Shown here: positions 1 to 64,000 of the stretch, in pieces
Position numbering within the stretch: the stretch's first letter is position 1
Layout: each line of letters begins with the position of its first letter
Source of the DNA: an uncultured Planctomycetia bacterium
GTDB lineage: Bacteria > Omnitrophota > Gorgyraeia > 1-14-0-20-64-10
Direction: 5' to 3'
NCBI GenBank assembly: GCA_964373715.1
Contig: CAYJVR010000002.1
Span: forward strand, 5,714-69,713
Length of the DNA: 64,000 nucleotides
Program-made: the position numbers and the translations under genes
The notes under the pieces: generated by a model
Told to the model about the DNA's origin: nothing
The model's input: the letters and a program-made list of their open reading frames with translations, nothing else
The model's database searches: none

Positions 1-125
1 GCTCTCGAGAACGTTTTGATTCCTTACCGGGTGGAGGAAAACAGGGAGCTGCTTTTGAAAAGCGGTTTCAGCGAGTTCGACGTTTTCTTCAAGTGGTACA
101 ACTTCTGCGGAATGATTGCCATCAA

Positions 126-920
126 ATGAGTTCTATCCTACGCCAGGTCAGTGTTGCGGCGGGGAACTTCTTCTTCAAGTACCGGAACGCTATCTTTCCC
201 GTTGTTTTCGTCCTCTTCCTTGTTGTTGTGCGGCCCAGCGTGATATTCGGCGACCCTGTTGTTGACCGCCTGCTGGTGATCTGCGGGTTTGCGGTCGCGC
301 TGGCGGGCGAAGCGGTGCGGCTGTCAACGATCGGGTTTGAGTACATAGAGCGAGGCGGCAAGCAGGGGAAGGTGTACGCCAGCTTCCTCGTGCGCAAAGG
401 GGTTTACGGCATCAGCCGGAACCCGATGTACGTCGGCAACATGCTGATCGGCGTAGGGATTGTCATGGCCAGCGGCGCGCCTGCGGCCTACGTGACGGTG
501 ATTCCGTTCTTCGCGTTTGTTTATCACGCGATTACCTCGGCGGAGGAAGAATTCCTTCGCAAGAAGTTCGGGGCGGCCTACGAGGAGTACTGCGCCCGTG
601 TTCCCCGGTTTCTCCCGGCCTTAAGCGGTTTCCGGGAGGCTTTTTCCGGGGTGCGGTTCGACCTGAAGAGGCCTTTTAAGCAAGACTTGAGCACAATCAC
701 CTGGATTGCCATGGTTCTTACGGCGCTCCCTTTTTGGAGAGCCTATTTTCTCCATGGCTGGGATTTTACCAGGAGGCAGGCCATTCAAACAGGCGCCGCA
801 GAACTGGCGATAGCGGCTCTCTACGGCCTGTTGGCTTTTCTCAAGAAGCGGAAATCCCCCTTATTCTATCCGCGGGAGGAGCGCAATCCGGAAAAACAGG
901 CTGTTTCAGGCGGCGTCTAG
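126..920 (+). CDS. Membrane methyltransferase of the isoprenylcysteine carboxyl methyltransferase / phospholipid methyltransferase family
   Basis: Several hydrophobic helices; the motif '[11 protein letters not shown]' (RNPMY) is the hallmark of the ICMT/PEMT family. The track ORF starts at 93 and ATG 126 is an alternative; I cannot decide between them. Confidence 0.5.
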
Positions 921-936
921 CGGGTTCGCGCCTCCG

Positions 937-2889
937 ATGAGATCCCGCGTCATTTTTCGCCCCAGATTCTTTATTCCGTTTACTCTCCTTCTCTGCCTGA
1001 TTTTTCCCGCCGCGCCCGCTCTGGCCGATGAAAGAATCCGCCGGTTCCACAGCCAGATCACCGTCCATCCGGATGCCAGCCTGACGGTCCAGGAGACGAT
1101 TGAGGCCCACAGCGAAGGGATTGAAATCCGGCACGGCATCTACCGGGATTTCCCGACCGATTACCGGGACCGGTTCGGCAACCGCTCTATCGTGGATTTT
1201 TCCGTCAAGCAGGTACTGAGGGACGGCCGCCCTGAGAACTTCCATTTTAAGAGACTTTCCAACGGCACGCGCGTTTATATCGGAAACAAAAACGTCCTCC
1301 TGCCGCCCGGGGATTACACCTATGAGCTGACCTACAAGACGAACCGCCAGATCGGTTTTTTCAAAGAGCAGGACGAGCTGTACTGGAACGTGACCGGCAC
1401 CGGATGGGTTTTCCCGATCGAAGAAGCCTCCGCGTCGGTGGTGCTGCCGAAGCAGGTTTCGAGGGATGACCTCGGCACGGCCGGCTACACCGGCCCGCAA
1501 GGGTCAAGGGCGCAGGCGTTCCAGGCCGCCGTGGAAATGAACGGGACAGTCACGTTTGTCACCACGACGCCGTTGCGGCCCGAAGAGGGGCTGACGGTTG
1601 TCGTCTCGTGGCCGAAGGGGATTGTTGACGAACCGACGTTTTCCGACAAGCTTGGCTATCTGATCCACGATAACCGGGCGCTCCTCATCGGACTGCTTGG
1701 TTTGGCGGCGCTTCTTGCGTACTATCTGGTTGTTTGGTCGAAGGTCGGCCGCGATCCGGAGAAAGGCTCGATCATGCCGGTTTACGAGCCTCCGCGGGGG
1801 CTGTCGCCGGCGGAGATCCGCTACATCATGGAGATGGGTTTCGATCATAAAACGTTTGCGGCGGCGATTATTGACATGGCGGTGAAGAGAGTTCTGACCA
1901 TCAGCCTGGTTGACGGCGATTACGTGCTGCACCTCTCCAGGGAAGGTACCGATGGGAAAGCCCTTGCCCCGGAAGAGGAGGAGATAGAGGGGTGGTTTTT
2001 TGCCGGTTCCAGAAGGAGGTTTGCCCTGCAGCAAAGCAACCACGATCTCATCTCAAACGCGCTCCGGGCCGTTAAGAAATCGCTAAAAAAAAGGAATGAA
2101 AGGGTCTATTTTCTGACGAACAGCCGGTACCTCATCCCGGGTCTTGCGATCACCGCCGTCACGGTTGTTTTAAGCGTTCTCGCCCAGTCCCCCCAGGTCA
2201 CGTTCGCCCTGCTTTTTTTCTCTGTGTGGCTGACGATCTGGACGACCGGTGTCGTGATGCTCAGTCTTCAGGCCGCCTCTCTGTGGCGCGAGGTTTTCAG
2301 CGGCCGGGGAGGGGTGGGGAAAACCGGTTCAGCCCTTTTGCACACTCTTTTTGCGGTTCCCTTTTGGGCGGCGGAGATAGTCGTGTTGGTCATGGTCTCG
2401 GTCATGGTCAGTTTTATGCTTATCGTTGTTTTGTTGGTTTTGGTCGGAGTCAGCCTCCTTTTCTATCATCTGCTGAAAGCTCCGACCGGGGCAGGCAGAC
2501 AACTGATGGACAAGATAGAAGGGTTCAAAATGTTTCTGGCTGCGGTGGAAAAGGAGAGGCTCAATTTCTTGAACCCTCCGGGAAAGACGCCGGAGCTGTT
2601 TGAAAAATACCTCCCGTACGCGCTTGCGCTCGGCGTCGAGCAGGCCTGGTCCGAACAGTTTTCCAAAGTGCTCGCCGCGGCGGGGAAAGCGGGCGGAGGC
2701 TACACGCCGGCATGGTATTATGGAGCCGATTGGAACTCCTTCAGCTCGGGCAATTTCGCCTCGTCGCTCGGGAATTCTTTATCCTCCGCGATTGCCTCCT
2801 CCTCCACGGCGCCCGGATCAAGTTCCGGCGGTGGCGGCGGTGGGTCTTCCGGTGGCGGAGGAGGAGGCGGAGGAGGGGGCGGCTGGTAG
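937..2889 (+). CDS. DUF2207-like (YciQ-type) membrane protein with signal peptide, extracytoplasmic N-domain, TM block and C-terminal poly-Gly tail
   Basis: N-terminal signal sequence (LLLCLIFPAAPALA); ~230-aa soluble domain, then several TM helices; C-terminal SSGGGGGGSSGGGGGGGGGGGW tail typical of DUF2207 proteins. Confidence 0.5.
   Translation: MRSRVIFRPRFFIPFTLLLCLIFPAAPALADERIRRFHSQITVHPDASLTVQETIEAHSEGIEIRHGIYRDFPTDYRDRFGNRSIVDFSVKQVLRDGRPENFHFKRLSNGTRVYIGNKNVLLPPGDYTYELTYKTNRQIGFFKEQDELYWNVTGTGWVFPIEEASASVVLPKQVSRDDLGTAGYTGPQGSRAQAFQAAVEMNGTVTFVTTTPLRPEEGLTVVVSWPKGIVDEPTFSDKLGYLIHDNRALLIGLLGLAALLAYYLVVWSKVGRDPEKGSIMPVYEPPRGLSPAEIRYIMEMGFDHKTFAAAIIDMAVKRVLTISLVDGDYVLHLSREGTDGKALAPEEEEIEGWFFAGSRRRFALQQSNHDLISNALRAVKKSLKKRNERVYFLTNSRYLIPGLAITAVTVVLSVLAQSPQVTFALLFFSVWLTIWTTGVVMLSLQAASLWREVFSGRGGVGKTGSALLHTLFAVPFWAAEIVVLVMVSVMVSFMLIVVLLVLVGVSLLFYHLLKAPTGAGRQLMDKIEGFKMFLAAVEKERLNFLNPPGKTPELFEKYLPYALALGVEQAWSEQFSKVLAAAGKAGGGYTPAWYYGADWNSFSSGNFASSLGNSLSSAIASSSTAPGSSSGGGGGGSSGGGGGGGGGGGW
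2821..2886 (+). repeat. GGN trinucleotide-rich low-complexity tract encoding the poly-Gly tail (poly-Pro on the antisense strand)
   Basis: Direct reading: ggcggtggcggcggtgggtcttccggtggcggaggaggaggcggaggagggggcggc. Confidence 0.6.
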
Positions 2890-2928
2890 CGCCGGAAGGT
2901 CATCTTCACAGAAGACAAGGGGGTTTTT

Positions 2929-3720
2929 ATGAAAAGATACGGGATTCTTGATGCGCTCTATATGTCTTTTTATTCAAAACCACTGTACGCGGATGTGGCC
3001 TATTCCTGGAAAGGGGCGGGCTTAAGCTTTCTTCTCGTGCTGACGGTGTTTATCGCTCTTGTCTCTGGGGCACAGATTAACGCGGGGCTGCAGAAATTCG
3101 TTCATCAAGAGGCCCCGGCCATCACCGCCCAGATTCCGGAGATCACGATCTCGAAAGGGAAACTATCCACCCCGGAGCCGCGGCCGTATCTCATCAAAGA
3201 CCCGAAATCAGACCAGTTGGTCGCTGTTATTGACGCGACCCGCACGGATATTCCGGGCGATCTGGAGGGGGCGTATGTTTTTGCGGGAAGTTCCAGGGTG
3301 GTCGTCCGGAAAAGCGAAGCGGAGACACGGATTTACGACCTGGATAAGATTGACCAGTTTGTCCTGAACCAGAAAAGGATGGCTGGCTGGCTGAAGATGC
3401 TTGGAATGTGGGGTACCCCTGCGATTCTCCCGTTTGTCGTCTTTTTCTTTTTTATCGGTAAAGTTGCGCAGGCACTTTTTTTCTCTCTATGGGCGATTTT
3501 CCTCTGCAGGATCCTTCAGGTTTCTTTAGGGTACCGGGCGGTGTTCCGTTTAACCGTGGTCGCAATGACGCCCTCTTCGGTTGCCGGCCTTTTGTTTGAT
3601 GTCGCGCAGCTGAAGCTTGGGGTTTTGGTTTCCGTGCTTGCAGCCGGGTTTATCTATTTAGCGGTCCGTTCGGCGAAGGATGCCCCGGCAGAGGCGCCGT
3701 CTGGTCAAGGGGCTCTTTGA
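2929..3720 (+). CDS. Hypothetical polytopic membrane protein
   Basis: 263-aa ORF with at least four hydrophobic segments; SD-like ggggg upstream; no motif I can name. Confidence 0.4.
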   Translation: MKRYGILDALYMSFYSKPLYADVAYSWKGAGLSFLLVLTVFIALVSGAQINAGLQKFVHQEAPAITAQIPEITISKGKLSTPEPRPYLIKDPKSDQLVAVIDATRTDIPGDLEGAYVFAGSSRVVVRKSEAETRIYDLDKIDQFVLNQKRMAGWLKMLGMWGTPAILPFVVFFFFIGKVAQALFFSLWAIFLCRILQVSLGYRAVFRLTVVAMTPSSVAGLLFDVAQLKLGVLVSVLAAGFIYLAVRSAKDAPAEAPSGQGAL

Positions 3721-3752
3721 GAATCGGGTCGTATTTCTCCTCGTAGAAGCGT

Positions 3753-3758
3753 ATAATG
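3753..3758 (+). promoter_or_regulatory. TATAAT -10-like hexamer 5 nt upstream of the helicase ATG (possible leaderless transcript)
   Basis: gcgTATAATgtctctATG; no Shine-Dalgarno sequence between hexamer and start codon. Confidence 0.2.
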
Positions 3759-3763
3759 TCTCT

Positions 3764-5047
3764 ATGGGTACATTTGAAAACGGAGATGGGCTGGGGACGT
3801 TTGAAGCCCTCGGGCTCCACCCCAATCTGCTCAAGGGGATTCACGATCTCGGATTCCTCCATCCCACTCCGATACAAGCCAAAGCCATCCCGATTATCTT
3901 GGCCGGACGTGACCTGATCGGGTGCGCCCAGACCGGCACCGGCAAGACGGCGGCTTTCGTCCTGCCGATCCTTCACAAACTGCTTCAGCGCAAAGGAGGC
4001 AAGAACTTAAGGTCCCTCATTATCGCGCCGACCCGCGAACTGGCGCTGCAGTCTATGGACCATCTCAAGGACCTTTCCCGGTATGTCCACCTGAAAGGTG
4101 CGGCTATTTTCGGCGGCGTGCCGATGCAGCCGCAAATCTCGGCGCTTGCCCACGGGGTGGATATCGTGGCCGCCACGCCGGGGCGCCTACTGGACCACCT
4201 TTATTCCGGTCGGATCGATTTCGTGGATCTCGAGGTTCTTGTTTTGGATGAAGCCGACCGGATGCTGGACATGGGTTTTCTCCCAGACATCCAAAAAATC
4301 CTCCGGATGCTTCCTCAGAAACGGCAGAGCTTGATGTTTTCCGCGACGATGCCGCCGGAAATCCTCACGCTCGCCCATCAGATTCTCAGCAATCCGATGA
4401 CCGTCCAGATCGGCCACCGGTCCACGCCGGCGTCCGGAATCCGCCACGCGGTTTATCCGGTGCCGCGCCATCTGAAAATGGAACTGTTGGTTGAGCTGTT
4501 AAATCAACAGGGGATGAACTCCGTTCTCGTATTCATCCGGACAAAACACTCGGCGGACAGGGTGGCACATGATTTGCTCCGGCGGGGAATCCGGGTCTCG
4601 GTTCTTCACGGGAACCGCAGCCAAGGGCAGAGGCTTCAAGCGCTGGACCAGTTCCGTCAGGGGCGGGCTCAAGTCATGGTGGCAACCGACATTGCGGCGC
4701 GAGGCATTGACGTGGAAGAGATCAGCCACGTGATCAATTACGACGTCCCTCATACGCCGGACGACTACATCCATCGAGTTGGCCGGACCGGCCGGGCGGA
4801 TGCCGTCGGCGATGCCTTCACGCTGGTAGACCGGGAGGAAGAATCGACGATCCGCCAGATTGAACAGGTGCTGCGCAAGACTTTGCCCCGAGTGACTTTG
4901 CCGAACTTTGATTACAAGAAACCGGGAGAAAGAAGGCAGGTCTCCCGTCAGCCGCGCGGCCACAGCGGGTTTCAGAGAAACCGCGGTGAAAGCGCAGGCG
5001 GCCGGGGTGCCTCTTTTCGCCGCCGGACAGGTGGTCCAAGACGATGA
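3764..5047 (+). CDS. DEAD-box ATP-dependent RNA helicase with RGG-rich C-terminal tail
   Basis: Q motif GFLHPTPIQ, motif I AQTGTGKTAAF, Ia PTRELA, II DEADRM, III SAT, VI HRVGRTGRA; basic RG/RGG-rich C-terminus. The track ORF starts at 3680 but overlaps the upstream gene, so ATG 3764 is preferred. Confidence 0.85.
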   Translation: MGTFENGDGLGTFEALGLHPNLLKGIHDLGFLHPTPIQAKAIPIILAGRDLIGCAQTGTGKTAAFVLPILHKLLQRKGGKNLRSLIIAPTRELALQSMDHLKDLSRYVHLKGAAIFGGVPMQPQISALAHGVDIVAATPGRLLDHLYSGRIDFVDLEVLVLDEADRMLDMGFLPDIQKILRMLPQKRQSLMFSATMPPEILTLAHQILSNPMTVQIGHRSTPASGIRHAVYPVPRHLKMELLVELLNQQGMNSVLVFIRTKHSADRVAHDLLRRGIRVSVLHGNRSQGQRLQALDQFRQGRAQVMVATDIAARGIDVEEISHVINYDVPHTPDDYIHRVGRTGRADAVGDAFTLVDREEESTIRQIEQVLRKTLPRVTLPNFDYKKPGERRQVSRQPRGHSGFQRNRGESAGGRGASFRRRTGGPRR

Positions 5048-5079
5048 TTCGGTTTCCGCGAACTTCCGGAGGTCAGACA

Positions 5080-5319
5080 ATGAAAACCGCTAAGAGAAAA
5101 CGGGTTCTCAAGTTTCGGCCGTTGGAGCAGTGGCAGCTGGACATATTAGCTGAATCCGAATCGGAGAGAAAAAAGAGCTCAAAGAAGTAATTCCCGCCAG
5201 TTGGTTTATCCATAGGGAGCGGTCCTATCCTCGCTGATATGAACCATCCGCTGGCGGGTAAGACGCTGGATTTCAAAATCAAGGTTGTTTCCATCACCTC
5301 GCCTCCTGCCGATAAGTAA
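5080..5319 (+). pseudogene. Remnant of a SlyD-type FKBP peptidyl-prolyl isomerase gene (intact RBS and start, in-frame stop, internal loss, conserved C-terminal strand)
   Basis: GGAGG then 7 nt then ATG; MKTAK... resembles the SlyD N-terminus MK[VI]AK; TAA at 5188-5190; the same frame continues ...DMNHPLAGKTLDFKIKVVSI*, matching the SlyD/FKBP C-terminal signature (E. coli SlyD DGNHMLAGQNLKFNVEVVAI). Total ~79 codons versus ~150 for an intact FKBP domain. Confidence 0.35.
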
Positions 5320-5335
5320 AACCTCCCGCGAGCGC

Positions 5336-5392
5336 CCCCTTACCCTGCCCTCTCCCCTGAGGGGAGAGGATAAAGGTGAGGGGATGGTTGTG
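5336..5392. other. GC-rich imperfect hairpin with a perfect 9-bp core (CCTCTCCCC tga GGGGAGAGG)
   Basis: Direct reading: 5349-5357 is the reverse complement of 5361-5369; the flanks CCCCTTACCCTG / ATAAAGGTGAGGGG are partly complementary. Confidence 0.4.
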
Positions 5393-5431
5393 TTGGAGAA
5401 AAGGAAGATTGCTTCGTTGCTGGGGGCGACG

Positions 5432-5443
5432 AGCGATGCATCG
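5432..5443. promoter_or_regulatory. Perfect 12-bp palindrome GCGATGCATCGC
   Basis: Self-complementary on direct reading; sits in the intergenic region upstream of the outer-membrane-protein gene. Confidence 0.25.
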
Positions 5444-5475
5444 CCGGAGTTCCCCGAGGCGGAGCAAACTAGGCC

Positions 5476-5559
5476 ACTACCAAAATTTGGTAGTTATTGC
5501 GCTTGATGAATTTATAGAGTAAATTGACAAGGTATTTGCTGGATGTGAGAATAACCGCT
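5476..5559 (+). promoter_or_regulatory. Candidate operator (near-palindrome CTACCAAAATTTGGTAG) followed by a sigma70-like promoter (TTGACA-17 nt-GAGAAT) for the 5618 gene
   Basis: 17-bp near-palindrome at 5476-5492; TTGACA at 5525-5530; 17-nt spacer; GAGAAT at 5548-5553; the only AT-rich stretch in the region. Confidence 0.3.
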
Positions 5560-5617
5560 AAAGCAGGGAGGATTTTCCGTCAACACCAGTCGCTTTAGAC
5601 GTGGAATCAGCGTCATC

Positions 5618-6997
5618 TTGGCGTTCTCTCTTCTCTTTTTTGCCGCCCCCGTTTTTTCCCAGAACGAGTACGAAAGCGAAGTTCCTTCCCGCGAAACGGA
5701 AGCCCAGGCGAAAGCGCGGAAGACAGCCGCTCAGGCGCGGCAGCGCGTTCCCTTCGAAGGAAAGCAGGTGACCTACGAGCAGGTTCTCGCCGATCCCGAC
5801 AACATTGGTTTGAATTTCGATTACGCGAAGATACAGATCGTGCGCGGAGACGTTAAGGGGTCTGCGGCGACCCTCGAGAGGCTTCTTTTAGTGAACCCTA
5901 TGCTGGAGAAGGTTCGCCTCCTCTACGGGGTTGTTCTTTTCCGGCTCGACAATTTGGAAGAGGCCGAACGGATGCTTGACAGCGTGCGGGAGATGAAGAT
6001 TACAGACTCCCTGCGCGGGGAGGTGGATAATTATCTGCGCCAAATCCACCTGCGCCGCAAACGGACTCGCTGGACGGCCAGCGTAACCGCCGGGTTTGAA
6101 TTTGATTCGAACCGGAACGCCGCCTCCTCCTCAAAACAACGTTTGGTGGCGGATGCGCCGACAGGGTTGGGATCAAGCTCCCGAAAAAGGGATACGAGCT
6201 TCCTTGGGATCCAGAGCTTTAAGGTGTCCCATGATTTGGGGACTCAAGCGGGGCATCAGTTGTTCGCATCGTTCGACCATTTTCTTCAGGAGCAGACAGT
6301 GGTGAATTCCTTGGATCTGGAGTCCTTTTCGGGGGAGGCCGGCGGCTCCTTTAAGATCGGTCCCGCTGTTTTCACCCCTTCCGCCGAGATAGGCAACATC
6401 CGCCTTTCGAGAGAAACGTTCCTGCGGACGCAGGGAGGCGCCCTGCGCCTGGACCGGCGGGTCAACGAAAAGTGGGTTCTTTTTTGCAACGGGCGGTGGG
6501 TTCGGGAGGATTACACCGGCATTTCGGAGAACTCCGCCGCTCCGCAGCGGCGCGGGCACCGGGCAACTATGGAGCTTGGAACCAACTATGTGCTGAACCC
6601 GGCAATGCGGATTGACGTGAGCGGCAGCCTCATCACCAAATATGCGAAAGCGGCCTACTACGAGTATGACGGCTATGTTGCACAAGCGGGCCACACCTGG
6701 CTGCCAGGCAAGGGCCAGTTTCTGACGAACAGTTTTTCCTACGAGATGGATGCGTATGATGATCCGGATTTTGCCATCAGCGCCCGGACGCGGCGGGATG
6801 AAAAGTACCGGTACCGCCTGACATACGGGGCGCCCGTTTCTTTCTTTATAGGGAAAAAGATACTGCCTAAATTCATTCTGGATGACCTGACGGCAACGGT
6901 GATCTACGAACAATTTAGAGCGATATCCAACGTACAGAATTACACCTACACGAATTCAAAGGCAGTGGTCCTGTTAACAAAAACCGTGGAGTTTTAG
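5618..6997 (+). CDS. Outer-membrane beta-barrel protein with N-terminal TPR-like helical domain (architecture like Slam/DUF560 or FapF-type secretion pores)
   Basis: Signal peptide (LLFFAAPVFS/QN); ~130-aa helical TPR-like region; alternating hydrophobic beta-strand pattern; C-terminus ...KTVEF ends in Phe, the classic OMP beta-signal. Confidence 0.55.
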   Translation: MAFSLLFFAAPVFSQNEYESEVPSRETEAQAKARKTAAQARQRVPFEGKQVTYEQVLADPDNIGLNFDYAKIQIVRGDVKGSAATLERLLLVNPMLEKVRLLYGVVLFRLDNLEEAERMLDSVREMKITDSLRGEVDNYLRQIHLRRKRTRWTASVTAGFEFDSNRNAASSSKQRLVADAPTGLGSSSRKRDTSFLGIQSFKVSHDLGTQAGHQLFASFDHFLQEQTVVNSLDLESFSGEAGGSFKIGPAVFTPSAEIGNIRLSRETFLRTQGGALRLDRRVNEKWVLFCNGRWVREDYTGISENSAAPQRRGHRATMELGTNYVLNPAMRIDVSGSLITKYAKAAYYEYDGYVAQAGHTWLPGKGQFLTNSFSYEMDAYDDPDFAISARTRRDEKYRYRLTYGAPVSFFIGKKILPKFILDDLTATVIYEQFRAISNVQNYTYTNSKAVVLLTKTVEF

Positions 6998-6999
6998 CC

Positions 7000-8574
7000 A
7001 TGCCGAAATGCCGATTGCTGTTGCGCGTGTTTTTCGTGTCAGCGGCGCTTCTGACAGCCTTGCCGGCGTGGGCCCAGCCCGCTCTTCCGGCCGGGATTCC
7101 CTCAGCCGCGCCGGAGGGAGCAGTCCGGGTGGGAGTGGCGGCGGCCGTCAAGGGAACGGTGGAGATTACCCCCCCAGGAGCTGTCGGAAGAATCGCCGCA
7201 AGCGGCCAGCCGATTTTCTTGGGAGACACCGTGACGACCAATGCGCAAGGGGTTCTGCAGATCCTTCTTCTCGATGAGACGACGTTTACGATCGGCCCGA
7301 ACAGCGCCATTGTGATCGATGAATTCGTTTATGATCCGGCGACCTCCGCCGGAAAATTGAGCGCCCGGGTAGTTAAGGGAGCGTTCCGGTTCGTCACTGG
7401 GAAAATCGCAAAAAAGAACCCGAAAGACATGGAAGTAAAACTGCCCTCCGGCACCATCGGGATCCGCGGCACGATTGTGGCGGGGTTTGTTCAGGGAGAG
7501 GCAGCCAAAGTGGTCCTTTTGGGGCCCGGGCCGAGAAACAATACCGGAGACCCGCCCGGCCGTATCGTGGTCAGCAACGTGGCGGGCGGGAAGCTCCATG
7601 AGGTGGCGTTGACCCGGCCTGGATTTGGAACGGAGATCAAAGGGGTTGAAGCGATCCCGTCGCCGCCCGCTCAGGTTCCCGAGGCGGAACTGAACACCCT
7701 CCTCAGCGTGTTTCTGAGCCCTCCCCCTCCACCCGAGCAGACGGAGGGGCCGTCGGGAGCCGGCCAGCAGTCTTCTGGTCAGCAGGGATCGCAGACTCCG
7801 GCAGCAGGGGGGGGCTCAACTACGGGACAGTCATCCAACAGTACGGACGGTTCCGCCGGCACCTCTACCGCTGGATCGGGATCGGAGCCGGGGGGGATGA
7901 GCGACTCGGAAGGGGCGCCGCTCGCCGGCGGGTTTTCGGCGGGAGATTCGACAGCGGGATTTTGGACTGAAGGAGGAACAACGAATCTTGGGAACACAGG
8001 AAGTTTTCAGGATCTGACCGGAGGCCTGGGAGATCTTTCTCAGCAGACTGCTCAGTATACGGCCAATCAATCGGCGCAGATGGGTAATCTGATCGCTACC
8101 CAGGAACAGCTCCGGAGCATTCAAACAGGCGTTTTCCACTATAAAACAAACGGAGCGATCGGCTCATTCGTCCAGACGGTGATGAACGGTTTGCCGGTCC
8201 TTATTTCCGGAACGATCAGCGTACAGGTCAACATTGATTTCGGCGCCCGCGAGCTTGCCGGGACCGTTGGAGGGACAAGCCAATCGAAATACACGCTGGA
8301 TACGCTCAGCTACGGAGGAGACATTTCTGCGGCGGACGTTTCCATCAACCCCCAATCGTTTTCCACCGGAACCGGCCCCGCCGTTTTTCAGGATCCTTCG
8401 GGAGGAGTCCATCAGGTGAGCTTGGAGGTCAGGAACATCGATGGGGCTATCGCCAGCGAAGCGCGGATGGGGGTCACTTACAACACCACCTCCACCGATG
8501 GGGCTGCCAACCGGGATGAAGGCTCTACTCCCACATCGGTGGTAATGCAGCGCGAGGCAGGGGCTGCGCCTTAA
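7000..8574 (+). CDS. Secreted FecR-domain protein with long S/G/T/Q-rich low-complexity linker and C-terminal beta-rich domain
   Basis: SPI-type signal peptide (ALPAWA/QP); FecR-like domain (VKGTVEI...GDTVTTNAQGVLQILLLDETTFTIGPNSAIVIDEFVYDP...FRFVTGKI...GTIGIRGT); ~150-aa S/G/T/Q-rich region; starts 3 nt after the upstream gene. Confidence 0.6.
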   Translation: MPKCRLLLRVFFVSAALLTALPAWAQPALPAGIPSAAPEGAVRVGVAAAVKGTVEITPPGAVGRIAASGQPIFLGDTVTTNAQGVLQILLLDETTFTIGPNSAIVIDEFVYDPATSAGKLSARVVKGAFRFVTGKIAKKNPKDMEVKLPSGTIGIRGTIVAGFVQGEAAKVVLLGPGPRNNTGDPPGRIVVSNVAGGKLHEVALTRPGFGTEIKGVEAIPSPPAQVPEAELNTLLSVFLSPPPPPEQTEGPSGAGQQSSGQQGSQTPAAGGGSTTGQSSNSTDGSAGTSTAGSGSEPGGMSDSEGAPLAGGFSAGDSTAGFWTEGGTTNLGNTGSFQDLTGGLGDLSQQTAQYTANQSAQMGNLIATQEQLRSIQTGVFHYKTNGAIGSFVQTVMNGLPVLISGTISVQVNIDFGARELAGTVGGTSQSKYTLDTLSYGGDISAADVSINPQSFSTGTGPAVFQDPSGGVHQVSLEVRNIDGAIASEARMGVTYNTTSTDGAANRDEGSTPTSVVMQREAGAAP

Positions 8575-8575
8575 A

Positions 8576-10804
8576 CTACTTCGTGGTGGCTACGAATCTG
8601 CCGTCCCATTCTTTGCCGGGCGGGTTTGCCTCGTACAGCTCAATTCGCTCTCTGTAGAGGGCGTACAGCGCTTGAAGCCGCAGAGCGGGAGTTTCCAGTT
8701 TCCGGCATTCCTCGATAAGGCGCCGGGCGTCGTCCCAGCATTGTGTCCGGTAGGCCTCGAGCATCCGGTTGTGTTTGGCTTGCAGTTCCCGGAAAGAGTT
8801 CTCCGCATTTAAGAGGCTGTCTCCTAAAAGCGCGTAAATTCGAACAGGAAGGGTCTTTCCTTTCACGGTAATCAGGTCAATTTCCAGGCAGGCGTAATCG
8901 CCCGCCTGCTCCCGGCTCTGGTCTCCGAGGATAATATCCACGCCGTGCGTCTTGGATTGGCTTTCCAAACGGGAAGCCAGGTTGACGGTGTCTCCAAGCA
9001 CCGAGTAGTCGAATCGCTGATCCGACCCCATGTTCCCGACGCAGCAGGTTCCCGTGTTAATGCCGATTCCGATATGGACCGGCATCCACGATCTGCCGAG
9101 CGACTGCGCCTGGGCCGCCTGTTCTTTGTTCCACGCGATCAAGGTTTTCCGCATTTCAAGGGCCGCGTTACAGGCATGGCGGGCGTGTTCCGGGTCTTCC
9201 AGAGGGGCGTTCCAGAACGCCATGATGCAGTCGCCGATGTATTTATCAATCGTTCCGCTGTGTTTTAAGATAATGTTGGTCATAGGCGTCAGAAAGCGGT
9301 TCATGAATTGCGTGAGGCCCTGAGCGTCGAATTGTTCCGACAGGGTGGTGAATCTGCGGATATCCAGGAAAAGCAGCGTCATCGTTTTCAATTCCCCGCC
9401 CAGACGCAGCTGCTCGGGGTGTTCGGCGAGACGTTTGACGAGAACGGGAGAGAGATAACGGCCGAAAGCCTGGCGCACCTGCCGGCGCTCCATTTCCGTT
9501 TGCCAGGAGATGATGATGGAAGTCGCGAGATAAATGCTGACGGCTGTCAGGGAAGGGAAGACCGGATCCAGGAGCCAATGGTTTTTTGTGAACGCCAGCC
9601 AGGATCCCGCGTATGCGCCGGCGACAGCCAGCACGCCCGCGAGCGCGCACCAGAGAGGGCCTAAGCGGGGCAGCAGGAGGATAAGCCCGATTCCCGTCGC
9701 CACGAGAAAAAGCAATTCAGCCCCCGGCGCCCAGTCCGGGCGGTGGAGAAATTCGCTCGAAAGGGTCTGTTCAATCAATTGGGCGTGGACCTCCGTCCCG
9801 CCGGCCGCCGGATTAAGAGGCGTTGCCCGTATGTCTTTCAGCCCGGCAGCGCTGCTTCCGATAAAAACGATCTTCCCTTCAACAAGGGACCGGTCAAAAT
9901 CCCCGGTGAAAACGGTCCAGGCCGGAACGAAGCGGGCGGCCGCCGGGCCGGTGTCGTAGATCCAGACGCGGCCCTGCTCATCCGTTGGAATCTCGAAGGA
10001 ACCGATCTTGACCGCCACAATGCCGGTTTGGGCCCCTCCGCCCGTTTCGCCGCTTCCCTCGGAGGATTTCACCGTGATCGTCGAAGTTCCCTGCGCCACG
10101 CGCAGCGCTTCGGCCGCCAGGGAGGGGTAAAGAGAGTCGCCGAGGCGCAAAAACAGAGGGACGCGCCGAAGGATCCCGTCCCTTTCCGGCAGGATGTTGA
10201 AATGGCCGTTCCCTTTGGCCGCCTTTTCCAGCTCCGGAAGATTCACGACGGCCCCGCTAAGTCTTGGGACGAATAGAAGAGGATTGTCTCCGCCGTAAGC
10301 GATCCCTGTTTTTAATGCGGGTGTTTGGCCGTTTGGCTCGCTGGATAACACGAATCCGCAGACGACGTTCCCGTTGGAAATCGTTTGAGCGAGAAGCCGG
10401 TCATGGTCGGGCAATTCCCGCGCGGCGGCCTCCAGCGCCGGCGCGGCGGGCCAGAAGGCGATGGCTTGAGAGGGAGAAGTCCGGTCCGGCTCGGAAAAAA
10501 CGATATCGAGAGCAACGACGGCGGCATCCGCCTCATAAAGGCGGCCGATAAGTTTCGCCACCTGGGTGCGCGGCCACGGCCATTGCCCGAGGCGCTTGAG
10601 GCTTTCATCGTTCAGATCCACCACGCATACGGCGGTTTTTTCGAAGGAGCGTGGTTTCAGGTGTTGGAACGTGTCGAAGATCTTAAATCGCGCGTCTTCC
10701 AAAAGGGGAGGATCGGCGATTCGCAGGATTGCCGAGGCGAGGAGGATCAGCGCAGGAAGCAACCACCGCGACCACCGTCCCGATAGCCGGAATGCGCGAG
10801 TCAT
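8576..10804 (-). CDS. CHASE2 sensor-domain class III adenylate/guanylate cyclase
   Basis: N-terminal TM, then CHASE2 signature (VCVVDLNDESLKRLGQWPWPRTQVAKLI...ALDIVFSEPD), TM block, then the cyclase catalytic core (LTLLFLDIRRFTTLSE, GDCIMAFWNAP, IGINTGTCCVGNMGS...LGDTVNLASRLES), then a ~100-aa helical C-terminal extension. Confidence 0.8.
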   Translation of the reverse strand: MTRAFRLSGRWSRWLLPALILLASAILRIADPPLLEDARFKIFDTFQHLKPRSFEKTAVCVVDLNDESLKRLGQWPWPRTQVAKLIGRLYEADAAVVALDIVFSEPDRTSPSQAIAFWPAAPALEAAARELPDHDRLLAQTISNGNVVCGFVLSSEPNGQTPALKTGIAYGGDNPLLFVPRLSGAVVNLPELEKAAKGNGHFNILPERDGILRRVPLFLRLGDSLYPSLAAEALRVAQGTSTITVKSSEGSGETGGGAQTGIVAVKIGSFEIPTDEQGRVWIYDTGPAAARFVPAWTVFTGDFDRSLVEGKIVFIGSSAAGLKDIRATPLNPAAGGTEVHAQLIEQTLSSEFLHRPDWAPGAELLFLVATGIGLILLLPRLGPLWCALAGVLAVAGAYAGSWLAFTKNHWLLDPVFPSLTAVSIYLATSIIISWQTEMERRQVRQAFGRYLSPVLVKRLAEHPEQLRLGGELKTMTLLFLDIRRFTTLSEQFDAQGLTQFMNRFLTPMTNIILKHSGTIDKYIGDCIMAFWNAPLEDPEHARHACNAALEMRKTLIAWNKEQAAQAQSLGRSWMPVHIGIGINTGTCCVGNMGSDQRFDYSVLGDTVNLASRLESQSKTHGVDIILGDQSREQAGDYACLEIDLITVKGKTLPVRIYALLGDSLLNAENSFRELQAKHNRMLEAYRTQCWDDARRLIEECRKLETPALRLQALYALYRERIELYEANPPGKEWDGRFVATTK

Positions 10805-11535
10805 TCCAGATGTGTTTTAAAGGCCAGCTCCAAATCGTCGAGCATGAAGCCCTTTATGGAGAAAGAGACGCCTTCCGTGAAAGCGCCGAGAATCGCCAGC
10901 GCGTTCGGGTTGGCGTCGCCTTTCGTTGCGGACCTTATCCGGTGCGCGAAACCTTCGTTGACCTTTTGGATCTGGCTGTACATCTGTTCGAGCTGGGCCA
11001 GCGTCCAATCCGCTGGCTTGCCGTTTTTTGCTCTCAGATACTGGGCCATCAGGTACATCGACAAAATCCTGAATTGGGTTTCTTTCAAATCCGAGAAGGG
11101 AAGGTGGTGGCGGATGAGAGGCTTCAGTTTGCTTGTCACAGGACAGCCGCTGGCGGCCATCAAAAGCCCGATAAGCCCGCTTAAGGCTTTTTGCAGAGGG
11201 GTCAGCTTTTCATAAACCCGCTCGGGCCCCTCCACGCGGACAAGGACTTTGTCATAAGAGATGGCGGAAGCAAAAAATTCCACGACGTCCACAATACTCA
11301 CGGCGGCCGGGCACCGGGGCGAGTCCTGTTCATTCAGCGGGCAGTTCGCGCATTGGCGGTAAGAGAGCTTAGTCCACTCCGGAAGGGAGGTTTTCTCCGG
11401 GAACAGAAGGCTCAGGGATGCTTTTTCCAGATGGACGGAGAACGCTTTTGTTTCTCCCGAGGGGAGCTTAAAAATATATTTATAGCTGAGAGCTTCCTCC
11501 GGCTTCTTTTTTGGCGCGCTCAACGGTTCGTCCAT
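10801..11535 (-). CDS. Hypothetical soluble protein with paired-Cys motifs (CANCP...RCP...GCP), translationally coupled to the cyclase
   Basis: 244-aa ORF; its stop overlaps the cyclase ATG (ATGA) and its start overlaps the MBL gene by 16 nt; no TM segments; no family I recognise. Confidence 0.5.
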   Translation of the reverse strand: MDEPLSAPKKKPEEALSYKYIFKLPSGETKAFSVHLEKASLSLLFPEKTSLPEWTKLSYRQCANCPLNEQDSPRCPAAVSIVDVVEFFASAISYDKVLVRVEGPERVYEKLTPLQKALSGLIGLLMAASGCPVTSKLKPLIRHHLPFSDLKETQFRILSMYLMAQYLRAKNGKPADWTLAQLEQMYSQIQKVNEGFAHRIRSATKGDANPNALAILGAFTEGVSFSIKGFMLDDLELAFKTHLE

Positions 11536-12362
11536 GTTTTATCTCCCGCCAAGTCCAGAGCCAAATTTCCGGAAGCGGCCATTGTGTTTGGAAAGATTTT
11601 CCGGGTTTTTTCAACGATGTCGTCGATTTCCTCGTCCGATCGGCCGGGGTCGTGCGAGGTCAAAATAAGTTTCTGAACGCCCGCTTCCGCCGCGGTCCGT
11701 GCAGCCATCTCCCAGGTGCTGTGGCCCCAGCCGATCCTCTGTGGAAATTCTTCGGGGGTGTACTGGGCATCGTGAATCAGCGTGCCGGCTCCGCGGCAGA
11801 ATTCGAGGAATTTTCCGTCGAGGCCGGGGTCCCCCGGTTCCCGGTCTGTGGCCAGTACGAGCGTGTGGTCTTGGCCGGACAGTTTATAGCTCAGGCATCC
11901 CTGCGGATGGCGCACCGGGCACCAGGAAACGCGGATGCCGTAGAGGTCCATGCGGCTGCTTTTATCGGGCAAAGGTTTGAACTGGACCGATGCCCCCGAA
12001 TTCAGCAGAGGGACAGGCCAAAAAGGTTTTTCGGCGAATGTCTTGACAGCGGTCACCCAGTCCTTCAGGACGGCTGAGTCGGCCATGAATGTCACCTGGG
12101 CGCCGGGCGTCAGAAAAGGTTTAAACGCGGTGATTCCCAGAATATGGTCCAGATGGACATGCGTCAGGAGAATGGTGATCGGCGGGAGACTGTTTCGGCC
12201 GCATAAGGCATCGCTTAGAGAGGAGATCCCCGTCCCCGCGTCCAGCACAATAAGCCCGGAAGGGGTTTCCAGGCTCACGCAGGGGGTGTGCCCGCCATAC
12301 CGGAGGTACTCTTTACCGGATACCGGGCTGCTACCTCGGGCGCCGTGAATGGTGATCTTCAC
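11520..12362 (-). CDS. MBL-fold metallo-hydrolase, class II cyclic-nucleotide phosphodiesterase-like (HxHLDH)
   Basis: THVHLDHILGI matches the metallo-beta-lactamase H-x-H-x-D-H zinc site and, as I recall it, the class II PDE signature HxHLDH[LIVM]xG[LIVMA]; N-terminal beta-strand MKITIHGARGS...LIVLDAGTG is typical of the MBL fold; first gene of the cyclase operon. Confidence 0.5.
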   Translation of the reverse strand: MKITIHGARGSSPVSGKEYLRYGGHTPCVSLETPSGLIVLDAGTGISSLSDALCGRNSLPPITILLTHVHLDHILGITAFKPFLTPGAQVTFMADSAVLKDWVTAVKTFAEKPFWPVPLLNSGASVQFKPLPDKSSRMDLYGIRVSWCPVRHPQGCLSYKLSGQDHTLVLATDREPGDPGLDGKFLEFCRGAGTLIHDAQYTPEEFPQRIGWGHSTWEMAARTAAEAGVQKLILTSHDPGRSDEEIDDIVEKTRKIFPNTMAASGNLALDLAGDKTWTNR

Positions 12363-12458
12363 GAGAAAAACTATACACCGGAACTATCCTCTCCGTGAAG
12401 TAATTTCAAAAGGATTCGCGGCTGCCCCCTCAAAATTCTGGTTGAGCACTCAATAGTT

Positions 12459-13214
12459 GTGATATACAGTTATATTATGTCGCAGGAGCACGTAAGCCCG
12501 TACAGCGTGATGACGTCCGACCGGACCCGGATCGTTTTCGATTTGTATCGTCACGGGCGGGGGAGCGGGACGGTTTTGGTGATTTGCCCGGGTTTCTTAC
12601 AGAATAAAGGAACAGGAATCTTCCAAAGGCTTTGCCGCGATTTGGCCCGAGATCAGGATGTGATCTGTGTTGATTTCCGCGGGCACGGAAGGTCCGGCGG
12701 ACTTTACACCTTTTCGGCCCGGGAAGGGGAGGATCTGGAGGCTGTTTTGCGGTGGGCGCGGGACCGCTACAAACGGATCCGGCTCATCGGGTTTTCTCTC
12801 GGCGCGGCGGTTTCGATCAACACGGTGCGGCGCTTCTCGGGCCAGGTGGAAAAACTGGTTGCCGTCAGCGCGCCGGCCAGATTTGAGGATATCGAACTGC
12901 GGGTCTGGACCCCCGGGGTTTTTATGGAGGGGGCGCAGGTATGGGACTTCAAAATGGGCTGCCGCCCAAGCTACCCCTGGTTCAAAAAAGAGAAGCCGAT
13001 AGAGAACATTCATCGCTTGGGGTCCCTTCCCGTGCTGTTGATCCACGGATCGGATGACTGGGTCATTTCCCACCGGCACAGCCGCCGCCTTTTTGCCCGG
13101 GCGAAGAAACCCAAACAATTGGAGATCGTTAAACGCGGCGGTCACGCGGAAGAAATTTACCGCCGCCATCCGGAGTGGTTCCTCTCTGTTGTCCGCCGGT
13201 GGTTTTCGGAATGA
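12459..13214 (+). CDS. Alpha/beta-fold hydrolase
   Basis: GFSLG nucleophile elbow; HGSDD; C-terminal GGH. The true start may be an internal Met (MSQEH / MTSDR). Confidence 0.6.
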   Translation: MIYSYIMSQEHVSPYSVMTSDRTRIVFDLYRHGRGSGTVLVICPGFLQNKGTGIFQRLCRDLARDQDVICVDFRGHGRSGGLYTFSAREGEDLEAVLRWARDRYKRIRLIGFSLGAAVSINTVRRFSGQVEKLVAVSAPARFEDIELRVWTPGVFMEGAQVWDFKMGCRPSYPWFKKEKPIENIHRLGSLPVLLIHGSDDWVISHRHSRRLFARAKKPKQLEIVKRGGHAEEIYRRHPEWFLSVVRRWFSE

Positions 13215-13711
13215 ACACACGCTCCTTTTTGCAAGGGTTGGGATATCCGGTGGAGAAGCCGAAAATCGCCGATGAAGCTCTTTACGGCGTTGTGTGGCTG
13301 GCCGGCGTCGCCCAGAAAGAGGTGACGAAGGTTTTGAGAACGTACCGGTTGACGCCGGTGAAATTCAACTATCTGATGATCGTCAAGCATATCGGCGGAC
13401 CAGAGGGGCTTTCTCAGAGGGAAATCGCGCAGAGGCTTTTGATCGACGCCGGCAATGTTGCCCATGTGCTGGACGATTTGGAGCGCAGGGACTGGGTTGT
13501 CCGGGAAGCCGGGCCGGATAAGAGGTCCAACCGGATCAGGATCACCGCCAAAGGGGATAAACTGCTTGATGAAGCTTGGCCTGCCTATAAGGCGGTTATC
13601 CGCCGGTTGACCGGCGGATTGCAGGAGACAGCCCATAAGCGGTTGGTGGAAGCCTTGAACGAATGGCGCGACACATTAAAAACCTGCGGCGGTGAGAAAT
13701 CAGGAGGGTAA
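13211..13711 (+). CDS. MarR-family transcriptional regulator
   Basis: Winged-HTH pattern (LTPVKFNYLMIV...GLSQREIAQRLLIDAGNVAHVLDDLERRDWVVRE...DKRSNRIRITAKG); ATG 13211 overlaps the upstream stop (ATGA). Confidence 0.6.
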   Translation: MNTRSFLQGLGYPVEKPKIADEALYGVVWLAGVAQKEVTKVLRTYRLTPVKFNYLMIVKHIGGPEGLSQREIAQRLLIDAGNVAHVLDDLERRDWVVREAGPDKRSNRIRITAKGDKLLDEAWPAYKAVIRRLTGGLQETAHKRLVEALNEWRDTLKTCGGEKSGG

Positions 13712-13715
13712 GGCG

Positions 13716-14354
13716 ATGGCGCTTTACGACGTCAAACCGAAGTTCCGGCAGTTATTAAGCAGATTGCTGCCCTGGCTCGAGCCGGTTCATCCCGATGTTT
13801 TGACCTGGGGCGCTTTAGCCTGTTCCGTTGCCAGCGCAATTTTACTTTCCTGCGCCTACCGGCACCGCTGGCTTCTTCTCGTGATCCCGCTGTTGTTGTT
13901 CGTCCGGATCGCGCTGAATGCTCTGGATGGGCTGCTTGCCCAGGCGACAGGGAAAGCCAGACCGTTCGGAGAGGTTCTTAACGAAGCCACAGACCGTTTG
14001 GCCGACATGACGGTGCTTTTCGGAATCGCCTACTCCCCATTTTCTTCCATCCGGTGGGGCGCGCCGGCGGTAGCGGCCGTTCTTTTCTCCAGCTACATCG
14101 GCATTTTAGGCAAGGCGGTTGGGGCGGGCCGCCAGTACGGCGGCCTTTTTGGAAAAGCGGATAGAATGCTCTGGTTTGGGTTAGCCTGCCTGGCCGCTTA
14201 TTTCTTTGGGAACGCGACCCTGTTCAGGATACCCCGCGGACCGTCGGTGGAGCTGTTCGACGGACTGCTGGCGCTTTTCACGCCGATGGCCTGCCTGACT
14301 TCTCTCCAGAGGGTTTTCCAGATACATAAAACTCTTTCCGGGAGAGGGCCGTGA
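13716..14354 (+). CDS. CDP-alcohol phosphatidyltransferase family protein
   Basis: Motif D-G-x2-A-R-x8-G-x3-D-x3-D (NALDGLLAQATGKARPFGEVLNEATDRLAD); multi-TM; AGGAGGG SD 7 nt before ATG 13716 (track ORF begins GTG 13692). Confidence 0.65.
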   Translation: MALYDVKPKFRQLLSRLLPWLEPVHPDVLTWGALACSVASAILLSCAYRHRWLLLVIPLLLFVRIALNALDGLLAQATGKARPFGEVLNEATDRLADMTVLFGIAYSPFSSIRWGAPAVAAVLFSSYIGILGKAVGAGRQYGGLFGKADRMLWFGLACLAAYFFGNATLFRIPRGPSVELFDGLLALFTPMACLTSLQRVFQIHKTLSGRGP

Positions 14355-15283
14355 GCGGAAGTTTTCAGTTTGCCGAGCCGGTCTATCTGGTTTACGCCAA
14401 GATTTGGATCGGTCTGCTGGCGGTCGGCGGATTGATTTTAGGAGCGCTGCGCCTGTTCCTCGGCCGAGGCAATCCGACCGTTGCCGCCGCCTGGCTGACG
14501 TACCGCTCCTGGTGGATTATCCTTCCTCTGATGGCGGTTCCGTTAGGGCTGGGAAGGCCGGCCGTGATTTTAGCGGTGATGGCTCTCTCCCTTCTCTGTT
14601 TTAAAGAGTTTGCCCGGGCCACCGGCCTTTACCGGGACTGGTTTTTTACCGGCGCCGTTTACTTGGCGATCCTCCTCCTGACGTACCTAGTCTGGATCCG
14701 GTGGTACGGCATGTTTCTCGTCTGGCCGGTCTACGTAATTGCACTGGCCTGGATGATCCCGGTCTTGCGCAACAGGACCGAAGGGATGATTCAGAAGGTC
14801 TCGTTAAGCATTGTCGGCTTCCTCTACTTCGGCTGGTTCCTGGGGCATCTCGGTTATTTCGCCAATGTCAAAGAAGGACTCGCTTATCTGCTGTTTTTAA
14901 CGCTGGCGGTTTCGCTGAACGACATCGCCGCCTATACCATGGGAAAGCTGTTCGGCCGCAGTCCGTTAGCTTCCAACGTGAGTCCCCGGAAAACCTGGGA
15001 AGGGGCGATCGGCTGCGTGTTTGTAACCGGGGCGGTGGTGTGGTCTTTGTGTCCGCTGTTGCCCGGGTTCGGCACCCTGCAGAAGGTTTTGGCCGCGCTG
15101 ATTGTCGGGGTCGGCGGCCAGTTCGGAGACCTGGTGATCAGCGTCATCAAGAGGGACATCGGTATCAAGGATATGGGATCGGTTTTTCCCGGGCACGGAG
15201 GGATGCTGGATCGTTTCGACAGCTTGATTTTCGTCTCGCCGTTGTTTTTCCACATGGTGGCCCACTTCACGCAGATCCGATGA
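14351..15283 (+). CDS. cdsA: Phosphatidate cytidylyltransferase (CDP-diglyceride synthase)
   Basis: CdsA signature SPRKTWEG...GDLVISVIKRDIGIKDMGSVFPGHGGMLDRFDS; GTG start overlaps the upstream stop (GTGA); polytopic membrane protein. Confidence 0.85.
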   Translation: MSGSFQFAEPVYLVYAKIWIGLLAVGGLILGALRLFLGRGNPTVAAAWLTYRSWWIILPLMAVPLGLGRPAVILAVMALSLLCFKEFARATGLYRDWFFTGAVYLAILLLTYLVWIRWYGMFLVWPVYVIALAWMIPVLRNRTEGMIQKVSLSIVGFLYFGWFLGHLGYFANVKEGLAYLLFLTLAVSLNDIAAYTMGKLFGRSPLASNVSPRKTWEGAIGCVFVTGAVVWSLCPLLPGFGTLQKVLAALIVGVGGQFGDLVISVIKRDIGIKDMGSVFPGHGGMLDRFDSLIFVSPLFFHMVAHFTQIR

Positions 15284-16017
15284 AACGCTGGGTTTATATC
15301 CCCTCCCCGCTGTTGGCGAAGAGCATCGAAGAGAGGCTTACCTCCTTCCCTCGGGAGCCGGATATCGCCGTCTACGGCCTGCGTTTCATCGGCGTCTTGG
15401 TCGAGAGGTTTGTCCTCGGCACCTACTTCCGGCTGCGGATTATCGGCAGAGAGAAGATACCTTCCGAGGGGCCTTTTGTTCTGGTCGCGAACCATTCCAG
15501 TCACCTTGATGCGGCGGTTTTGTCGGCTGTTTTGCGGCCCTCGCAGTGGTATCACGCCTACGCGGTGGCAGCGCAGGATTATTTCTTCCGGGATTTTTTC
15601 TGGGCGCTTATGGCGGTGGCGTTTACCAACGCGATGCCGTTCGACCGGAAAGGGGACCCGAAGAAGAGTTTGGAGTTGTGCGCCGATGTTCTGCAGGTGT
15701 CGAGAGAGGCAATCATACTGTTTCCGGAGGGGACCCGTTCGCCGGATGGTTCACTCCAGCAGTTTAAACCCGGGATAGGGAAGCTTGTCGCCGGCACCGA
15801 TACCCCGGTTATTCCTGCTTATATCCACGGAGCCCATGAAGCCTGGCCGAAAGGGCACCTGATGCCTCGGCCTAGGAGGGTGACGCTGATTATGGGAAAC
15901 CCGAGGCGGTATAAAGGGATTCCTTCCACAAAAGAGGGGAGCATCGCCGTTGCCGATGATTTAAGGAAAGCGGTCGTGAATTTGCGCGAATCGTATAAAG
16001 GCGGAATCGGCGGATGA
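15280..16017 (+). CDS. plsC: 1-acyl-sn-glycerol-3-phosphate acyltransferase
   Basis: NHSSHLDA (H-x4-D acyltransferase motif), FPEGTRS motif III; ATG overlaps the cdsA stop (ATGA). The track ORF 14701..16017 has a spurious N-terminal extension in the cdsA region. Confidence 0.8.
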   Translation: MKRWVYIPSPLLAKSIEERLTSFPREPDIAVYGLRFIGVLVERFVLGTYFRLRIIGREKIPSEGPFVLVANHSSHLDAAVLSAVLRPSQWYHAYAVAAQDYFFRDFFWALMAVAFTNAMPFDRKGDPKKSLELCADVLQVSREAIILFPEGTRSPDGSLQQFKPGIGKLVAGTDTPVIPAYIHGAHEAWPKGHLMPRPRRVTLIMGNPRRYKGIPSTKEGSIAVADDLRKAVVNLRESYKGGIGG

Positions 16018-16301
16018 GCTGGCTCGTCTATATGGTCAGGTGCAGGGACGGCTCCCTTTACACGGGGGTCACGACCGACACACAGCGCCGGGTCAAGGAG
16101 CACAATGCCGGGATCGGGGGCGCGTATACCCGGGCCAGGCGTCCGGTGAGGCTTATTTATCGAAAGAGGGTCAAGGATCGTTCCTCCGCGCTGAGGCGGG
16201 AAGCGGGGATCAAGCAACTCTCCCGGACGGAAAAGGAGGCCTTGCTGCTGTACAATGGGTTTCAAACAGGAAAGAGATTGGAAAAGAGAGGGCGGTGGTG
16301 A
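16014..16301 (+). CDS. GIY-YIG nuclease-domain protein (UPF0213/YhbQ-like)
   Basis: VYMVRC...GSLYTGVTTD...RRVKEHN = GIY...YIG...R...E/H-N motif set; 95 aa; start overlaps the plsC stop. Confidence 0.65.
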   Translation: MSWLVYMVRCRDGSLYTGVTTDTQRRVKEHNAGIGGAYTRARRPVRLIYRKRVKDRSSALRREAGIKQLSRTEKEALLLYNGFQTGKRLEKRGRW

Positions 16302-16945
16302 ATTTCCGAGAGGTTACCCGTTGGGCGGGAGCGGTCATACTCGGAGTTTTCGTGTCCGCGGGTCTATGGAGCCAAAGTATCTTGGCCGGAGAGAAGATGG
16401 GACAAGAGTTGAAGAAAGCGGCGTTTGGCGCCGGTTGTTTTTGGGGGGTGGAAAAGATTTTTTCCAAGGTGGACGGCGTGGTAGTGACCCGGGTGGGATA
16501 CGCGGGAGGGACAGTCCAGAACCCCGGTTACGAGCAGGTATGCGCTGGCCGGACGGGCCATGCTGAAGCGGTGGAGGTGACGTATGATCCTTCCCGCATT
16601 AGCTACGAAGAGCTCCTGATCACCTTTTGGGAATGGCACGACCCGACGACGTTCAACCGGCAGGGGCCGGATGTCGGCACGCAGTACCGCTCGGTCATTT
16701 TTACGCATGATGCCGAACAAAAGAAAGAGGCCGAACGGTCAAAACAGCTTTTGGAAAAAGCCCGGACCTATAAAAGTCCGATCGTCACCCAGATCGTCGC
16801 CGCGGGCGAGTTTTACACGGCCGAAGAGTACCACCAGAAATACCTGGTCAAGAACCCGGACGGCTACTGTTCCCACCACTTGCAGACCCCTAAAGTGCGC
16901 GAGATTTTAAAAGGCAAGGTAGCGTCGCAGCCGTCGCCCAAATAG
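16295..16945 (+). CDS. msrA: Peptide methionine sulfoxide reductase MsrA (probably exported)
   Basis: GAGCFWGVE active-site motif and a conserved C-terminal region; GTG at 16295/16298 would give a signal-peptide-like N-terminus (AGAVILGVFVSAGLWSQSILA) and overlaps the GIY-YIG stop. ATG 16397 is the alternative cytoplasmic start. Confidence 0.75.
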   Translation: MVNFREVTRWAGAVILGVFVSAGLWSQSILAGEKMGQELKKAAFGAGCFWGVEKIFSKVDGVVVTRVGYAGGTVQNPGYEQVCAGRTGHAEAVEVTYDPSRISYEELLITFWEWHDPTTFNRQGPDVGTQYRSVIFTHDAEQKKEAERSKQLLEKARTYKSPIVTQIVAAGEFYTAEEYHQKYLVKNPDGYCSHHLQTPKVREILKGKVASQPSPK

Positions 16946-16948
16946 CCG

Positions 16949-18406
16949 ATGGATGATAACAGCGTTGCAAGCGCGGAATGTCAAAAAACGCTTCGCCAGA
17001 GTCGGTTCCGGCTCTGGTTTCTGCTCAATATCCTTGCTGTTGTGCTGGGGATAGGGTTAACCATCTGGTGCTATAACCCCGGTTACATTGATTACGATTC
17101 TTTATGGCAGCTCAATGAGGCCCGCAAGCACCAACTCGATGTCGTCCATCCGCCCCTGTCGAGTTTCCTCTGGGGATGGTTTGACTCGATCATCCCCGGC
17201 CCTTTCCTAATGCTTCTTTTTCAGAACCTCCTTTTCTGGATAGGCCTCGGGCTTGTTATTGGATTGTCTCTGGAGGGTTCGTTTTTGTCCCCGTTTATTA
17301 TTTTTGGGATAGGGCTCTATCCGGTTGTTTCCATCAATCTCGGGACAATCTGGAAGGATACCAGCATGGCGGGTTCTCTGCTGCTGTGCTGCGGACTGCT
17401 GCTTTTGACCCAGAGAAACCGGTCGAAATGGGCTTTTGCCGGAGTACTGGTAAGTTTGTATTATGCGCTGGCGGTCCGCCACGATGCGTTCCCCGCGGTG
17501 TTTCCTATGGCGCTGTGGACAGGATGGGTCGCCTGGGAGCTGTTCCTTCCGGCCGTGGCCGCCGGCCGATTGAAAAGGCTGGTTTCCGGGGTGTGCATTT
17601 TTTCCCTGCTCTGGATTTTGGTGGGAGCGACAAACAAAGCGCTGGCTCCTCAGGGGGTCCGTTTTGTCAAAACGTTGCCGTGGTCGGCGCAGACAGTCTT
17701 TATCCATGATCTTGTGGCCGTGTCGGTGGCCACCGGGCATGTGCAGATGCCGGCCTATCTCAAATTGCCGGATAATCAGGCCTCTCTTCGGTATTTGGAG
17801 AACCTGTATGCTCCTGAAGATGTCTACCCGCTTTTTTGGGTTCTACCGGGGACCCGTGCGAGGCCGCCTAAGTTGCCTTTAAGTCACGACCCGAAACATC
17901 TGGAGGAGCTTTTCTTGACATGGAAAAAGGTCATTCCGGCGCATCTGCCGGTATATCTTCGGCACCGGTGGGTGGGGTTTAAGTTTTTTATGGGGTCTGA
18001 GGGAAAATATTCCGGCCGATATCTTTTTACTAATGAGAGGCACTTAAAGCTGATTGGGATACCATTTAAACCGTCGCCGCTCAATACGCGGATGATGGGA
18101 TGGCTTTCCTCCTTGAGAAAAACAGTTTTCTTTAAAGGGTGGCTTTATTTCTGGACAATCGCGGTGCTTCTGTTTTTTGCAGTTCTGTTTTTTTCGGAAC
18201 ATACCGCCTTGAGTGTTGTTTTAGGCGCGGGGGCCATTTTGCGCATGCCGATATTTTTCTTTTTTGGCGGGTCGCCCTATTTTCGTTATCATTTCTGGAC
18301 TGTATGCACGGCGCTGGTGCTGCTCGTTATTTTTCCGGCGCAGCTGATGGCCGCAAGACGCGCCGCCGGAAAGGGGCTCTTCGGAAAAAAGGGAGAAACA
18401 GGATGA
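16949..18406 (+). CDS. Polytopic membrane protein, possible GT-C-fold glycosyltransferase (ArnT/PMT-like)
   Basis: 485 aa; ~11 hydrophobic helices with a large loop after the first helices; family assignment is only by architecture. Confidence 0.35.
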   Translation: MDDNSVASAECQKTLRQSRFRLWFLLNILAVVLGIGLTIWCYNPGYIDYDSLWQLNEARKHQLDVVHPPLSSFLWGWFDSIIPGPFLMLLFQNLLFWIGLGLVIGLSLEGSFLSPFIIFGIGLYPVVSINLGTIWKDTSMAGSLLLCCGLLLLTQRNRSKWAFAGVLVSLYYALAVRHDAFPAVFPMALWTGWVAWELFLPAVAAGRLKRLVSGVCIFSLLWILVGATNKALAPQGVRFVKTLPWSAQTVFIHDLVAVSVATGHVQMPAYLKLPDNQASLRYLENLYAPEDVYPLFWVLPGTRARPPKLPLSHDPKHLEELFLTWKKVIPAHLPVYLRHRWVGFKFFMGSEGKYSGRYLFTNERHLKLIGIPFKPSPLNTRMMGWLSSLRKTVFFKGWLYFWTIAVLLFFAVLFFSEHTALSVVLGAGAILRMPIFFFFGGSPYFRYHFWTVCTALVLLVIFPAQLMAARRAAGKGLFGKKGETG

Positions 18407-19101
18407 GTCTGGGAATAAGGTACCTTCTGGTCGCGGGCGCGCAGTTGGTGTTTACGCTCGCGCTCTATTTTCTCGGGGTCCTTATCGTCGGGACGGCGGC
18501 GTTTCCGGGTGCTGTTTTGTGGTTGTGGGTCTGGGGGAAAGCGGCCGAGATCTCTTTTCACCTGCGCGTGCTGGCGGTCTGTTTCGGTTTCGCGGCCGCT
18601 TACTTTCTCTACGGGTTAAGCCTTATTTTTGTAGTCGGCGCTTTGAGGATCCTGTTCAGGCTGAACCTGAAGGAAGGTTCCTACCCGATGGTTTGCGCCG
18701 AGACCGCCCGGTGGGCCCTGACGAACGCGCTCTTTCTTCTCGTGACGGTCACCTTCATGGATTTCATCCTGCTGACTCCATGGGCGGCCCTCTTTTTCCG
18801 GCTGATGGGGGCGAAGCTCGGGAAGAACGTCCAGATCAACTCGAAGTTCTGCGCCGACCTGCCACTACTGGAGATAGGGGACAACTCCGTTATAGGAGGA
18901 CACGCCACCGTCATAGGCCATTCTTTCGAGAGGGACAGGCTCATTCTTAAAAAGGTGAAAATCGGCAGGAATGTGGTGATCGGGTTAAACAGCATCGTTC
19001 TTCCCGGGGCGGAGATCGGCGACGGAGCTCTCGTGGCCGCGGCCGCCATCGTGCCGAAAGAGACCCGCGTGCCGCCTGGGACGACCTACTTCGGGAAGTG
19101 A
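18403..19101 (+). CDS. Membrane-anchored hexapeptide-repeat (left-handed beta-helix) acyl/acetyltransferase
   Basis: Four N-terminal TM helices, then hexapeptide repeats (IGDNSVIGGHATVIGHS...IGRNVVIGLNSIVLPGAEIGDGALVAAAAIV); ATG overlaps the upstream stop (ATGA). Confidence 0.55.
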   Translation: MSLGIRYLLVAGAQLVFTLALYFLGVLIVGTAAFPGAVLWLWVWGKAAEISFHLRVLAVCFGFAAAYFLYGLSLIFVVGALRILFRLNLKEGSYPMVCAETARWALTNALFLLVTVTFMDFILLTPWAALFFRLMGAKLGKNVQINSKFCADLPLLEIGDNSVIGGHATVIGHSFERDRLILKKVKIGRNVVIGLNSIVLPGAEIGDGALVAAAAIVPKETRVPPGTTYFGK

Positions 19102-21704
19102 TCCTCAGAAGAGAACCACAGCCGGACGTCCCTGCTGTCCCGCAGTCTCCACGCGATGTTCGCCCGGATTGTTTCGAGAGACTGCTTCACGGTCCGTTCA
19201 GTTCCGGGAACGGGGTGCCTCCTGAAGAATTTCTTGACGTCGGAGAGCTGTTTTGCTGAGGTGAAACCGCATGTTGCCCCATCAATAACGCGCGTCATCA
19301 ATCCCAGTCCGCCGCCCGCGTAACGCTTTGTCAGGGTCTTCCAGTTTGATTTGATGAATTCCCACACTATGGGCCGGCCGATCCGGTTGCCGCCAAATCC
19401 GGCCAGCAGGATGAAGGTGTCCTGCGCTCTCACCCCGGAAGAGAGGGCGAAATCAAGCGCGCGGCGGATAATTTTTTTCCTCTTAAAACGGGCGAGCGCC
19501 CGGAGAACTCGGACCTTCTCTTCCTGCAGGCCCGATTTTTTGTAGATCCCGAGCAGTTTTTCGTAGTCGGCAGGTCCTCCGTGCTCGGCCACGATAGAAT
19601 AGACGGCCGAACGCAGGTCCGGCGCGAGGGTCCCTCCCCGGGTGAATTTCCGGAATCGATCTCCGGCCTCTCGGATTGTTTTTGGGTCCGCGTAATGGCC
19701 CATCCGTCCGATGACCAGCGACCGGAGCAGCCTCTCAAGATGGGAGTCGTCCGGTTTTGGGTTCCAGCCGAACCGCCTGTAAACGGGCCGGAAAAGCTCC
19801 CTTGAGAGCCGGTGCAGGGAATAAGAGATCCCTTCATTTTCGAAAATATTTTCTACCTCGGCGAGAGCTCCTCCAATGGTCAGCCAGACATTGTAATCGG
19901 TTTGATAAGAGAAGCCGATCGTGTTCCACAAGTCGATCGCGTCCGAGGTTCGGATGAAACCGGCCCGCGCGAGCGCCAGCGCGTCATCGGCAATACCTAA
20001 ACAGTCGACGGGCGCCAGCCGTTTATGGCGAATTGCGGCCAGCAGGTTCCGGAGCAGTTCTTCCGAATAGGCGGTCCGGTGGAACCCGCTTTGGCCCGGG
20101 TTGATCTTCAGCCATTTTTCAGCACTTTGCGGAAGCGTAAGACGCGTTTTCTTTGACCGTAGCGTGGAGAAAACCGGTTTTTTGGATCCGCCGAAGAGAA
20201 TGCCGACCGGGACGGTCCAGCGTTTCTTCGGGTCGGCGCTTCCATCGAAAAGAAAGCGTTTTTGTTCAATAAAAAGGGTTGTTCTACGGCCGGCCGGTTT
20301 CGATCCGGCGATCAGGACCGGATAGCCTTCCTGCTTCGTGAAGCTTGCCATCATCGCTTTGACCGGTTTTCCGGAGACCTCCTCCAATACGCTCCAGAGG
20401 TCCTGGGTTTTGGCGTTCTTGTAGCTGTATCTCTTCAGGTAGATCGAAAGCCCTCTTCGGAAGAGCGGTTCCCCCAGGTAATGTTCGAGCATCCGGTTGA
20501 CCGAGGAGCCTTTGCTGTAGGTGATTTCATCGAAGATTTCCCGGATTTCGTGCGGGTTTTGGACGGGGATCTCTATCGGGTGGCTGTTTTTTAGGCTGTC
20601 GTTGTGCAGCGCCGAGAGGTATTCGGTGGCGATATGCTGGTTCCAGATGCGCCAGGAGGGAAACTGCGCGTCCACCGCCTTGGGCCCCATGAACGAAGCG
20701 AACCCTTCGTTGAGCCACAGATCGGTCCACCATTCCATCGTGACGAGGTTGCCGAACCACTGATGCGCCAGCTCGTGATCAATCACCTCGGCGACCCGCT
20801 GGCGTGCCTGGGCGGAGGAGTTCTTTGGGTCCACGAGCAGAGCCGTTTCCCGGTAGGTGACCAGCCCCCAGTTTTCCATGGCGCCGGAAGCGAAATCGGG
20901 AAGGGCGACCATGTCCAGTTTCGGCAGCGCGTAGGGGATGCCGAACCATCGGGCGAAATAGGGCAGAGTATGAAGCGCCGTTTTTAAGGCGAAGAGCCCC
21001 TGCGCTTTTTTGCCGGGGGTCGTCCAAACCCGGGTGAGGACGCCGTTTTTGTCCCTGGACTGAGAGTATTCCAGATCGGCCACGACGAATGCCACCAGGT
21101 ATGTGGACATTTGAGGTGTCGGTTCGTAGACGATCCTCTTAAGGCCCGTTCCTGAAACAGGCGTTTCGCTGGAGACGGGCATGTTGGAAAGGGCCGTCAA
21201 ATGCTTGGGCACCCGAAGGGCCAAGCGGAACACCGCTTTTCGGTCCGGCTCGTCCCAGCAGGGAAAAGCGCGGCGGGCGTCGGTTGCTTCAAACTGCGTG
21301 GCGGCTCCCCAGCGTTTTTCTCCCCTGACATCGTAGGAGGTCCGGTAGAAACCGTGCATTTTGTCGTTGAGGGCGCCCTCGAACTCGAGATCAAGAAAAA
21401 AAGATCCGCGGGGACGGAAAGATTTCTCGAACCGGATCTCGGCCGTCTCCATTTTCAGGTTAGTGAAGATTTTTCCTGCCGGAGGGGGGACCTCTTTTGA
21501 GCTGAGCCGAAGGGACGCTCTCGTGATTTTCAACTCGAGTGCGTGCAGCACAATCTTTGAGAAGGGGCCTCTCGCTTTCAGGCAAACCGTTTCCTGCCCG
21601 CGGAAGGTGAATGCCTCGAGATCCGGTTCCAGCTCAATGGAATAGGAGATCGGTTCAAAGAACTTGTCGAGCCGGTAAGGGTTGCGCTTCATTTTAGCTC
21701 TCAT
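19086..21704 (-). CDS. pepN: Aminopeptidase N (M1 family zinc metallopeptidase)
   Basis: GAMENWG exopeptidase motif; HELAHQWFGNLVTMEWWTDLWLNEGFA zinc-binding HEXXH...E; 872 aa. Confidence 0.85.
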   Translation of the reverse strand: MRAKMKRNPYRLDKFFEPISYSIELEPDLEAFTFRGQETVCLKARGPFSKIVLHALELKITRASLRLSSKEVPPPAGKIFTNLKMETAEIRFEKSFRPRGSFFLDLEFEGALNDKMHGFYRTSYDVRGEKRWGAATQFEATDARRAFPCWDEPDRKAVFRLALRVPKHLTALSNMPVSSETPVSGTGLKRIVYEPTPQMSTYLVAFVVADLEYSQSRDKNGVLTRVWTTPGKKAQGLFALKTALHTLPYFARWFGIPYALPKLDMVALPDFASGAMENWGLVTYRETALLVDPKNSSAQARQRVAEVIDHELAHQWFGNLVTMEWWTDLWLNEGFASFMGPKAVDAQFPSWRIWNQHIATEYLSALHNDSLKNSHPIEIPVQNPHEIREIFDEITYSKGSSVNRMLEHYLGEPLFRRGLSIYLKRYSYKNAKTQDLWSVLEEVSGKPVKAMMASFTKQEGYPVLIAGSKPAGRRTTLFIEQKRFLFDGSADPKKRWTVPVGILFGGSKKPVFSTLRSKKTRLTLPQSAEKWLKINPGQSGFHRTAYSEELLRNLLAAIRHKRLAPVDCLGIADDALALARAGFIRTSDAIDLWNTIGFSYQTDYNVWLTIGGALAEVENIFENEGISYSLHRLSRELFRPVYRRFGWNPKPDDSHLERLLRSLVIGRMGHYADPKTIREAGDRFRKFTRGGTLAPDLRSAVYSIVAEHGGPADYEKLLGIYKKSGLQEEKVRVLRALARFKRKKIIRRALDFALSSGVRAQDTFILLAGFGGNRIGRPIVWEFIKSNWKTLTKRYAGGGLGLMTRVIDGATCGFTSAKQLSDVKKFFRRHPVPGTERTVKQSLETIRANIAWRLRDSRDVRLWFSSEDHFPK

Positions 21705-21723
21705 GGGTCTCCTTTAAGGCTGT

Positions 21724-22263
21724 ATGCAAAAGCCCATTCTAATATGTCTTCTGCTGAAAAGGGTTTCTTGCTTTATAATCGGTATCGTGAAGAGCGCAAG
21801 AATAGCACTCTTAGGGATTGTCTTTTGGCTCGGCGCAACTTTGGGCGCGTCTCCGGCATGCGCCGAGGAGCAGGAGGCGGCCGGCGCTGTCCGGGCGGAT
21901 GAATGGCTTCAGGAGCATCCGCTTAAAAACGGAGAGGAGATCCGGAGTGACGAACTCTGGCGCACGAAGCTCTCCAGCATCCATGTTGTCCAAATTCGGG
22001 CCGAGGAAAAGCCGCACATCCACAAGGACCATGACTTGATAGTGGTTCTCCAACGGGGAAACGGCACCCTTTTTATCGGCAACGCGCCTCTGAAAATTGC
22101 TCAGGGAAGCGCCGCCTCGATTCCACGCGGCGTTCCCCACGCTTTCATCAACGAATCTGCCGAACCAGCAGCTGCCTACGCGGTTTTCACACCGCCTTTC
22201 GATGGGCAGGATACGGTTCCGCTGGACGCGGGAAGCCCTCCCCAGCCGGTGAAGAAAGAGTAA
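21724..22263 (+). CDS. Exported cupin-domain protein
   Basis: Signal peptide (LGATLGASPACA/EE); cupin-like His motifs (HIHKDHDLIVVLQRGNG...GVPHAFIN). The true start may be an internal GTG (~21787). Confidence 0.5.
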   Translation: MQKPILICLLLKRVSCFIIGIVKSARIALLGIVFWLGATLGASPACAEEQEAAGAVRADEWLQEHPLKNGEEIRSDELWRTKLSSIHVVQIRAEEKPHIHKDHDLIVVLQRGNGTLFIGNAPLKIAQGSAASIPRGVPHAFINESAEPAAAYAVFTPPFDGQDTVPLDAGSPPQPVKKE

Positions 22264-22276
22264 ACCGCACAGGAAG

Positions 22277-22648
22277 ATGAAGATGCGCGCAGCGAAACAC
22301 GCAGCTGTTGTGACGGCGCTGGCCGTTCTTGGGGCGGTTTCCTCTTCTTTCGCGGATGACTACGGGACGGGGACGCCGATGAAAAAGAGCGTCGTTCCTT
22401 CGAAAACGATGGAGATCCAGCCAAAAACGGTTGTTGGGTCGGTCAGCGCTGTTGATCCGCAAAGCGGCATCTTTACGCTGGCGACCATCGAGGGGGAGGC
22501 CTGGACGATCCAGACCCGTCCGACGACAAAAATTTCAGCTGCCGGGAGACCGGCCACGATTTCCGAGCTGAAGGCCGGCAAGCAGGTGAAGGTGCGCTAC
22601 ATCTCGAATGGGAATACGCAGACCGCTCGTTCCGTCGAGATCCAGTAA
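22277..22648 (+). CDS. Small secreted hypothetical protein
   Basis: Signal peptide (AVVTALAVLGAVSSSFA/DD); ~95-aa beta-rich mature domain. Confidence 0.45.
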   Translation: MKMRAAKHAAVVTALAVLGAVSSSFADDYGTGTPMKKSVVPSKTMEIQPKTVVGSVSAVDPQSGIFTLATIEGEAWTIQTRPTTKISAAGRPATISELKAGKQVKVRYISNGNTQTARSVEIQ

Positions 22649-22664
22649 GCGTCTGGATAAAGCG

Positions 22665-23441
22665 ATGGGGAAAAACCTAAGAAATTTGTGGATAGGGATA
22701 GCGGCGACGTCGGTTTTTTTCTCTGGGTGCGCCGGGCCTCGGCATACAATTCAGCCACCGTTCGCGGCGTTTCCGGCACAGCCTTTAATTACTCCGGGAG
22801 AGGTGTTCACGCATATCGTACAGCCGAAAGAGACCCTCTGGTCTATCGGTAAGCGGTATGGTGTTTCTTATAGCGAGATTATGCGGGCGAACAACCTGAC
22901 CGATCCGACTCAGGTGCCGGCAGGACAGGCGCTGATCATCCCGCGCACCGATATTTTGTCGGTTCCCCGGATTCCTCTTTACCCGGCTACCCAGTGGGAT
23001 TACATCGTGATCCACCACAGCGATACCCTGAAAGGGGACGCTAAACTGCTGGATCGTATTCACCGCAAACGGGGATTTTTAAACGGCCTCGGATATCATT
23101 TCGTTATCGACAACGGCACGCTGGGCCGCTTGGACGGAGAAATTCAGGTCGGGCACCGCTGGCGCAGGCAGATGGAAGGGGCGCACTGCGACGCCGCGAA
23201 CATGAATTACCGCGGGATAGGGATTTGCCTCGTCGGGGATTTTATGGGCCACCGCCCATCGGACGCGCAGATGGAGTCGCTCGTCTCTTTAGTGGAACAG
23301 CTGCGCTCCTACTACAGCATTCCGGTGGCCCACATCCTGCGCCATAAAGATGTGCCCGGTAAGCACACCGCCTGTCCAGGGGACCGATTCCCCTGGGCGA
23401 AGCTTCAGGAACGTCTTTACCGGGACCAAGGAAGCTCTTAA
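22665..23441 (+). CDS. Lipoprotein with LysM domain and N-acetylmuramoyl-L-alanine amidase (amidase_2/PGRP) domain
   Basis: Lipobox FFSGC; LysM (HIVQPKETLWSIGKRYGVSYSEIMRANNL...AGQALIIP); amidase_2 motifs (YIVIHHSDT, GYHFVIDNG, NYRGIGICLVGDF, HTACPG). The track ORF starts at 22608; ATG 22665 is chosen. Confidence 0.7.
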   Translation: MGKNLRNLWIGIAATSVFFSGCAGPRHTIQPPFAAFPAQPLITPGEVFTHIVQPKETLWSIGKRYGVSYSEIMRANNLTDPTQVPAGQALIIPRTDILSVPRIPLYPATQWDYIVIHHSDTLKGDAKLLDRIHRKRGFLNGLGYHFVIDNGTLGRLDGEIQVGHRWRRQMEGAHCDAANMNYRGIGICLVGDFMGHRPSDAQMESLVSLVEQLRSYYSIPVAHILRHKDVPGKHTACPGDRFPWAKLQERLYRDQGSS

Positions 23442-23447
23442 CCCCTC

Positions 23448-24236
23448 TTGCAGTACGCCATTGTCTGCGCCGCAGCGCTCCTCGCCTCCGCGCTCACTTT
23501 TTTCTCCGGGTTCGGGTTTGGGACCCTGCTGATGCCGGTCTTCGCCGTTTTTTTCCCGGTGGAGGTGGCTATTGCCGCGACCGCGGTGGTCCATTTGGCG
23601 AATAATCTTTTTAAGGCGGCCTTAGTCGGACGCAATACGGATTTCAGAGTGGCCCTTCGTTTCGCGCTGCCGGCCGCTTTGTGCGCCGTCGCCGGAGCCC
23701 TTCTTCTGGACCGCTTCTCGGGCATTCCGCCGCTGGCCGGTTACACGCTGTCCGGCAGGGTTTACTCCGTGACGGCGGTCAAGCTGGTGATCGCTTTTCT
23801 GCTCGCCGTTTTCTCGTTCCTTGAGCTGAGCCCCCGGTTCAAGGATCTCGCGTTTGATCCGAAGCTGGTCCCGTTGGGGGGTGCGGTTTCCGGGTTTTTC
23901 GGGGGGCTTTCCGGGAACCAGGGGGCTCTGCGCAGCGCCTTTCTCATCCGGACCGGCTTGAGCAAGGAAAGTTTCATCGCCACCGGCGTCCTGTGCGCCG
24001 TTGTGATTGACGTCTCCCGCCTGCTGGTGTACGGTGCCGTTTTTTTCGGCAGGCATTTCGATATTTTGACGGCGCACGGGCAGGGGGGGCTGGTTGCCGC
24101 CGGAACGGCGGCAGCGTTCCTCGGGTCGTTCATAGGCTCGAAATTTCTCGCCAAGATAACGATGCGGATCGTTCAGCGGATCGTCGGATGGCTGTTGCTG
24201 CTGATCGCGCTTCTGCTTGGTGTGGGCCTGATTTGA
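23448..24236 (+). CDS. TSUP-family (TauE/SafE, DUF81) anion exporter
   Basis: Two-repeat polytopic architecture with G-rich helices (GFGFGTLLMP..., GGLSGNQGALRSAFL); TTG start. Confidence 0.65.
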   Translation: MQYAIVCAAALLASALTFFSGFGFGTLLMPVFAVFFPVEVAIAATAVVHLANNLFKAALVGRNTDFRVALRFALPAALCAVAGALLLDRFSGIPPLAGYTLSGRVYSVTAVKLVIAFLLAVFSFLELSPRFKDLAFDPKLVPLGGAVSGFFGGLSGNQGALRSAFLIRTGLSKESFIATGVLCAVVIDVSRLLVYGAVFFGRHFDILTAHGQGGLVAAGTAAAFLGSFIGSKFLAKITMRIVQRIVGWLLLLIALLLGVGLI

Positions 24237-24326
24237 AAGCCGCCAGTTCTGAGCCGGTCATGGGGACAATTGTAATACGATTCTGGCGGTTTTCGCACCG
24301 GTGAATCTTCGTGAGATAATGGCGCC

Positions 24327-25916
24327 GTGAATCCGCTTGATTTGCTGATCGAAACTTTGTGCGCAAGCCCGCTGGCGCGGCCTAAACAGCTCAGGGCGGT
24401 GAAAAACCGGTTTGCCAAGACAGCCGGCACGGCGCCCGTCTCCAATTCGGTTTTGCTGAGAGAATTCCGGGCCCAGGTAAAGGAGGGGCGGAGAGACCCA
24501 AATCCGCAGCTAGAGCGGGTTCTCACGCTCAATGCCGTCCGATCCGAGTCGGGGATCGTCGCCGTGACCGTGCTGACGAAACCGTACGCTTGCCCCGGCC
24601 GGTGCGTTTACTGCCCGACCGAAGAGAAGGCCCCCAAATCTTACCTGCCGGATGAGCCGCTCGTCATGCGGGCGCTCAACAACGGCTATGATCCTTACCG
24701 CCAGACATCGAGCCGCCTGAATGCTTTAGAAAATACCGGGCACCCGACCGACAAGATCGAGCTGATCGTCAAAGGAGGGACCTGGTCCTTTTATCCGGCA
24801 GAGTATCAGGCCGATTTCATCCGGCGTTGTTTTGACGCGGCCAACGGTTTCGGATCCGGGACGCTGCGCGAAGCCCATGAACGCAACGAAACGACCCACC
24901 GTCGGATCATCGGGCTGACGGTGGAGACTCGGCCCGATTACGTGACGCCCGGAGAGATCCTCCGTCTGCGGGAACTGGGAGTCACCCGGGTGGAGTTGGG
25001 CGTCCAGAGCCTGGAAGAGCGCATTCTTGAGCTGACCGTGAGGGACCACGGCACGGAGGCTGTCCGGAAAGCAACGAATTTGCTGAAGGAAGCCGGTTTT
25101 AAAGTGGCCTACCATATGATGCCGAACCTTCCCGGAGCGATGCCGGAGGACGACAGCAGGTCTTTCCGTAAGTTATTTGAAAATCCAAGCTACCGGCCGG
25201 ATGCGCTGAAGATCTATCCGTGCGTCGTCGTGAAATCGGCCCCTTTATACAGTTGGTGGAAAGAAGGCCGTTACCAGCCTTACGGAGATGATGTTTTGAC
25301 GGAATTGCTTGTCGAACTGAAAGCAAAGGTCCCTCCGTATGTCCGGATCGAGAGGGTGGTCCGGGACATTGCCGCCCCCGTGGTGGAGGCCGGCTGCCGG
25401 CAGAACAACCTCAGAGAGGAGGTTCTAAGGAGGATGAAAGAGAGGGGGATCTCCTGCCGGTGCATCCGCTGCCGGGAGGTCCGCTCCCACCCGGCGGCTG
25501 AGTTCCGGCTGGTGCGCCGTGACTACGAGGCATCAGGAGGGAAAGAAATCTTCCTGAGTTTTGAAGAGCCGCAGACGGAGAGACTGGCCGCGCTTTTGAG
25601 GCTCAGGATCTCCGCGCACTGTTTTTCAGGTGAGAAACCTCTTTTTGAAGAGCTCAAGGGGTTGGCGTTGGTCCGTGAATTGCACACCTACGGGAGGCAG
25701 CTTTCTTTAAGACAAAAAAATCCGGAGGCCTCCCAGCATCTGGGATTCGGCAAGAGGTTGATGGCTGAGGCAGAGAGAATAGCCAGCAACGAATTCGGCC
25801 TCTCCAAGATGGCGGTGATTGCCGGCGTCGGCGTCCGGGACTACTACCGGAAGCTGGGTTACCGTCTTATAGGTACCTACATGGTGAAGCAGCTAAACGA
25901 GCCTTTAGCGGGCTAA
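24327..25916 (+). CDS. Elp3-like radical-SAM plus GNAT protein (tRNA wobble-uridine carboxymethyl synthase family)
   Basis: Radical-SAM Cys cluster (YACPGRCVYCP); TIM-barrel-like middle; C-terminal GNAT-like fold (RLIGTYMVKQL); ~530 aa as in archaeal and bacterial Elp3 homologues. GTG start. Confidence 0.6.
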   Translation: MNPLDLLIETLCASPLARPKQLRAVKNRFAKTAGTAPVSNSVLLREFRAQVKEGRRDPNPQLERVLTLNAVRSESGIVAVTVLTKPYACPGRCVYCPTEEKAPKSYLPDEPLVMRALNNGYDPYRQTSSRLNALENTGHPTDKIELIVKGGTWSFYPAEYQADFIRRCFDAANGFGSGTLREAHERNETTHRRIIGLTVETRPDYVTPGEILRLRELGVTRVELGVQSLEERILELTVRDHGTEAVRKATNLLKEAGFKVAYHMMPNLPGAMPEDDSRSFRKLFENPSYRPDALKIYPCVVVKSAPLYSWWKEGRYQPYGDDVLTELLVELKAKVPPYVRIERVVRDIAAPVVEAGCRQNNLREEVLRRMKERGISCRCIRCREVRSHPAAEFRLVRRDYEASGGKEIFLSFEEPQTERLAALLRLRISAHCFSGEKPLFEELKGLALVRELHTYGRQLSLRQKNPEASQHLGFGKRLMAEAERIASNEFGLSKMAVIAGVGVRDYYRKLGYRLIGTYMVKQLNEPLAG

Positions 25917-27791
25917 AGTTTTTTGCGCCGCCGGCACGGCGGCCAAAAGGAACAGCAGTTCAATCCCCGCGTAAATGCCGCAGCTGGCGGCAATTCCGGA
26001 AGTGAAACCGTAGGAATGGAGGCCCACCCCAAGCAGGTTGATCCCGAACCATGCCCACATCACCACGATTCCGCCGAAAACGCAGGCGGCCGCGGTGCCG
26101 ACCTGCCGGATCAGGCCGGCTAATCTGGAGTGCAGGATGATGCCGCACCAGAGGACGATCATGAGCGCCCCGTTCTCCTTCGGGTCCCATCCCCAGAAAC
26201 GCCCCCAGGACTGGTCGGCCCAGATACCCCCTAAGGCGGTTCCGAGCGCGGAAAAGAGGAGGCCGAACATCAGGCTCGCCAGCATCATCTTGTGGGTCTT
26301 CTCAAGCGGGGCTTTCTCCCGGGGTTTGAAGATCGCCTGGATCAGGTAGATATGGCCGAGGATGCCGGCCACACAGCAGCCGGCGTAGCCGGTGGTGATC
26401 GCCACCACGTGGGTACTCAGCCAGAAGTTTGAATTCAGCACCGCCACGAGCATCCTCATCGTGTCCCCCTCGGCCCCGAATTTCCCGGAGATCGTCATCA
26501 GGAGGACCCCCGCGGCCGAAGCGACGGCGATGCCCAGCCCTTTGCGGTGGGTCGCTTCAAGCAGAAGCCCCAGCAGGGCGGCGATCCAGCTGACGAAGAT
26601 AAAGGTTTCATACAGGTTACTTACCGGGGGACGGCCGAGGATCGTGATGCGGCAGGCCAGTCCGAACGTGTGCAGCAGCAGCGCTGCGCCCGCCGATACG
26701 GAGGCCAGCGCATACCGCTTTTCTCGGGACAGCCCCAGGCCGGAGAGCAGAAACAGCAGGGCCGCGGCGTAGAGGATTCTGGCCCAGGAGAACGGGTTGA
26801 CCCGGTTGTACAAAAGTTCCACAGGGCTGAAACGGGCTCCGCGGAAACGGAGCGAACGGCCCCTGACCGAAGAGGTCAGTTGCCGCGAGGCATCGGCGAA
26901 TTCTTCGTTTTGCCCGTTCAGATAGCCGAAGCGCATCCGGGCGAGCTGGACAAGGTCATTGCGCACCTCGGGGCGGTAAAAATCGCTGGCGATCGCGTCC
27001 CACGGGCTTGTCCAATCCTCTCTGCCCGGTTTCATCGGGGGGAGGATTTTAAACGGGAGGTCCCGGTACTGCAGAGACCATTGGTAAAGGGCTCCCATCA
27101 GCCGAAAGGCCTCCCGTTCAAAATCGGACCATTGCTCCGGGCTTTTGTTGAGCAGGGAATCGCTCACCTTCCTCAGGCGGTGCGCGTTGAGCGCCAGCTC
27201 CAGGAAACTGAATTCCAGCCGGCCGTCGGGAAGCCCCATGAGCTGCCGGATGTCCGCCCTCGGTATGGAAAAATCCCGGTTCCGCTCGGTGAACCGGAGG
27301 CTGGCGGAGAGGTTCATGTAGAGCACGAGGTTTTCATGGACGCGGATCAGCTCGTTTTCGACGATCGTCCGTTCTTTCGGTTCGATGGAGGAGGAGGAAA
27401 GAGCCAGCTCGCGCAGTTTGGGGTACCCTTTTTCCAGTTCGGAAAAACTGTAGCGGTGCCGGCGTTCCGGCGCAGGTTCAAGCCCGATTGCCCGAGGGAT
27501 GTCCGGGTGGTTGATCAAGAAGACGGCGTCAGTGCCGGTTTTTGCCGGATCGAAAAGGAGCTTGGCCATCCAGGAGAGGGCCGGCTCTCCGTGGAACGAG
27601 CGCTTCCCCGAAAACTGCAGAAGGAGGTTGTTCGAGTACGTTTCCAGAGGTTTGACCCGGCCGTGCTCCAGGATGAGGAGTCCCTTCATCGCTTCGACGC
27701 TAAAAGGGGTGGAGCCGCCGTGCGCCGCGGTGCCGGTGAAGAGGAGCAGGGCCGCAGCTCCGAGCCAGAGGAACAGCCGGCGCCTGCTCAT
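25905..27791 (-). CDS. ccsA: Cytochrome c-type biogenesis protein CcsA (system II haem-handling WWD protein) with large N-terminal periplasmic extension
   Basis: WWD motif GGIWADQSWGRFWGWDPKENGALMIVLW; C-terminal TM bundle with conserved His; N-terminal signal/TM plus ~330-aa soluble domain; overlaps ccsB at ATGA. Confidence 0.75.
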   Translation of the reverse strand: MSRRRLFLWLGAAALLLFTGTAAHGGSTPFSVEAMKGLLILEHGRVKPLETYSNNLLLQFSGKRSFHGEPALSWMAKLLFDPAKTGTDAVFLINHPDIPRAIGLEPAPERRHRYSFSELEKGYPKLRELALSSSSIEPKERTIVENELIRVHENLVLYMNLSASLRFTERNRDFSIPRADIRQLMGLPDGRLEFSFLELALNAHRLRKVSDSLLNKSPEQWSDFEREAFRLMGALYQWSLQYRDLPFKILPPMKPGREDWTSPWDAIASDFYRPEVRNDLVQLARMRFGYLNGQNEEFADASRQLTSSVRGRSLRFRGARFSPVELLYNRVNPFSWARILYAAALLFLLSGLGLSREKRYALASVSAGAALLLHTFGLACRITILGRPPVSNLYETFIFVSWIAALLGLLLEATHRKGLGIAVASAAGVLLMTISGKFGAEGDTMRMLVAVLNSNFWLSTHVVAITTGYAGCCVAGILGHIYLIQAIFKPREKAPLEKTHKMMLASLMFGLLFSALGTALGGIWADQSWGRFWGWDPKENGALMIVLWCGIILHSRLAGLIRQVGTAAACVFGGIVVMWAWFGINLLGVGLHSYGFTSGIAASCGIYAGIELLFLLAAVPAAQKTLAR

Positions 27792-28849
27792 CCCGTTACC
27801 TCAGGGGCAGAGATGCGGCTGGCCACGAGCAGTGTGTGCACCGCCAGGCCGAGGACCAGCACGAATGTGGCGATGTAGGGCAGGAGCCGACCGGCGTTTT
27901 TAACGACGGCAAGCGTCGAGATCTCCCTGCCCGCCGGGTCAATCGCGTAGGAGGCCTGGTAAAAGGTGAAGTCCTTTTCTCGCAGAGGCTCGTTCATCGA
28001 TATGACCGTTGTGCGCGGCTGCCCGTGGCTGAAGACAGACACCTCGCTCTGGTAGCTCCGGGCAACCGCCGTTCCCGGATGGACCTCCATCCGGAAATCG
28101 TTGAGCTGTAGAAAAAAAGGAAGGGGCAGCCGCTTCCTCCGGAGCGATACCGCGTATTGGTCCTCTTTGATCTCGATGAGCGCCGGTGAGTCGTCCCCTC
28201 CGTGGAGCAGAAGGGTTTGGCCTGTTTCGGGAAGGCTGAATAGCCCGCCCGGCAGGTTTCTTTCCGGCTCCTTCTCCTGTTTGAGGGAGTTCAGCGAGGA
28301 ACCGGTCTTGTCGGCGTTGGGGTAGTAAACTTGCGGAACCAGCCGGAACCCGAACTCGCTGAAGTCGAGGGGATACCCTCTTTTGAGGTGCTCTGTATCG
28401 TAGGCGGTCACCTCTTTCTCCTGGGTCCCTGTTTTCCATACGGCCAGTTCCCAATCCTGGTTCGACTCGGAAAGGTTGGAACCGTCCCCCTCCGCGAGCG
28501 TCAGGTGGGTCTCCTGGCACAGTTGAAAGGTGATGAACCCGGAGATGAAGAAAAGGAAAACTCCCGCGTGAACAAGCGCGATGCCGGTTTTGTGCCGGTT
28601 GAATTTGAAGCGGGTGAAAACGGCGCACAAAAGGTTCAGGAAAAGGACCCACAGCACCAGCTGTCCGCCCGGAAACGGGATTCCGCGGATAATCCAGAAG
28701 GCGAAGGATTCGAAAAAATGTTTCTGAGCCAGGTACAGGCCGTGCTGCACCTGATAGACGGTTCCCCAGAACACGAGGATAAACAGCAGCAGAAGGCAGG
28801 AGACGGTTATCCGGAGTGAAGAGAGAACGGTCAGCAGATTTCTAAGCAT
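27788..28849 (-). CDS. ccsB: Cytochrome c biogenesis protein CcsB/ResB (short form)
   Basis: ResB-like N-terminus (LRITVSCLLLLFILVFWGTV), periplasmic domain, C-terminal TM; directly upstream of and overlapping ccsA. Confidence 0.65.
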   Translation of the reverse strand: MLRNLLTVLSSLRITVSCLLLLFILVFWGTVYQVQHGLYLAQKHFFESFAFWIIRGIPFPGGQLVLWVLFLNLLCAVFTRFKFNRHKTGIALVHAGVFLFFISGFITFQLCQETHLTLAEGDGSNLSESNQDWELAVWKTGTQEKEVTAYDTEHLKRGYPLDFSEFGFRLVPQVYYPNADKTGSSLNSLKQEKEPERNLPGGLFSLPETGQTLLLHGGDDSPALIEIKEDQYAVSLRRKRLPLPFFLQLNDFRMEVHPGTAVARSYQSEVSVFSHGQPRTTVISMNEPLREKDFTFYQASYAIDPAGREISTLAVVKNAGRLLPYIATFVLVLGLAVHTLLVASRISAPEVTG

Positions 28850-29471
28850 TTTCCCTCAGCGACCGGCATAGAAGAAGGAAGGGGTCCCGGTTTTCCCGGA
28901 CCGCCACCTTGGTGCCGGTCATCTTAAAGAAAAAGGTCTGGCCAGATGCCGTTACTATCGCGGCGTGCAAAGAAGGATCGGATGCGGGCCCCTCTTTTTG
29001 GAGAAACCCGAAATCCACAAGCTGGACGAGCAAACCTCCTGCTGATCTGATCTGCTCCTGGCCGGCGATGTAACGGTCCGCCGCTTCCTCCGACAGAGGG
29101 GGCAGTTTCAACTGTTCCATCCATCGTCGCACGTTGGCCTTTATGCCGCCGGCCCCTCCCGGAATCGAAACGACTGAACATTCCACAGGACTGTCCGCGT
29201 TCTTGTTCTTGAATGTGGCGATCCGCATGCCGTCTGCCGGTAAAGAGAACCATCCTTCCGGAAGGGTCCATTGTAGGGAAATGTTTGCGCCCGGTTTGGC
29301 CGGCACAGCGGTTTCCGCCGAAGAGGGGGCAGTCCTCTGGTCGGCGGTGACGGAGAGCTCCTTGTACCGCCGTTTTTTCGGCTCCGGAGAGCAGGCAACG
29401 CCGGTGGTCATCACGGAGATCAGAATAAGAGCAATGGCCGCGCTGCCTTTTTTCGAGCAAGGTTTAAACAT
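28842..29471 (-). CDS. Hypothetical exported protein / possible lipoprotein
   Basis: Signal sequence (AAIALILISVMTTGVAC/SPE); the Cys after the hydrophobic core gives a weak lipobox. The track ORF begins further upstream at 29552. Confidence 0.4.
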   Translation of the reverse strand: MFKPCSKKGSAAIALILISVMTTGVACSPEPKKRRYKELSVTADQRTAPSSAETAVPAKPGANISLQWTLPEGWFSLPADGMRIATFKNKNADSPVECSVVSIPGGAGGIKANVRRWMEQLKLPPLSEEAADRYIAGQEQIRSAGGLLVQLVDFGFLQKEGPASDPSLHAAIVTASGQTFFFKMTGTKVAVRENRDPFLLLCRSLRENA

Positions 29472-29592
29472 CAAGAGAAAAGGTTTTCTTTTTTGGTTTA
29501 ACCGGTGAATGAAACCTGCGGGTAAAAGTAGATTATACCGCATCATACCCAAACTGGTTCACGGAAGAGGGAATGGGGTAGAATAGTACGCT

Positions 29593-30195
29593 ATGCATAT
29601 ATGCTGTCTTGATCTTGAAGGAGTTCTCCTTCCGGAAATCTGGATCCAGGTGGCCGACCGGTTCAAGAAGAGGGAGCTCCGGCTGACCACGCGGGATGTG
29701 CCCGATTACGACAAGCTGATGAAGTACCGTCTCGGGATCCTGAGAAAGGAGGGGATCCGGCTGAAAGACATCCAGCGGGTGATCCGGAAGATGGAGCCTC
29801 TGCCCGGCGCGCGGCGGTTTCTGGACCAGTTAAGGAGTCAGGGGCCGGTGGTCATCCTGTCGGACACTTTTTACGAGTTCGCTCTGCCGGCCATGAGAAA
29901 ACTGGGGGACCCGGCCCTTTTTTGCAACTGGCTTCAGGTGGATAAGGCCGGCTTCATCGCCGGCTACACGCTCCGGCAGAAAGACGGCAAGAGGAAGGCC
30001 GTTCTCGGCCTGAAAAAGCTTGGCTTCGAGGTCCGGTCCGCTGGCGATTCGTACAACGACCTGACGATGCTGAAGACCGCCAACCGGGGCGTGCTGTTCA
30101 GCCCGCCCGACTCGATCCGGAAAAGCCACCCGGAATTCCCGGTAGCCCGGGATTACCGCCGGCTGTTTCAGCTGCTGCAGGCGAAGAACGGCTGA
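29593..30195 (+). CDS. thrH: HAD-family phosphoserine phosphatase / homoserine phosphotransferase, ThrH-like
   Basis: N-terminus MHICCLDLEGVLLPEIWI and SDTFYEF...AGDSYNDLTML closely track Pseudomonas ThrH as I recall it (MEIACLDLEGVLVPEIWI...SDTFYEF...AGDSYNDTTML). Confidence 0.65.
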   Translation: MHICCLDLEGVLLPEIWIQVADRFKKRELRLTTRDVPDYDKLMKYRLGILRKEGIRLKDIQRVIRKMEPLPGARRFLDQLRSQGPVVILSDTFYEFALPAMRKLGDPALFCNWLQVDKAGFIAGYTLRQKDGKRKAVLGLKKLGFEVRSAGDSYNDLTMLKTANRGVLFSPPDSIRKSHPEFPVARDYRRLFQLLQAKNG

Positions 30196-30208
30196 CAGGT
30201 CAATCTCC

Positions 30209-31363
30209 GTGGCCCACGTCCCGTTCTTCCTGGCTCTTCTGACCTTGCTGTGGATTGTCCCCGCCTCTTTTAAGGTGCTTTCTGGAAAAGCCTCCGTCAA
30301 ACTCCTCAAGGACATTCCTCTTGCCGAGGGGGGAACTCTGCCGAAGGTCACGGCCGTCATCCCGGCGAGAAACGAGTCGAAGAAGATCGAAGAAGGGCTC
30401 CGGTCCGTTCTGAGCCAGGTTTATTGGAACCTCGAGGTGATCGTCGTGGATGACCGGTCCACGGACGATACGGGCATGATTCTCGACCGGCTTGCCAAAT
30501 CCCATACCCGCTTGAAGGTGGTCCACATCAAGGAGCTTCCCGATGGCTGGCTCGGCAAAACCCACGCGCTGGATGTCGGGGCCGCCGAGGCGGCGGGTGA
30601 GTATCTCCTTTTCGCGGACGCCGATGTGGTGATGGACCCGACGGTGGTCAGCAGGGCGGTGGAGTACGCCGCGAAGAACAGGATCGATTTCCTTACCGCC
30701 GCTCCGGAGCTCAGGATGCCTGGGACTGCGCTGAAGGCCTTCGGCGGCGCCTTCACCCTCTTTTTCAGTTTTTACGCCGAACCATGGGAAGCGAAAAACC
30801 CGAAAAGCAGAAAATATATCGGGGTCGGGGCGTTCAGCCTCGTTCGGGTGAATGCCTACCGGTCGGCCGGCGCCCATAAAGCGATCCGGATGCGGCCGGA
30901 CGACGACATGAGGCTGGCGCAGCTCATGAAAAGCCGCGGCTTCCGGAGCGAATTCGTCTATGGGACCGGGCTTCTGAGGATCGAATGGTACAGCTCGGTC
31001 GGGGAAATGATCCATGGACTCATGAAAAATGCTTTCGCTGCCCTCGATTACAATCTGTCGGCCGTGGCCGGGACGACTTTGCTGATGCTCGCGATGAATG
31101 TCTGGCCGTTCATAGCCGTTTGGTTTGCCTCAAGGGCGGTTTTTTGGATGAACGCCGCCGTGATCTTTATCATTGCTCTTTTGTACTGGGACGATGCCCG
31201 GCGGCACGATACGAACCCCCTCTACGGGCTGGGATTTCCCGCAGCGGTGGTGTTGATGGTCTATATCATGTGGCGGGCGGCTTTGCTGACGATCAGCCGT
31301 AAGGGGATCGAATGGCGGGGCACTTTTTATCCGTTGACGGAGCTTCGCGCGCATGAGGTGTAG
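30209..31363 (+). CDS. Membrane-anchored family-2 glycosyltransferase
   Basis: GT2 motifs (VTAVIPARNES, VIVVDDRSTDDT, FADADV); N-terminal TM and C-terminal TM bundle. Confidence 0.7.
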   Translation: MAHVPFFLALLTLLWIVPASFKVLSGKASVKLLKDIPLAEGGTLPKVTAVIPARNESKKIEEGLRSVLSQVYWNLEVIVVDDRSTDDTGMILDRLAKSHTRLKVVHIKELPDGWLGKTHALDVGAAEAAGEYLLFADADVVMDPTVVSRAVEYAAKNRIDFLTAAPELRMPGTALKAFGGAFTLFFSFYAEPWEAKNPKSRKYIGVGAFSLVRVNAYRSAGAHKAIRMRPDDDMRLAQLMKSRGFRSEFVYGTGLLRIEWYSSVGEMIHGLMKNAFAALDYNLSAVAGTTLLMLAMNVWPFIAVWFASRAVFWMNAAVIFIIALLYWDDARRHDTNPLYGLGFPAAVVLMVYIMWRAALLTISRKGIEWRGTFYPLTELRAHEV

Positions 31364-31369
31364 AAGATA

Positions 31370-32167
31370 ATGATGAGTCTCGTCCAAGCGGTGATTTTGG
31401 GGGTGGTGGAAGGGGTTACCGAGTTTCTGCCGGTCTCTTCGACCGGCCATCTGATCCTTGCGTCGGCCTGGATGGGGCTTCAGGGGGAGGCGGTCAAAAG
31501 CTTCGAGGTGGTGATTCAGGCCGGAGCTCTCGGCGCGATCCTGATCCTTTACCGGCAGAGGGTTCTTTCTCTCGCGAGGGCCGTTTTCAGGGCGGATCCC
31601 TCCGGCAGGAAACTGCTCGCCAATTTGAGTTTGAGTTTTCTTCCGGCGGCTGTCGCCGGTGTCGCGCTGCACAAGCTGATCAAGGCCCGGCTGTTCAGCA
31701 CTTGGCCGGTTGTGGCCGCTTTGGCCTTGGGCGGCGTCGCTATGATTCTTGCGGAACGTTTGAGAAGGCCCTCTTCAAACCGGGCGCTCGATTCGATCAC
31801 GCCGAAAGAGGCTTTTCTCATCGGAATCGCCCAATGCCTGTCTCTCTGGCCGGGGACCTCCCGTTCGATGGTGACGATCGTCGCCGGCTTGCTGATTGGG
31901 TTGCCGCCGGTGGCGGCGGCCGAATACAGTTTTCTTCTAGCCATTCCAACGCTGGGGGCGGCCACGCTTTTTGAGATGAAGGAGGGGTTTTTATTCCTAC
32001 AGCAGGCAGGCCCGCTTTCCGTTCTCTGCGGATTTCTGACGTCGGCAGTTGTGGCGGTCCTCGCGGTCAAGGGATTTATCCGCTACCTGACTTACCGGGG
32101 ACTGGCCCCTTTCGGCTGGTACCGGGTCGGGCTGGCTCTTGTCCTCTGGTTGATTGTCTCCCGCTAA
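31370..32167 (+). CDS. uppP: Undecaprenyl-diphosphate phosphatase
   Basis: UppP/BacA signatures GVTEFLPVSSTGH and PGTSRS; 8-TM profile. Confidence 0.85.
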   Translation: MMSLVQAVILGVVEGVTEFLPVSSTGHLILASAWMGLQGEAVKSFEVVIQAGALGAILILYRQRVLSLARAVFRADPSGRKLLANLSLSFLPAAVAGVALHKLIKARLFSTWPVVAALALGGVAMILAERLRRPSSNRALDSITPKEAFLIGIAQCLSLWPGTSRSMVTIVAGLLIGLPPVAAAEYSFLLAIPTLGAATLFEMKEGFLFLQQAGPLSVLCGFLTSAVVAVLAVKGFIRYLTYRGLAPFGWYRVGLALVLWLIVSR

Positions 32168-32183
32168 GAGGGAGAAATCCGGA

Positions 32184-33326
32184 TCAGACGCGCGCGGCGC
32201 TTGGGATCAGCGGGTGGGTGTTGACGAACAGGATCCACTCCCGGCGGGCGCTGCCGAACTGGCGCCGCTTTTCTTTCAGCTGTTGCCGGACCGACCGGAT
32301 ATAGTCTGACGATTTTTTGGAGACGGCCATCCGGTATTCCCTCTCCCACTTTTCCCACTCGTAAAGAGCGGTTTTGAGGTCGGCATACCGCTTCTGCAGG
32401 CCGTCCAGCAGATGCGCAATCTCCGGGTGCTTCCGGTGGGCCAGTTCCTGCTCAACTTGCTGCCTTTCGGCGGCGGCCTTTGCCTCCAGAATCCGGTAGG
32501 GGGCCGTGCGGTAGAGTTTGCCGGTTAACCCGAAACAACTCAACACAGAGATGAGCCATTTGCTCGGGTCCCACTGGTACCAGCGGACACCGTTGCGGTA
32601 ATCGCCGGGAAATTTGTGGTGGAAGTTGTGGTACCCCTCGCCGTTGGTGATCAGCGCAACCAGCCAATGGTCTTTCGCGGTGGCGTTGATGTCGTAGGTG
32701 GCCCTGCCGAACGTGTGGCAGATCGAATTGATCGAGAAGGTGGAGTGGTGGACGAACGTTAGCCGTCCGACGACGCCCACCAGGAAGGCCCCGAGCAGGT
32801 GGCCGGTTAAGGCACCGATAATCACCGGTAGCAGAATGCCGGTGCCGATTGCCCACACGCCGTAATATTTGTGCTGATGCATGATCAACGGATTGGCGGA
32901 CAGATCCTTGACATTGGTGTAGTCGGTCTCCTGCTGCCAAAAGAGCATCCATTTGATATGGGCGTACCAGAAACCTTTTTTGATGTTGTAGGGGTCGTTC
33001 TCGGTGTCCACGTACCGGTGATGGTCCCGGTGCTGGGAGGCCCACATCAGGGCCGACTGCTCGAAAGCGGCCGCGCCGAAGAGCAGGGCGAGGAAGGTGA
33101 CGAACCGGTTGGCTTCGAACGACCGGTGTGCGAAAAGGCGGTGGTAGCCGACCGTGATGCTGAAACCGGTGGCGATGACCAGAATCCAAAACAGCAGCCA
33201 TTCCGTTCTCGATATGCCGTAATGCAGAGCGTACCAAGGAAGCGCTGTGAGCGTCATCAACAGCATAAACGCGAAGAAAATAACATTAGTCCAGTTAATG
33301 CCTCTGGTAATTCTACAAGGGGCCAT
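32184..33326 (-). CDS. Membrane acyl-CoA/acyl-lipid delta-9-type fatty acid desaturase
   Basis: Three His boxes: HRLFAHRSF, HRDHHRYVDTENDPYN, HNFHHKFPGDYR. Confidence 0.8.
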   Translation of the reverse strand: MAPCRITRGINWTNVIFFAFMLLMTLTALPWYALHYGISRTEWLLFWILVIATGFSITVGYHRLFAHRSFEANRFVTFLALLFGAAAFEQSALMWASQHRDHHRYVDTENDPYNIKKGFWYAHIKWMLFWQQETDYTNVKDLSANPLIMHQHKYYGVWAIGTGILLPVIIGALTGHLLGAFLVGVVGRLTFVHHSTFSINSICHTFGRATYDINATAKDHWLVALITNGEGYHNFHHKFPGDYRNGVRWYQWDPSKWLISVLSCFGLTGKLYRTAPYRILEAKAAAERQQVEQELAHRKHPEIAHLLDGLQKRYADLKTALYEWEKWEREYRMAVSKKSSDYIRSVRQQLKEKRRQFGSARREWILFVNTHPLIPSAARV

Positions 33327-33387
33327 TAAGATATCTCCTTAAATATGATTGCTTACTATTCTAACACGTTACTGCGGAGAGTGGGGG

Positions 33388-34587
33388 TTAAACCGCCTGG
33401 CCCGCCGCCCATCCGGAGGACCAGGCCCACTGGAAGTTGTATCCGCCGAGCCAGCCGGTGACGTCCACCACCTCCCCGATGAAGTAGAGGCCCGGCACCT
33501 TCTTTGATTCCATCGTTTTCGACGACAGCGCGTTCGTGTCCACACCTCCTCGTGTCACCTCGGCCCGCTGATAACCCACAGTATCCGCCGGAATAAATTC
33601 CCAGCGCTGAATCTTCCGGCAAAATTCCTGGACCGTTTTGTCCGGTGTTTGGGGGAGGGTTTTGTGTTCCGGCAGCCAGGCGGCGCACAGTTTTTCGGAG
33701 AGGTTTTTGGGGAGCAGTTCCGCCAGCAGGTTTTTGATCTCTGTCCGGGTCCCCTGCCGTTTTTTATCCAGCAGCCATTCCGAGAGCTTCTCGCCGGGCA
33801 GCGCCGGCGCGAGGTTAACGGAAACCGGTTTCCCCGGGCGCCAGTAAAGAGAGGCCTGCAGAGCGGCCGGCCCGCTTAAGCCAGAATGGGTGAACAGAAG
33901 GCTTTCCCGGAAAGAGACTCCGCCGCACCGGATTTCGGCGTCGGCTGAAATACCAGCGAGCCCGTCAAACAGCGCCTTCTCGGCCGGCTGGAAGCGGAAG
34001 CCGTCGAGCGCTGGGGCGGTTTCGACGATGTTTAACCCGAACTGGCGCGCGATCCGGTAGCCGAAATCGGTAGCTCCTATTTTTGGCAGCGAGAGCCCGC
34101 CTGTGGCGATGACCAGCGACTGCGATGAGAAATCCCCGAGGCTGGTGTGGATGGCGAACTGTCCGCCAGGGTTTTTTCCCACGGACTCAGCCGCGCAGTT
34201 CAGGAGGAATTCCGCGTTTGCTCTCGTGCATTCCGAGATGAGCATCTCGACGAGATCCATTGCTGACCGGTCACAGAAGAGTTGTCCCAGTTTCTTCTCG
34301 TGGTAGCGTATGCCGTACTCTTTCACCATCCGGATGAAATCCTCCGGCGTGAAGCGGGATAGGGCGGACCGGCAGAAATCCGGGTTGGCCGAGACGTAAT
34401 TTTCTGGGCCGGCCCCGGTGTTGGTGAAATTGCAGCGCCCTCCCCCCGAGATTTCGATTTTCCGGCCGATCTGGGGGGAATGTTCCAACAGAGCGACACT
34501 GCGCCCCCGGCGGCCCGCCTGGATTGCGCACATCATGCCGGCCCCGCCGGCTCCGATAATCACCACGTCGAACGGTTTCATCCCCAT
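33388..34587 (-). CDS. BaiN/HI0933-family NAD(P)/FAD-dependent flavoprotein
   Basis: DVVIIGAGGAGMMCA dinucleotide-binding motif; ISGGGRCNFTN signature of the HI0933-like family. Confidence 0.7.
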   Translation of the reverse strand: MGMKPFDVVIIGAGGAGMMCAIQAGRRGRSVALLEHSPQIGRKIEISGGGRCNFTNTGAGPENYVSANPDFCRSALSRFTPEDFIRMVKEYGIRYHEKKLGQLFCDRSAMDLVEMLISECTRANAEFLLNCAAESVGKNPGGQFAIHTSLGDFSSQSLVIATGGLSLPKIGATDFGYRIARQFGLNIVETAPALDGFRFQPAEKALFDGLAGISADAEIRCGGVSFRESLLFTHSGLSGPAALQASLYWRPGKPVSVNLAPALPGEKLSEWLLDKKRQGTRTEIKNLLAELLPKNLSEKLCAAWLPEHKTLPQTPDKTVQEFCRKIQRWEFIPADTVGYQRAEVTRGGVDTNALSSKTMESKKVPGLYFIGEVVDVTGWLGGYNFQWAWSSGWAAGQAV

Positions 34588-34685
34588 CAGAATAGCTGAA
34601 TCGGCCTTGAAAGCGAAGCCTCATGGGCCGCCTCGACTCGTGAGATAATGGGGATCCATCAGCACGCAAACAGGAGAGTCAACAA

Positions 34686-35108
34686 ATGACGGTGAAAGAA
34701 AAAAGCGTAGGGTCCTGGATATCCCTGATCCTGAGGGTGGCGATGGCTTCCTTGTTCGTCGCCGCGGTTATCCCGAAATGGAAGAGCGGTCCGGATGCGC
34801 TGCTCGAGAGTTTCAGGGCAATGTTTAAGGGGTCGTGGATTCCGATGCCTCTGGTGGAATTCGAGGCCCGGATGATTCCCTATGTCGAGACGCTGATTCC
34901 GATCTGGCTGATGAGCGGCCGGCGATTGAAGGAGGCCTGGATCATCACAGCGCTGGTGCTGGTTTCTCTTGCCTTCGGGATGCTCGCGGCGGGGCAGGGG
35001 GCCGTGGCCGCCAACAGCTACCTCTACGTGTTGATCTGCTGCGCCGGCCTTTACTTCAGCCCTGAGGACACGATTGCGCTCGGTGTTCCTGGAAAGAAAA
35101 GGAAATAA
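34686..35108 (+). CDS. Small integral membrane protein (DoxX/MauE-like fold?)
   Basis: 140 aa, four hydrophobic helices; family guess is only by size and topology. Confidence 0.35.
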   Translation: MTVKEKSVGSWISLILRVAMASLFVAAVIPKWKSGPDALLESFRAMFKGSWIPMPLVEFEARMIPYVETLIPIWLMSGRRLKEAWIITALVLVSLAFGMLAAGQGAVAANSYLYVLICCAGLYFSPEDTIALGVPGKKRK

Positions 35109-35111
35109 TCT

Positions 35112-35657
35112 GTGCGGAAACGGGTTTTTCCGGCAGCGGTCTTGGCGGCGATCGGCGCGGCGGCTTGTCTGTGCGGGGCCGCCGGCTCCGGGCCCGGTTC
35201 CCCCGGCCGGGGCAAGGTTCTGATTTTCGATGCCGCTTCAGGGAAAGAAGCCGAAGTGGACCGGGTGGTGAAGAGCGATGAGGAATGGCGCCAGCAGCTG
35301 ACCTCCGAGCAGTTCGGCGTCACCCGCCGGAAGGGGACCGAACCGGCTTTTACCGGCCTCTATCATGCCAGCAAAGAGCAGGGGATCTACAAATGCATCG
35401 GCTGCGGAACCGATCTCTTTGATTCCGATACCAAGTTTGATTCCGGCACCGGCTGGCCGAGTTTTTGGGCCCCTATCGCCCCGCAGAATGTCCGGCTGGA
35501 AAAAGACAGGAGTTTTTTTATGGATAGGATCGAGGTTTTGTGCGCCCGGTGCGACGCCCACTTGGGGCATGTTTTCGACGACGGCCCGCCCCCCACGAGA
35601 AAGCGGTTCTGCATGAATTCCGCCTCGTTTCAGTTTATGAAACGGCAGAAGCCATGA
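35112..35657 (+). CDS. msrB: Peptide methionine-R-sulfoxide reductase MsrB (exported)
   Basis: Zn-binding CIGCGTDLF...CARCDAHLGHVF and GTGWPSF motif; N-terminal signal peptide; GTG start. Confidence 0.85.
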   Translation: MRKRVFPAAVLAAIGAAACLCGAAGSGPGSPGRGKVLIFDAASGKEAEVDRVVKSDEEWRQQLTSEQFGVTRRKGTEPAFTGLYHASKEQGIYKCIGCGTDLFDSDTKFDSGTGWPSFWAPIAPQNVRLEKDRSFFMDRIEVLCARCDAHLGHVFDDGPPPTRKRFCMNSASFQFMKRQKP

Positions 35658-36310
35658 CAATGACGGACTCGGCACCGCTGAAATCGGAACAGCAGAAGAC
35701 ATTGGGCTCCGCGAGGAGGAGGTACGGCCTTCTGGCGAAAGCCCTGTTTCTCTCGATGGACCTTTTTTACGGGCGCCGGCGTACCCTCTCCAAGTTCAAA
35801 GTGCTGGAGGTGATCGCCCGGGTCCCTTACCAATCGTGGGAGCATGTGGCCTACATCGCGATGACCCACACCTACGGCCGGCCCCACTTCGCCCGGCGGA
35901 TATTCGAGTTCATCAAAGAGTCCCGCCTCCAGCAGGACAACGAGCAGTGGCACCTGCTGATCCTCGAGGAGATGGTCCAGGCGAAGGGGATCAGGGAGAA
36001 ATTTTTCCTCCACAGGATTGCGCCGCAGATCGTCGCTTTCTTTTATTACCATGTGAGCTGGCTGCTTTACGTGATCAAGCCGGCCTGGAGCTACGGCCTG
36101 AACGCCGATTTTGAGGATCACGCCGAACATGAGTATATGGAGTTTGTCAGGGAGAACCCCGGTTTCGAAAAGGCACTGTTCGAAAGCGATTTTAAGGCGG
36201 AGTACGGCGATTTCGCGAACCTTGCCGACCTGTTCCGGCGCATCGGTCTCGATGAGCGTTTGCATAAAGAGGAAAGCCTGAATCGGATCGAAAAAGCCCG
36301 TTTTTCTTAA
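35654..36310 (+). CDS. Alternative-oxidase-like di-iron carboxylate protein (AOX/PTOX family)
   Basis: Four helices carrying E / ExxH ligands in AOX order: LEVIARV (cf. LETVA), NEQWHL (cf. NERMHL), EDHAEHE, DERLHKEE (cf. RADEAHH); ATG overlaps the msrB stop (ATGA). Confidence 0.55.
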   Translation: MTMTDSAPLKSEQQKTLGSARRRYGLLAKALFLSMDLFYGRRRTLSKFKVLEVIARVPYQSWEHVAYIAMTHTYGRPHFARRIFEFIKESRLQQDNEQWHLLILEEMVQAKGIREKFFLHRIAPQIVAFFYYHVSWLLYVIKPAWSYGLNADFEDHAEHEYMEFVRENPGFEKALFESDFKAEYGDFANLADLFRRIGLDERLHKEESLNRIEKARFS

Positions 36311-36324
36311 CGGCAGAGGACAAC

Positions 36325-37740
36325 ATGGACCAACAGAAGAGCTCCACATTCCTGGAAAGCGTCAACCGGATGATGGACAAGGCGGCCTCGCTGCTTACGC
36401 TGCCGCAGGGACTGGCCGAGCAGATCAAGGTCTGCAATTCGGTCTATCAGGTCTCCTTTCCGGTGAAGTTCGGGGACGGCTACAAGATATTTAAGGGCTG
36501 GAGGGCCGTTCACAGCGAGCACCGCTTGCCGGCGAAGGGGGGAATCCGCTATTCTCCGGACGTCAGCCAGGAGGAGATCGAGGCGATGGCCGCGCTGATG
36601 ACGTTCAAGTGCGCCATTGTGAGCCTCCCGTTCGGCGGTTCGAAAGGGGGTTTGTGCATCAACCCGAAGGAGTTCACCGAGGAGGAGCTGGAGCAGATCA
36701 CCCGCCGGTTCGTGCAGGAGCTGGCGAAAAAAGGGTACATCGGCCCGAGCATCAACGTGCCGGCCCCTGATGTTGGGACATCCGCCCGGGAGATGGCTTG
36801 GATTGCCGACGAGTACAAGAGCTTGTATCCCTACGATGTGAACGCGCTGGCCTGCGTCACCGGAAAACCGGTCTCCCAGGGAGGCATCCCGGGCCGTGAA
36901 GAGGCGACCGGGCGCGGCGTTCAGTACGGCCTGAGAGAATTCTTCCGCCATCCCGAGGATGTTCAGCGGGCCGGCCTGAAGGGGGGGCTGGAAGGCAAGC
37001 GGGTTGTGATTCAAGGGCTGGGGAAGGTCGGCTACCCGGCGGCCAAATTCCTTTCGGAAGAGGACGGGGTGAGGGTGATTGCTGTGATCGAGCGGGACGG
37101 CGCTGTTGTTTCGGAAAGCGGGATTCCGATCCAGCAGGTTTACGCCTACAAGCGTGAGCAAGGGAAGCTGGCCGGTTTCCCGGGGGCCAGGTTTCTCCCG
37201 GACGGCAAGTCGGCGTTGGAGATGGAGTGCGATATTTTGATCCCGGCTGCCATGGAGGAGCAGATCACCTCTGCCAACGCCCACCGCATCAAGGCCCGTC
37301 TGGTTGCCGAGGCGGCCAACGGTCCCGTAACCTACGAGGCGGACGAAATCCTCCGTTCCAAGGGCATCGTCATGCTTCCGGACATTTATCTCAACGCGGG
37401 CGGGGTGACTGTTTCCTATTTTGAATGGGTGAAAAATATTTCCCACATCGGGTTTGGCCGCCTGGAGCGGCGCTTTGACGAGACGCGCGGGATGAATATC
37501 ATACAGGCGATTGAATCGGCAACCGGGAAACCGATTGAAAACCGCCTGCGTCAGCAGATCATCCACGGCGCCGATGAGCTGGACCTGGTCCGCTCCGGCC
37601 TGGACGACACGATGCGGTTGGCCTACCAGGAGATCCGAGAGAGGATGTTTTCTCATAAAGGGATCGGCGATTTGAGAACAGCAGCTTTTGTCATCGGTCT
37701 TGAGAAGGTCGCTCGCGCCTACATGGAAATGGGAAACTAA
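36325..37740 (+). CDS. Glutamate dehydrogenase (Glu/Leu/Phe/Val dehydrogenase family)
   Basis: Catalytic motif LPFGGSKGG; dinucleotide-binding GLGKVG; 471 aa. Confidence 0.85.
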   Translation: MDQQKSSTFLESVNRMMDKAASLLTLPQGLAEQIKVCNSVYQVSFPVKFGDGYKIFKGWRAVHSEHRLPAKGGIRYSPDVSQEEIEAMAALMTFKCAIVSLPFGGSKGGLCINPKEFTEEELEQITRRFVQELAKKGYIGPSINVPAPDVGTSAREMAWIADEYKSLYPYDVNALACVTGKPVSQGGIPGREEATGRGVQYGLREFFRHPEDVQRAGLKGGLEGKRVVIQGLGKVGYPAAKFLSEEDGVRVIAVIERDGAVVSESGIPIQQVYAYKREQGKLAGFPGARFLPDGKSALEMECDILIPAAMEEQITSANAHRIKARLVAEAANGPVTYEADEILRSKGIVMLPDIYLNAGGVTVSYFEWVKNISHIGFGRLERRFDETRGMNIIQAIESATGKPIENRLRQQIIHGADELDLVRSGLDDTMRLAYQEIRERMFSHKGIGDLRTAAFVIGLEKVARAYMEMGN

Positions 37741-37743
37741 GAA

Positions 37744-38787
37744 ATGCCTTGGACCAGGCGCTTAAAGGTCGGCCTGCTGTTCGGCCGGGTTTTTTGGGGA
37801 GGCGGGTTTGCCGTTGCGTTGACGGCTGGCCTTTGGGTGGTTGGAGATTGCGGCGGCGCGTGGCGGGCATGGGTTTCTGCGCGGGAGAACAAGCAGGTGA
37901 TTCAGCCCAAAGAGATTGAAACAGCGCCGCTTCGTTTGGTCCGTTTGAGGGAGAGGCTGTGGATGGCCTATGTGTATCAACTGCATGGCCAAACAGAGAA
38001 TGCCCGGCAGCTTTATCAGGAACTCGTGAAAGAGGGGTGGGACCTCGAAGAGATCTCGGTGGCGAAAGATCTTCTGTCCGGGTTGAAAGAGGATGGTCCT
38101 CAGGAAGGGGTGAAGGTGAACGCCCCGGATTGGAAGGCCGCGGCCCGTCCTTTGCCGGAGGCAGGCGGACGGAACCCTCCAATTCCTGCCGTGCAAACCC
38201 CTGCTGTTTCGGCCCAGCGGGGCTTGCCGAAGGCCCCTTCCCACCCGGGTGTGTTGCCCCCCGCCATGCCGCCGGGATCTGCGCCGGATGTTCCATTGCC
38301 GGTCGCTTCTCAGAAGATACCGGCGATCGGCTGGCTCGAGAACGCGGTGCCCCGCTTTGTCGAGTTCACATCGGAGCGGTTGGCGGTGCATATGAAGATG
38401 GCGGGCGTGGAAAGGCTCAGCCGGATCTATACGGCCCGGGATTTTTATCTCATGGTGGTCAAGGTGATTGAAGATCAATCGGCAGGATATATTTCCGATG
38501 CCGAGACGGAGATTCACCCGGATGGGATTGTGGTAAACAGGACCGTTCTTTTAAGCCGGGATTTTGCCGTGAAGGTTGCTTCTCGCGTTGGAATCCAGGC
38601 TGTGGATGACAGGCCCCGCGTGGCGATTGAAGAGATCCGTGTGGACGGAATAGAGGTTCCTGAAGAGATGCGCGAACTTCTGGAGATCCGGGTGAATCAA
38701 TGGATTGAGCGGCAAAGAGTCCCGCTTAAGTTCAAAGATGTCCAGCTCAGAGAAGGCAGCGCCTGGATTTCCGCGGAACTGGCCTGA
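37744..38787 (+). CDS. Hypothetical membrane-anchored protein
   Basis: N-terminal TM (VGLLFGRVFWGGGFAVALTAGLWVV); Pro-rich linker; ~170-aa C-terminal domain; no recognised motif. Confidence 0.4.
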   Translation: MPWTRRLKVGLLFGRVFWGGGFAVALTAGLWVVGDCGGAWRAWVSARENKQVIQPKEIETAPLRLVRLRERLWMAYVYQLHGQTENARQLYQELVKEGWDLEEISVAKDLLSGLKEDGPQEGVKVNAPDWKAAARPLPEAGGRNPPIPAVQTPAVSAQRGLPKAPSHPGVLPPAMPPGSAPDVPLPVASQKIPAIGWLENAVPRFVEFTSERLAVHMKMAGVERLSRIYTARDFYLMVVKVIEDQSAGYISDAETEIHPDGIVVNRTVLLSRDFAVKVASRVGIQAVDDRPRVAIEEIRVDGIEVPEEMRELLEIRVNQWIERQRVPLKFKDVQLREGSAWISAELA

Positions 38788-38827
38788 CCGTGAGCTTACC
38801 GGTCGTTTCCGCGCTACAATACCTCTC

Positions 38828-39796
38828 ATGGTGAAACTGAAGAACCTGGAGCTTCCCGACGTGGTGCAGTCCCCGATGGCCAACTGCACCGACCTTCCGT
38901 TCCGGCTGATCGCCCGGAAGTACGGGATGTCCTTCGCGTTCCTCGAGATGCTTTCTTCCGAGACCCTCGTGCGGAACAACCCCGCTACCGAGGAGAGGAT
39001 GCGGACAATCCCCGAAGACTGGCCTGTGGCGGCGCAAATCGTCGGATGCGACCCAGCGAAGATGGGAGAGTCGGCGGCCATCATCGAAGAGATGGGATTC
39101 GCGCTGGTGGATATGAACCTCGGCTGCCCCGTCCCGAAAATAGTCAGCAACGGCGGCGGCTCCCAGCTATTGAGGGAACCGGACACTGCCGGGAAGATAT
39201 TCAGGAGCGTCGTTCGTTCGGTCAAAAAGATTCCGGTGACGGTCAAGATGCGGCTGGGCTACACCGATCCCAGCGGCGAAGAGGCGATCCGGATCGCCAA
39301 GATAGCCCAGGATTCCGGCGTGGATGCGATCGCTGTGCATGGCCGTACTCGGGTGCAGGGATATTCCGGCACCGCCAATTATGAGGCGATCCGCCGGATC
39401 AAAGAGGCGGTGTCGATTCCGGTGATCGGCAACGGGGACGTGGTGGACGGGGCGAGCGCCGTGAAATTGAAGCAGGTTTCCGGGTGCGACGGGGTCATGC
39501 TGGGCCGCGGAGCTTTGGGGAACCCCTGGATCTACCGCCAGGTCGAGGCCGCGCTGAAAGGGGAACCCTCTTTGCCGGAACCGGGCATCGAGGAGAAGAA
39601 GAGGGTACTCCTCGAACACATCGAACTCCAGTGCAGGCACGACCGGGATCCGGTCGGCCCTCTGCGGCGGATTTGCTGCTGGTACTTTAAGGAGATCCCG
39701 GGCGTGGCCGCTTTCCGCGGCGCGGTCCACAGCGCCCAGACGGTGGAGCAGATTAAAGAGATCGTCCGGAACTCCTTCTGTTCCGACGGAGGCTGA
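38828..39796 (+). CDS. dus: tRNA-dihydrouridine synthase
   Basis: Dus-family TIM barrel: MANCTDLPFR, DMNLGCP catalytic Cys, HGRTR. ATG 38828; the track ORF starts upstream at 38705. Confidence 0.75.
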   Translation: MVKLKNLELPDVVQSPMANCTDLPFRLIARKYGMSFAFLEMLSSETLVRNNPATEERMRTIPEDWPVAAQIVGCDPAKMGESAAIIEEMGFALVDMNLGCPVPKIVSNGGGSQLLREPDTAGKIFRSVVRSVKKIPVTVKMRLGYTDPSGEEAIRIAKIAQDSGVDAIAVHGRTRVQGYSGTANYEAIRRIKEAVSIPVIGNGDVVDGASAVKLKQVSGCDGVMLGRGALGNPWIYRQVEAALKGEPSLPEPGIEEKKRVLLEHIELQCRHDRDPVGPLRRICCWYFKEIPGVAAFRGAVHSAQTVEQIKEIVRNSFCSDGG

Positions 39797-39887
39797 CCGG
39801 CGCATGAACAAGAGGTTTTCGCCAGTTGCCGGAAGGGGTTAAAGAGGGGGTCTTGTCTTTTTCGTCCCTGCTTGCCACAATGGAGGC

Positions 39888-41462
39888 GTGAGAGAGATAT
39901 TCCCCCAAGGGGTCAAAATCACCGGCCGGCTCACCGAAGAACAGGCCTCCATCCTCACTCCCGAAGCGGTTTTTTTCGTCGCCGCTCTCGCCAGAAAATT
40001 CAATCAACGCCGGGTTAATCTGCTTCGGCAGAGGGAGATCCGCCAGCGGGAGCTGGATGCCGGCCTGTTCCCCGATTTCCTCAACGGCACGCAGGCGATC
40101 CGGGACCAGGACTGGGTTGTGGCCCCCATACCGGAAGATCTTCAGGAACGCAAGGTGGAGATCACCGGTCCGGTGGACCGGAAGATGATCATCAACGCAC
40201 TGAATTCCGGCGCGAGCGTTTTTATGGCCGATTTTGAGGATTCCCACACGCCGACATGGGACAACAACCTCACCGGCCAAGCCAACCTCCGGGATGCCGT
40301 CAACCGGACGATCTCCCACGAAAGCCCCGAAGGGAAGCGCTACGAGCTGAACGATAAGACCGCCGTTTTGATGGTCCGCCCTCGCGGCTGGCACCTCAGC
40401 GAAAAACATATGTTTGTGGACGGTGCGCCGGTCTCCGGCTCCCTGTTCGATTTCGGCCTCTTCTTTTTCCACAACGCGCAAGAGCTGATCCGTCGGGGAA
40501 CTGGCCCCTACTTTTACCTGCCGAAGATGGAGAGCCATCTCGAGGCCCGCCTGTGGAACGACGTTTTCAATGAAGCGCAGGATCTGCTCAAGATCCCTCG
40601 CGGGACTATACGGGCGACTGTTTTGATCGAGACGATCCCGGCGGCGTTCGAAATGGACGAGATTCTCTACGAATTGAAAGAGCATTCGGCGGGTCTCAAT
40701 TGCGGCCGGTGGGATTACATCTTCAGCGTGATCAAGAAATTCAGGAACCACGCCGCTTTTGTTTTCCCCGACCGGGCCCAGGTTACGATGGACAAGCCGT
40801 TCTTGAAGGCCTATGTGGATCTGCTGATCAAGACATGCCACCGCCGGCGGATTCATGCGATGGGAGGAATGGCGGCGCAGATCCCGATCAAATCGGACCC
40901 TCAGGCGAACGAATGGGCGCTCGAGAAGGTACGAGCCGATAAATTGCGCGAGGTGAAGGCCGGCCATGACGGGACCTGGGTGGCCCATCCGGGCTTGGTT
41001 CCGGTGGCGATGGAGATTTTCAACCGGCATATGAAGGGGCCGAATCAGCTCGATGTGAGAAGGGATGAGGTTCGCGTGATCCCGAAGGATCTGCTGTCGG
41101 TTCCGTCCGGCGAGATGACCGAGGCGGGTTTGAGGGTCAATATCAACGTCGGGGTCCGGTACCTGGAGTCCTGGCTGAGGGGGGTCGGATGCGTCCCTCT
41201 GAATTATCTGATGGAGGACGCGGCGACGGCCGAGATCTCCAGGTCCCAAATCTGGCAGTGGATCCGCCATAAGACGAAGCTGTCCGACGGAACGCTGGTC
41301 AGCCGGGAGTTGGTCGCCCGGATCATGCAGGAGGAGTTGGTTTCCATCCAGAAAACGGAGGGGAACCGGCTTGCGGAAGCAGCGGAACTGTTTGTCCGGA
41401 TGATGACGGCGCCGGAGATTCCGGAGTTCCTGACTCTGGCCGCCTACGAGTTGATTGACTGA
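39888..41462 (+). CDS. aceB: Malate synthase A
   Basis: ~524 aa; conserved blocks [13 protein letters not shown], catalytic-Asp region ...[12 protein letters not shown]...; GTG start. Confidence 0.85.
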
Positions 41463-41488
41463 ATAATTCCCAACAAGGAGCCTGACAG

Positions 41489-42817
41489 GTGGAAAAAAGC
41501 GAATTTGTCGCCAAGGTGTCCGCAGAGTGGAAAGGGTCGCTGCGCTGGAAAGGGATATGCCGTCCCTATTCGGCCGAGGACGTTTATAAGCTCAAAGGGA
41601 CCGTCTACCGGGAATACTCGCTTGCCAGGCTGGGCGCCAAGCGCTTATGGAAGCTGCTCAACGAAGAGCCGTACGTTCATGCGTTAAGCGCTGTGACCGG
41701 CAACCAGGCGATCCAGCAGGTCAGGGCCGGCCTGAAGGCGGTCTACGTCAGCGGCTGGCAGGTGGCCGCCGACATGAACAACGCGTTGAAGATGTACCCT
41801 GACCAGAGCCTGTATCCCTCCGACAGCGTTCCGTTCCTGATCAAGAGGATCAACAACTCCCTGCTGCGTGCCGACCAGATACATCATCTGAAAGGGGACA
41901 AGAGCATTTACTGGATGGCGCCGCTGGTGGCTGACGCCGAGGCCGGGTTCGGGGGCCCTTTGCAGACCTTCGAGATCATGAAATACATGATTGAGGAGGG
42001 GGTTGCGGGCGTCCATTTCGAGGACCAGCTGGCCTCGGTCAAGAAATGCGGCCATCTGGGCGGTAAAGTGCTTGTCCCGACCCGTGAGTTCATCGCAAAG
42101 CTGGTGGCGGCGAGGCTCGCGGCCGATGTCTGCGGGATTGACACTCTGCTGGTTGCCAGGACCGACGCCGACAGCGCCACGCTCTTGACGAGCGATGTGG
42201 ATCCCTACGATAGGCCGTTCATCTGCAGTAGGGAACGGACCCACGAAGGGTTCTACCAGGTCAAGGCCGGCCTCGATCAGGCGATCGCCCGGGCTTTGGC
42301 TTACGCCCCTTACGCCGATCTGCTCTGGTTTGAAACATCCAAGCCGAATCTTGATCAGGCTAGGATTTTCGCCGAGACAATCCGCAAAAAATACCCGGGC
42401 AAACTGCTGGCCTACAACTGCTCCCCCTCTTTCAACTGGAAACTCAATCTCAAGGATGATGTGATCGCCCGGTTCCAGCAGGAACTGGGGAAGATGGGCT
42501 ATAAGTTCCAGTTTGTCACCCTGTCGGCTTTCCACGTGCTCAACCACAGTATGTTCAAGCTGGCCAAGGGGTACAAGGCCAAAGGGATGGCCGCCTACTC
42601 AGAACTCCAGGAAGAGGAGTTCGCTTCCGAGAAACAGGACGGCTACGAGGCGATCAAGCACCAGGAATTCGTCGGTACCGGCTACTTCGATGTTGTGACC
42701 CAGGTAGCGATGCAGGGGCTCTCGGCAACGCTCGGCCTGGACGGCTCCACGGAAACGGAGCAGTTCGGTTCCTGCACCGAGAAGAAGAACGATTCCGCCA
42801 GGAAGAAAAAACGCTGA
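41489..42817 (+). CDS. aceA: Isocitrate lyase
   Basis: Signature [14 protein letters not shown]; SGWQ; 442 aa; GTG start; immediately after aceB. Confidence 0.9.
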
Positions 42818-42823
42818 GCCGAT

Positions 42824-44239
42824 ATGATTTCCGCATGGCATAGAACGAAAATTATTTGCACGCTGGGCCCTGCCACCGACAAGCCGGAAATGCTTGAACA
42901 GATGATCCTCCGGGGAATGGATGTGGCCCGGATCAATACCGCCCACGGCAGCCGGGAGTCGCATGCCAAGCAGATCCGGCTTGTCCGGGAGGCGGCCGCG
43001 GCATGCGGCGAGCCGGTGGCGGTTTTAGTGGATTTACCGGGGCCAAAATTCCGGGTCGGCGATCTGAAGGAGCCGTTTGCCGAGCTGCGTTCAGGGACCC
43101 GGGTTATCCTCGGCGAAAAGGCAGCGCAGGAGAAGGTGATCCCCTTGAGCCACCCCCACCTGATCCGGGAGCTGCGCGTCGGAGAAGCGGTCTATCTGGC
43201 GGATGGTTCGGTCCGGCTTCAGGTAGTCGAGACCGGTACCGACTACGCGGTTTGCCAGGTGGAGATCGGCGGGGTGATCCGCTCCGGTGCCGGAATCAAT
43301 GTTCCGCAGTCCCAGCTTTCCACCGAGATCCCGACTGAAGAGGATGTGGAACAGATCGTTTTCGCGCTCGAGCAGAAGGCCGATTGGCTCGGCGTTTCCT
43401 TCGTGAGGACCGCGGAGGACATCCGCCGCCTTCGTGCGCATCTGCCGGCGGAACGGTCTCCCAAGGTGATGGCGAAGATCGAGAAACAGCAGGCGGTGGC
43501 CGAGCTGGAGGCGATCATTTACGCAGCCGATGGAGTGATGGTGGCCCGGGGAGACTTGGGGGTGGAAACCGAGCTGGCAGAGGTGCCGCTTCTTCAGAAG
43601 AAGATTGTTCGGCTGGCCAACGAGCTTGGCCGCCCGGTGGTGGTGGCGACCCAGATGCTGGAGTCCATGATCAATCACGGCCAGCCCACCCGGGCCGAGG
43701 TGACCGACGTGGCGAATGCCCTGCTGGATGGAGCGGACGGTGTGATGCTCTCCGGAGAAACCGCGGTCGGGCGGTTTCCTCTTCAGGCGGTCGAGATGCT
43801 TGGCAAGGTGGTGACGGCGACCGAAAACAACTATCCTTACGGTGGCATCCTTCAGGAAGCCGCGCAGCGGCTGTCGAGTTCTTCCGAGGAGGCGATGAGC
43901 CTTGTGGCGTGCCGGCTTTCACAGGAGCTTGGCGCCAAGGCGATCGTCACCCCTGTTTCGAGGATGCAGACGGCACTACGGATCTCCCGGTTCCGGCCGA
44001 AGGCTCCGATTTTGGCGGTCTCCAAGTCTGAAGCTCTCTGCAGGCAGTTGGCCGCGGCTTGGGGTGTGGCGCCCATTTTCAGTGCTGCAATTGACCGTAC
44101 GGAGCTGTGTGTGGCAAAGGCCAAGGAATGGCTTGTCCAGAGGCAGATGGCGGCCCCCGGCGATCCGGTAGTCGTTCTCTCCGCTTCCGATCCTTCCGGC
44201 GGGCATTTGAGCGACACCGTCGAGATCGTCCGCCTGTAA
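42824..44239 (+). CDS. pyk: Pyruvate kinase
   Basis: N-terminus TKIICTLGPA; MVARGDLGVE active-site stretch; 471 aa. Confidence 0.9.
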   Translation: MISAWHRTKIICTLGPATDKPEMLEQMILRGMDVARINTAHGSRESHAKQIRLVREAAAACGEPVAVLVDLPGPKFRVGDLKEPFAELRSGTRVILGEKAAQEKVIPLSHPHLIRELRVGEAVYLADGSVRLQVVETGTDYAVCQVEIGGVIRSGAGINVPQSQLSTEIPTEEDVEQIVFALEQKADWLGVSFVRTAEDIRRLRAHLPAERSPKVMAKIEKQQAVAELEAIIYAADGVMVARGDLGVETELAEVPLLQKKIVRLANELGRPVVVATQMLESMINHGQPTRAEVTDVANALLDGADGVMLSGETAVGRFPLQAVEMLGKVVTATENNYPYGGILQEAAQRLSSSSEEAMSLVACRLSQELGAKAIVTPVSRMQTALRISRFRPKAPILAVSKSEALCRQLAAAWGVAPIFSAAIDRTELCVAKAKEWLVQRQMAAPGDPVVVLSASDPSGGHLSDTVEIVRL

Positions 44240-44253
44240 AAAGCTGTTTCCCC

Positions 44254-44272
44254 GCCTGCCGGAGAGGCAGGC
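44254..44272 (+). terminator. Stem-loop GCCTGCC-ggaga-GGCAGGC just after pyk (terminator-like, but no U-tract)
   Basis: Perfect 7-bp inverted repeat 15 nt after the pyk stop, followed by a T-poor sequence; function uncertain. Confidence 0.3.
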
Positions 44273-44329
44273 TTCCGCCGTCCGAAAAGAGGGTTTTCCT
44301 CTCTTAGTCGAGATACAATATCCCCTGCA

Positions 44330-45193
44330 ATGGTGAGAAATGTTTTGTTGGTTGTGAAGAAGTCGTCGCGGTCGGCCATCTCCGCCGGTTGGAGGAACTG
44401 GGTGTCTTTCAGGCGGCCCGCGTGGGTCCAGGCGGATATGCGCAGGCAGAGGGATGCCCAGCAAGCGCACCGGGAAACGCTTGCCTGCGTCGAGCGGCTT
44501 CTGCGCGAGAGGCAGGTTCCGTATAGGCTCATTGAGCGGACCGTGAACCTCGATATGGCTGCGTATGATTTGGTGATATCGGTTGGAGGGGACGGGACCT
44601 TTATGGAGGCCGCCCGCTGTGTCCGGAGCCAGCTTCTCTGGGGGATAAATTCCGATCCCGAACGCAGCGTCGGTAGTTTCTGCTCGGCCACCCGGCTTTC
44701 TTTCGGGCTGATTCTGGAGAAGCTGCTTCGCGCGCAGGCGAAGATACAGGAGCTTCAGCGGATCCAGATGACGCTCAACGGCAAACCCTTTGATCTTTTG
44801 ATTATGAACGATCTTTTGGTGACGCACAGTAAACCGGCGGCAACGAGCCGTTATTGGCTTAAAATAGGCCGAAGGCAGGAGGACCACCGTTCTTCCGGGT
44901 TATGGATCGCGACGGCGGCCGGGTCCACCGGGGCGATCCGTTCCGCTGGAGGGAAAGCTCTTTCCCGCGTGTCCAGGCAGCTGCAGTACAGGCCGCGGGA
45001 ACTGTACCGGAGGAGAGGGGTGGATTACAAGCTTAACGGGGGGGTTATCGAGCCTAGGGCGCGTCTCGAGGTTGGGTCCCTCATGAGGGAAGGTTTGATT
45101 TGCGCGGATGGGGAGCATGTGACGGTCCCGTTTCGCTACGGCGATCATTTGGCTGTTTCATTGTCCCCGTACCCGGTTCGGGTGGTCGGTTAG
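44330..45193 (+). CDS. nadK: NAD(+) kinase
   Basis: GGDGT motif, NDLLV, and a conserved C-terminal half (ATAAGSTGAIRSAGG). Confidence 0.8.
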   Translation: MVRNVLLVVKKSSRSAISAGWRNWVSFRRPAWVQADMRRQRDAQQAHRETLACVERLLRERQVPYRLIERTVNLDMAAYDLVISVGGDGTFMEAARCVRSQLLWGINSDPERSVGSFCSATRLSFGLILEKLLRAQAKIQELQRIQMTLNGKPFDLLIMNDLLVTHSKPAATSRYWLKIGRRQEDHRSSGLWIATAAGSTGAIRSAGGKALSRVSRQLQYRPRELYRRRGVDYKLNGGVIEPRARLEVGSLMREGLICADGEHVTVPFRYGDHLAVSLSPYPVRVVG

Positions 45194-45215
45194 GTTTTTA
45201 TCGGAGGCGAAACTC

Positions 45216-45959
45216 GTGATGCAGAACAGGGTGAAAACGACGGCGCAGCTTGTGGTTGAAATGGAAGAGGAGCGGGGACTGCCGTCCGATTTGGCTCCAA
45301 TGGAGGCGGCTCAGCAGCGGATTGAAATGGCGCTGCAGCGCTACGACAAGATGTCGCAGACGATCCTGGACAACACGACGGCTGTTATCTACGCGAAGGA
45401 CGAAAAGGGCAGGTATCTGCTGATCAACCGCTGGTTTGAAAAGCTTTTCCGCGTCACCAAGGAGCAGATGCTCGGGAAAACGGACCACGATTTTTTCCCG
45501 GAAACAATGGCGGATGCCTTCCGGGCGAATGACCGCCAAGTGGCGAAGATAGGCATGCCGATGGAATTCGAAGAGGTTGCCCCCCACGATGACGGAGACC
45601 ACACCTATATCTCCTTGAAATTCCCTCTGTTTGAAGCGGACGGGTCGATCTATTCCGTTTGCGGCATTTCGACCGATATCACGGAGCGCAAAAAAGCGGA
45701 ACAGGAATTCCGCCGGGCATGCCAGCAGTTTGAGATGAAGGTTCAGGCGAGGACCCGCGACCTCATCCGTGCGAACGCGGATCTCCAGCAGAAGGCGGCA
45801 CAGGACCGGGAGACGGAATCGGCGCTGCGCCACGAGATATGCAGGCTCCGCGAGAAAGAGCGGGAAATGGCGGAGAGCGGAAACCGGATAATAGAGTTGA
45901 TGCGCGAGGTCAACGCGCTTTGGTTGGAATCAGGCAAGGACGTCAAATACGGAGTCTAG
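45216..45959 (+). CDS. PAS-domain protein with C-terminal coiled coil (no output domain)
   Basis: PAS core (TAVIYAKDEKGRYLLINRWFEKLF...GISTDITERKKAE) followed by a helical region. Confidence 0.55.
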   Translation: MMQNRVKTTAQLVVEMEEERGLPSDLAPMEAAQQRIEMALQRYDKMSQTILDNTTAVIYAKDEKGRYLLINRWFEKLFRVTKEQMLGKTDHDFFPETMADAFRANDRQVAKIGMPMEFEEVAPHDDGDHTYISLKFPLFEADGSIYSVCGISTDITERKKAEQEFRRACQQFEMKVQARTRDLIRANADLQQKAAQDRETESALRHEICRLREKEREMAESGNRIIELMREVNALWLESGKDVKYGV

Positions 45960-45972
45960 AACGAGAGATCAC

Positions 45973-46896
45973 ATGACGAAACGGGCGGTATTCCTTCTGG
46001 TTCTCTTTTTAGCCGGGATCAGCGCGGCCGGTTCTCTTTCCTACAGAGTTTATCAAAATTCTCAGGAATCGCACAGGCAAAGGCTGGTTCTCGAAAAGAA
46101 GCGGCAGGCATGGGAACAGCTTAGGAAGTCACTGTGGGGTGAGATCCGCGATTTTCACGGGGAGGCAGGAGTCCTGATCGAAGATCTGGGGACCGGCTGG
46201 AAGCTCGGTTACCGATACCAGCAGCGGTTTCCTGCGGCGAGCTTGGTGAAGGTGCCGGTGATGGCCGCCTGTTTTGAAGCCGCCCAACAAGGCAAACTTG
46301 ATCTTTCGGAACAGCTGGTTTTGAAACGATCGGATAAGGTGGGCGGTTCCGGCGTTTTAAGGGGGAAATCTCCGGGAGCAGCGCTGACAATTCGGGAACT
46401 GATCGAGCTGATGGTGACCGAGAGCGACAATACCGCGGCGAACATGCTGATCAGCCGGATTGGGTTTAACACGCTGAACCATTCTTTCGAGCGGCAGGGG
46501 CTGGGAGGCACGGTTCTCGTGAGGAAGATGATGGATTTTTCGAACCGCCGCAACGGGGTGGAGAATTACACTACCGCCGAAGATGTCGCTTCGATTTTGC
46601 GCCGGCTTTACTATTTCCAAGTGGTTAACCCCCTTGTTTCGTCCAAGTGCCTGGAGTTGCTGATGCAGCAGAAGATCAACGACCGGATACCCGCCGGACT
46701 GCCTCCAGAAATCATCGTGGCGCACAAAACGGGCCTTGAGAACGGGGTATGTCACGATTCAGGGATTGTTTTCACCGGAAACGGCAATTACCTCATCACT
46801 GTGCTGACCCGGCATAACGGGAAAACCGCTCAGCCGGCCAAAAAGTTCATCGCCAGACTTTCTTCCTTAACGTACCGGTACATGACGGAGAGTTGA
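45973..46896 (+). CDS. Class A beta-lactamase-fold serine hydrolase (exported)
   Basis: Signal peptide; SxxK (ASLVK), SDN (ESDNTA), KTG (HKTGL) motifs in the correct order and spacing. Confidence 0.65.
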   Translation: MTKRAVFLLVLFLAGISAAGSLSYRVYQNSQESHRQRLVLEKKRQAWEQLRKSLWGEIRDFHGEAGVLIEDLGTGWKLGYRYQQRFPAASLVKVPVMAACFEAAQQGKLDLSEQLVLKRSDKVGGSGVLRGKSPGAALTIRELIELMVTESDNTAANMLISRIGFNTLNHSFERQGLGGTVLVRKMMDFSNRRNGVENYTTAEDVASILRRLYYFQVVNPLVSSKCLELLMQQKINDRIPAGLPPEIIVAHKTGLENGVCHDSGIVFTGNGNYLITVLTRHNGKTAQPAKKFIARLSSLTYRYMTES

Positions 46897-46926
46897 TTTG
46901 CCGATCAGCCTCCATCGAGCCGACAG

Positions 46927-49050
46927 ATGAGGGTTTGGCCGGGACGCCCCTATCCTTTAGGGGCCACGTGGGACGGGGCGGGGGTCAACTTCGCCGTCTA
47001 CGCCGAACACGCCACACGGGTGGAGCTGTGCCTCTTTGATTCTTCCGCCGCCGAAAAAGAATCTTCCCGTATTCCTCTGCCTGAACGGACCGATATGATT
47101 TGGCACGGTTATTTCCCGGATGTCCAGCCGGGGCAGCTCTACGGATACCGGGTCCATGGCCCGTATGAACCAAAGGAGGGGCACCGCTTTAACCCGAACA
47201 AGGTAGTTTTTGACCCCTACGCGAAAGCGGTCGGCCGCTCGCTGAAGTGGCACGATGCCCTTTTCGGTTACAAGATCGGGGATGCGAAGGAAGACCTTTC
47301 TTTCGATGGCCGAGACAGCGCCCCCTTCGCCCCCCTGGGGATGGTCATTGATCCAGTTTTCACATGGGGAGACGACCGGCGTCCGGAGACCCCCTGGCAT
47401 AAAACGATTATCTATGAGGTCCATGTCAAGGGATTCACGAAGAGCCACCCCGGCGTGCCTGAGCCTCTCAAAGGAACTTACGCCGGTTTGGGGTCGGAAG
47501 CGGCGATCCGCCACCTGACCGATTTAGGAATTACCGCGGTTGAACTCATGCCGGTTCACCATCATGCCATTGACCGCCATCTGGTGGAGCGGGGTCTGAG
47601 CAATTACTGGGGATACAACACCTTCGCTTATTTTGCTCCCGATACCCGTTATGCCGCGGCCGATTCCCCTTGGGATGCAGTCCGGGAATTTAAGACAATG
47701 GTCCGATCTCTTCATGCGGCTGGGATCGAAGTGATCCTGGATGTCGTCTATAACCATACCGCCGAAGGGAACCATTTCGGCCCTACGCTCTCCTTCCGGG
47801 GGATCGATAACGACGCCTACTACCGGCTTTTCGCTGCGGAGCCCCGGTTTTACGAGGATTTTACGGGGTGCGGCAACACGCTGAATATGCGCCATCCCCG
47901 GGTTTTGCAGCTGATCATGGACAGCCTCCGCTATTGGGTTCTTGAGATGCGCGTGGATGGCTTCCGGTTCGACCTGGCCAGCGCTTTAGCTAGGGAGCTT
48001 CAAGAGGTGGATAAGCTCAGCGCTTTCTTTGACACGATCGGCCAGGATCCGGTGCTCTCCCGGGTTAAGCTGATCGCGGAACCGTGGGACGTCGGGCAAG
48101 GGGGCTATCAGGTGGGCAATTTCCCGGCTGGATGGGCCGAGTGGAACGGAAAATACCGGGATTCGGTCCGGCGTTTCTGGAAAGGAGAGGGGGGAGCTGT
48201 TTCGGAGTTCGCCACCCGGTTGTGCGGAAGCAGCGACCTCTACGAGCAGGACGGACGGCGTCCCCATGCTAGCATCAATTTTGTTACGTGCCACGATGGG
48301 TTCACTCTTCAGGATTTGGTCGGCTACGAGCGGAAACACAATGAGGCCAACGGCGAGAATAACGCGGACGGAGAAAACAACAACATCAGCTTCAACTGCG
48401 GCGTAGAGGGCCCGACGGAAGCCCGCAAGATCCGACGTTTGCGGGAGAAACAGAAGAGGAATTTCCTGGCGACCCTCTTCCTGTCCCAGGGGGTTCCGAT
48501 GATCCTGGGGGGAGACGAAATCGGCCGGACCCAAAAGGGTAACAACAACGCTTATTGCCAGGACAATGAGATCAGCTGGTTCCGCTGGGATTTCACACAG
48601 GAGGACCGTCAGTTCCTTGAATTCGTGAAGAAGATGATCCGCTTTTGGAAAGACCAGCCGGTCATTCACCGGCGGAAGTTTTTCCAGGGCCGTCCGATCC
48701 GGGGGACGGAAGTCAAGGACCTGATCTGGTTCGACGCTTCCGGAAAAGAGATGACCGATGAAGCCTGGGGAGCCTCCGCCGTCCATGCGGTCGTCGTCCG
48801 TTTGGATGGAGAGGCGATCGATGAGCTGGACGAAAAAGGGGACCGCATTATGGGCGACACATTGCTGCTCCTCATGAACGCTTATCACGAACCGATCCCT
48901 TTCACTCTTCCTTCAGAAGGCATGGACGGGAAATGGGAGCTTCTCTTCGACACATCGGACAGCCAAAAACCTTCCGAATTGCTCTCCGGCGGCATTCCCT
49001 ATCCGCTGGATGGGCCCGCTGTGGCGGTATTCCAACTGGGGAAAAAGTAG
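46927..49050 (+). CDS. glgX: Glycogen debranching enzyme (isoamylase-type)
   Basis: N-terminus [24 protein letters not shown]; GH13 catalytic regions (GFRFDLA, EPWD); 707 aa. Confidence 0.85.
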
Positions 49051-49116
49051 AGTTGGCGCCGGCCAGGCTGAACCCCGTTAAGACTCCTCGACACGTCGAA
49101 GAAACTGGTTTATCTT

Positions 49117-51132
49117 ATGAAGAAAGGGAAAGGCGAGGGTTCTATGGGCAGCCAGACGGCCAGTGAAAAAGGAGTTCATTTGAAAGAACTGAAAACGCTT
49201 GCGGGCGCGGCACCAGTCCTCTCGGGTGTCAGCCTTCTGACCGACGACGATCTGCACCTTTTTAACGAGGGCACGCACTCCTGCCTCTACCGGAAACTGG
49301 GAGCCCATTCGATAACAGCAGCCGGCGTCCAAGGGACCTATTTTGCTGTTTGGGCTCCTGACGCCGGGCAGGTCTGGGTTGTCGGTGATTTTAACGGATG
49401 GCAGAAAGGGAAGCACGGCCTTTCTCCCCGGGGATCTTCCGGAATATGGGAGGGGTTCATCCCGGGCGTCGGCCAGGGCGCTTTGTACAAGTACCGGATC
49501 GTTTCCCGCCGGGGCGGCTATGAAGTGGAGAAATCGGACCCGTTCGGTTTCCGCCATGAGATCCCGCCGAAGACCGCTTCCGTCGTGTGGGACCTCAACT
49601 ACGCCTGGAGTGACCATAAGTGGATGATGACCCGGGCCGAGCGGAACAGCCTCGAAGCGCCAATCTCTATTTACGAAGTCCATCTGGGTTCTTGGATACG
49701 CAAGCCGGAGGAAGGGAACCGGTTCCTCACCTACAGGGAAGTCGCTCCACTCCTGGCCGATTACGTTAAACGGATGGGTTTCACCCATGTGGAGTTGCTG
49801 CCTCTGATGGAGCACCCATTTTACGGTTCCTGGGGATACCAGGTCACCGGGTTCTTCGCACCGACCAGCCGATACGGAACTCCCGAGGATTTCATGTATT
49901 TTGTGGATCTTCTCCACCAGAACGGCATCGGAGTGATTCTCGACTGGGTCCCTTCGCATTTCCCGATGGACCAGCACGGCTTGGCTTTTTTTGACGGCAC
50001 CCACCTTTTCGAGCACGCAGACCCCCGCCAGGGATATCAGCCGGACTGGGGCAGTTCCGTGTTCAATTACGGCCGCAACGAAGTCAAGGCGTTCCTCTTC
50101 AGCAGCGCCCTTTTTTGGCTCGAAAAATATCATGTGGACGGCCTGCGGGTGGACGCGGTCGCCTCCATGCTGTACCTCGATTATTCGCGCAGGGAAGGAG
50201 GATGGATCCCGAACCGTTACGGCGGCCGGGAAAACGTGGAAGCGGCCGAATTCCTGCGCTGGCTCAACAGGGAGGTGTACGACAGATTTCCTGATGTCCA
50301 GATGATTGCCGAAGAATCTACCGCTTGGCCGATGGTGTCGCGCCCGACCTATCTCGGCGGGCTCGGTTTCGGGCTGAAGTGGGATATGGGATGGATGCAC
50401 GACTCCCTCGTCTATTTCACCAAGGACCCGGTCCATCGAAGCTACCACCACAACGAGTTGACTTTCCGGATGCTGTATGCTTTCACCGAGAATTTTGTGC
50501 TGTCCCTTTCGCATGATGAGGTGGTGCACGGCAAGGGTTCGTTGCTGTCGAAAATGCCGGGTGACGACTGGCAGAAGTTTGCGAATTTGAGGCTCCTGTT
50601 CGGCGCTATGTACGGCCAGCCCGGGAAGAAACTGCTTTTCATGGGAGGAGAGTTGGGGCAGTGGAACGAGTGGAATCACGAGCAGAGCCTTGACTGGCAC
50701 CTGCTGGTGTATCCGCTGCACGCGCGCCTGCAGAGGTGGGTACGCGACCTGAATCAGATGCACGCGGCCGAACCTGCCCTGCATAAGGAGGATTTTTCGC
50801 CGGCCGGGTTCGAGTGGATTGACTGCCATGATACCCACCAGTCGGTATTGAGCTTCATCCGGAAAGACGAATCCGGCGGCTGTCCCATCCTTATCGTTTG
50901 CAACTTCACGCCGGTCCCCCGGCTCCATTACCGGGTCGGTGTCCCTCACGGCGGTTTCTGGAAAGAGATATTGAACAGCGACGCGCGCGATTACGGAGGT
51001 TCAGGCCTCGGGAACCTGGGGGGCAGCCAGGCGGAGCATGTGCCCGCGCACGGCAGGCCGTTCTCTCTGAGCCTCTGCCTGCCTCCTTTGGCGATCGTTT
51101 TCTTAAAAAGCGGTGGAACAACATGTCGTTAG
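49117..51132 (+). CDS. glgB: 1,4-alpha-glucan branching enzyme
   Basis: GH13 branching-enzyme blocks ([29 protein letters not shown]); 671 aa. ATG 49144 is an alternative start. Confidence 0.9.
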
Positions 51133-52361
51133 AGGCTCTTTGGGAAATGATCCGGACGATCGATTTGGCCGATATTCTGGACATCAGCGTCGTCGTCATT
51201 CTGATCTACTGCATCCTGATCTGGTTCAAGCAGACCCGGGCCGCCTTCGTCGCCCGCGGGATACTGATCTTCGCGATCTTCTTCTTTGTTGCGCGCCAGA
51301 CCAAGATGTATCTGACCACATGGATATTCCAGGGTTTCTTCGCTGTTTTTCTGATCGCTCTCGTTGTCATTTTTCAGGAGGAGCTGCGCCGGTTTTTCGA
51401 GCGGCTGGCCGCTTTAGGCCCGCAGCGCCGGGTTGCCAGGCCGATACAATCCGAGGAGGTGGAAGCCTTGGTCAGAACGGTCGCCCAGTTCGCGCGGGAA
51501 AGGATCGGGGCTCTCATCGTTCTGAAGGGGAAGGACCCGTTAGACCGGCACTTAAGCGGCGGCTATGAACTGGACGGACGGCTGTCCGAGGCGCTCTTGG
51601 CGAGCATCTTTGATTCCCATTCCGAGGGGCATGACGGAGCGGTCATTGTGGAGGGGGACCGGATCATCCGGTTTGCCGTCCAACTGCCTCTTTCAAAGGA
51701 ATTTGAGAAGCTCTCGGGCACCGGCACGCGCCACGCGGCGGCGCTTGGCCTTTCCGAGAGGACCGACGCGATGTGCATCGCTGTTTCCGAGCAGAAGGGA
51801 ACGATTTCAATTGCCCAAGCGGGTGAGATCACCGCTGTTCCGGACCTGCCGGTCCTTCAGAAACGAATCGCTGTTTTTGTTCGGGAAGGGAAAAATATTC
51901 CCGCCCAAAAAAGGTGGTACGGGTTTTTCCGGGAGCACACCCTGGAGAAGGTGGTTTCGCTTAGTTTCGCGGTGATTCTTTGGGTGGTTTTCGCGCAGGA
52001 ACTCAAGCCCGTAGACCGGATTTTCATGGCCCCGATCGAGGTGCACAACTTGCCCGTGAATCTCGGTGTCGAGAGAGTCAAGCCTGAGAGGATCCGGGTC
52101 CGGCTGGCCGGTCTGAAACGGGACTTCGGTATGCTGGATCCGAAGGGCATCAGGATCCACATCGACCTGGACCAGGCCGCCGCCGGGGGCCGAAGGGTTC
52201 TGGTTTCGGAAGACAACCTGCCGATTCCGCGAGCGCTGCGGCTTGTGAACGCGGAACCCGCCTACGTCGAGATTTTGCTGACAGAAGCGCCGGAAGGCAA
52301 AAGGGGGAACCCTTCAGGATTCATCTTCAGCCGTCCTTCAGCCGGTTCCAAGAAAAACTGA
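51123..52361 (+). CDS. cdaA: Diadenylate cyclase CdaA with fused C-terminal TM plus YbbR/CdaR-like domain
   Basis: Three N-terminal TM helices; DAC domain ([46 protein letters not shown]); an extra ~140 aa with one TM and a beta-rich YbbR-like segment. The track ORF 50898 has a spurious extension; ATG 51123 overlaps the glgB end by 10 nt. Confidence 0.75.
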
Positions 52362-52363
52362 TT

Positions 52364-53407
52364 ATGGAGAAAGATCCCCAAGATCCGGTTTTAGCTTTTC
52401 TCAAGGAAAACAGTAAAGAACTCTCTCCCCTTTTGATTCTCACTCATAATCATCCCGACCCCGATTCGATCGCCAGCGCTTGGGCCCTGGCTTTCTTGGC
52501 CGAGAAGCTTCACGGAATCCGGTCAAAGATCGTTTACGGCGGGATCATCGGGCGGATGGAGAACAAGGTGATGGTGCAGATTCTGCGTATACCGATCCGT
52601 TCGGTGAAGCCGTCGGACTTTGAGCGGTATTCGGCGATCGCCGTGGTGGATACGCAGCCCCCGTTCCAGAACAACTGTTTTCCGGCCAAACGCAAGGCCG
52701 ATATCGTCATCGACCACCACCCTTTGCACAAGAAGACGGAATCCAAATTTATCTTGATAAACCAGGCGGCAGGGGCCACCACGACGCTGCTGGCGGAAGC
52801 GCTCCTCGCCTCGGGGCTGGATATACCGGCCTCTCTGGCGACGGCGCTTGTTTACGGCATCGGATCCGAAACCCAGAATCTGGGCCGTGAAGCCGGGGCC
52901 AGGGACATGAATGCCTACCGGGCATTGTTCGCCAAAGCCAGCATGAAGAGCTTGTCGAAGATACAGAACCCTCAAAGGCCCAGCTCTTTTTTTAGCGTGT
53001 TAGGCAGGGCGATCCAGCAGGGCTTTCTCATCAAGGGGATCATCGGCGTCCATTTGAGGAGCGTCCCGAGCCAGGACATTGTCGCCCATATGGCCGACTT
53101 TTTGTTAACCCATGAGAAGATGAAGTGGTCTATCGTGACCGGCCGTTATCAAGGGAGGCTTTACGTCTCTTTAAGGACGAACAACACCCGCGCGGAGGCG
53201 GGAAAACTGCTGTGGAAGCTGCTCGGAGGAGGCACATCCGCCGGCGGTCACGGGATGATTGCCGGCGGATCGGTAGATGTCGGCGCGGAGGCTTCGGAGA
53301 CGGTCTGGCATGAGACCGAGGAGAAGCTGACCGAAGCGTTCCTGCGCAGACAAGGGATCAAGCCCCCCTACCAGCTCGGATATCCTTTCCGCCTGCTGAA
53401 CACGTAG
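52364..53407 (+). CDS. Standalone DHH/DHHA1 phosphoesterase (NrnA / c-di-AMP phosphodiesterase type)
   Basis: DHH motifs I-III (HNHPDPD, VVDTQ, VIDHHP) and DHHA1 motif GGHG(MIAGG); 347 aa; starts 3 nt after cdaA. Confidence 0.75.
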   Translation: MEKDPQDPVLAFLKENSKELSPLLILTHNHPDPDSIASAWALAFLAEKLHGIRSKIVYGGIIGRMENKVMVQILRIPIRSVKPSDFERYSAIAVVDTQPPFQNNCFPAKRKADIVIDHHPLHKKTESKFILINQAAGATTTLLAEALLASGLDIPASLATALVYGIGSETQNLGREAGARDMNAYRALFAKASMKSLSKIQNPQRPSSFFSVLGRAIQQGFLIKGIIGVHLRSVPSQDIVAHMADFLLTHEKMKWSIVTGRYQGRLYVSLRTNNTRAEAGKLLWKLLGGGTSAGGHGMIAGGSVDVGAEASETVWHETEEKLTEAFLRRQGIKPPYQLGYPFRLLNT

Positions 53408-53432
53408 CAACGGTGAATTCGTACCTGTTTCA

Positions 53433-53606
53433 ATGCAAGACGACGAAGAATTTGAAGAGGAAGGATCCGAGGAGGAGTCCTCGCAACCGCAGGGCAATCT
53501 TTACTGCCCCGTTTGCGGATCGGACGAGGTTCGTTTGATTGAAACGCGGCACAAGCAGGGTTTCTACGAGTGCGAAAGCTGCCATCTGACGTTTGAAGAA
53601 AACTGA
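53433..53606 (+). CDS. Small acidic zinc-ribbon protein (57 aa)
   Basis: Absent from the track (<60 aa): MQDDEEFEEEGSEEE...CPVCGS...CESCH = CxxC-x17-CxxC; the ATG follows 25 nt after the DHH gene. Confidence 0.4.
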   Translation: MQDDEEFEEEGSEEESSQPQGNLYCPVCGSDEVRLIETRHKQGFYECESCHLTFEEN

Positions 53607-53642
53607 GCGTGAAAGCCGGTCTGGCGGAAGAGGTATACGGTT

Positions 53643-54239
53643 TTAGCGGGCGAGTGTCACCAGTTTCTGCCACCAACCGTCGCTTTTCCAACTCTTCATC
53701 CGGCGGTAGATCTTTTTTGCACTCTTGGTTTTCAGCAGATGGGCGGGCCGATTCATCCAATCGATCGCCCGGGGGTGGTGTCCCTGTTCGGCGTATTCCT
53801 TCCCCTGGATCATGCATTCCAAAAGGTCGGCATCCCGCGCCACCCAGCTGGCTTTGGTCCGCTGGGTCAGCAGATCCTTGACCCAGCCGGAAAGCTCCCG
53901 GCGCATCGCCGGCGGCAGGCCGGCCAGCTGTTCGGACGAGGCCTTCCATTCCGCCGCCCGGAAATCAATATACCGGTGGCCGACCTTGTGCAGGTCGTTG
54001 ATCCGGGATTCATGCAGGTCGTTGATCAGCCCGATCATCACGGCGGGGTACGGGTCAATCCTTTCCATTTTCGCCAGCAGGTAGGCGAGAAATGCCGCCC
54101 TGAAACAGTGGTCCGCCACGCTTTCGGCGTTTTTCATCCCGAGCATCCACCAGCCGCTCCGGCGCACCGATTTCAGGATGCCGGCTTCGGCAGTGATGTC
54201 CAGCACCGCCTCAACCGTGGATTTCTTTCTCTTCGGCAT
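53643..54239 (-). CDS. HD-domain phosphohydrolase (YfbR-like 5'-nucleotidase family)
   Basis: RSGWW...ESVADHCFRAAFLAYLL...LINDLHESRINDL matches the YfbR/HD_3 pattern; start chosen at the ATG overlapping the rlmB stop (alternative 54263). Confidence 0.6.
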   Translation of the reverse strand: MPKRKKSTVEAVLDITAEAGILKSVRRSGWWMLGMKNAESVADHCFRAAFLAYLLAKMERIDPYPAVMIGLINDLHESRINDLHKVGHRYIDFRAAEWKASSEQLAGLPPAMRRELSGWVKDLLTQRTKASWVARDADLLECMIQGKEYAEQGHHPRAIDWMNRPAHLLKTKSAKKIYRRMKSWKSDGWWQKLVTLAR

Positions 54240-54958
54240 CAGTTCTTCTCCTTGCGGCGGCACGTGATTTCGTAGCCGATCAGCGCTGCCGCCGTGGCTA
54301 CATTGAATGATAAAGAAGCTCCGGGCATCGACAGGGTGAGCGTCAGGTCCAGATGTTTCGTCAGCCCTGGCCGGATCCCGCCGCCTTCAGAGCCGAGGAT
54401 GACCCCCAGGGGGAAGGGCAGCTTTGCCTGAGCCAGAGGCTCACCGCTGTCGGCGTCGGCGCCCGCGATCCAGTAGCCGGCTTTTTTTGCCAGCTCGCAT
54501 GCCCGGACCAGGTTGGTGACGCGGGATACCGGGACATAATTCTCTCCGCCGCAGGCCACCCGGAGGACCGTTTCGTTTACCTCGGTTGAATCATGTTTCG
54601 GCAGAACGAGAGCGATCCCTCCGAAGCAGGCCGTTGACCTGAGGATCGCCCCGAGGTTCTGCGGGTCGGTCACCCGGTCCAGAAGAAGGAGCAGCGGCCG
54701 CGGCTCCGGTTTGGCAAGCAGTTCCTCTAATTCGGTATAATGGAATTCCTCCACATCCGCCAAAACTCCTTGGGCGTGGATCGTCCCTGTTTTCTTGGCG
54801 AAATCTTCCTTTGAAAGGGAGGTGAAGGGAAGGCTCGCCGCCTTGGCGGCCTGCACCACCTCGGGGGCGTCCACCCCCTGATCCAGGTAGAGGGTACGGA
54901 TCGTCCCGGGGGCGGCCGCGAGGCGTTCCATGACTGGGCGCTTTCCATAAAGACGCAT
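54239..54958 (-). CDS. rlmB: 23S rRNA (guanosine-2'-O)-methyltransferase, SpoU/TrmH family (RlmB-like)
   Basis: SpoU motifs (LLLLLDRVTDPQNLGAILRS, GSEGGGI, LSMPGASLSFNVATAAAL); the track ORF 54239..55537 carries a spurious N-terminal extension antisense to the next gene. Confidence 0.75.
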   Translation of the reverse strand: MRLYGKRPVMERLAAAPGTIRTLYLDQGVDAPEVVQAAKAASLPFTSLSKEDFAKKTGTIHAQGVLADVEEFHYTELEELLAKPEPRPLLLLLDRVTDPQNLGAILRSTACFGGIALVLPKHDSTEVNETVLRVACGGENYVPVSRVTNLVRACELAKKAGYWIAGADADSGEPLAQAKLPFPLGVILGSEGGGIRPGLTKHLDLTLTLSMPGASLSFNVATAAALIGYEITCRRKEKN

Positions 54959-54976
54959 CGGGGGTATTCTAGCATC

Positions 54977-55906
54977 ATGATTGGCACCATCACACTGAAT
55001 CCATCGGTTGACCAGCACCTGACGGTCGAGAAGCTCGTTAAGGACGACGCGATCCGGGCGGTTTCCGTCCGGTGGTTCGCCGGCGGCAAGGGGATCAACG
55101 TTAGCCGGGTGGTCCACGAGCTCGGAGGGGAAGGCCGGGCGTTCGGGTTCGTCGGAGGATTCCCCGGGAAGATGCTGACCGGCTGGCTTGACTCCGCAGG
55201 GATACCGCACCACTTCATTGATATCGAGGGGGATACACGGATCAACACCACGGTCACGGATCTTTATGACATGACGCAGACCCATATCCGGGTCAAAGGG
55301 CCGCAGGTTACCGGATCCGAACTGAAGAAGCTGTCCCAGCAGCTTCTTATCTTTCCGAACCCGCCCGCTTTCTGGGTGCTGGGCGGCTCGCTGCCTCCCG
55401 GGGTCCCGGAGGATTTCTACAAGCATCTGATCGAGGGTCTTGAGGCGACCGGTGCCAAATGCGTGCTGGATACAGATGATGAAGCCTTGACTCTCGGCCT
55501 GGATGCCACCCCCTTTATGATCAAGCCGAACGAGCATGAATTTGAGCGGCTGACCGGGCAGACGGCCGACACGGATGAGCGCATCGTTGAAGCGGCCCGC
55601 CGGATCGTGAAGAAAGGCACCGGGATTGTGGTCACGACGCTGGGACCGCGCGGCGCCGTTGTCGTTTCGCAGGATGACGCGTTCCGGGTGAATACCCCGA
55701 AGATTATTCCCAAGAGCAAGGTAGGAGCGGGCGATTCCACCGTCGCCGGCACCTTGATTGCGCTGGAGCGGGGCGCCTCTCTGCGGGAGGCGGTCCGTTA
55801 CGGGGTGGCCGCCGGAACAGCCGCGGTTCTTACCGAAGGGACCAAGCTTTGCGAGAGATCCGAGGTGGAGCGGATTTTACCCCAGCTCCAGGCTGTCTCC
55901 CTCTGA
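54977..55906 (+). CDS. PfkB-family sugar-phosphate kinase (1-phosphofructokinase / tagatose-6-P kinase-like)
   Basis: GGKGINV, DTDD and the C-terminal VGAGDSTVAG anion-hole motif. Confidence 0.7.
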   Translation: MIGTITLNPSVDQHLTVEKLVKDDAIRAVSVRWFAGGKGINVSRVVHELGGEGRAFGFVGGFPGKMLTGWLDSAGIPHHFIDIEGDTRINTTVTDLYDMTQTHIRVKGPQVTGSELKKLSQQLLIFPNPPAFWVLGGSLPPGVPEDFYKHLIEGLEATGAKCVLDTDDEALTLGLDATPFMIKPNEHEFERLTGQTADTDERIVEAARRIVKKGTGIVVTTLGPRGAVVVSQDDAFRVNTPKIIPKSKVGAGDSTVAGTLIALERGASLREAVRYGVAAGTAAVLTEGTKLCERSEVERILPQLQAVSL

Positions 55907-55992
55907 GAGTTCCTTTATTGTTCTTGAGTAGGAGCTTTGTTCTGGACTAGAATCTGCATAACGTGCCTGCCTTGGATTAAGAGAGGATTTCT

Positions 55993-56187
55993 ATGCCTGA
56001 TTTGGAAGGGGAATACTCTTTTTTGTGTCCTTACTGCATGACGAGCAACACGCTCTCGGTGGATTTCACCGGCGGACGCAGCCAATCTTTCACGGTGGAT
56101 TGCGAAGTCTGCTGCAAACCGGTCTCCATCCGGCTTGAAGCCGGACCGGAGGGGATTATCCGGTTCGACGCGCAAAGGGAGTCGTAA
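55993..56187 (+). CDS. Small zinc-binding protein (CPxC...CxxCC)
   Basis: 64 aa; FLCPYCMTSN...VDCEVCCKPV; preceded by a promoter-like TTGAGT...TAGAAT. Confidence 0.45.
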   Translation: MPDLEGEYSFLCPYCMTSNTLSVDFTGGRSQSFTVDCEVCCKPVSIRLEAGPEGIIRFDAQRES

Positions 56188-56203
56188 ACCAAAGGGGAAT
56201 CGG

Positions 56204-57274
56204 GTGAAATCTTGGGATGAGAAAGTAGTCACGCGCCGTTCTTACGCGACCGGCGATCCGGTCATAGACGCGAAGATTTTGGAATTAACAGCCCCTTTCG
56301 ATGATCCTCAAGACCGCCGGCTCGTCGCGGAGTTGGTTGTTTCCGCCTACCGTCTGGGACGGGAAAAGGCCACCACGCTCGACCTGAAGATCATCAACAG
56401 CGCGGTGAAGGAACTGCGTTACGCCTTTAAGATCTTTAAACCGTACCGCAGGGTCAAAAAGGTCGCCACGTTCGGATCGGCACGGGTATCTCATAGGCAC
56501 CCGGCTTACAAGATGGCGAAGGATTTCGGGCGACTCATGTCCGAGGCCGGCTGGAGCGTTATCACTGGGGCCGCCAGCGGCATCATGAAGGCGGGCCATG
56601 AGGGAGCGGGCCGGGAGGCCAGTTTCGGGCTGAATATCCGGCTTCCTTTTGAACAGGAGGCCAATCCGGTCATCGCGGCCGATAAGAAACTGATCACCTG
56701 CAAGTATTTTTTCACCCGGAAACTGCTCTTTATCAGGGAATCGCACGCCACTGCGCTGTTTCCCGGAGGGTTCGGGACGCTCGACGAAGGGTTCGAGTCC
56801 CTCACGCTGGTCCAGACAGGAAAGTCGGATCCTCGCCCGATTGTTTTTGTTGATCTTCCCGGCAAAGGGTTTTGGAAGCCGCTGCTCAAGTTTATCGGCA
56901 GAGATTTGGTGAAGGAGAAAATGGTATCGCCGCACGACCCGTCTATTTACCAGGTGGCCACCTCTGCCGAGGAGGCGGCCCGGATGGTCCTCGATTTCTA
57001 CGCTGTTTACCATTCGATCCGGTATGTGAAGGAATGGACAGTTCTGCGGTTGCACAGGCCCCTCTCGTACAAAGCGGTGTCGCTTTTGAACAAGGAATTC
57101 AAGGACATCCTCTCGGATGGAGAAATCAGCCAGGGGCCGGCCGTTGCGGAAGAAGGGGATGAACCGGATTTGGAACTCTTAAGCCGCCTTATCCTTCGTT
57201 TCAACCGGAGGGATTACGGCCGCTTGAGCCAGATGATCCACAGGATCAATCAGATGGGGTCCGCGCAGGCCTAA
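56204..57274 (+). CDS. LOG-family protein, PpnN/YgdH-like nucleotide 5'-monophosphate nucleosidase
   Basis: Exact LOG signature PGGFGTLDE plus GAASGIM; ~360 aa with N- and C-terminal extensions as in PpnN; GTG start with AAAGGGGA SD; overlaps the preceding small gene. Confidence 0.65.
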   Translation: MKSWDEKVVTRRSYATGDPVIDAKILELTAPFDDPQDRRLVAELVVSAYRLGREKATTLDLKIINSAVKELRYAFKIFKPYRRVKKVATFGSARVSHRHPAYKMAKDFGRLMSEAGWSVITGAASGIMKAGHEGAGREASFGLNIRLPFEQEANPVIAADKKLITCKYFFTRKLLFIRESHATALFPGGFGTLDEGFESLTLVQTGKSDPRPIVFVDLPGKGFWKPLLKFIGRDLVKEKMVSPHDPSIYQVATSAEEAARMVLDFYAVYHSIRYVKEWTVLRLHRPLSYKAVSLLNKEFKDILSDGEISQGPAVAEEGDEPDLELLSRLILRFNRRDYGRLSQMIHRINQMGSAQA

Positions 57275-58473
57275 AGGCCCGATTTGTGCTGGAAGAGCCC
57301 GAGGCTGGAGGTGAAGCCGTGGATGAAATTCCGGCCCCCAACCGGCCCGATCTCTCCGTTGCAGAAGAAACCGGCGATCGGGCGGTTTCCAATCGCTGAC
57401 TGAATCGCCCGGATGTCGTAATTCGGCTCTCCGTAAAGGTCCCGCCCGCGCCCCAGACAGCTGAAGAGCAGCCCTCCGGCGGAAGGGGAGTTTTGGAAGC
57501 CGGGGGACTGCTCCTGAAGAAGGTGTTGGAGGTCCTCTTTTGAGGTGGCGGCGTCCCTCACCTGGAATTGGACCGTCTGCCCGACGCGGATCTTGTCGCC
57601 GACGGCCAACGCTCCCGAAGAGGGATCCATACCGATCAGGTTCCTGATAAGGAAATCCCCGCGCCGGAATTTATCCTTTTGTTCGTTCATTACGACCCCG
57701 ACGAAAAGGGCCCGTTGTGCCAAGGCTTTGTCCTGGTCGGAGAGGCTTATCAAAAGCGTCCGAAGCGCCTCCACGGCCGGCACCCCGGCCAGTTCCAGCA
57801 GCACGTTATCGTCCGCTTTCGTGACGATAAATGGCCTGCCGATCGGGCGGCATCCTTGGGAGACGATTGTTTGGAGCGCCACGTCGCCGGTGAAAACGAC
57901 CCCGACGGCCCCTTCTTTAAGGGCTTTGTCATTCAGGAAAAGGGCGTTCGGAGTCGCGTCATCGGCGCCGCTGGCCAGGCCCCCGATCAGGGGCATTTTG
58001 GGGTAGGCGTTTTTCAGTGATTCGATAAGCCTCATGCAGTCGCAGGAAAACGGCTCAGGCAAAAGCACGCCGATCGGCTCGTCGCCGGGAGTGGCGCCCA
58101 ATTTTTCGATCCAGAAACCCGGTCCTCGATCCTCCTGGAGGTCCTCCGGGGAGATGACAAACGGGTGCATGTTAACGCGGGGCAGATAAGCGCCGGCCAG
58201 AGAGACGGCCGGCGTGAATTCCAACTCCTGGTCCTTGCCGAGCACTCCGCCTCCGGTGCATCCGATAAGAAGAGGGTTGCCGAGCCGGCACCGGACTTCC
58301 TGCGCCACATGTTGCCAATCGGTTCGGTAGAGGCTGGAAATAAAAAGGAAGGCCGCGTGGCAGGGGTGCCCTTGAAGCTGAGAGAGCACGTCGTCGCAGC
58401 CTTTTTGCAAGGCCGCCTGAGGGTCTTTGTCATCCGAAATGCTGCTGCCAAACCGCATCTGTTCCGTCGGCAT
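57271..58473 (-). CDS. FIST-domain (FIST_N/FIST_C) sensory protein
   Basis: 400 aa, cytoplasmic; two-lobed Gly-rich pattern I associate with FIST proteins. Architecture-level call only. Confidence 0.4.
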   Translation of the reverse strand: MPTEQMRFGSSISDDKDPQAALQKGCDDVLSQLQGHPCHAAFLFISSLYRTDWQHVAQEVRCRLGNPLLIGCTGGGVLGKDQELEFTPAVSLAGAYLPRVNMHPFVISPEDLQEDRGPGFWIEKLGATPGDEPIGVLLPEPFSCDCMRLIESLKNAYPKMPLIGGLASGADDATPNALFLNDKALKEGAVGVVFTGDVALQTIVSQGCRPIGRPFIVTKADDNVLLELAGVPAVEALRTLLISLSDQDKALAQRALFVGVVMNEQKDKFRRGDFLIRNLIGMDPSSGALAVGDKIRVGQTVQFQVRDAATSKEDLQHLLQEQSPGFQNSPSAGGLLFSCLGRGRDLYGEPNYDIRAIQSAIGNRPIAGFFCNGEIGPVGGRNFIHGFTSSLGLFQHKSGL

Positions 58474-58599
58474 GGGGCCATTCTACCATCTTGTTTTGGA
58501 TGCGTGGCCGATTTGGCCCCGGAAGGTGTTAAAATTCTTGTTACCATCCATAAAAGGGAAATCTCGCGGTTCATCCGTTTTTAAAAAGGCAAAAGTCCA

Positions 58600-60549
58600 A
58601 TGGACGATACATTTCAAGGGGCGGCCATCCTCTCTTTTGAAAGCCGCCAGGCCGACACGATGGCGAGGAACATCGCGCTTCACGGAGGACTGCCGGTCAG
58701 CGCCCCCTGTCTTCAAGAGATTCCTCTCTCAGCCAGCCCGGAGGCGGAGGCGTTTTCCCGGATGCTTTTGGGCGGCGAGATAGACGTTTTTATCTTCATG
58801 ACCGGCGTCGGAACGCGGATCCTGCTCGATCTGCTTTCTTCCGGGGATTCCGCCGAGAAGGTGGCTCACGCAATTCGCCGTACAACGGTAGTGGCCCGCG
58901 GCCCGAAACCGATCCGGGCGCTCCGGGAGCGAGGCATCCCGGCGACCATCACGGTCCCTGAGCCGAACACCTGGGTGGAAGTCGTCCAGGCGATTGATTT
59001 CAGCAGCCGGTCGGCCGGTTTGGCCGGCCGTACGGTGGCGATCCAGGAGTACGGATCCTCCAACCGCCGGCTCATCCATGCTCTTAAGGAGCGGGGGGCG
59101 CGCGTGATACCGGTGGCCGCCTACCGCTGGGCTTTGCCTGAAGATACTGGCCCCCTGCTGGAGGGGATCCGCCGGTTGATTGCCGGGAAAATCCGGGCGG
59201 TTCTTTTCACGAATGCCGAGCAGATCCGCCAATTGGTCGGTTTCGCGGCCGAAAAAGGAATGGAGATCCCTTTGCGTGAAGCGATGAAGAAAACGGTCGT
59301 CGCTTCGATCGGCCCGAATACAAGCGACGCGCTGATGGAACACGGCCTCTGTGTCGATTTCGAGCCGTCCCACCCGAAGATGGGGATACTCGTCGCGGAG
59401 CTGGCATCACGGCTGGGGGAACTGCTTAAGCGGAAAAACGGTTCTACCCGTGGTTTGAGCCTCAGCAGCGCTCAACCGCTTCCTCCGATTCCTTCGAGAT
59501 CGCCTGACGGTTGCGGTCGAGAAGCTGTTTTCTTGAAAGCTTGTCGTCGAGAGGTTACACCGGTCACGCCGGTTTGGCTGATGCGGCAGGCCGGCCGCTA
59601 CATGAAGGAATACCAGGAGATCCGCAGGAAGGTCCCTTTCCTTGAGCTGTGCAAGAACAAGGAATTGGTGGCCGAGGTGACGGTTCACGCGGCGAAAAAG
59701 ATCAAGGCAGATGCGGCGATCCTCTTCTCCGATATCCTCGTCGTGGTGGAGCCGCTTGGGCTTGGGCTGGAATACACGGCCCAGGACGGGCCGGTCATCT
59801 CGGGTCAGGTGGCCTCTTCGGCCGATGTGGACCGGCTCGCCGAGATTGAGCCGGAGGAATCTCTCCGGTTTGTTTTTGACTCCGTCCGGCTGACCCGCGC
59901 CTCGCTGGATCCGAAGGTTCCGCTGATCGGTTTCTCGGGGGCCCCGTTTACGCTGGCATCATACGTAATCGAAGGGGGAAGCTCGAAATCCTTTTTCAAC
60001 ACCAAGAAGCTGATGATCACCGATCCCGGCGCCTGGAACGCCTTGATGGAGAAGATCAGCCGGGGACTGGTCAAATATCTCAACGGCCAAATTGAGGCGG
60101 GGGCCGATGCTATCCAGTTGTTCGACAGCTGGGTCGGCTGTCTGACCCCCGAGGATTACCGCCGGTTTGTGCTTCCTCATACCCGGTCGGTGATCCGGGG
60201 GATCCGGCCCGGGGTTCCGGTGATCCACTTCGGGACCGGGACGGCCGGATTTTTAAGCGAGATGCGGGAGGCGGGAGGCGACGTGATCGGTGTTGATTTC
60301 AGGGTCCGGCTGGATGAAGCATGGCAGTGCATCGGTCACGATGCCGGCATCCAGGGGAACCTCGATCCGGTTGTCCTCTGCGGCCCGCTCGATGAGATAC
60401 GCCGCCGGGTCAAAGAGATATTGAACCAGGCGGCCGGCCGGCCCGGCCACATTTTCAATCTCGGGCACGGGATCCTGCCTTACACGCCGGTGGAGAACGT
60501 GATCGCGCTTGTGGAGATGGTCCACGAACTGAGCCAGCGGCCGGAGTGA
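58600..60549 (+). CDS. hemE: Fusion protein: uroporphyrinogen-III synthase (HemD) N-terminal plus uroporphyrinogen decarboxylase (HemE) C-terminal
   Basis: Residues 1-270 show the HemD two-lobed pattern ([17 protein letters not shown]; [15 protein letters not shown]). From ~320 the HemE N-terminal signature [16 protein letters not shown] and the rest of the UroD TIM barrel follow. Confidence 0.75.
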
Positions 60550-60556
60550 CGGGCGG

Positions 60557-61990
60557 ATGAAGAGGTTCCTCGTGATCGGCGGCGGGATCTCCGGTTTGGC
60601 GGCGGCGCACCGTCTCTGTGAGATCTCCCGCGCTTCGTCCGAGAAGTTTGAGATTACGCTGCTGGAAGCCTCTGGCCGGTTCGGCGGGGTCATCGAGACC
60701 CGCCGCAGGGACGGTTTTCTGCTCGAGGGGGGGCCGGACGCTTTCATCACCGATAAGCCGTGGGCGCTCGACCTGTGCAAAAGGCTCGGCCTGGGAAATG
60801 AGATCATCGCCACCAACCCGGCGTGCCGGCGTTCATTCATCGTTTACAAGTCCAAACTGGTGCCGGTGCCCGAAGGATTTTATCTGATCGCCCCCACCTC
60901 GTTAAAGGCGCTGTTTGCCAACGGCACTTTAAGCTGGCCGGGCAAGCTGAGATTTTTAGCCGACATAGCGATCCCTCCGAAGAAGAACGGCTTGGATGAG
61001 AGCGTCGGCTCTTTTATCCGGCGGCGTTTCGGAAAAGAGGCTCTCGACCGGATCGGCCAGCCGATGATCGGCGGTATCTACACCGCCGATCCTGGCCGTT
61101 TGAGCTTGAAGGCCACATTCCCTCAATTCATCGAGGCCGAGAGCCGGTTCGGGTCCGTGATCCGCGGTTTCTTGCGGGAGGAATCTGCGGCCAGACAGGC
61201 GAGCGGCCCCCGGTACGGTCTCTTTGCCTCCTTAAAGGGCGGGGTAGGTTCGTTGGTCGAGGCGTTGGCGGCGAAAATGCCGGAAGTTTCCCTGCGCCTC
61301 TCATCGCCGGTCGTGCGTCTTCAGCCTGGCGACAGATGGACGGCGGTCTTGTCCGGAGGCGGAGTTCTTGAGGCGGATGCCGTCTGCGCGGCGCTTCCTG
61401 CCCGTCAGGCGGCCGGCCTTCTTGAATCGTTTGATCCCCAGACGGCGCGCCGGCTGAAAGAAGCGTCCGCCGAATCGGTGGCCACCGTCAACATGGCGTT
61501 CCGGAGGAAAGAGATTCCCCATTCTCTGGAAGGATTCGGGTTTGTCGTTCCCGCGGTCGAAAAAGCGAGTCTCATCGGCTGCACCTTCTCGAGCGTCAAG
61601 TTCTCTCAGAGGGCTCCTGAAGGGATGGTCCTTCTCCGTGCGTTTGTCGGGGGGCCGTTCCAGAAAGAGATGATGGTGAAGGATGACCTCTCGCTGGAAA
61701 GAACAGTGCTCGAGGGTCTGCGCCGCACGCTTGGCATTGAAGCGCCCCCCCGGTTCGTCTCGATACAGCGCTACCACGAAGCGATGCCGGTCTATACGGT
61801 CGGCCACCTCGATTGGGTGGAGGCTCTGGAAAAAGAATTGTCGAAGCATCCGGGTCTTTACGTGACGGGCGGCAGTTACCGGGGCGTCGGGATACCGGAC
61901 TGCATTCGCCAGGCCGAGGCGGCCGCAGAGCGGATGGCCGCGCAATCGGCGGACAGCCCGCGCGCAAGGGGAATGGCTCATGGGGTTTGA
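60557..61990 (+). CDS. hemY: Protoporphyrinogen/coproporphyrinogen oxidase (HemY/CgoX-type FAD oxidase)
   Basis: FAD motif VIGGGISGLAAA; ~477 aa; sits between hemE and hemH. Confidence 0.8.
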   Translation: MKRFLVIGGGISGLAAAHRLCEISRASSEKFEITLLEASGRFGGVIETRRRDGFLLEGGPDAFITDKPWALDLCKRLGLGNEIIATNPACRRSFIVYKSKLVPVPEGFYLIAPTSLKALFANGTLSWPGKLRFLADIAIPPKKNGLDESVGSFIRRRFGKEALDRIGQPMIGGIYTADPGRLSLKATFPQFIEAESRFGSVIRGFLREESAARQASGPRYGLFASLKGGVGSLVEALAAKMPEVSLRLSSPVVRLQPGDRWTAVLSGGGVLEADAVCAALPARQAAGLLESFDPQTARRLKEASAESVATVNMAFRRKEIPHSLEGFGFVVPAVEKASLIGCTFSSVKFSQRAPEGMVLLRAFVGGPFQKEMMVKDDLSLERTVLEGLRRTLGIEAPPRFVSIQRYHEAMPVYTVGHLDWVEALEKELSKHPGLYVTGGSYRGVGIPDCIRQAEAAAERMAAQSADSPRARGMAHGV

Positions 61991-62906
61991 CCATATTTTC
62001 CTGATTGGTTTCGGCGGCCCTGCCCAGCCCGAGGATGTGCTCCCTTTTCTTCAGGTGGTGACGAAAGGGACGAATGTGCCGGAGGCTCGTTTGAAGGAGG
62101 TTGCCCATCATTATGAGCAGACGGGCGGCTTCTCCCCGTATAACGAGCATGCGTTCCGGTTGACGGACAGCCTCAAGAAAAGCCTTGAGGCGGCGGGTGT
62201 CGTGCTGCCTGTTTTCATCGGCATGCGGAACTGGCACCCTTTCCTTAAGGAGACTCTTCTTCAAATCTCGCAGAAAGGTTTGAAGAAAGGCCTCGGAGTG
62301 ATTCTGGCCCCCCACCGCTCCTATTCGAGTTTCGAGAAATACACCGTCAGCCTTGAGGAAGCCCAGAGAGAGACCGGGACGTCCGCCATCCGGTACGGCT
62401 ATCTCGGCCCCTGGCACACCCACCCGTTTTTTATCGCGGCGCATGCCGACCATATCCGGAAAATTCTCGACCCGCTTGATCCGAAAGAAAGGAATGCCAC
62501 CCAGCTTATCTTCTGCGCCCACTCGATCCCGGCAGAGATTGCCGGCAGATCGAGATACGCTGAAGAATTCAAGGAGTCGAGCGCCTGCGTGGCCCGGGAG
62601 CTGAAGCACGACGCATGGACGACCGCTTATCAATCGAGGAGCGGCCCCCCTTCCCAGCCGTGGCTGGAGCCGGATATCAGTGACGTGATTCGGGGTCTTA
62701 AGCAAAAAGGGTGGCGCCGGGCGGTGGTGGTCCCGGTCGGCTTTCTTTTTGACCATACCGAGGTGCTCTACGATCTGGATCTGGAGGCGAAGAGTGAAGC
62801 GAAGGAAGCCGGCATCGAGTTCAGGCGGGCTTCGACCGTCATGGACCATCCGAAATTCGTCGCGATGTTCACCGAATTGATCAAAAATAGGGTGGTGGTC
62901 GATTGA
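61980..62906 (+). CDS. hemH: Ferrochelatase
   Basis: N-terminus IFLIGFGGPAQPEDVLPFLQVV; conserved QSRSGPPSQPWLEP; 308 aa. Confidence 0.85.
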   Translation: MGFDHIFLIGFGGPAQPEDVLPFLQVVTKGTNVPEARLKEVAHHYEQTGGFSPYNEHAFRLTDSLKKSLEAAGVVLPVFIGMRNWHPFLKETLLQISQKGLKKGLGVILAPHRSYSSFEKYTVSLEEAQRETGTSAIRYGYLGPWHTHPFFIAAHADHIRKILDPLDPKERNATQLIFCAHSIPAEIAGRSRYAEEFKESSACVARELKHDAWTTAYQSRSGPPSQPWLEPDISDVIRGLKQKGWRRAVVVPVGFLFDHTEVLYDLDLEAKSEAKEAGIEFRRASTVMDHPKFVAMFTELIKNRVVVD

Positions 62907-63270
62907 CCGGCCCAAGTTTGCTGATTGCCGGGTGCGGCTATCTCGGTCTGCGTGTGTGCCGGGAGGCCTCAGCGAGGGGCTGGAAAGTGTGGGGTCTGCG
63001 CCGGAATCCTGAAGCGGCCGGGCTGATCCGCGAGGCGGGCGGCGAGGCAATCATCGCCGACCTTACCGATCCGCGCGCGCTGACCGGCCGGTCCTCAAAT
63101 CGGAGTTCTACCCCTGGCTGGCCCGGCAGGCGGGTATCCCTCTTCCTCCCGCGGGACCCTCCGGTCCCGGCACGAAGCGGATTTCCAACAGGAAAGTCAA
63201 GGCCCTGGGGTACTCTTTTAAATACCACGATTACCTCTCCGGTTTCCCTGAAGCTTTAAGAAAAGGTTAA
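62903..63270 (+). pseudogene. Frameshifted, internally truncated NAD-dependent epimerase/SDR-like gene remnant
   Basis: Frame 1 (62903-63259) gives a Rossmann-type N-terminus LLIAGCGYLGLRVCREASARGWKVWGLRR that decays into low complexity. A second frame from ~63091 to TAA 63270 gives an epimerase-like C-terminus (...KRISNRKVKALGYSFKYHDYLSGFPEAL*). The frames switch at a (CG)4 run at 63072-63080. The whole is ~120 aa versus ~300 for intact homologues. Confidence 0.3.
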
Positions 63271-63326
63271 AACAGCGGTGAAGGTGTATATTCTCGGATG
63301 GGCGGAGTTAAACAAGGAGGAGCACA

Positions 63327-63740
63327 ATGAAAGAGAGTTGCGGTTCATCTGGGGCGTCGTCGTGCGGCGAGGAGCATGTGAAGACAACGGACGTTGCCGC
63401 TATCACGAAGGAGCAGCTGCAGAAAAAGATCCAGGCTGGGAACGTGCAGGTGGTCAACGTGCTCGACCCGAAATGGTACGAGCTGGGATTCATCAAGGGG
63501 TCGCAGAAGATTCCACTGAAAGAGTTGGATACGAGGGCTGGCGAGCTGGATAAATCGAAAGAGGTGGTGACCTACTGTGCTTCCACCGAGTGCAGCGCTT
63601 CCCGTGAGGCGGCCGAGAAACTGGCGGCCAAGGGGTTCAAGGTCAGCGCCTACGAAGGGGGGATCAAGGAGTGGAAGGCGTCTGGGTTGCCAACCGAAAA
63701 AGAGGGATCCGGACACTCCTCCTCCTGCTGCGGCGGATAA
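63327..63740 (+). CDS. Rhodanese-domain sulfurtransferase with Cys-rich termini
   Basis: Rhodanese fold (VVNVLDP...GSQKIP...VVTYCAST active-site Cys loop); N-terminal CGSSGASSCG and C-terminal SSSCCGG; AAGGAGG SD. Confidence 0.65.
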   Translation: MKESCGSSGASSCGEEHVKTTDVAAITKEQLQKKIQAGNVQVVNVLDPKWYELGFIKGSQKIPLKELDTRAGELDKSKEVVTYCASTECSASREAAEKLAAKGFKVSAYEGGIKEWKASGLPTEKEGSGHSSSCCGG

Positions 63741-63778
63741 GAAACGAAGTTTTGGAATCTTAAAAAGGGGGAACGGCG

Positions 63779-63955
63779 ATGGGAGAAGGGAAAGAGTGCT
63801 GTCCGAGCGATAAGCAGGGGAAGGACGAAAGCTGCTGTGCGAAGAAGAGCTGTTGCCCCGGGAAGAAACTGTGGCTTCTTCTTGCGGTTGTGGCTGTAGC
63901 TGTGGCGGCCGGTTTTGTGATGTGCAAGCTGCTGGGCATCTGCCCGGTCAAGTAA
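63779..63955 (+). CDS. Tiny Cys-rich membrane protein (three CC pairs plus C-terminal TM)
   Basis: 58 aa, absent from the track: MGEGKECCPSDKQGKDESCCAKKSCCPGKK then the TM LWLLLAVVAVAVAAGFVMCKLLGICPVK; SD AAGGGGGAA. Confidence 0.4.
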   Translation: MGEGKECCPSDKQGKDESCCAKKSCCPGKKLWLLLAVVAVAVAAGFVMCKLLGICPVK

Positions 63956-64000
63956 TTCAACCCGATAACTTGAGGAGACAACGGAAGATGAGAGGGGCAC

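Follow-up and report, generated by a model that had tools for sequence, protein, structure and literature searches.

The question raised by this locus is what an outer-membrane barrel protein and the exported FecR-domain protein encoded next to it do together. The two genes, here called A (5618..6997, + strand, 459 aa) and B (7000..8574, + strand, 524 aa), lie in the window, i.e., the whole 64,000-nt stretch of DNA that was analyzed; all positions given are those of the window, and aa denotes residues within each protein. Both open reading frames proposed by an earlier, sequence-only reading were recovered at the same coordinates, with the start of B 3 nt past the stop codon of A, as that reading had it. 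Its A–B pairing stands, but a conserved third partner was overlooked, namely gene C (8576..10804, − strand, 742 aa), which encodes a predicted CHASE2 class III adenylate cyclase and gives the locus its biological meaning. The explanation favored here, to which a probability of about 0.45 is assigned with its topology included, is that A, B, and C would constitute a single envelope-spanning cAMP signaling module.

The linkage of these genes was assessed across 80 related loci, all from metagenome-assembled genomes (MAGs) or unstudied isolates. The FecR gene adjoins the outer-membrane protein (OMP) gene at every one of the 74 loci with enough sequence, and at 72 loci it directly follows that gene in the same orientation (median gap, 3.5 nt). 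A and B are neighbors in Omnitrophota, Elusimicrobiota, Alphaproteobacteria, Myxococcota/deltaproteobacterial, and Spirochaetales MAGs, and chance falls far short of explaining their pairing. Of the 80 loci, 63 have a CHASE2 cyclase, as do 33 of the 36 with full 8-kb flanks; no nearby cyclase was found at L030, L072, and L077, despite an A–B pair and full flanks. The cyclase occurs in four different orientations, which points to selective pressure to stay close and not to a single operon passed on by descent. The same trio was found at five further loci, among them Hoeflea and a Shinella plasmid. It is very likely that A, B, and C are functionally linked. In a mirror-tree comparison, neither the barrel–barrel nor the FecR–CHASE2 pairing stood out.

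Gene A is preceded by a sigma-70-like promoter candidate (TTGACA-17-GAGAAT with TG; 5524..5552, + strand), a pattern match with 10/12 positions in a consensus scan. The called start of A (TTG at 5618) yields a 15-residue signal peptide with no charged n-region, and the signal peptides of A homologs comprise 25–40 residues. As read from the sequence, the 5′ end region of the gene (5545..5617, + strand) is identical across three independent assemblies; the frame of A is open from 5555, yet holds no ATG, GTG, or TTG before 5618, and a GTG at 5545 starts a short ORF in a different frame that stops at CTT TAG A. In the AlphaFold2 model (pLDDT 94.8), the helices of a periplasmic TPR domain (aa 53–147; 5774..6058, + strand; TPR_19, E = 5e-7) are followed by a barrel of 14 long strands at aa 150–458 (barrel domain, aa 150–459; 6065..6994, + strand), and the C-terminus (...TVEF) ends in Phe, bearing out the architecture read from the sequence.

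Family profiles point to a remote relationship between A and the secretors of the Slam/type 11 secretion system (T11SS; DUF560). The SlipAM model (DUF560, PF04575) scores A at 21.7 bits versus a cut-off of 22; among 97 A homologs it is matched by 41 (E ≤ 0.01, best 3e-9), and TPR_Slam (PF24575) is matched by 40. The A-family consensus reaches 41.1 bits with SlipAM and a higher 50.5 bits with DUF2860. These family-level matches favor the dedicated Slam/DUF560-type translocator that the sequence-only reading had put forward, and 14 is also the strand number of T11SS OMP clusters (PMC8406197). The same reading had named the assignments that would count against it, a general porin or a BamA/TamA homolog with POTRA domains; its other refuting condition, two genes not conserved as neighbors, is contradicted by the linkage described above. 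A carries TPR helices and no POTRA domain, and differs from the Omp85/TpsB architecture (BamA, TamA, FhaC), which joins POTRA domains to a 16-strand barrel; structurally, its barrel comes closest to the 14-strand barrels CymA and OmpG. Next to no weight is given to A as a common porin or PgaA/BcsC/PelB-type polysaccharide-export barrel that adjoins B incidentally: adjacency at 74/74 loci across phyla argues against it, as do the 14 strands of A versus the 16 of PgaA-type barrels (PMC8406197) and the surroundings of the gene, since no polysaccharide synthase, type 1 secretion system (T1SS), TonB-receptor, or ECF sigma genes lie within ~10 kb (in particular, no sigma-70 r2/r4 or TonB-receptor domains in genes over that distance). 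It is reasonably probable that A works as a Slam-like translocator for B.

B is predicted to be the cargo or partner of A, as had been surmised, on the basis of the invariant adjacency and of a cargo-like C-terminal barrel. Its signal peptide (aa 1–25; 7000..7074, + strand), read by eye from the translation, ends in ...LPAWA|QP and is of the signal peptidase I type without a lipobox Cys, consistent with Sec export as a non-lipoprotein; the first 25 B homologs inspected have the same type, and a loose lipobox-like pattern was matched in 9/120. Apart from this cleavable peptide, B has no hydrophobic segment. The expected FecR domain was detected (PF04773, aa 76–171, E = 4e-10) within a modeled FecR-type beta domain at aa 43–236 (7126..7707, + strand). 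It is followed by a disordered linker rich in G/S/T/Q/A/P (aa 237–336, pLDDT <50) and a helix (aa 337–360), together at 7708..8079 (+ strand), so that the low-complexity stretch, put at ~150 residues from sequence, is rather ~100 (128 with the helix). The linker, with at least 36 disordered residues, is kept in 118 of 120 homologs (median, 81.5 aa; 5th–95th percentile, 68–186). The C-terminal beta domain previously noted was modeled at pLDDT >90 as a soluble, T11SS-cargo-like barrel (aa 365–524; 8092..8571, + strand).

According to bioRxiv 10.1101/2023.03.15.532718, a C-terminal barrel of this kind is what defines T11SS cargo and sets its specificity for a secretor. The best structural matches of the B barrel are exported proteins, and the best PDB sequence match of its profile is hemophilin, aligned on a 'DF..KT..G' strand motif. 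The sequence link to known cargo is weak: Pfam TbpB_B_D and FHBP_C gave weak matches only, in 1/28 and 1/87 family members, and neither matched the consensus of the barrel domain. Relatives were found in which a single FecR domain precedes 11 or 19 tandem barrels (1,991 and 3,297 aa); such arrays were judged too long for the periplasm, which speaks for an extracellular barrel part. It is very improbable that B is itself an outer-membrane protein, with an 8-strand OmpA/OmpX/NspA-type barrel anchoring a periplasmic FecR domain and A as an accessory or assembly factor. Transmembrane barrels score below soluble cargo barrels in the structural comparison, several modeled strands are just 5–7 residues long, and membrane barrels are implausible as 11–19-copy arrays; moreover, B and its homologs end in ...GAAP, ...GLSP, and similar tails without an aromatic beta-signal, whereas A ends in F.

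Gene C runs toward B, and 1 nt separates their stop codons. It combines a periplasmic CHASE2 sensor domain (aa 21–371; 9692..10744, − strand; PF05226, E = 6e-55) with a cytoplasmic cyclase catalytic domain (aa 473–659; 8828..9388, − strand; Guanylate_cyc, PF00211, E = 2.5e-23). Inspection by eye against class III cyclase motifs located the metal-binding Asp residues, the Lys...Asp pair, and the Asn/Arg residues in TIDKYIGD, FDYSVLGD, and TVNLASR; C thus has the predicted catalytic and ATP-specifying residues, the Lys...Asp pair suggesting ATP as substrate. A DUF6901 gene (10801..11535, − strand; PF21842, E = 4e-71) shares 4 nt with the start of C and is placed in the same operon, the first gene of which encodes a metallo-beta-lactamase-fold (MBL) hydrolase (11520..12362, − strand; Lactamase_B_2, E = 8e-16). 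The DUF6901 gene is also beside the cyclase at L007, L011, and L016, and an MBL gene at L005, L007, and L011. By analogy with a cluster that includes a phosphodiesterase (PDE; PMC9239204), the MBL hydrolase is a candidate cyclic-nucleotide phosphodiesterase. For CHASE2 domains in general, no ligand was known as of 2016 (PMC5192318).

Around the domain architectures, the three-gene linkage, and the structural resemblances established here, the following mechanism is proposed. We infer that the C-terminal barrel of B would be recognized by A, passed unfolded and C-terminus first through the outer membrane, and folded on the surface. The FecR domain would fold in the periplasm and stay untranslocated, acting like the retention module of LapA-type adhesins, which is described in bioRxiv 10.1101/198937 as anchoring the adhesin from the periplasmic side of an outer-membrane pore. 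With the FecR domain so held, the linker of B would remain threaded through the barrel of A. In the periplasm, the FecR domain would touch the CHASE2 domain of C, and surface events (binding, pulling, or loss of the barrel domain) may alter this contact and, in the direction of regulation that we infer, cAMP synthesis; the MBL hydrolase and the DUF6901 protein would probably reset or relay the signal. The split topology, with the barrel of B outside and its FecR end periplasmic, is proposed tentatively, at less than even odds. Slightly more tentative is the full arrangement of a threaded B with one or more outer sensor barrels (up to 19) and a periplasmic FecR/retention domain directly gating the CHASE2 domain of the cyclase. 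Known T11SS cargo, which carries an N-terminal effector domain, reaches the cell surface or the medium (PMC12282271; bioRxiv 10.1101/2023.03.15.532718); thus, a threaded cargo would be unprecedented for T11SS.

The fate of the FecR domain distinguishes this proposal from classical T11SS secretion, in which A would export all of B to the surface or medium, the FecR domain would be a surface 'effector' (e.g., an adhesin or binding module), and the cyclase would be merely co-regulated or would sense periplasmic depletion of B in the style of FlgM export. Slam1 is known to move unfolded cargo (PMC9090332), and the three loci with an A–B pair lacking a nearby cyclase are compatible with plain secretion. 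So are the FecR-type proteins of Leptospira, among which Lsa33 has been named a surface adhesin and LipL45 a lipoprotein; their models match 78/87 and 47/87 B homologs, respectively, and surface FecR-type proteins, which the sequence-only reading thought unusual, had thus already been claimed. However, the N-terminal half of the FecR-type domain of B resembles the retention (anchoring) module of LapA/MpIBP, and the two are homologous, relating the domain to one that retains proteins at the periplasmic face of a pore. FecR–CHASE2 pairs without an OMP or cargo barrel also assign a periplasmic location to the FecR protein paired with CHASE2: LysM-FecR proteins, with a peptidoglycan-binding LysM domain, are paired with CHASE2 histidine kinases in Burkholderia and P. 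aeruginosa (PMC5192318), S. meliloti appears to have another such pair in SMc02177 and cyaD1, and an Ensifer plasmid encodes one with a FecR-only protein of 220 aa. In addition, the barrel domain is the fastest-evolving part of the module (mean p-distance, 0.74), as suits an extracellular location, while the FecR domain (0.50) is about as conserved as the CHASE2 domain (cyclase domain, 0.38), a pattern that fits a fixed internal FecR partner. Classical secretion of the entire protein is hence considered unlikely. Surface exposure of the FecR domain is accordingly the weakest part of the earlier reading, because the evidence favors export of the C-terminal barrel and not necessarily of the FecR domain.

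Surface signaling might also proceed without translocation, with A as a receptor like FecA or NsrA and B wholly periplasmic, bridging the TPR domain or the barrel of A to CHASE2 through its own barrel as a docking domain. The FecA–FecR contact is periplasmic (summarized in PMC5498481), and the CHASE2 cyclases of S. meliloti (CyaK/CyaD1/CyaD2) depend on the outer-membrane barrel NsrA for their response to a protein signal from outside (PMC7529298, PMC13001267). A Campylobacterota cluster of CHASE2 cyclase, PDE, FecR, and TPR genes, for which one pathway was proposed (PMC9239204), has the same four gene types as this locus, hydrolase/PDE included. The weak sequence link of the B barrel to T11SS cargo would also suit a periplasmic B. 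Yet a simple periplasmic bridge needs no long disordered linker, and the 11–19-barrel relatives, which share this gene context, seem too long for one; the combination of TPR, 14 strands, and SlipAM/TPR_Slam matches in A is built like a translocon rather than a TonB-dependent receptor, and the best structural counterparts of the B barrel are exported. A wholly periplasmic B is judged improbable, a little less so than whole-protein secretion, and export of the barrel with a periplasmic FecR domain is preferred.

The preferred module shares parts with several known systems and departs from each. Like Slam/T11SS, which pairs a DUF560 OMP with an 8-strand C-terminal cargo barrel (Neisseria Slam1–TbpB, Xenorhabdus HrpB–HrpC), it has a TPR plus 14-strand protein adjoining its presumed cargo, and the Sec signal peptide of B also suits T11SS cargo, which may or may not be lipidated; in contrast, the sequence relationship of A is remote, with DUF2860 scoring as well or better, and the B barrel is missed by the Pfam TbpB_B_D and lipoprotein C models. 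The N-terminal FecR/retention-type domain of B is absent from the approximately ten cargo architectures of PMC12282271. The A–B pair is coupled to a CHASE2 cyclase rather than to TonB, iron, or heme genes, and it occurs mainly in Omnitrophota and Elusimicrobiota, whereas T11SS is described for Proteobacteria. The literature searched contained no paper joining DUF560, T11SS/TXISS, or 'surface lipoprotein assembly modifier' with CHASE2 and no FecR-domain T11SS cargo; the one T11SS paper mentioning FecR treated it as a neighboring iron regulator.

A periplasmic FecR domain is shared with FecA–FecR–FecI; unlike FecR and PupR in such systems, B has a cleavable signal peptide and lacks an anti-sigma domain and a transmembrane helix, neither an ECF sigma factor nor a TonB-dependent transducer is nearby, and the output would be cAMP. 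With respect to NsrA, a tblastn search with the Hoeflea A homolog (P0116) matched only a Shinella plasmid in a plasmid collection that may not include pSymB; in Sinorhizobium meliloti, the FecR-domain gene SMc02177 appears to adjoin cyaD1. LapA/MpIBP-type adhesins, held in a TolC-like LapE pore, likewise have an N-terminal retention-type module. They differ in that B has a Sec signal peptide in place of type 1 export and no RTX repeats, that no T1SS genes (ABC transporter or membrane fusion) occur within ~10 kb, and that the pore would be a 14-strand barrel instead of a TolC-like channel.

The recurrence of an A–B pair beside a membrane adenylate cyclase in several phyla suggests a surface-to-cAMP pathway that has not been described before. 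For CHASE2, an extracytoplasmic sensor domain of wide occurrence, a conserved FecR partner with a dedicated outer-membrane pore offers a concrete, testable input pathway; if correct, the input to CHASE2 would be a protein partner. The module would extend type 11 secretion, now proteobacterial and concerned with capture of heme, metals, and host factors, to Omnitrophota, Elusimicrobiota, and other phyla, adding a new cargo architecture and a signaling role. Should the threaded topology be right, Slam-type translocation, LapA-type retention, and FecR-type cell-surface signaling would be joined in one mechanism, and a threaded B would represent a new mode of signal transfer across the outer membrane. 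The tandem-barrel relatives are encoded directly 3′ of an OMP homolog and, at one locus (L093), also close to a CHASE2 cyclase; these giant proteins of 11–19 barrels suggest surface fibers reporting to a cyclase.

Both same-strand open reading frames of the sequence-only reading are present with the domain layout it described, namely gene A (5618-6997, + strand, 459 aa), which encodes an outer membrane protein (OMP), and gene B (7000-8574, + strand, 524 aa), which starts 3 nt past the stop codon of A and encodes a FecR-linker-barrel protein. Gene C (8576-10804, opposite strand, 742 aa), encoding a protein with CHASE2 and class III cyclase domains, is convergent with B, their stop codons lying 1 nt apart. 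The earlier description of A and B as a translocator-cargo pair stands but is incomplete: the conserved unit is a three-part signaling module whose last component is a CHASE2 adenylate cyclase.

A Pfam domain search of A returned TPR_19 (E 5e-7) and, just under the cut-off of 22 bits, the Slam barrel family SlipAM/DUF560 (21.7 bits). The AlphaFold2 model of A, computed with 97 homologues as input (pLDDT 94.8, pTM 0.89), has aa 53-147 as TPR helices, followed from aa 150 by 14 long strands that run up to the C-terminal Phe. This overall architecture is shared with T11SS OMPs, which combine TPR domains with 14-strand barrels (PMC8406197). Among the 97 homologues, SlipAM matched 41 (best E 3e-9), the Slam-specific TPR model PF24575 matched 40, and DUF2860 matched 28; the family consensus scored 41.1 bits with SlipAM versus 50.5 bits with DUF2860. 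The domain matches and the model suggest that A belongs to the Slam/T11SS barrel family as a distant member, or is sister to it; membership is tentative, since DUF2860 scores no lower than SlipAM. No Slam chain occurred among the 60 matches listed in a fold search of the PDB representative set with A, and a PDB sequence search with the OMP profile gave nothing useful.

The proposed reading, with A as a dedicated Slam/DUF560-type translocator and B as a cargo-like FecR protein, holds. POTRA domains are absent, ruling out BamA, TamA, or TpsB; conserved pairing with a FecR gene rules out a general porin; and a polysaccharide-export barrel is ruled out by the absence of synthase genes and by 14 strands versus the 16 described for PgaA. 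The OMP family's most conserved motif, D-x-N-R-N-A-A-P-S-S-K (6104-6136; A residues 163-173), sits just past the first barrel strand, with D163, N165, R166, and N167 nearly invariant; the model has small strands at aa 174-183 in this region, which may form an in-pore loop or plug.

B carries a signal-peptidase-I-type signal peptide (cleaved between ...AWA and QP) without a lipobox, and a FecR domain (PF04773, E 4e-10). Its model consists further of a disordered G/S/T/Q-rich segment (aa 237-336), a helix (aa 337-360), and a well-modeled beta domain (aa 365-524). The low-complexity linker is thus present as claimed, with a length nearer 100 residues than the approximately 150 originally estimated; it is kept in 118 of 120 B homologues (median 81.5 residues, never fewer than 36). 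Searched against 1.84 billion representative proteins, the barrel-domain profile recovered only 337 clusters, and the family is therefore small. The best match of a profile of this domain among PDB sequences was a hemophilin (E 0.014), in an alignment covering a strand motif that reads IDFGARTxGGG in the family of B. Foldseek found no significant match to the C-terminal beta domain, the consensus of that domain matched no Pfam model (TbpB_B_D and FHBP_C included), and Pfam cargo models matched single members of the B family only, and weakly. The FecR domain is absent from the approximately 10 catalogued T11SS cargo architectures (PMC12282271). A similar tail, R-x-x-G-x-x-P (e.g., ...MQREAGAAP, 8540-8574), closes about half of the B homologues. 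It could serve the TPR domain of the OMP as a recognition element, albeit not a universal one, and the idea of a conserved recognition signal was dropped because of its occurrence in only about half of homologues.

The closest relatives of both A and B belong to Candidatus Omnitrophota. The order OMP, FecR-family gene, CHASE2 cyclase was found in five loci reached via A or C homologues (an Omnitrophota MAG, an Elusimicrobiota MAG, a 5.4-Mb genome, Hoeflea, and a Shinella plasmid), the FecR-family genes being confirmed with custom profiles. A scan of one genome per species, queried with an alignment of the 23 closer sequences of the 97 homologues, returned 80 loci from Omnitrophota, Elusimicrobiota, Alphaproteobacteria/Rhodospirillales, Myxococcota/deltaproteobacterial, and Spirochaetales MAGs, in which ORFs were called and searched with custom profiles. 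A FecR gene lies directly downstream on the same strand in 72 of the 74 loci with room for one (median gap, 3.5 nt) and is likewise adjacent in the remaining 2; the C-terminal barrel domain is present in 56 of these OMP-adjacent FecR genes. CHASE2 cyclases occur in 63 of the 80 loci, and in 33 of the 36 with full 8-kb flanks, placed divergently upstream (21 loci), convergently downstream (30), or on the same strand downstream (6) or upstream (4). Gene order varies but proximity stays, which is the signature of functional coupling among A, B, and C. Loci L030, L072, and L077, which have full flanks and no cyclase, lie in genomes holding at least two copies of the A-B pair.

More than one FecR gene was found in 30 of the 80 loci, many of the extras being short and without a barrel domain. 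Many Omnitrophota loci have one to three short (~300 aa) FecR paralogues between the FecR-barrel gene and the cyclase (e.g., L015 12488-13399, L020 5386-7296, L024 10761-12633, and L033 9699-11603); the window has none. In L001/L008 (11091-12671 and 15276-16553), which come from a single Omnitrophota genome, the FecR gene is separated from the cyclase by genes for a hybrid histidine kinase and a response regulator, and a GAF-SpoIIE phosphatase follows the cyclase. On a Shinella plasmid (L006, NZ_CP093338.1, 9089-15919) and an Ensifer plasmid (L005, NZ_CP070354.1, 1-5788), the FecR-cyclase module adjoins both an NHLP-type bacteriocin export system (with C39 peptidase ABC transporters) and a protein with a cyclic-nucleotide-binding domain, which hints at an output under cAMP control.

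Inspected by eye, the catalytic domain of C retains the aspartates for metal binding, the ATP-specifying Lys...Asp pair, and the Asn/Arg pair; from these established class III motifs, we predict C to be an active adenylate cyclase. Its operon also contains, upstream, DUF6901 and a hydrolase of metallo-beta-lactamase fold, which may act as a phosphodiesterase by analogy with a Campylobacterota cluster (PMC9239204). Genes farther out are unrelated housekeeping genes, and a domain search of the genes neighboring A, B, and C found no ECF sigma factor, TonB-dependent receptor, type 1 secretion system, or polysaccharide synthase. A classical FecIR system was ruled out, its sigma factor and transducer being absent.

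The two ends of B may lie on different sides of the outer membrane. Two giant relatives among the 337 clusters, L093 6001-15894 (3,297 aa) and L094 2608-8583 (1,991 aa), have a single N-terminal FecR domain, a G/S/A-rich low-complexity linker, and then 19 and 11 tandem barrel domains, respectively. Both lie directly downstream of an OMP homologue (A profile, E 1e-161 and 3e-154), and a CHASE2 cyclase is located 1.6 kb from the larger. We infer that such arrays are too long to be periplasmic, which argues that the barrel part of B is exported and that A is its exporter. A SurA-like rotamase is encoded near the L093 giant, and an FkpA-like FKBP gene, a possible chaperone, upstream of the L094 giant. 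The barrel is the fastest-evolving part of the module (mean p-distance, 0.74, versus 0.50 for FecR, 0.51 for CHASE2, and 0.38 for the cyclase domain). In mirror-tree and partial-correlation analysis of six domains across 48 loci, all parts co-vary (r 0.4-0.8); outside itself, the cargo barrel correlates best with the OMP barrel (r 0.48, partial 0.32), by a margin too small to use.

At the other end of B, FecR-CHASE2 gene pairs exist without any OMP: LysM (peptidoglycan-binding)-FecR pairs accompany CHASE2 in Burkholderia and P. aeruginosa (PMC5192318), by our reading SMc02177 (FecR) adjoins cyaD1 in S. meliloti, and a 220-aa FecR-only protein is paired with CHASE2 on the OMP-less Ensifer plasmid locus (L005). 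These pairs place the FecR-CHASE2 relationship in the periplasm. The LapA retention module, homologous to the FecR domain of B, anchors a surface protein at its pore from the periplasm (bioRxiv 10.1101/198937). An argument from joint loss of both barrels in L005 was dropped because the small TPR protein beside its FecR protein has no detectable homology to the TPR domain of A.

Slam1 works autonomously as a translocon of unfolded cargo, which in the proposed model is recognized via a C-terminal motif (PMC9090332). Combining this precedent with the evidence from both ends of B, the most economical model is that A would pass the C-terminal barrel of B outward, while the FecR/retention domain would fold and remain in the periplasm, leaving the linker in the pore, and would there regulate the CHASE2 domain of C. 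Secretion of the whole of B, FecR domain included, a purely periplasmic bridging role for B, and B as a membrane barrel in its own right are less likely alternatives. NsrA-CyaK of S. meliloti provides an experimental precedent for an outer membrane barrel coupled to a CHASE2 cyclase (PMC7529298, PMC13001267). In a tblastn search of a plasmid collection with an alphaproteobacterial A homologue, Sinorhizobium replicons gave no match.

The gene cluster itself was noticed earlier in Campylobacterota (PMC9239204). In the literature searched, no paper connects this cluster with Slam/T11SS, combines CHASE2 with DUF560, T11SS/TXISS, or "surface lipoprotein assembly modifier", or describes a FecR cargo architecture or giant multi-barrel variants; the sole T11SS paper mentioning FecR concerns a neighboring iron regulator, not cargo, and the T11SS literature examined describes the system in Proteobacteria only.

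The 5' end of A (5545-5620) contains no in-frame canonical start for a full signal peptide. An 18-codon ORF in a different frame from A starts at a GTG (5545) and terminates in CTT TAG A, a prfB-type site; a +1 slip there would give a 39-residue leader like those of A homologues such as P0005 and P0007. This stretch is identical across three independent assemblies. The predicted transcription start of a promoter-like site at 5524-5552, however, falls 3' of this GTG. Farther upstream, a short open stretch (5188-5318) ends in ...ADMNHPLAGKTLDFKIKVVSITSPPADK and a stop codon, an ending that we take to resemble the C-terminus of SlyD-like prolyl isomerases of the FKBP type; there is no plausible full-length gene here, and the stretch is probably what remains of one. 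It is followed by a GC-rich inverted repeat (CCTCTCCCCTGAGGGGAGAGG) at ~5347-5370.

Follow-up and report, generated by a model that had tools for sequence, protein, structure and literature searches.

The locus raises the question of what an MBL-fold hydrolase does at the head of an operon that also encodes a nucleotide cyclase. For the window, by which we mean the whole 64-kb stretch of DNA analyzed, the original prediction had described an MBL-fold open reading frame (ORF) with the motif HVHLDHILGI as the first gene of a cyclase operon, and had proposed that its product degrades cNMPs as a class II phosphodiesterase (PDE). In most bacterial phyla, to our knowledge, cAMP-removing enzymes have been little surveyed or not identified at all, and the only characterized examples we know of are CpdA-type proteins of class III and a small number of MBL proteins (Rv1339, YhfI, and CpdA of C. 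glutamicum). Our best reading, drawn from sequence, is that the cyclase-linked MBL family is a new, widespread signaling subfamily whose window member would be a cytoplasmic cAMP phosphodiesterase paired with the cyclase.

The MBL gene and its operon

The ORF was found where predicted, with its motif at residues 68 to 77 (Table 1). It was also rightly called the first gene of the cyclase operon, since the MBL gene overlaps the ORF of a DUF6901 protein by 16 nt and the latter overlaps the longest reading of the CHASE2 class III cyclase by 4 nt. The promoter match upstream of the MBL gene is weak evidence: the consensus scan returned 3 sites in the region versus 1.4 expected from shuffles.

Table 1. 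Features of the MBL-cyclase locus, in window coordinates
Feature	Position	Strand	Basis
Sigma-70-like promoter match (TTCACG-18 nt-TATAGT), ending 8 nt upstream of the MBL GTG	12370..12399	minus	Consensus scan; weak evidence
MBL-fold hydrolase gene, 280 aa, GTG start	11520..12362	minus	ORF and translation
Codons of HVHLDHILGI (MBL residues 68-77, MBL motif II, preceded by Thr67)	12132..12161	minus	Direct read of sequence
DUF6901 protein, 244 aa; C62, C65, C75, C131, and H144 invariant	10801..11535	minus	16-nt overlap with MBL gene
CHASE2 sensor and class III nucleotide cyclase, 742 aa from first ATG (gene-caller start 10762)	8576..10804	minus	CHASE2 6.1e-55, Guanylate_cyc 2.5e-23
Secreted FecR-domain protein, convergent with cyclase	7000..8574	plus	FecR 4.1e-10
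Protein with N-terminal TPR and C-terminal SlipAM outer-membrane barrel-like region, directly upstream of FecR gene	5618..6997	plus	TPR_19 5.2e-07

The MBL protein matched the Pfam families Lactamase_B_2 (PF12706; 7.9e-16, 58.7 bits) and Lactamase_B (7.4e-07). It lacks a signal peptide, its N terminus being the first beta-strand of the fold, and its AF2 model has a pLDDT of 92.9. In a 32-sequence family alignment that included relatives down to 43% identity, the metal ligands H68, H70, D72, H73, H152, D173, and H237 were all invariant, as was H214 in the GWGHS loop. Seven invariant ligands together with an additional catalytic-loop His form the pattern of an active hydrolase. Judged by sequence, the protein is an intact hydrolase that depends on metal. 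It belongs to a large uncharacterized family, which comprises 2,342 clusters at 50% identity (E ≤ 1e-30).

The best solved relative of the window cyclase is CyaB of P. aeruginosa (6.9e-38). The window enzyme carries Lys in GTIDKYIGD, where the next-ranked chains have Lys (6fht) and Glu (2w01), and Ser in FDYSVLGD, where CyaB has Thr. From this Lys/Ser pair, which is typical of such enzymes, it is predicted to be an adenylate cyclase; Acidobacteria-type cyclases near other family members carry the Lys/Thr pair of the adenylate cyclase CyaB. The FecR gene keeps its position and orientation in four related loci (L084, L086, L089, and L094), and its product probably takes part in signal perception by the CHASE2 protein. 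The adjacent TPR/SlipAM-like gene, whose SlipAM match reached 21.7 bits (cut-off, 22), is kept in three of these (L084, L086, and L094). A small home-made HMM built from five neighbor domains found no cNMP-binding gene in the window.

For DUF6901, we found neither a PDB fold match nor, in a literature search, any paper. Its distant homologues P0138, P0141, and P0143 do not lie beside MBL or cyclase genes, so the pairing is not obligatory throughout the DUF6901 family. In the window lineage, DUF6901 presumably partners or regulates the MBL enzyme, and the linkage to MBL and cyclase genes would give DUF6901 its first functional context.

Genomic neighborhoods and domain fusions of the family

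A CHASE2 cyclase adjoins the MBL gene in 17 of 80 genome loci. It lies upstream on the same strand in loci of the Acidobacteria/Aminicenantes type and downstream in Omnitrophota; in Victivallis it is on the opposite strand. The upstream-cyclase loci run M48 peptidase, CHASE2 cyclase, MBL, and an MscS channel with a cNMP_binding domain. All four close relatives examined (57 to 61% identity) cluster MBL, DUF6901, and CHASE2 cyclase genes. Three of them keep the window gene order, while in L088 the DUF6901 gene follows the cyclase on the opposite strand, and three of the four have extra cNMP_binding genes. An independent metagenome scan (flanks of at least 2.5 kb) detected a cyclase, CHASE2, or cNMP-binding gene nearby in 21 of 49 loci. 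Among the neighbor clusters of the family, ranked by frequency, cyclases were the first and cNMP-binding proteins the third. A neighbor-joining tree placed the window protein within the cyclase-linked clade.

Fusions point to the same associations. One protein joins MBL, REC, and class III cyclase domains (P0250). Another (P0156/P0302) joins MBL to DUF6901, and behind it lie the CHASE2 cyclase, FecR, and TPR genes known from the window. Other family members carry the MBL domain N-terminal to PilZ, STAS, or histidine-kinase domains, and the MBL-PilZ fusion in L026 is genuine. N-terminal extensions of long "MBL" ORFs in high-GC actinobacterial loci contained no Pfam-detectable PAS domain and were rejected as real domains, being taken for artifacts of the first-start ORF rule. 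Two long ORFs, L039 and L066, gave an MFS match and no match, respectively.

In about three quarters of the genome loci, the family member does not adjoin a cyclase, and one large MBL clade is paired instead with a small PAS protein. Together with the PilZ, STAS, and kinase fusions, these loci suggest that the substrate may differ across the family. For the candidate MBL phosphodiesterase of the window, the conserved neighborhood and the domain fusions give good support to the originally predicted role in cNMP degradation.

Substrate and family assignment

Because the family stands repeatedly beside, or fused to, cAMP-making enzymes and cAMP receptors, the MBL protein most likely ends that signal. 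We consider it probable that it is a cytoplasmic binuclear-metal phosphodiesterase that hydrolyzes the 3',5'-cyclic nucleotide of the co-transcribed CHASE2 cyclase, most probably cAMP; the cyclase and cNMP-receptor neighborhood and the fusions support such an activity indirectly.

That the enzyme is instead a phosphodiesterase for another nucleotide (a 2',3'-cNMP, c-di-GMP/pGpG, or cyclic pyrimidines) seems unlikely, although several observations lean that way. PilZ, fused to other family members, is a c-di-GMP receptor domain; some members bear the JGI name "phosphoribosyl 1,2-cyclic phosphodiesterase"; and MBL phosphodiesterases are often promiscuous (PMC9117128). Many homologues also have weak precomputed matches to the Apyc1 family (PF23023). 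However, the adjoining class III cyclase has the adenylate-type Lys, and the conserved neighbors are cNMP_binding proteins rather than GGDEF/EAL proteins. Assignment of the window protein to PhnP was rejected, with TIGR03307 scoring 19.1 bits against 272 and no phn operon present: its neighbors are DUF6901, the cyclase, and an alpha/beta hydrolase. Assignment to Apyc1 was likewise rejected, as a local scan with PF23023 gave no match at E ≤ 1, PADLOC gave none, and the contig is chromosomal (315 kb). PADLOC defense models matched none of the MBL, DUF6901, FecR, and TPR proteins and revealed no Pycsar effector; the cyclase matches PycC models only because it has the class III cyclase fold in common with them, and it was not retained as PycC.

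The strongest sequence scores of the window protein are to RNase Z, and one could suppose that it trims RNA 3' ends as an RNase Z/RNase BN-like nuclease and adjoins the cyclase incidentally. We regard this as improbable. The scores cover only the C-terminal third (best stretch, residues 184 to 271) and lie far under the cut-offs: TIGR02651 gave 63.4 bits against 292.95 and NF000801 gave 68.4 against 252, and on all RNase Z NCBIfam models (cut-offs of 252 to 563 bits) the protein falls short by about 200 bits or more. Compared with RNase Z/ZiPD of the ELAC family (PDB 2CBN and 1Y44), it also has only about 11 counterparts to the roughly 56 residues at ZiPD 156 to 211, a gap that we take to be the site of the tRNA-binding flexible arm (exosite); this arm region is missing from the window protein. 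Finally, its genomic context is signaling rather than tRNA processing, and linkage to cyclases, cNMP receptors, and signaling fusions recurs across phyla, which is not expected of a housekeeping tRNA enzyme.

Another reading is that the MBL protein controls the cyclase, chiefly in the role of sensor or scaffold and perhaps through a bound metal or ligand, instead of degrading the signal. Its place N-terminal to histidine kinase, STAS, and PilZ domains is that of a sensor domain, and its partner DUF6901 has a Cys4 site. Nevertheless, we think this very improbable, given the invariance of the metal ligands and the catalytic-loop His described above and an MBL-REC-cyclase fusion that recalls synthesis/degradation pairs such as GGDEF-EAL.

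The motif that suggested class II membership is shared more widely than it first appears. With PROSITE pattern PS00607 taken as H-x-H-L-D-H-[LIVM]-x-[GS]-[LIVMA]-[LIVM](2)-x-S-[AP], the window protein fits positions 1 to 10 and fails at positions 11 to 15 (T-A-F-K-P), and the full pattern in this form matched 0 of 265 family members. The RNase Z motifs HLHGDHLFGL (E. coli) and HMHGDHVYGL (B. subtilis) both fit H-x-H-x-D-H-[LIVM]-x-[GS]-[LIVMA], so the class II resemblance of HVHLDHILGI depends only on Leu at position 4. Of 120 close relatives, 108 have this Leu, but among 145 representatives of the wider family at 50% identity Trp is commonest (76, versus 39 with Leu), and "HxHLDH" by itself is not diagnostic of class II PDE membership. 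Pfam PF02112 gave no match to the window protein at E ≤ 1; on relatives it scored 12 to 16 bits, against a gathering threshold of 23.7, over the HxHxDH stretch only (profile positions 86 to 142). Yeast PDE1 ranks below RNase Z, BA1088/YhfI, PhnP-type, and other MBL structures as a match, and the closest structural relative is not a class II PDE such as this one. On these grounds, we give almost no credence to the reading of the window protein as a true classical class II 3',5'-cyclic-nucleotide phosphodiesterase (PF02112; CpdP, yeast Pde1, and Dictyostelium PdsA).

The class II assignment of the original prediction (PF02112/PS00607, CpdP type) was thus not borne out, there being no PDEase_II match; the protein could not be placed confidently with RNase Z or PhnP either, because every NCBIfam score lies far under its cut-off, and no YycJ model was among the NCBIfam matches listed at E ≤ 1. 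The equivalogs GloB, lactonases, RNase Z, PhnP, and Rv1339-type PDE were all rejected as falling far short of their cut-offs.

A possible envelope-to-cAMP module and its known counterparts

If the window protein is a cAMP phosphodiesterase, the locus could work as follows. The FecR-domain and TPR/barrel proteins would pass an envelope signal to the CHASE2 domain, and the cyclase would make a 3',5'-cyclic nucleotide, most probably cAMP. The MBL phosphodiesterase would then cleave cAMP to 5'-AMP, by which the signal would be ended or shaped. DUF6901, in which four Cys and one His are invariant, may bind and regulate the MBL protein, perhaps via a metal or redox center.

We put forward more tentatively, as a possibility we do not favor outright, that the wide MBL family is an unrecognized signaling domain, the cAMP counterpart of EAL/HD-GYP, and that with DUF6901, cyclase, FecR, and barrel proteins it makes up an envelope-to-cAMP module. 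If so, it would supply cAMP degradation in Omnitrophota, Acidobacteriota, Aminicenantes, Lentisphaerota, and others that lack an assigned enzyme, and would tie the MBL domain by gene pairing or fusion to the sensors PAS, STAS, PilZ, REC, and histidine kinase. In the window lineage, MBL and DUF6901 would form a two-subunit enzyme whose Cys4(His) site could make cAMP breakdown redox or metal responsive, and the CHASE2 cyclase, FecR protein, and Slam-like outer-membrane protein would be a self-contained envelope-to-cAMP module. Complete cAMP circuits of uncultured lineages could be recognized in genomes by an MBL gene of this family that stands, as it repeatedly does, between genes for an adenylate cyclase and for a cAMP-gated channel, or that is fused to a cyclase, as is sometimes the case.

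A partial precedent for the envelope side comes from S. meliloti, where passages of one study describe the CHASE2 receptor adenylate cyclases CyaD1, CyaD2, and CyaK as requiring NsrA, a beta-barrel protein of the outer membrane, for activation (PMC13001267). Those class III enzymes and the window cyclase share the CHASE2 domain, and the barrel dependence has its parallel in the TPR/SlipAM-like barrel and FecR proteins conserved beside the window cyclase; the S. meliloti passages mention neither an MBL enzyme nor FecR. The sequence annotation of the window's envelope partners is unrelated to that in S. meliloti, and it is only their conserved position that suggests a role.

With the classical class II PDEs (V. 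fischeri CpdP, yeast Pde1 [PDB 4OJV], and Dictyostelium PdsA), the window protein shares the MBL fold, an HxHLDH core in which position 4 is Leu, and a cNMP-degrading role, in its case a proposed one. It is, however, about 80 to 90 residues shorter than yeast PDE1 (369 aa), and it is predicted to be cytoplasmic, whereas CpdP of V. fischeri is periplasmic. Apyc1, a cNMP phosphodiesterase that phages direct against Pycsar, and its bacterial Apyc1-like relatives share with it the MBL fold and a similar size (Hobbs et al. 2022, PMC9117128).

The best fold matches of the MBL model were YhfI, RNase Z, and BA1088, with YhfI top in Foldseek, and the top sequence-profile matches were RNase Z, YhfI, and BA1088. 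BA1088, which we take to be a YhfI-type protein, aligned over the full length at 54 bits. Identity to characterized cNMP PDEs was nevertheless only 16 to 23%, and NF041851, from its name presumably the Rv1339-type model, matched partially at 32 bits against an equivalog cut-off of 400, so that orthology to Rv1339 was rejected. The atypical class II PDEs (B. subtilis YhfI [PDB 6KNS], M. tuberculosis Rv1339, and C. glutamicum CpdA; Thomson et al. 2022, PMC9293780) are, like the window protein, single-domain cytoplasmic MBL-fold proteins of about 250 to 280 aa that match PF12706 and are akin to RNase Z; their cAMP/cGMP hydrolysis is the activity proposed here. Their defining signature, [T/S]HxHxDH (PMC9293780), reads T67-H-V-H-L-D-H73 in the window protein, and 264 of 265 family members have Thr or Ser directly before the first His. 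Literature searches for CHASE2 with MBL phosphodiesterases, or for "atypical class II" beyond Thomson et al., returned nothing on this MBL family, and none was found to link known atypical class II enzymes to CHASE2 operons, DUF6901, or such fusions. The window protein shares only 16 to 19% identity with those enzymes, and its family differs from them in the GWGHS and HDAQ loops that are invariant within it, in an N-terminal GxRGSxP...YGG motif, and in having CHASE2-cyclase operons, a DUF6901 partner, and fusions to REC-cyclase, PilZ, STAS, and kinase domains. By these predicted features, it is a separate uncharacterized subfamily within the RNase Z-derived group that includes YhfI, Rv1339, CpdA of C. 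glutamicum, and Apyc1.

The MBL gene and its operon

The original prediction had placed an MBL-fold protein with an HVHLDHILGI motif at the head of a cyclase operon. Both points were borne out: the ORF is present as claimed, and the MBL, DUF6901 and CHASE2 cyclase genes follow one another on one strand. The protein matched the Pfam domain Lactamase_B_2 (7.9e-16), as well as Lactamase_B. In an alignment of 32 sequences, with relatives at 43-66% identity, all MBL metal ligands (H68, H70, D72, H73, H152, D173 and H237) were invariant, as was H214 of the GWGHS loop. The window corresponds to contig CAMTXI010000002.1 (assembly GCA_947085675.1), and the nearest named relatives come from Omnitrophota MAGs.

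A sigma-70-like TTCACG-18 nt-TATAGT element, a consensus match only, ends 8 nt ahead of the MBL GTG (12370..12399, minus strand); 3 such matches were found versus 1.4 expected. No Shine-Dalgarno sequence was evident ahead of this start, and the operon transcript may be leaderless. Divergent from the MBL gene is an alpha/beta-hydrolase gene (251 aa, 12459..13214, plus strand), with a gene for a MarR-family regulator after it. In locus L094, the fused MBL-DUF6901 gene likewise has an alpha/beta-hydrolase upstream.

Coordinates of features in the window and in related loci
Feature	Position	Strand	Basis or remark
TPR protein, near-threshold SlipAM-like outer-membrane barrel	5618..6997	+	
Secreted FecR-domain protein, Gly/Ser/Thr-rich linker	7000..8574	+	
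CHASE2 + class III cyclase	8576..10804	-	next ORF after DUF6901, same strand
DUF6901 protein	10801..11535	-	Pfam 3.7e-71; 16-nt overlap with MBL gene
MBL-fold protein, 280 aa, GTG start	11520..12362	-	ORF and translation
HVHLDHILGI, MBL residues 68-77	12132..12161	-	read in sequence
Acidobacteria/Aminicenantes-type operon	about 2400-8500 in each locus		L016, L020, L021, L027, L030, L031, L032, L035
PAS protein gene of the PAS-linked loci	just upstream of position 6001		L047, L050, L054, L058, L060, L063, L074, L076, L078 and others

Gene neighbourhoods and domain fusions

Genomic context is the main evidence for the putative function of the MBL protein. Scanning one genome per species, we recovered relatives sharing 31-52% identity at 80 loci, which came from Verrucomicrobiota, Lentisphaerota, Omnitrophota, Acidobacteriota, Aminicenantes, Actinomycetota, Bacteroidota and Alphaproteobacteria. 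A CHASE2 cyclase adjoins the MBL gene in 17 of these: 15 have it immediately upstream in the same orientation, one Omnitrophota contig has it downstream, and in Victivallis it is encoded on the other strand. When all neighbours within 3.5 kb of the MBL gene were clustered, the cyclase ranked first (21 loci), followed by a small PAS protein (20 loci) and cNMP-binding proteins (15 loci). The window protein fell in the cyclase-linked half of an NJ tree, with PAS-linked loci forming the other half. In this second large clade (Bacteroidota, Actinomycetota and others), the gene for a stand-alone PAS protein (131-145 aa) comes just before the MBL gene in 20 loci, running into its start, and no cyclase was found nearby.

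The Acidobacteria/Aminicenantes-type order runs from an SH3 protein through an M48 peptidase, the CHASE2 cyclase and the MBL protein to an MscS-type channel (~540 aa) with a C-terminal cNMP_binding domain. Synthase, candidate degrading enzyme and receptor thus share one conserved operon, which has the appearance of a full cAMP circuit whose last element is a cAMP-gated channel of the mechanosensitive type. MBL, DUF6901 and CHASE2 cyclase genes were clustered in each of the four close relatives inspected (57-61% identity). Three share the window's order of these genes and have FecR-domain genes convergent with them, with TPR genes annotated in two; in the other, L088, DUF6901 follows the cyclase on the opposite strand. 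Extra cNMP_binding genes occur in three of the four, among them a gene for an MMPL-type transporter that ends in a cNMP_binding domain. Such MMPL/RND-type transporters (~910 aa, C-terminal cNMP_binding; L084, 1..2588; L088, 1880..4624) adjoin the MBL-cyclase module in Omnitrophota-type contigs, which suggests cAMP-controlled export. In an independent metagenome scan, 49 loci had flanks of 2.5 kb or more, and in 21 of these a gene for a cyclase, CHASE2 or cNMP-binding protein lay close by; MBL-DUF6901 was found in two more loci, one continuing into CHASE2.

Searching 1.84 billion representatives with a profile gave 2,342 clusters at E<=1e-30, and fusions were taken from the best 150. One protein (P0250; locus L095, 384..2384) joins MBL, REC and class III cyclase domains, its MBL domain carrying HFHWDH and sharing 38% identity with the window protein. 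Others combine MBL with histidine kinase (P0259 and P0262, one with GAF), STAS (five: P0187, P0191, P0216, P0241, P0295) or PilZ (four: P0183, P0195, P0176, P0208, with one more at genome locus L026, 5959-7176). DUF6901 is fused to MBL in P0156 and P0302. On the 36-kb contig of P0302, the genes after the fused one encode the CHASE2 cyclase, FecR and TPR proteins seen in the window. The order of genes in the window is thus repeated by a fusion, an argument for joint action of the MBL protein and DUF6901. The new subfamily has a partner protein that is still unstudied and is fused to many kinds of signalling domain; the MBL family behaves like a modular signalling domain.

Predicted nucleotide and function

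Among solved structures, the best match to the cyclase domain is Pseudomonas aeruginosa adenylate cyclase CyaB (6.9e-38). The window cyclase has Lys in GTIDKYIGD, where chain 2w01 has Glu, and Ser at the Thr position of CyaB; Acidobacteria-type cyclases have Lys and Thr. We take 2w01 to be the guanylate cyclase Cya2, though its PDB entry is labelled 'adenylate cyclase'. Since Lys is an established marker of adenylate specificity in class III cyclases, and Glu of guanylate specificity, the predicted product is cAMP. No signal peptide was found in the MBL protein, which would therefore occupy the same cytoplasm as the cyclase catalytic domain.

The best-supported explanation, and a probable one, is that the MBL protein degrades the CHASE2 cyclase's nucleotide, with cAMP the likely substrate. 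A phosphodiesterase for another nucleotide, a sensor and an RNA nuclease are less probable alternatives, each fitting the genomic context less well. The TPR/SlipAM-like and FecR genes are convergent with the cyclase, an arrangement conserved in L084, L086, L089 and L094, and their products may provide envelope input to CHASE2. In that role they would be comparable to NsrA of Sinorhizobium meliloti.

Motif and family placement

By itself, the motif is weak evidence of class II membership, because RNase Z sequences (HLHGDHLFGL in Escherichia coli, HMHGDHVYGL in Bacillus subtilis) fit the ten-residue block everywhere but Leu at position 4, and this Leu is variable: it occurs in 108 of 120 close relatives, while the wider family (145 representatives at 50% identity) has Trp in 76 and Leu in 39. 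After this block, the PROSITE class II pattern presumably continues [LIVM](2)-x-S-[AP], where the MBL protein reads T-A-F-K-P; the full pattern, so taken, matched 0 of 265 family members. A Pfam scan found no PF02112 match in the protein at E<=1, and a few relatives reached 12-16 bits in the motif region (cut-off, 23.7). Searched against PDB sequences, the family profile matched RNase Z (64 bits), BA1088 (54 bits, full length), YhfI (44 bits), ELAC1 (43 bits), PhnP (22 bits), yeast PDE1 (20 bits) and Apyc1 (17 bits). On these grounds the classical class II family of the original prediction was rejected; what gene context and fusions favour is its other part, a role in degrading the cyclase's nucleotide.

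Against NCBIfam, the protein scored 63-68 bits with RNase Z models, whose cut-offs are 252-293, aligning best in its C-terminal part. It scored 32 bits with equivalog NF041851, 'cyclic nucleotide-degrading phosphodiesterase' (cut-off, 400), and 19 bits with PhnP (cut-off, 272). We infer a new, uncharacterised subfamily of RNase Z-derived MBL phosphodiesterases. Thomson et al. (PMC9293780) describe atypical class-II phosphodiesterases (Rv1339, YhfI and Corynebacterium glutamicum CpdA) by [T/S]HxHxDH, PF12706 and descent from RNase Z, and YhfI prefers cAMP/cGMP (Hobbs et al., PMC9117128). The MBL protein shares their motif and domain but scores below every curated threshold and belongs to a separate subfamily.

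Follow-up and report, generated by a model that had tools for sequence, protein, structure and literature searches.

A putative c-di-AMP synthesis and turnover module with a CdaA-YbbR fusion among glycogen genes of an uncultured bacterium

We analyzed a 64,000-nt stretch of DNA from an uncultured Planctomycetia bacterium (the window) and found a run of four genes on the + strand, glgX-glgB-cdaA-DHH, in which the last two probably form a compact module for the synthesis and turnover of c-di-AMP placed among glycogen genes. The fusion of a YbbR domain to CdaA is not peculiar to this locus but widespread, as is the pairing of cdaA with a DHH gene. The new value of the locus is comparative and lies in the recurrent DHH pairing and the recurrent alpha-glucan, MgtE and CBS/RCK_C neighbors. 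The occurrence of the module beside glycogen genes in many uncultivated bacteria points to a connection of c-di-AMP with carbon storage that can be tested.

The gene boundaries were determined from the sequence and compared with NCBI gene calls. The upstream gene of the run, glgX (46927..49050), is an NCBI gene call and encodes a 707-aa glycogen debranching enzyme with Pfam CBM_48, Alpha-amylase and Isoamylase_C domains. It is followed by glgB (49117..51132; begun at window position 49144 in the NCBI record), which encodes a 1,4-alpha-glucan branching enzyme with CBM_48, Alpha-amylase and Alpha-amylase_C domains. The cdaA gene (51123..52361) extends from the ATG at 51123 to the TGA at 52359-52361, and an identical call is present in the NCBI record GCA_947085675.1, in agreement with the 412 codons of the initial annotation. 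Its start overlaps the end of glgB (stop TAG at 51130-51132) by 10 nt, as had been described, and a Shine-Dalgarno-like GGTGG is located 6 nt 5′ of the ATG. The DHH gene (52364..53407, 347 aa) starts with the ATG at 52364, and the spacing from cdaA is 2 nt (52362-52363), not the 3 nt given previously. Judging from gene spacing, glgX, glgB, cdaA and the DHH gene likely comprise an operon.

The N-terminal part of the cyclase matched Pfam CdaA_N (PF19293) at residues 10-88 (51150..51386; E 9e-9, 35.8 bits with the cutoff at 23.8), and hydropathy reached peaks in scan segments starting at 9-25, 38-42 and 62-71, which points to three membrane helices. The catalytic DAC domain (PF02457) was found at residues 119-235 (51477..51827; E 3e-35, 120.8 bits with the cutoff at 27), and residues 17-238 aligned to a solved full-length CdaA chain. 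The DGA motif (D171-G172-A173) was invariant in 120 relatives. In GTRHAAALG (residues 201-209), R203-H204-A205 occupies the position where canonical CdaA has RHR (GTRHRAA); R203 and H204 were likewise invariant across the 120 relatives. Most of the remaining DAC positions are invariant too. The third residue was Ser, Ala or Thr, and Arg was found there in none of three sets of family members (0/120, 0/71 with a recognizable motif and 0/80). The TIGR00159 equivalog model gave 182.3 bits, just under its cutoff of 188.8. The RH[S/A/T] motif together with this score indicates that the catalytic properties could differ from those of model CdaA. On the basis of its domains and motifs, the product of 51123..52361 is predicted to be a CdaA-type diadenylate cyclase that synthesizes c-di-AMP from ATP.

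An additional transmembrane helix after the DAC domain, also proposed initially, was evident as a hydrophobic segment at approximately residues 272-296 with a K/R-rich upstream flank. Hydropathy and the CdaR-like HMM described below place the helix itself at approximately residues 276-296 (51948..52010), directly before the YbbR domain; it is also kept in tail-less relatives. Its orientation was deduced from the cytoplasmic DAC domain, so that the YbbR domain would lie outside the cytoplasm. The tail domain comprises approximately 92 residues (about 297-388; 52011..52286) and is followed by a 24-residue low-complexity end. The YbbR-like fold assigned to it in the initial annotation was borne out by the analyses below, whereas its size, given there as about 120 residues, was overestimated. 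An HMM scan had been suggested for DAC, YbbR, DHH and DHHA1; it detected DAC, DHH and DHHA1, and Pfam YbbR (PF07949) gave no match in the cyclase tail even at E <= 10. The PF07949 cutoff was passed by two fused relatives (P0300 and P0317), and among the 120 top-ranked homologues, roughly 10 carried a precomputed match to this family.

We then compared a profile of the tail family with PDB sequences. The first five matches were all YbbR entries, namely 5hqh (Listeria Lmo2119, E 8.6e-6) and 2l3u (E 9.8e-5), followed by 2kq1, 3lyw and 2kpu. The AlphaFold2 model of the tail domain had a pLDDT of 95. In a Foldseek search with this model, the best six matches were YbbR entries with TM scores of 0.64-0.77, including 5hqh (the Listeria CdaR), 3lyw, 4qdy, 2kq1 and 2kpu, and ribosomal L25-type proteins (L25/TL5) ranked after them, as expected for the L25-like YbbR fold. 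An HMM built from standalone CdaR-like proteins with a membrane helix and two to three YbbR domains matched cyclase residues ~264-388 with its positions 6-129 (E 1.4e-31) and had no other match in the whole window. The tail thus corresponds to the standalone proteins from their membrane anchor through their first YbbR domain. Profile and structure model both support the suggestion that cyclase and regulator are fused, and the C-terminal extension is best described as a CdaR-like piece joined to CdaA.

The second protein contains a DHH domain (PF01368) at residues 24-166 (52433..52861; E 3.7e-10, 40.6 bits against a cutoff of 28.1) and a DHHA1 domain (PF02272) at residues 236-306 (53069..53281). 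The DHHA1 match was marginal (26.4 bits against 25.9), and the structure match confirmed the fold. The catalytic set of motifs I-IV and the DHHA1 GGH, that is, D32 and D34 (motif I, HPDPD), D96 (motif II), D117-H118-H119 (motif III) and G294-G295-H296, was invariant in 38 homologues; the DHHA1 domain carries VSLRT and GGHGMIAGG motifs. Motif IV has Glu169 in place of Asp, with Glu in 78 of 80 members, and an additional invariant GGxxGRxEN loop is present. The best full-length profile matches were the GdpP catalytic domain (E 1.6e-11), Rv2837c and TM1595. Fold matches were obtained with the GdpP catalytic domain, TM1595, Rv2837c, DhhP and Pde2 (E 1e-16 to 1e-19, TM 0.56-0.72). With c-di-AMP/pApA phosphodiesterases as its closest full-length solved relatives, the protein conforms to the standalone DHH-DHHA1 enzyme recognized initially. 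It lacks the features of GdpP itself, as it starts straight at the DHH domain without membrane helices, PAS or degenerate GGDEF. Its identity to any characterized enzyme is only 17-20%, and it belongs to a distinct clade. Taken together, synteny and fold similarity suggest that the protein probably hydrolyzes c-di-AMP and/or pApA; sequence and fold cannot separate hydrolysis of c-di-AMP from that of pApA or nanoRNA.

Long CdaA proteins are distributed across Omnitrophota, Elusimicrobiota and soil lineages, and the tail profile matched 998 representative proteins at E <= 1e-10. Of 80 species-level loci, 74 have a DHH gene that directly adjoins cdaA in the same orientation, with gaps mostly from -4 to +25 nt and in both gene orders; the pairing also occurs in loci L084, L085, L168 and L169 and on the contig of P0040. 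The YbbR fusion and the DHH pairing can occur apart: a soil clade has fused cdaA genes that lack a neighboring DHH gene, and in many Elusimicrobia the pairing is found without the YbbR domain. Neither the window nor the flanking regions (approximately 6-10 kb) of 83 loci yielded a glmM signature or a separate cdaR.

We considered other readings of the two enzymes. The lack of Arg as the third motif residue in all family members with a recognizable motif (0/271) and the TIGR00159 score could mean that a DAC domain with RH[S/A/T] is catalytically altered, either inactive or forming another nucleotide product, in which case the module would not be a standard c-di-AMP system. An RHR-to-AAA triple mutation in M. 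tuberculosis DisA abolished ATP binding and activity (PMC3328451), but all three residues were changed in that mutant, which is thus uninformative about the third residue alone. Selection on catalysis is indicated by the invariance of R203, H204, DGA and the majority of other DAC positions, and the neighboring MgtE and CBS/RCK_C proteins are effectors of the c-di-AMP type; we consider an altered DAC very unlikely. A role of the DHH protein as a general, NrnA-like housekeeping nanoRNase/pAp phosphatase, which at most clears pApA among many dinucleotides, is improbable to a lesser degree. Such a role would fit an essential protein that is better conserved than CdaA (53-77% identity across phyla vs approximately 45-55%), fold matches that include B. 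subtilis NrnA, a B. fragilis nanoRNase and S. aureus NrnA/Pde2, the JGI name of the homologues ('nanoRNase/pAp phosphatase', COG0618), and the 5 loci, among 79 that could be assessed, in which the DHH gene occurs without cdaA. Translational coupling to cdaA in 74 of the 80 species-level loci, and in either gene order, would nevertheless hardly be expected of a housekeeping enzyme, the NrnA equivalog model (NF053633) scored 13.7 bits with the cutoff at 350, and the top full-length profile match was the GdpP catalytic domain. The two roles overlap, because pApA hydrolysis is a nanoRNase-type reaction. Least credible is a role of the DHH protein in glycogen synthesis, as a pyrophosphatase or polyphosphatase that clears the PPi of the ADP-glucose step. 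The best matches of its N-terminal half were indeed family II pyrophosphatases (single-sequence E 1e-5, profile 8e-12), and in loci L007 and L011 the DHH gene accompanies glgX, glgP and glgB without cdaA. These matches were restricted to the DHH half, however; the C-terminal half is DHHA1 with a GGH motif and not DHHA2, the family II pyrophosphatase equivalog (PRK05427) gave 44.8 bits with the cutoff at 283 and covered the N-terminal half only, and pyrophosphatase folds matched with a TM of approximately 0.47 compared with 0.57-0.72 for GdpP, TM1595 and Rv2837c.

The association of the c-di-AMP module with glycogen genes was speculative at first, and it recurs in other genomes. Tail-bearing cdaA was adjoined by glgB, glgX or glgP in 11 of 21 loci, and in the distant soil clade, glgE/treS-mak/malQ/glgB adjoined fused cdaA in 17 of 24 informative dereplicated clusters; these counts are not phylogenetically independent and are inflated by shared ancestry. 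That the adjacency reflects incidental gene order, with c-di-AMP and alpha-glucan metabolism uncoupled, is the most serious of the alternatives, although we judge it rather doubtful. Many cdaA-DHH loci have unrelated neighbors (NADH dehydrogenase genes, TamB and an acetyltransferase), and glucan genes were near none of 53 tail-less Elusimicrobia loci. Incidental order does not readily account for recurrence with non-homologous or differing glucan genes (glgX/glgB, malQ, glgP, glgE and treS-mak), in upstream, downstream and convergent arrangements, and across clades whose CdaA is only approximately 45% identical. A rough estimate puts chance adjacency at approximately 1%, assuming a small set of glucan genes among the few thousand of a genome. 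In cyanobacteria, the connection through c-di-AMP and SbtB reportedly acts via the branching enzyme GlgB. The control of glycogen synthesis by c-di-AMP via SbtB in these bacteria offers an experimental precedent (PMC8654305). An MgtE or CNNM-CBS-TrkA_C protein followed the cdaA-DHH pair in approximately 10 loci, and c-di-AMP is known to be bound by MgtE and RCK_C/CBS proteins of B. subtilis (PMC10636490). The repeated placement of the module by alpha-glucan enzymes suggests a link of c-di-AMP to glycogen/trehalose metabolism.

We propose the following mechanism for the module. Three N-terminal helices would anchor the cytoplasmic DAC domain, which would condense two ATP molecules to c-di-AMP. 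Helix 4 would return the chain across the membrane and present the single YbbR domain to the periplasm, so that helix 4 and YbbR may act as the one-polypeptide equivalent of the CdaR membrane anchor and first YbbR domain. In Firmicutes, the activity of CdaA is modulated by CdaR, which contacts the membrane portion of the cyclase. Control of this type would presumably be exerted here in cis, with an envelope-side cue passing through helix 4 and the bundle of helices 1-3 to the pairing of DAC domains. The downstream DHH gene would be translationally coupled, and its cytoplasmic product would most likely split c-di-AMP and/or linear pApA to AMP. Because the two genes are coupled, synthesis and removal would be made in a fixed proportion and the level set via regulation of activity. 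Ion and osmolyte balance is a known role of c-di-AMP. The repeated position of the module beside alpha-glucan enzymes and CBS/RCK_C ion-transport proteins suggests two outputs, which may be ion/osmolyte balance and glycogen/trehalose metabolism.

The cyclase shares with Firmicutes CdaA (DacA) the three-helix anchor, the cytoplasmic DAC domain and even the numbering of DGA (171-173), and differs in having RHA instead of RHR and a TIGR00159 score slightly below the cutoff. As in Firmicutes CdaR, a membrane helix precedes a YbbR part on the outer side, a location that is predicted in the present protein. In the Firmicutes cdaA-cdaR-glmM operon, the regulator is a separate protein with four YbbR domains, whereas here one YbbR domain is fused to the C-terminus of the cyclase. 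The Firmicutes operon includes glmM, which is absent from the window and from the flanks of related loci, and its flanking genes are for cell-wall precursors instead of glycogen.

The DHH protein has the same two-domain DHH-DHHA1 fold as Rv2837c/CnpB, T. maritima TM1595, B. burgdorferi DhhP and S. aureus Pde2/NrnA. All catalytic motifs, a length of approximately 340 residues and a predicted cytoplasmic location are common to these characterized standalone enzymes and the present protein, which is set apart by its low identity, the Glu for Asp in motif IV and the GGxxGRxEN loop. GdpP has an N-terminal membrane/PAS/GGDEF region that the present protein does not. The DHH gene here is genetically coupled to cdaA, and we know of no such coupling for the characterized standalone enzymes. 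Proximity of cyclase and degrader has a Gram-negative parallel in Porphyromonas gingivalis, where the cyclase PGN_0523 is encoded near the phosphodiesterase-like PGN_0521 (PMC9259658). The putative degrading enzyme of P. gingivalis is of the HD/PgpH type instead of DHH, and the search of the authors for a DHH-DHHA1 c-di-AMP phosphodiesterase in this species found none. Unlike the fusion described here, cdaR of P. gingivalis stands as a gene of its own at a distant locus (PMC9259658). Although the cyanobacterial link is biochemical, via a PII-like receptor, and the one observed here is genomic only, c-di-AMP is likewise tied to glycogen metabolism in the c-di-AMP-SbtB report (PMC8654305).

Four genes on the same strand followed one another in the ORF list of the window: glgX (46927..49050), glgB (49117..51132), cdaA (ATG at 51123 to TGA at 52359–52361, 412 codons) and a gene for a DHH-DHHA1 protein, hereafter the DHH gene (52364..53407, 347 codons). 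Pfam confirmed all four, with CdaA_N and DAC matches in cdaA and DHH and DHHA1 matches in the DHH gene. The same genes were called on contig CAMTXI010000002.1 of MAG GCA_947085675.1, which is identical to the window, and the nearest named relatives in the homologue comparison were Candidatus Omnitrophica. As the initial annotation stated, cdaA overlaps glgB by 10 nt (TAG of glgB at 51130–51132); the gap between cdaA and the ATG of the DHH gene at 52364 is 2 nt, not the 3 nt given there. The sequence GGTGG is located 6 nt upstream of the cdaA ATG. A mechanical ORF (50898–52361) would start within glgB, at TTG 50898; the ATG at 51123 is favoured both by alignments of homologues and by the NCBI call. 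The window contained no second DAC gene and no second DHH gene of the same clade. Rfam at gathering thresholds matched no RNA family in the whole window, and thus no c-di-AMP riboswitch was found there. Scanning 45000–54500 for sigma-70 promoters and terminators was uninformative, with promoter-like sites at or below shuffle expectation.

Upstream of glgX, a same-strand run (39888–46896) encodes malate synthase, isocitrate lyase, pyruvate kinase, an unannotated ORF of 263–287 aa, a PAS-domain protein and a beta-lactamase-like protein. The beta-lactamase-like gene is also found 5′ of glgX in L084, a related genome locus with a 70%-identical relative. The DHH gene is followed by a convergent HD_3 gene of the YfbR-like 5′-nucleotidase type (53643–54263, minus strand) and then by genes for an rRNA/tRNA SpoU methylase and a PfkB protein; this trio recurs in L084, four genes further off.

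The DAC domain of CdaA comprises residues 119–235, and the alignment to solved CdaA structures spans residues 17–238. The DGA motif is located at 171–173, with numbering identical to that of B. subtilis CdaA. The second canonical motif is R203-H204-A205 (51729–51737) and not RHR, where the solved structures have GTRHRAA. The third residue of this motif was never Arg in 120 database relatives (Ser, Ala or Thr), nor in 71 of 74 CdaA proteins encoded at related genome loci, the motif being unrecognisable in the remaining 3. It was L or M in 6 short-form CdaA proteins, and Ser, Gly or Thr, never Arg, in 80 soil-metagenome relatives belonging to a distant clade approximately 45% identical to the window CdaA (hereafter, the soil clade). 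The TIGR00159 score of the window CdaA was 182.3, just below the cutoff of 188.8. The DAC domain is followed by a K/R-rich linker, a hydrophobic helix at approximately 276–296 (helix 4) and then about 92 residues, designated here as the tail.

Pfam gave no match to the isolated tail, even at E ≤ 10, and the domain was therefore identified through a family profile and structure instead. When a profile of 39 aligned homologous tails was compared with PDB sequences, the top five matches were YbbR entries, the first being Listeria Lmo2119 (E 8.6e-6). The AlphaFold2 model of the tail had a pLDDT of 95, and its Foldseek matches were the YbbR structures 5hqh, 3lyw, 4qdy, 2kq1, 2kpu and 2l3u (TM 0.64–0.77), followed by ribosomal L25/TL5 proteins, whose relationship to the YbbR fold is known (PMC10636490). 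We also built a CdaR-like HMM from 39 standalone proteins, each combining a membrane helix with 2–3 YbbR domains. Five sampled standalone proteins of that size and one of 400 aa were pure YbbR proteins according to Pfam. Positions 6–129 of this HMM aligned to CdaA residues ~264–388 (E 1.4e-31), and no other ORF of the window matched. Because the tail profile, the model, Foldseek and the CdaR-like HMM agree, we assign the extension as the counterpart of a CdaR-like regulator's predicted membrane anchor plus its first YbbR domain, in fusion with the cyclase. The initial annotation had described such a fusion, with an additional TM helix and one YbbR-like repeat; these features are borne out, and the domain has ~92 residues rather than ~120. 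The AlphaFold comparison of the extension that it proposed gave YbbR structures as top matches, and the proposed HMM scan detected DAC, DHH and DHHA1 but not YbbR in the tail.

The best 120 CdaA homologues were all 387–497 aa long, each spanning at least 88% of the window CdaA, and came from Omnitrophica, Elusimicrobia, Binatia, Methylomirabilota, Eisenbacteria and Deltaproteobacteria-labelled genomes; approximately 10 of them had a precomputed Pfam YbbR match. A search of 1.84 billion representative proteins with the tail profile gave 5820 matches at E ≤ 1e-3 and 998 at E ≤ 1e-10; the 150 matches listed comprised fused cyclases of ~400 aa, fusions of 470–515 aa having two YbbR repeats, and standalone CdaR-like proteins. 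Two longer fused proteins passed the Pfam YbbR cutoff, so that the architecture is visible in public domain databases. The CdaA-YbbR fusion is widespread and partly visible in such databases. A second YbbR-like repeat was also present in fused cyclases of 482–526 aa at four related loci (L024, 4389–5969; L078, 432–1880; L079, 4518–5966; L082, 1435–2907), so that the number of repeats in the fusions is one or two.

We scanned with the DHH alignment, taking one genome per species, and kept the best 80 loci of 510 relatives. In 74/80, cdaA was the immediate same-strand neighbour of the DHH gene, with gaps of mostly −4 to +25 nt; five gap values were artefacts of over-extended ORF calls, which did not affect the adjacency count. 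The pairing was also seen in individually examined loci, sometimes in reverse order. In five assessable loci of the best 80, the DHH gene occurred without cdaA. CdaA carried the YbbR tail in 21 of the 74 paired loci and was tail-less in the other 53. In many Elusimicrobia, CdaA is ~290 aa long, retains helix 4 and stops right after it, without a YbbR domain (L015, L017, L019–L023 and ~45 more loci from Elusimicrobia, with cdaA ending close to locus position 5977). All 53 tail-less proteins fell in one nested clade of a rough neighbour-joining tree, which under parsimony suggests that the YbbR domain was lost once.

Glucan genes recurred around this pair in several orders: glgX-cdaA-DHH-glgB in L006; cdaA-DHH-glgB in L010, L013, L014, L029 and the contig of the database relative P0040; glgX-malQ-glgB-cdaA-DHH in L084; and glgP-LOG-DHH in L011 and L012. 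In other loci, the pair was followed by a CNNM/CBS/TrkA_C gene and glgP (L025, L027, L031, L072 and L076, at ~7000–8300; L168, 8248–9546) or by MgtE (L005, L009, L016 and L024, ~7000–8300; L085, 9026–10336). MgtE, RCK_C domains and CBS domains are known to bind c-di-AMP in B. subtilis (PMC10636490), and for this reason the MgtE and CNNM-CBS-TrkA_C (RCK_C) proteins are candidate effectors. In the species-level set, glucan genes adjoined 11/21 tail-bearing and 0/53 tail-less loci (Fisher's test, 8e-8), counts that are not an independent sample because the tail-less forms are one clade. No glucan, MgtE or CNNM gene was near the tail-less Elusimicrobia cdaA in any of these loci. A second scan, with the soil clade CdaA as query, yielded 80 metagenomic loci, in all of which CdaA carried the YbbR tail and no DHH gene was adjacent; glgE, treS-mak, malQ and glgB were located downstream of cdaA. 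After dereplication at 85% identity, the glucan-gene arrangement was present in 17/24 informative clusters, and variant arrangements included a convergent treS. A search for the phosphohexomutase active-site motif found no glmM in the window and the flanks of 83 loci, and no separate cdaR was found in the window or these flanks.

Two loci without cdaA, L007 (glgX-DHH-MFS transporter, 1–3128) and L011 (glgP-LOG-DHH-glgB, 1637–7415), are unaccounted for by the main explanation and hint at a link between DHH and glycogen that does not involve the cyclase. L007 also contains a LAGLIDADG homing-endonuclease-like ORF (7213–7926) downstream of an enolase gene.

The DHH clade was tightly conserved, with 53–77% identity across 38 homologues, in which HPDPD (motif I), D96, D117-H118-H119, VSLR and GGH..AGG were invariant, as was an additional GGxxGRxEN loop at residues 59–67. 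In motif IV, Glu169 (52868–52870) replaces the usual metal-binding Asp, as in 78/80 related loci. The NCBIfam NrnA model scored 13.7 bits (cutoff 350), and membership was rejected. Among the full-length PDB matches of the family profile, the GdpP catalytic domain ranked first (E 1.6e-11), followed by Rv2837c (E 1.3e-8) and by TM1595, which was matched over residues 20–195 only (E 9e-8). The AlphaFold2 model (pLDDT 91) matched the GdpP catalytic domain, Rv2837c, TM1595, a Deinococcus RecJ-like protein, Borrelia DhhP, S. aureus Pde2 and B. subtilis NrnA (E 1e-15 to 1e-19, 17–20% identity). The gene was originally described as a standalone DHH-DHHA1 enzyme, in agreement with its Pfam domains and the fold matches to Rv2837c, DhhP and Pde2. 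L169 has a 41%-identical relative (4687–5778), located 5′ of a fused cdaA, in which DQH substitutes for DHH and motif IV contains Asp; it may be a divergent or impaired variant.

Overall, the observation in the initial annotation was confirmed and its interpretation supported, with small corrections. In the simplest reading, the module would serve c-di-AMP synthesis and turnover, with the cyclase carrying a CdaR-type sensor in cis. Since the reported action of Firmicutes CdaR runs through the membrane portion of CdaA (PMC8573169), helix 4 is by analogy the likely transmitter of the sensor signal. A cyclase with RH[S/A/T] that behaves unlike the model enzymes remains an improbable alternative. 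The DHH protein probably provides the degrading activity, since its gene is nearly always accompanied by cdaA. Its profile and modelled fold place it among predicted nucleotide-hydrolysing DHH-DHHA1 enzymes, a level at which hydrolysis of c-di-AMP, pApA and nanoRNA is indistinguishable; a mainly housekeeping nanoRNase remains a less likely competitor to the degrading role suggested by the pairing. A pyrophosphatase is unlikely, and membership of that family was rejected: the protein does match family II pyrophosphatases, but with 44.8 bits against a cutoff of 283 and only in its N-terminal half.

For the synthesis and turnover module, the neighbouring genes would point to two outputs, ion-transport effectors and alpha-glucan/trehalose metabolism. 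TreS interconverts trehalose and maltose, and c-di-AMP has a general role in osmolyte balance, which an alpha-glucan/trehalose output would accordingly fit. By analogy, this output may also fit the c-di-AMP-SbtB-glycogen link described in a cyanobacterial study (PMC8654305). That the glycogen adjacency is functionally meaningless remains a less likely alternative here. We offer a broader joint reading speculatively and consider it rather improbable as a whole: the four-helix CdaA-YbbR would form a c-di-AMP module that senses the envelope, with alpha-glucan/trehalose metabolism as its main conserved output across several phyla that are largely uncultivated; GH13-type enzymes or glycogen phosphorylase would be direct c-di-AMP effectors or GlmM-like protein regulators of the cyclase; and the coupled DHH protein would represent a dedicated, previously uncharacterised c-di-AMP phosphodiesterase clade marked by the motif IV Glu.

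CdaA, the YbbR/CdaR domain and the DHH-DHHA1 phosphodiesterase are themselves parts of known kinds. The literature searched, outside the 2023 census of DAC architectures, yielded nothing relevant on a CdaA-YbbR fusion, a cdaA-DHH operon or a diadenylate cyclase with GlgE. The family-wide combination of four-helix CdaA and an altered RHR motif, the dedicated DHH clade coupled to it and the recurrent association with alpha-glucan genes all appear to be undescribed there. The mechanism by which CdaR controls CdaA is recognised as an open problem (PMC8573169); for structural work and truncation experiments on this control, a natural single-chain CdaA with one YbbR domain would be a minimal system. 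The tight pairing with cdaA makes a distinct DHH clade the candidate for c-di-AMP degradation in Omnitrophota and Elusimicrobiota. To our knowledge, nothing is experimentally established on c-di-AMP in these two phyla. The recurrent glycogen, GlgE-pathway, trehalose, MgtE and CBS/RCK_C neighbours provide a concrete list of candidate effectors. Because trehalose and glycogen are interconvertible, the glucan link, if true, would tie the connection between c-di-AMP and glycogen to the established osmolyte control by c-di-AMP. It would also extend this connection, to date demonstrated in cyanobacteria, to unrelated bacteria.
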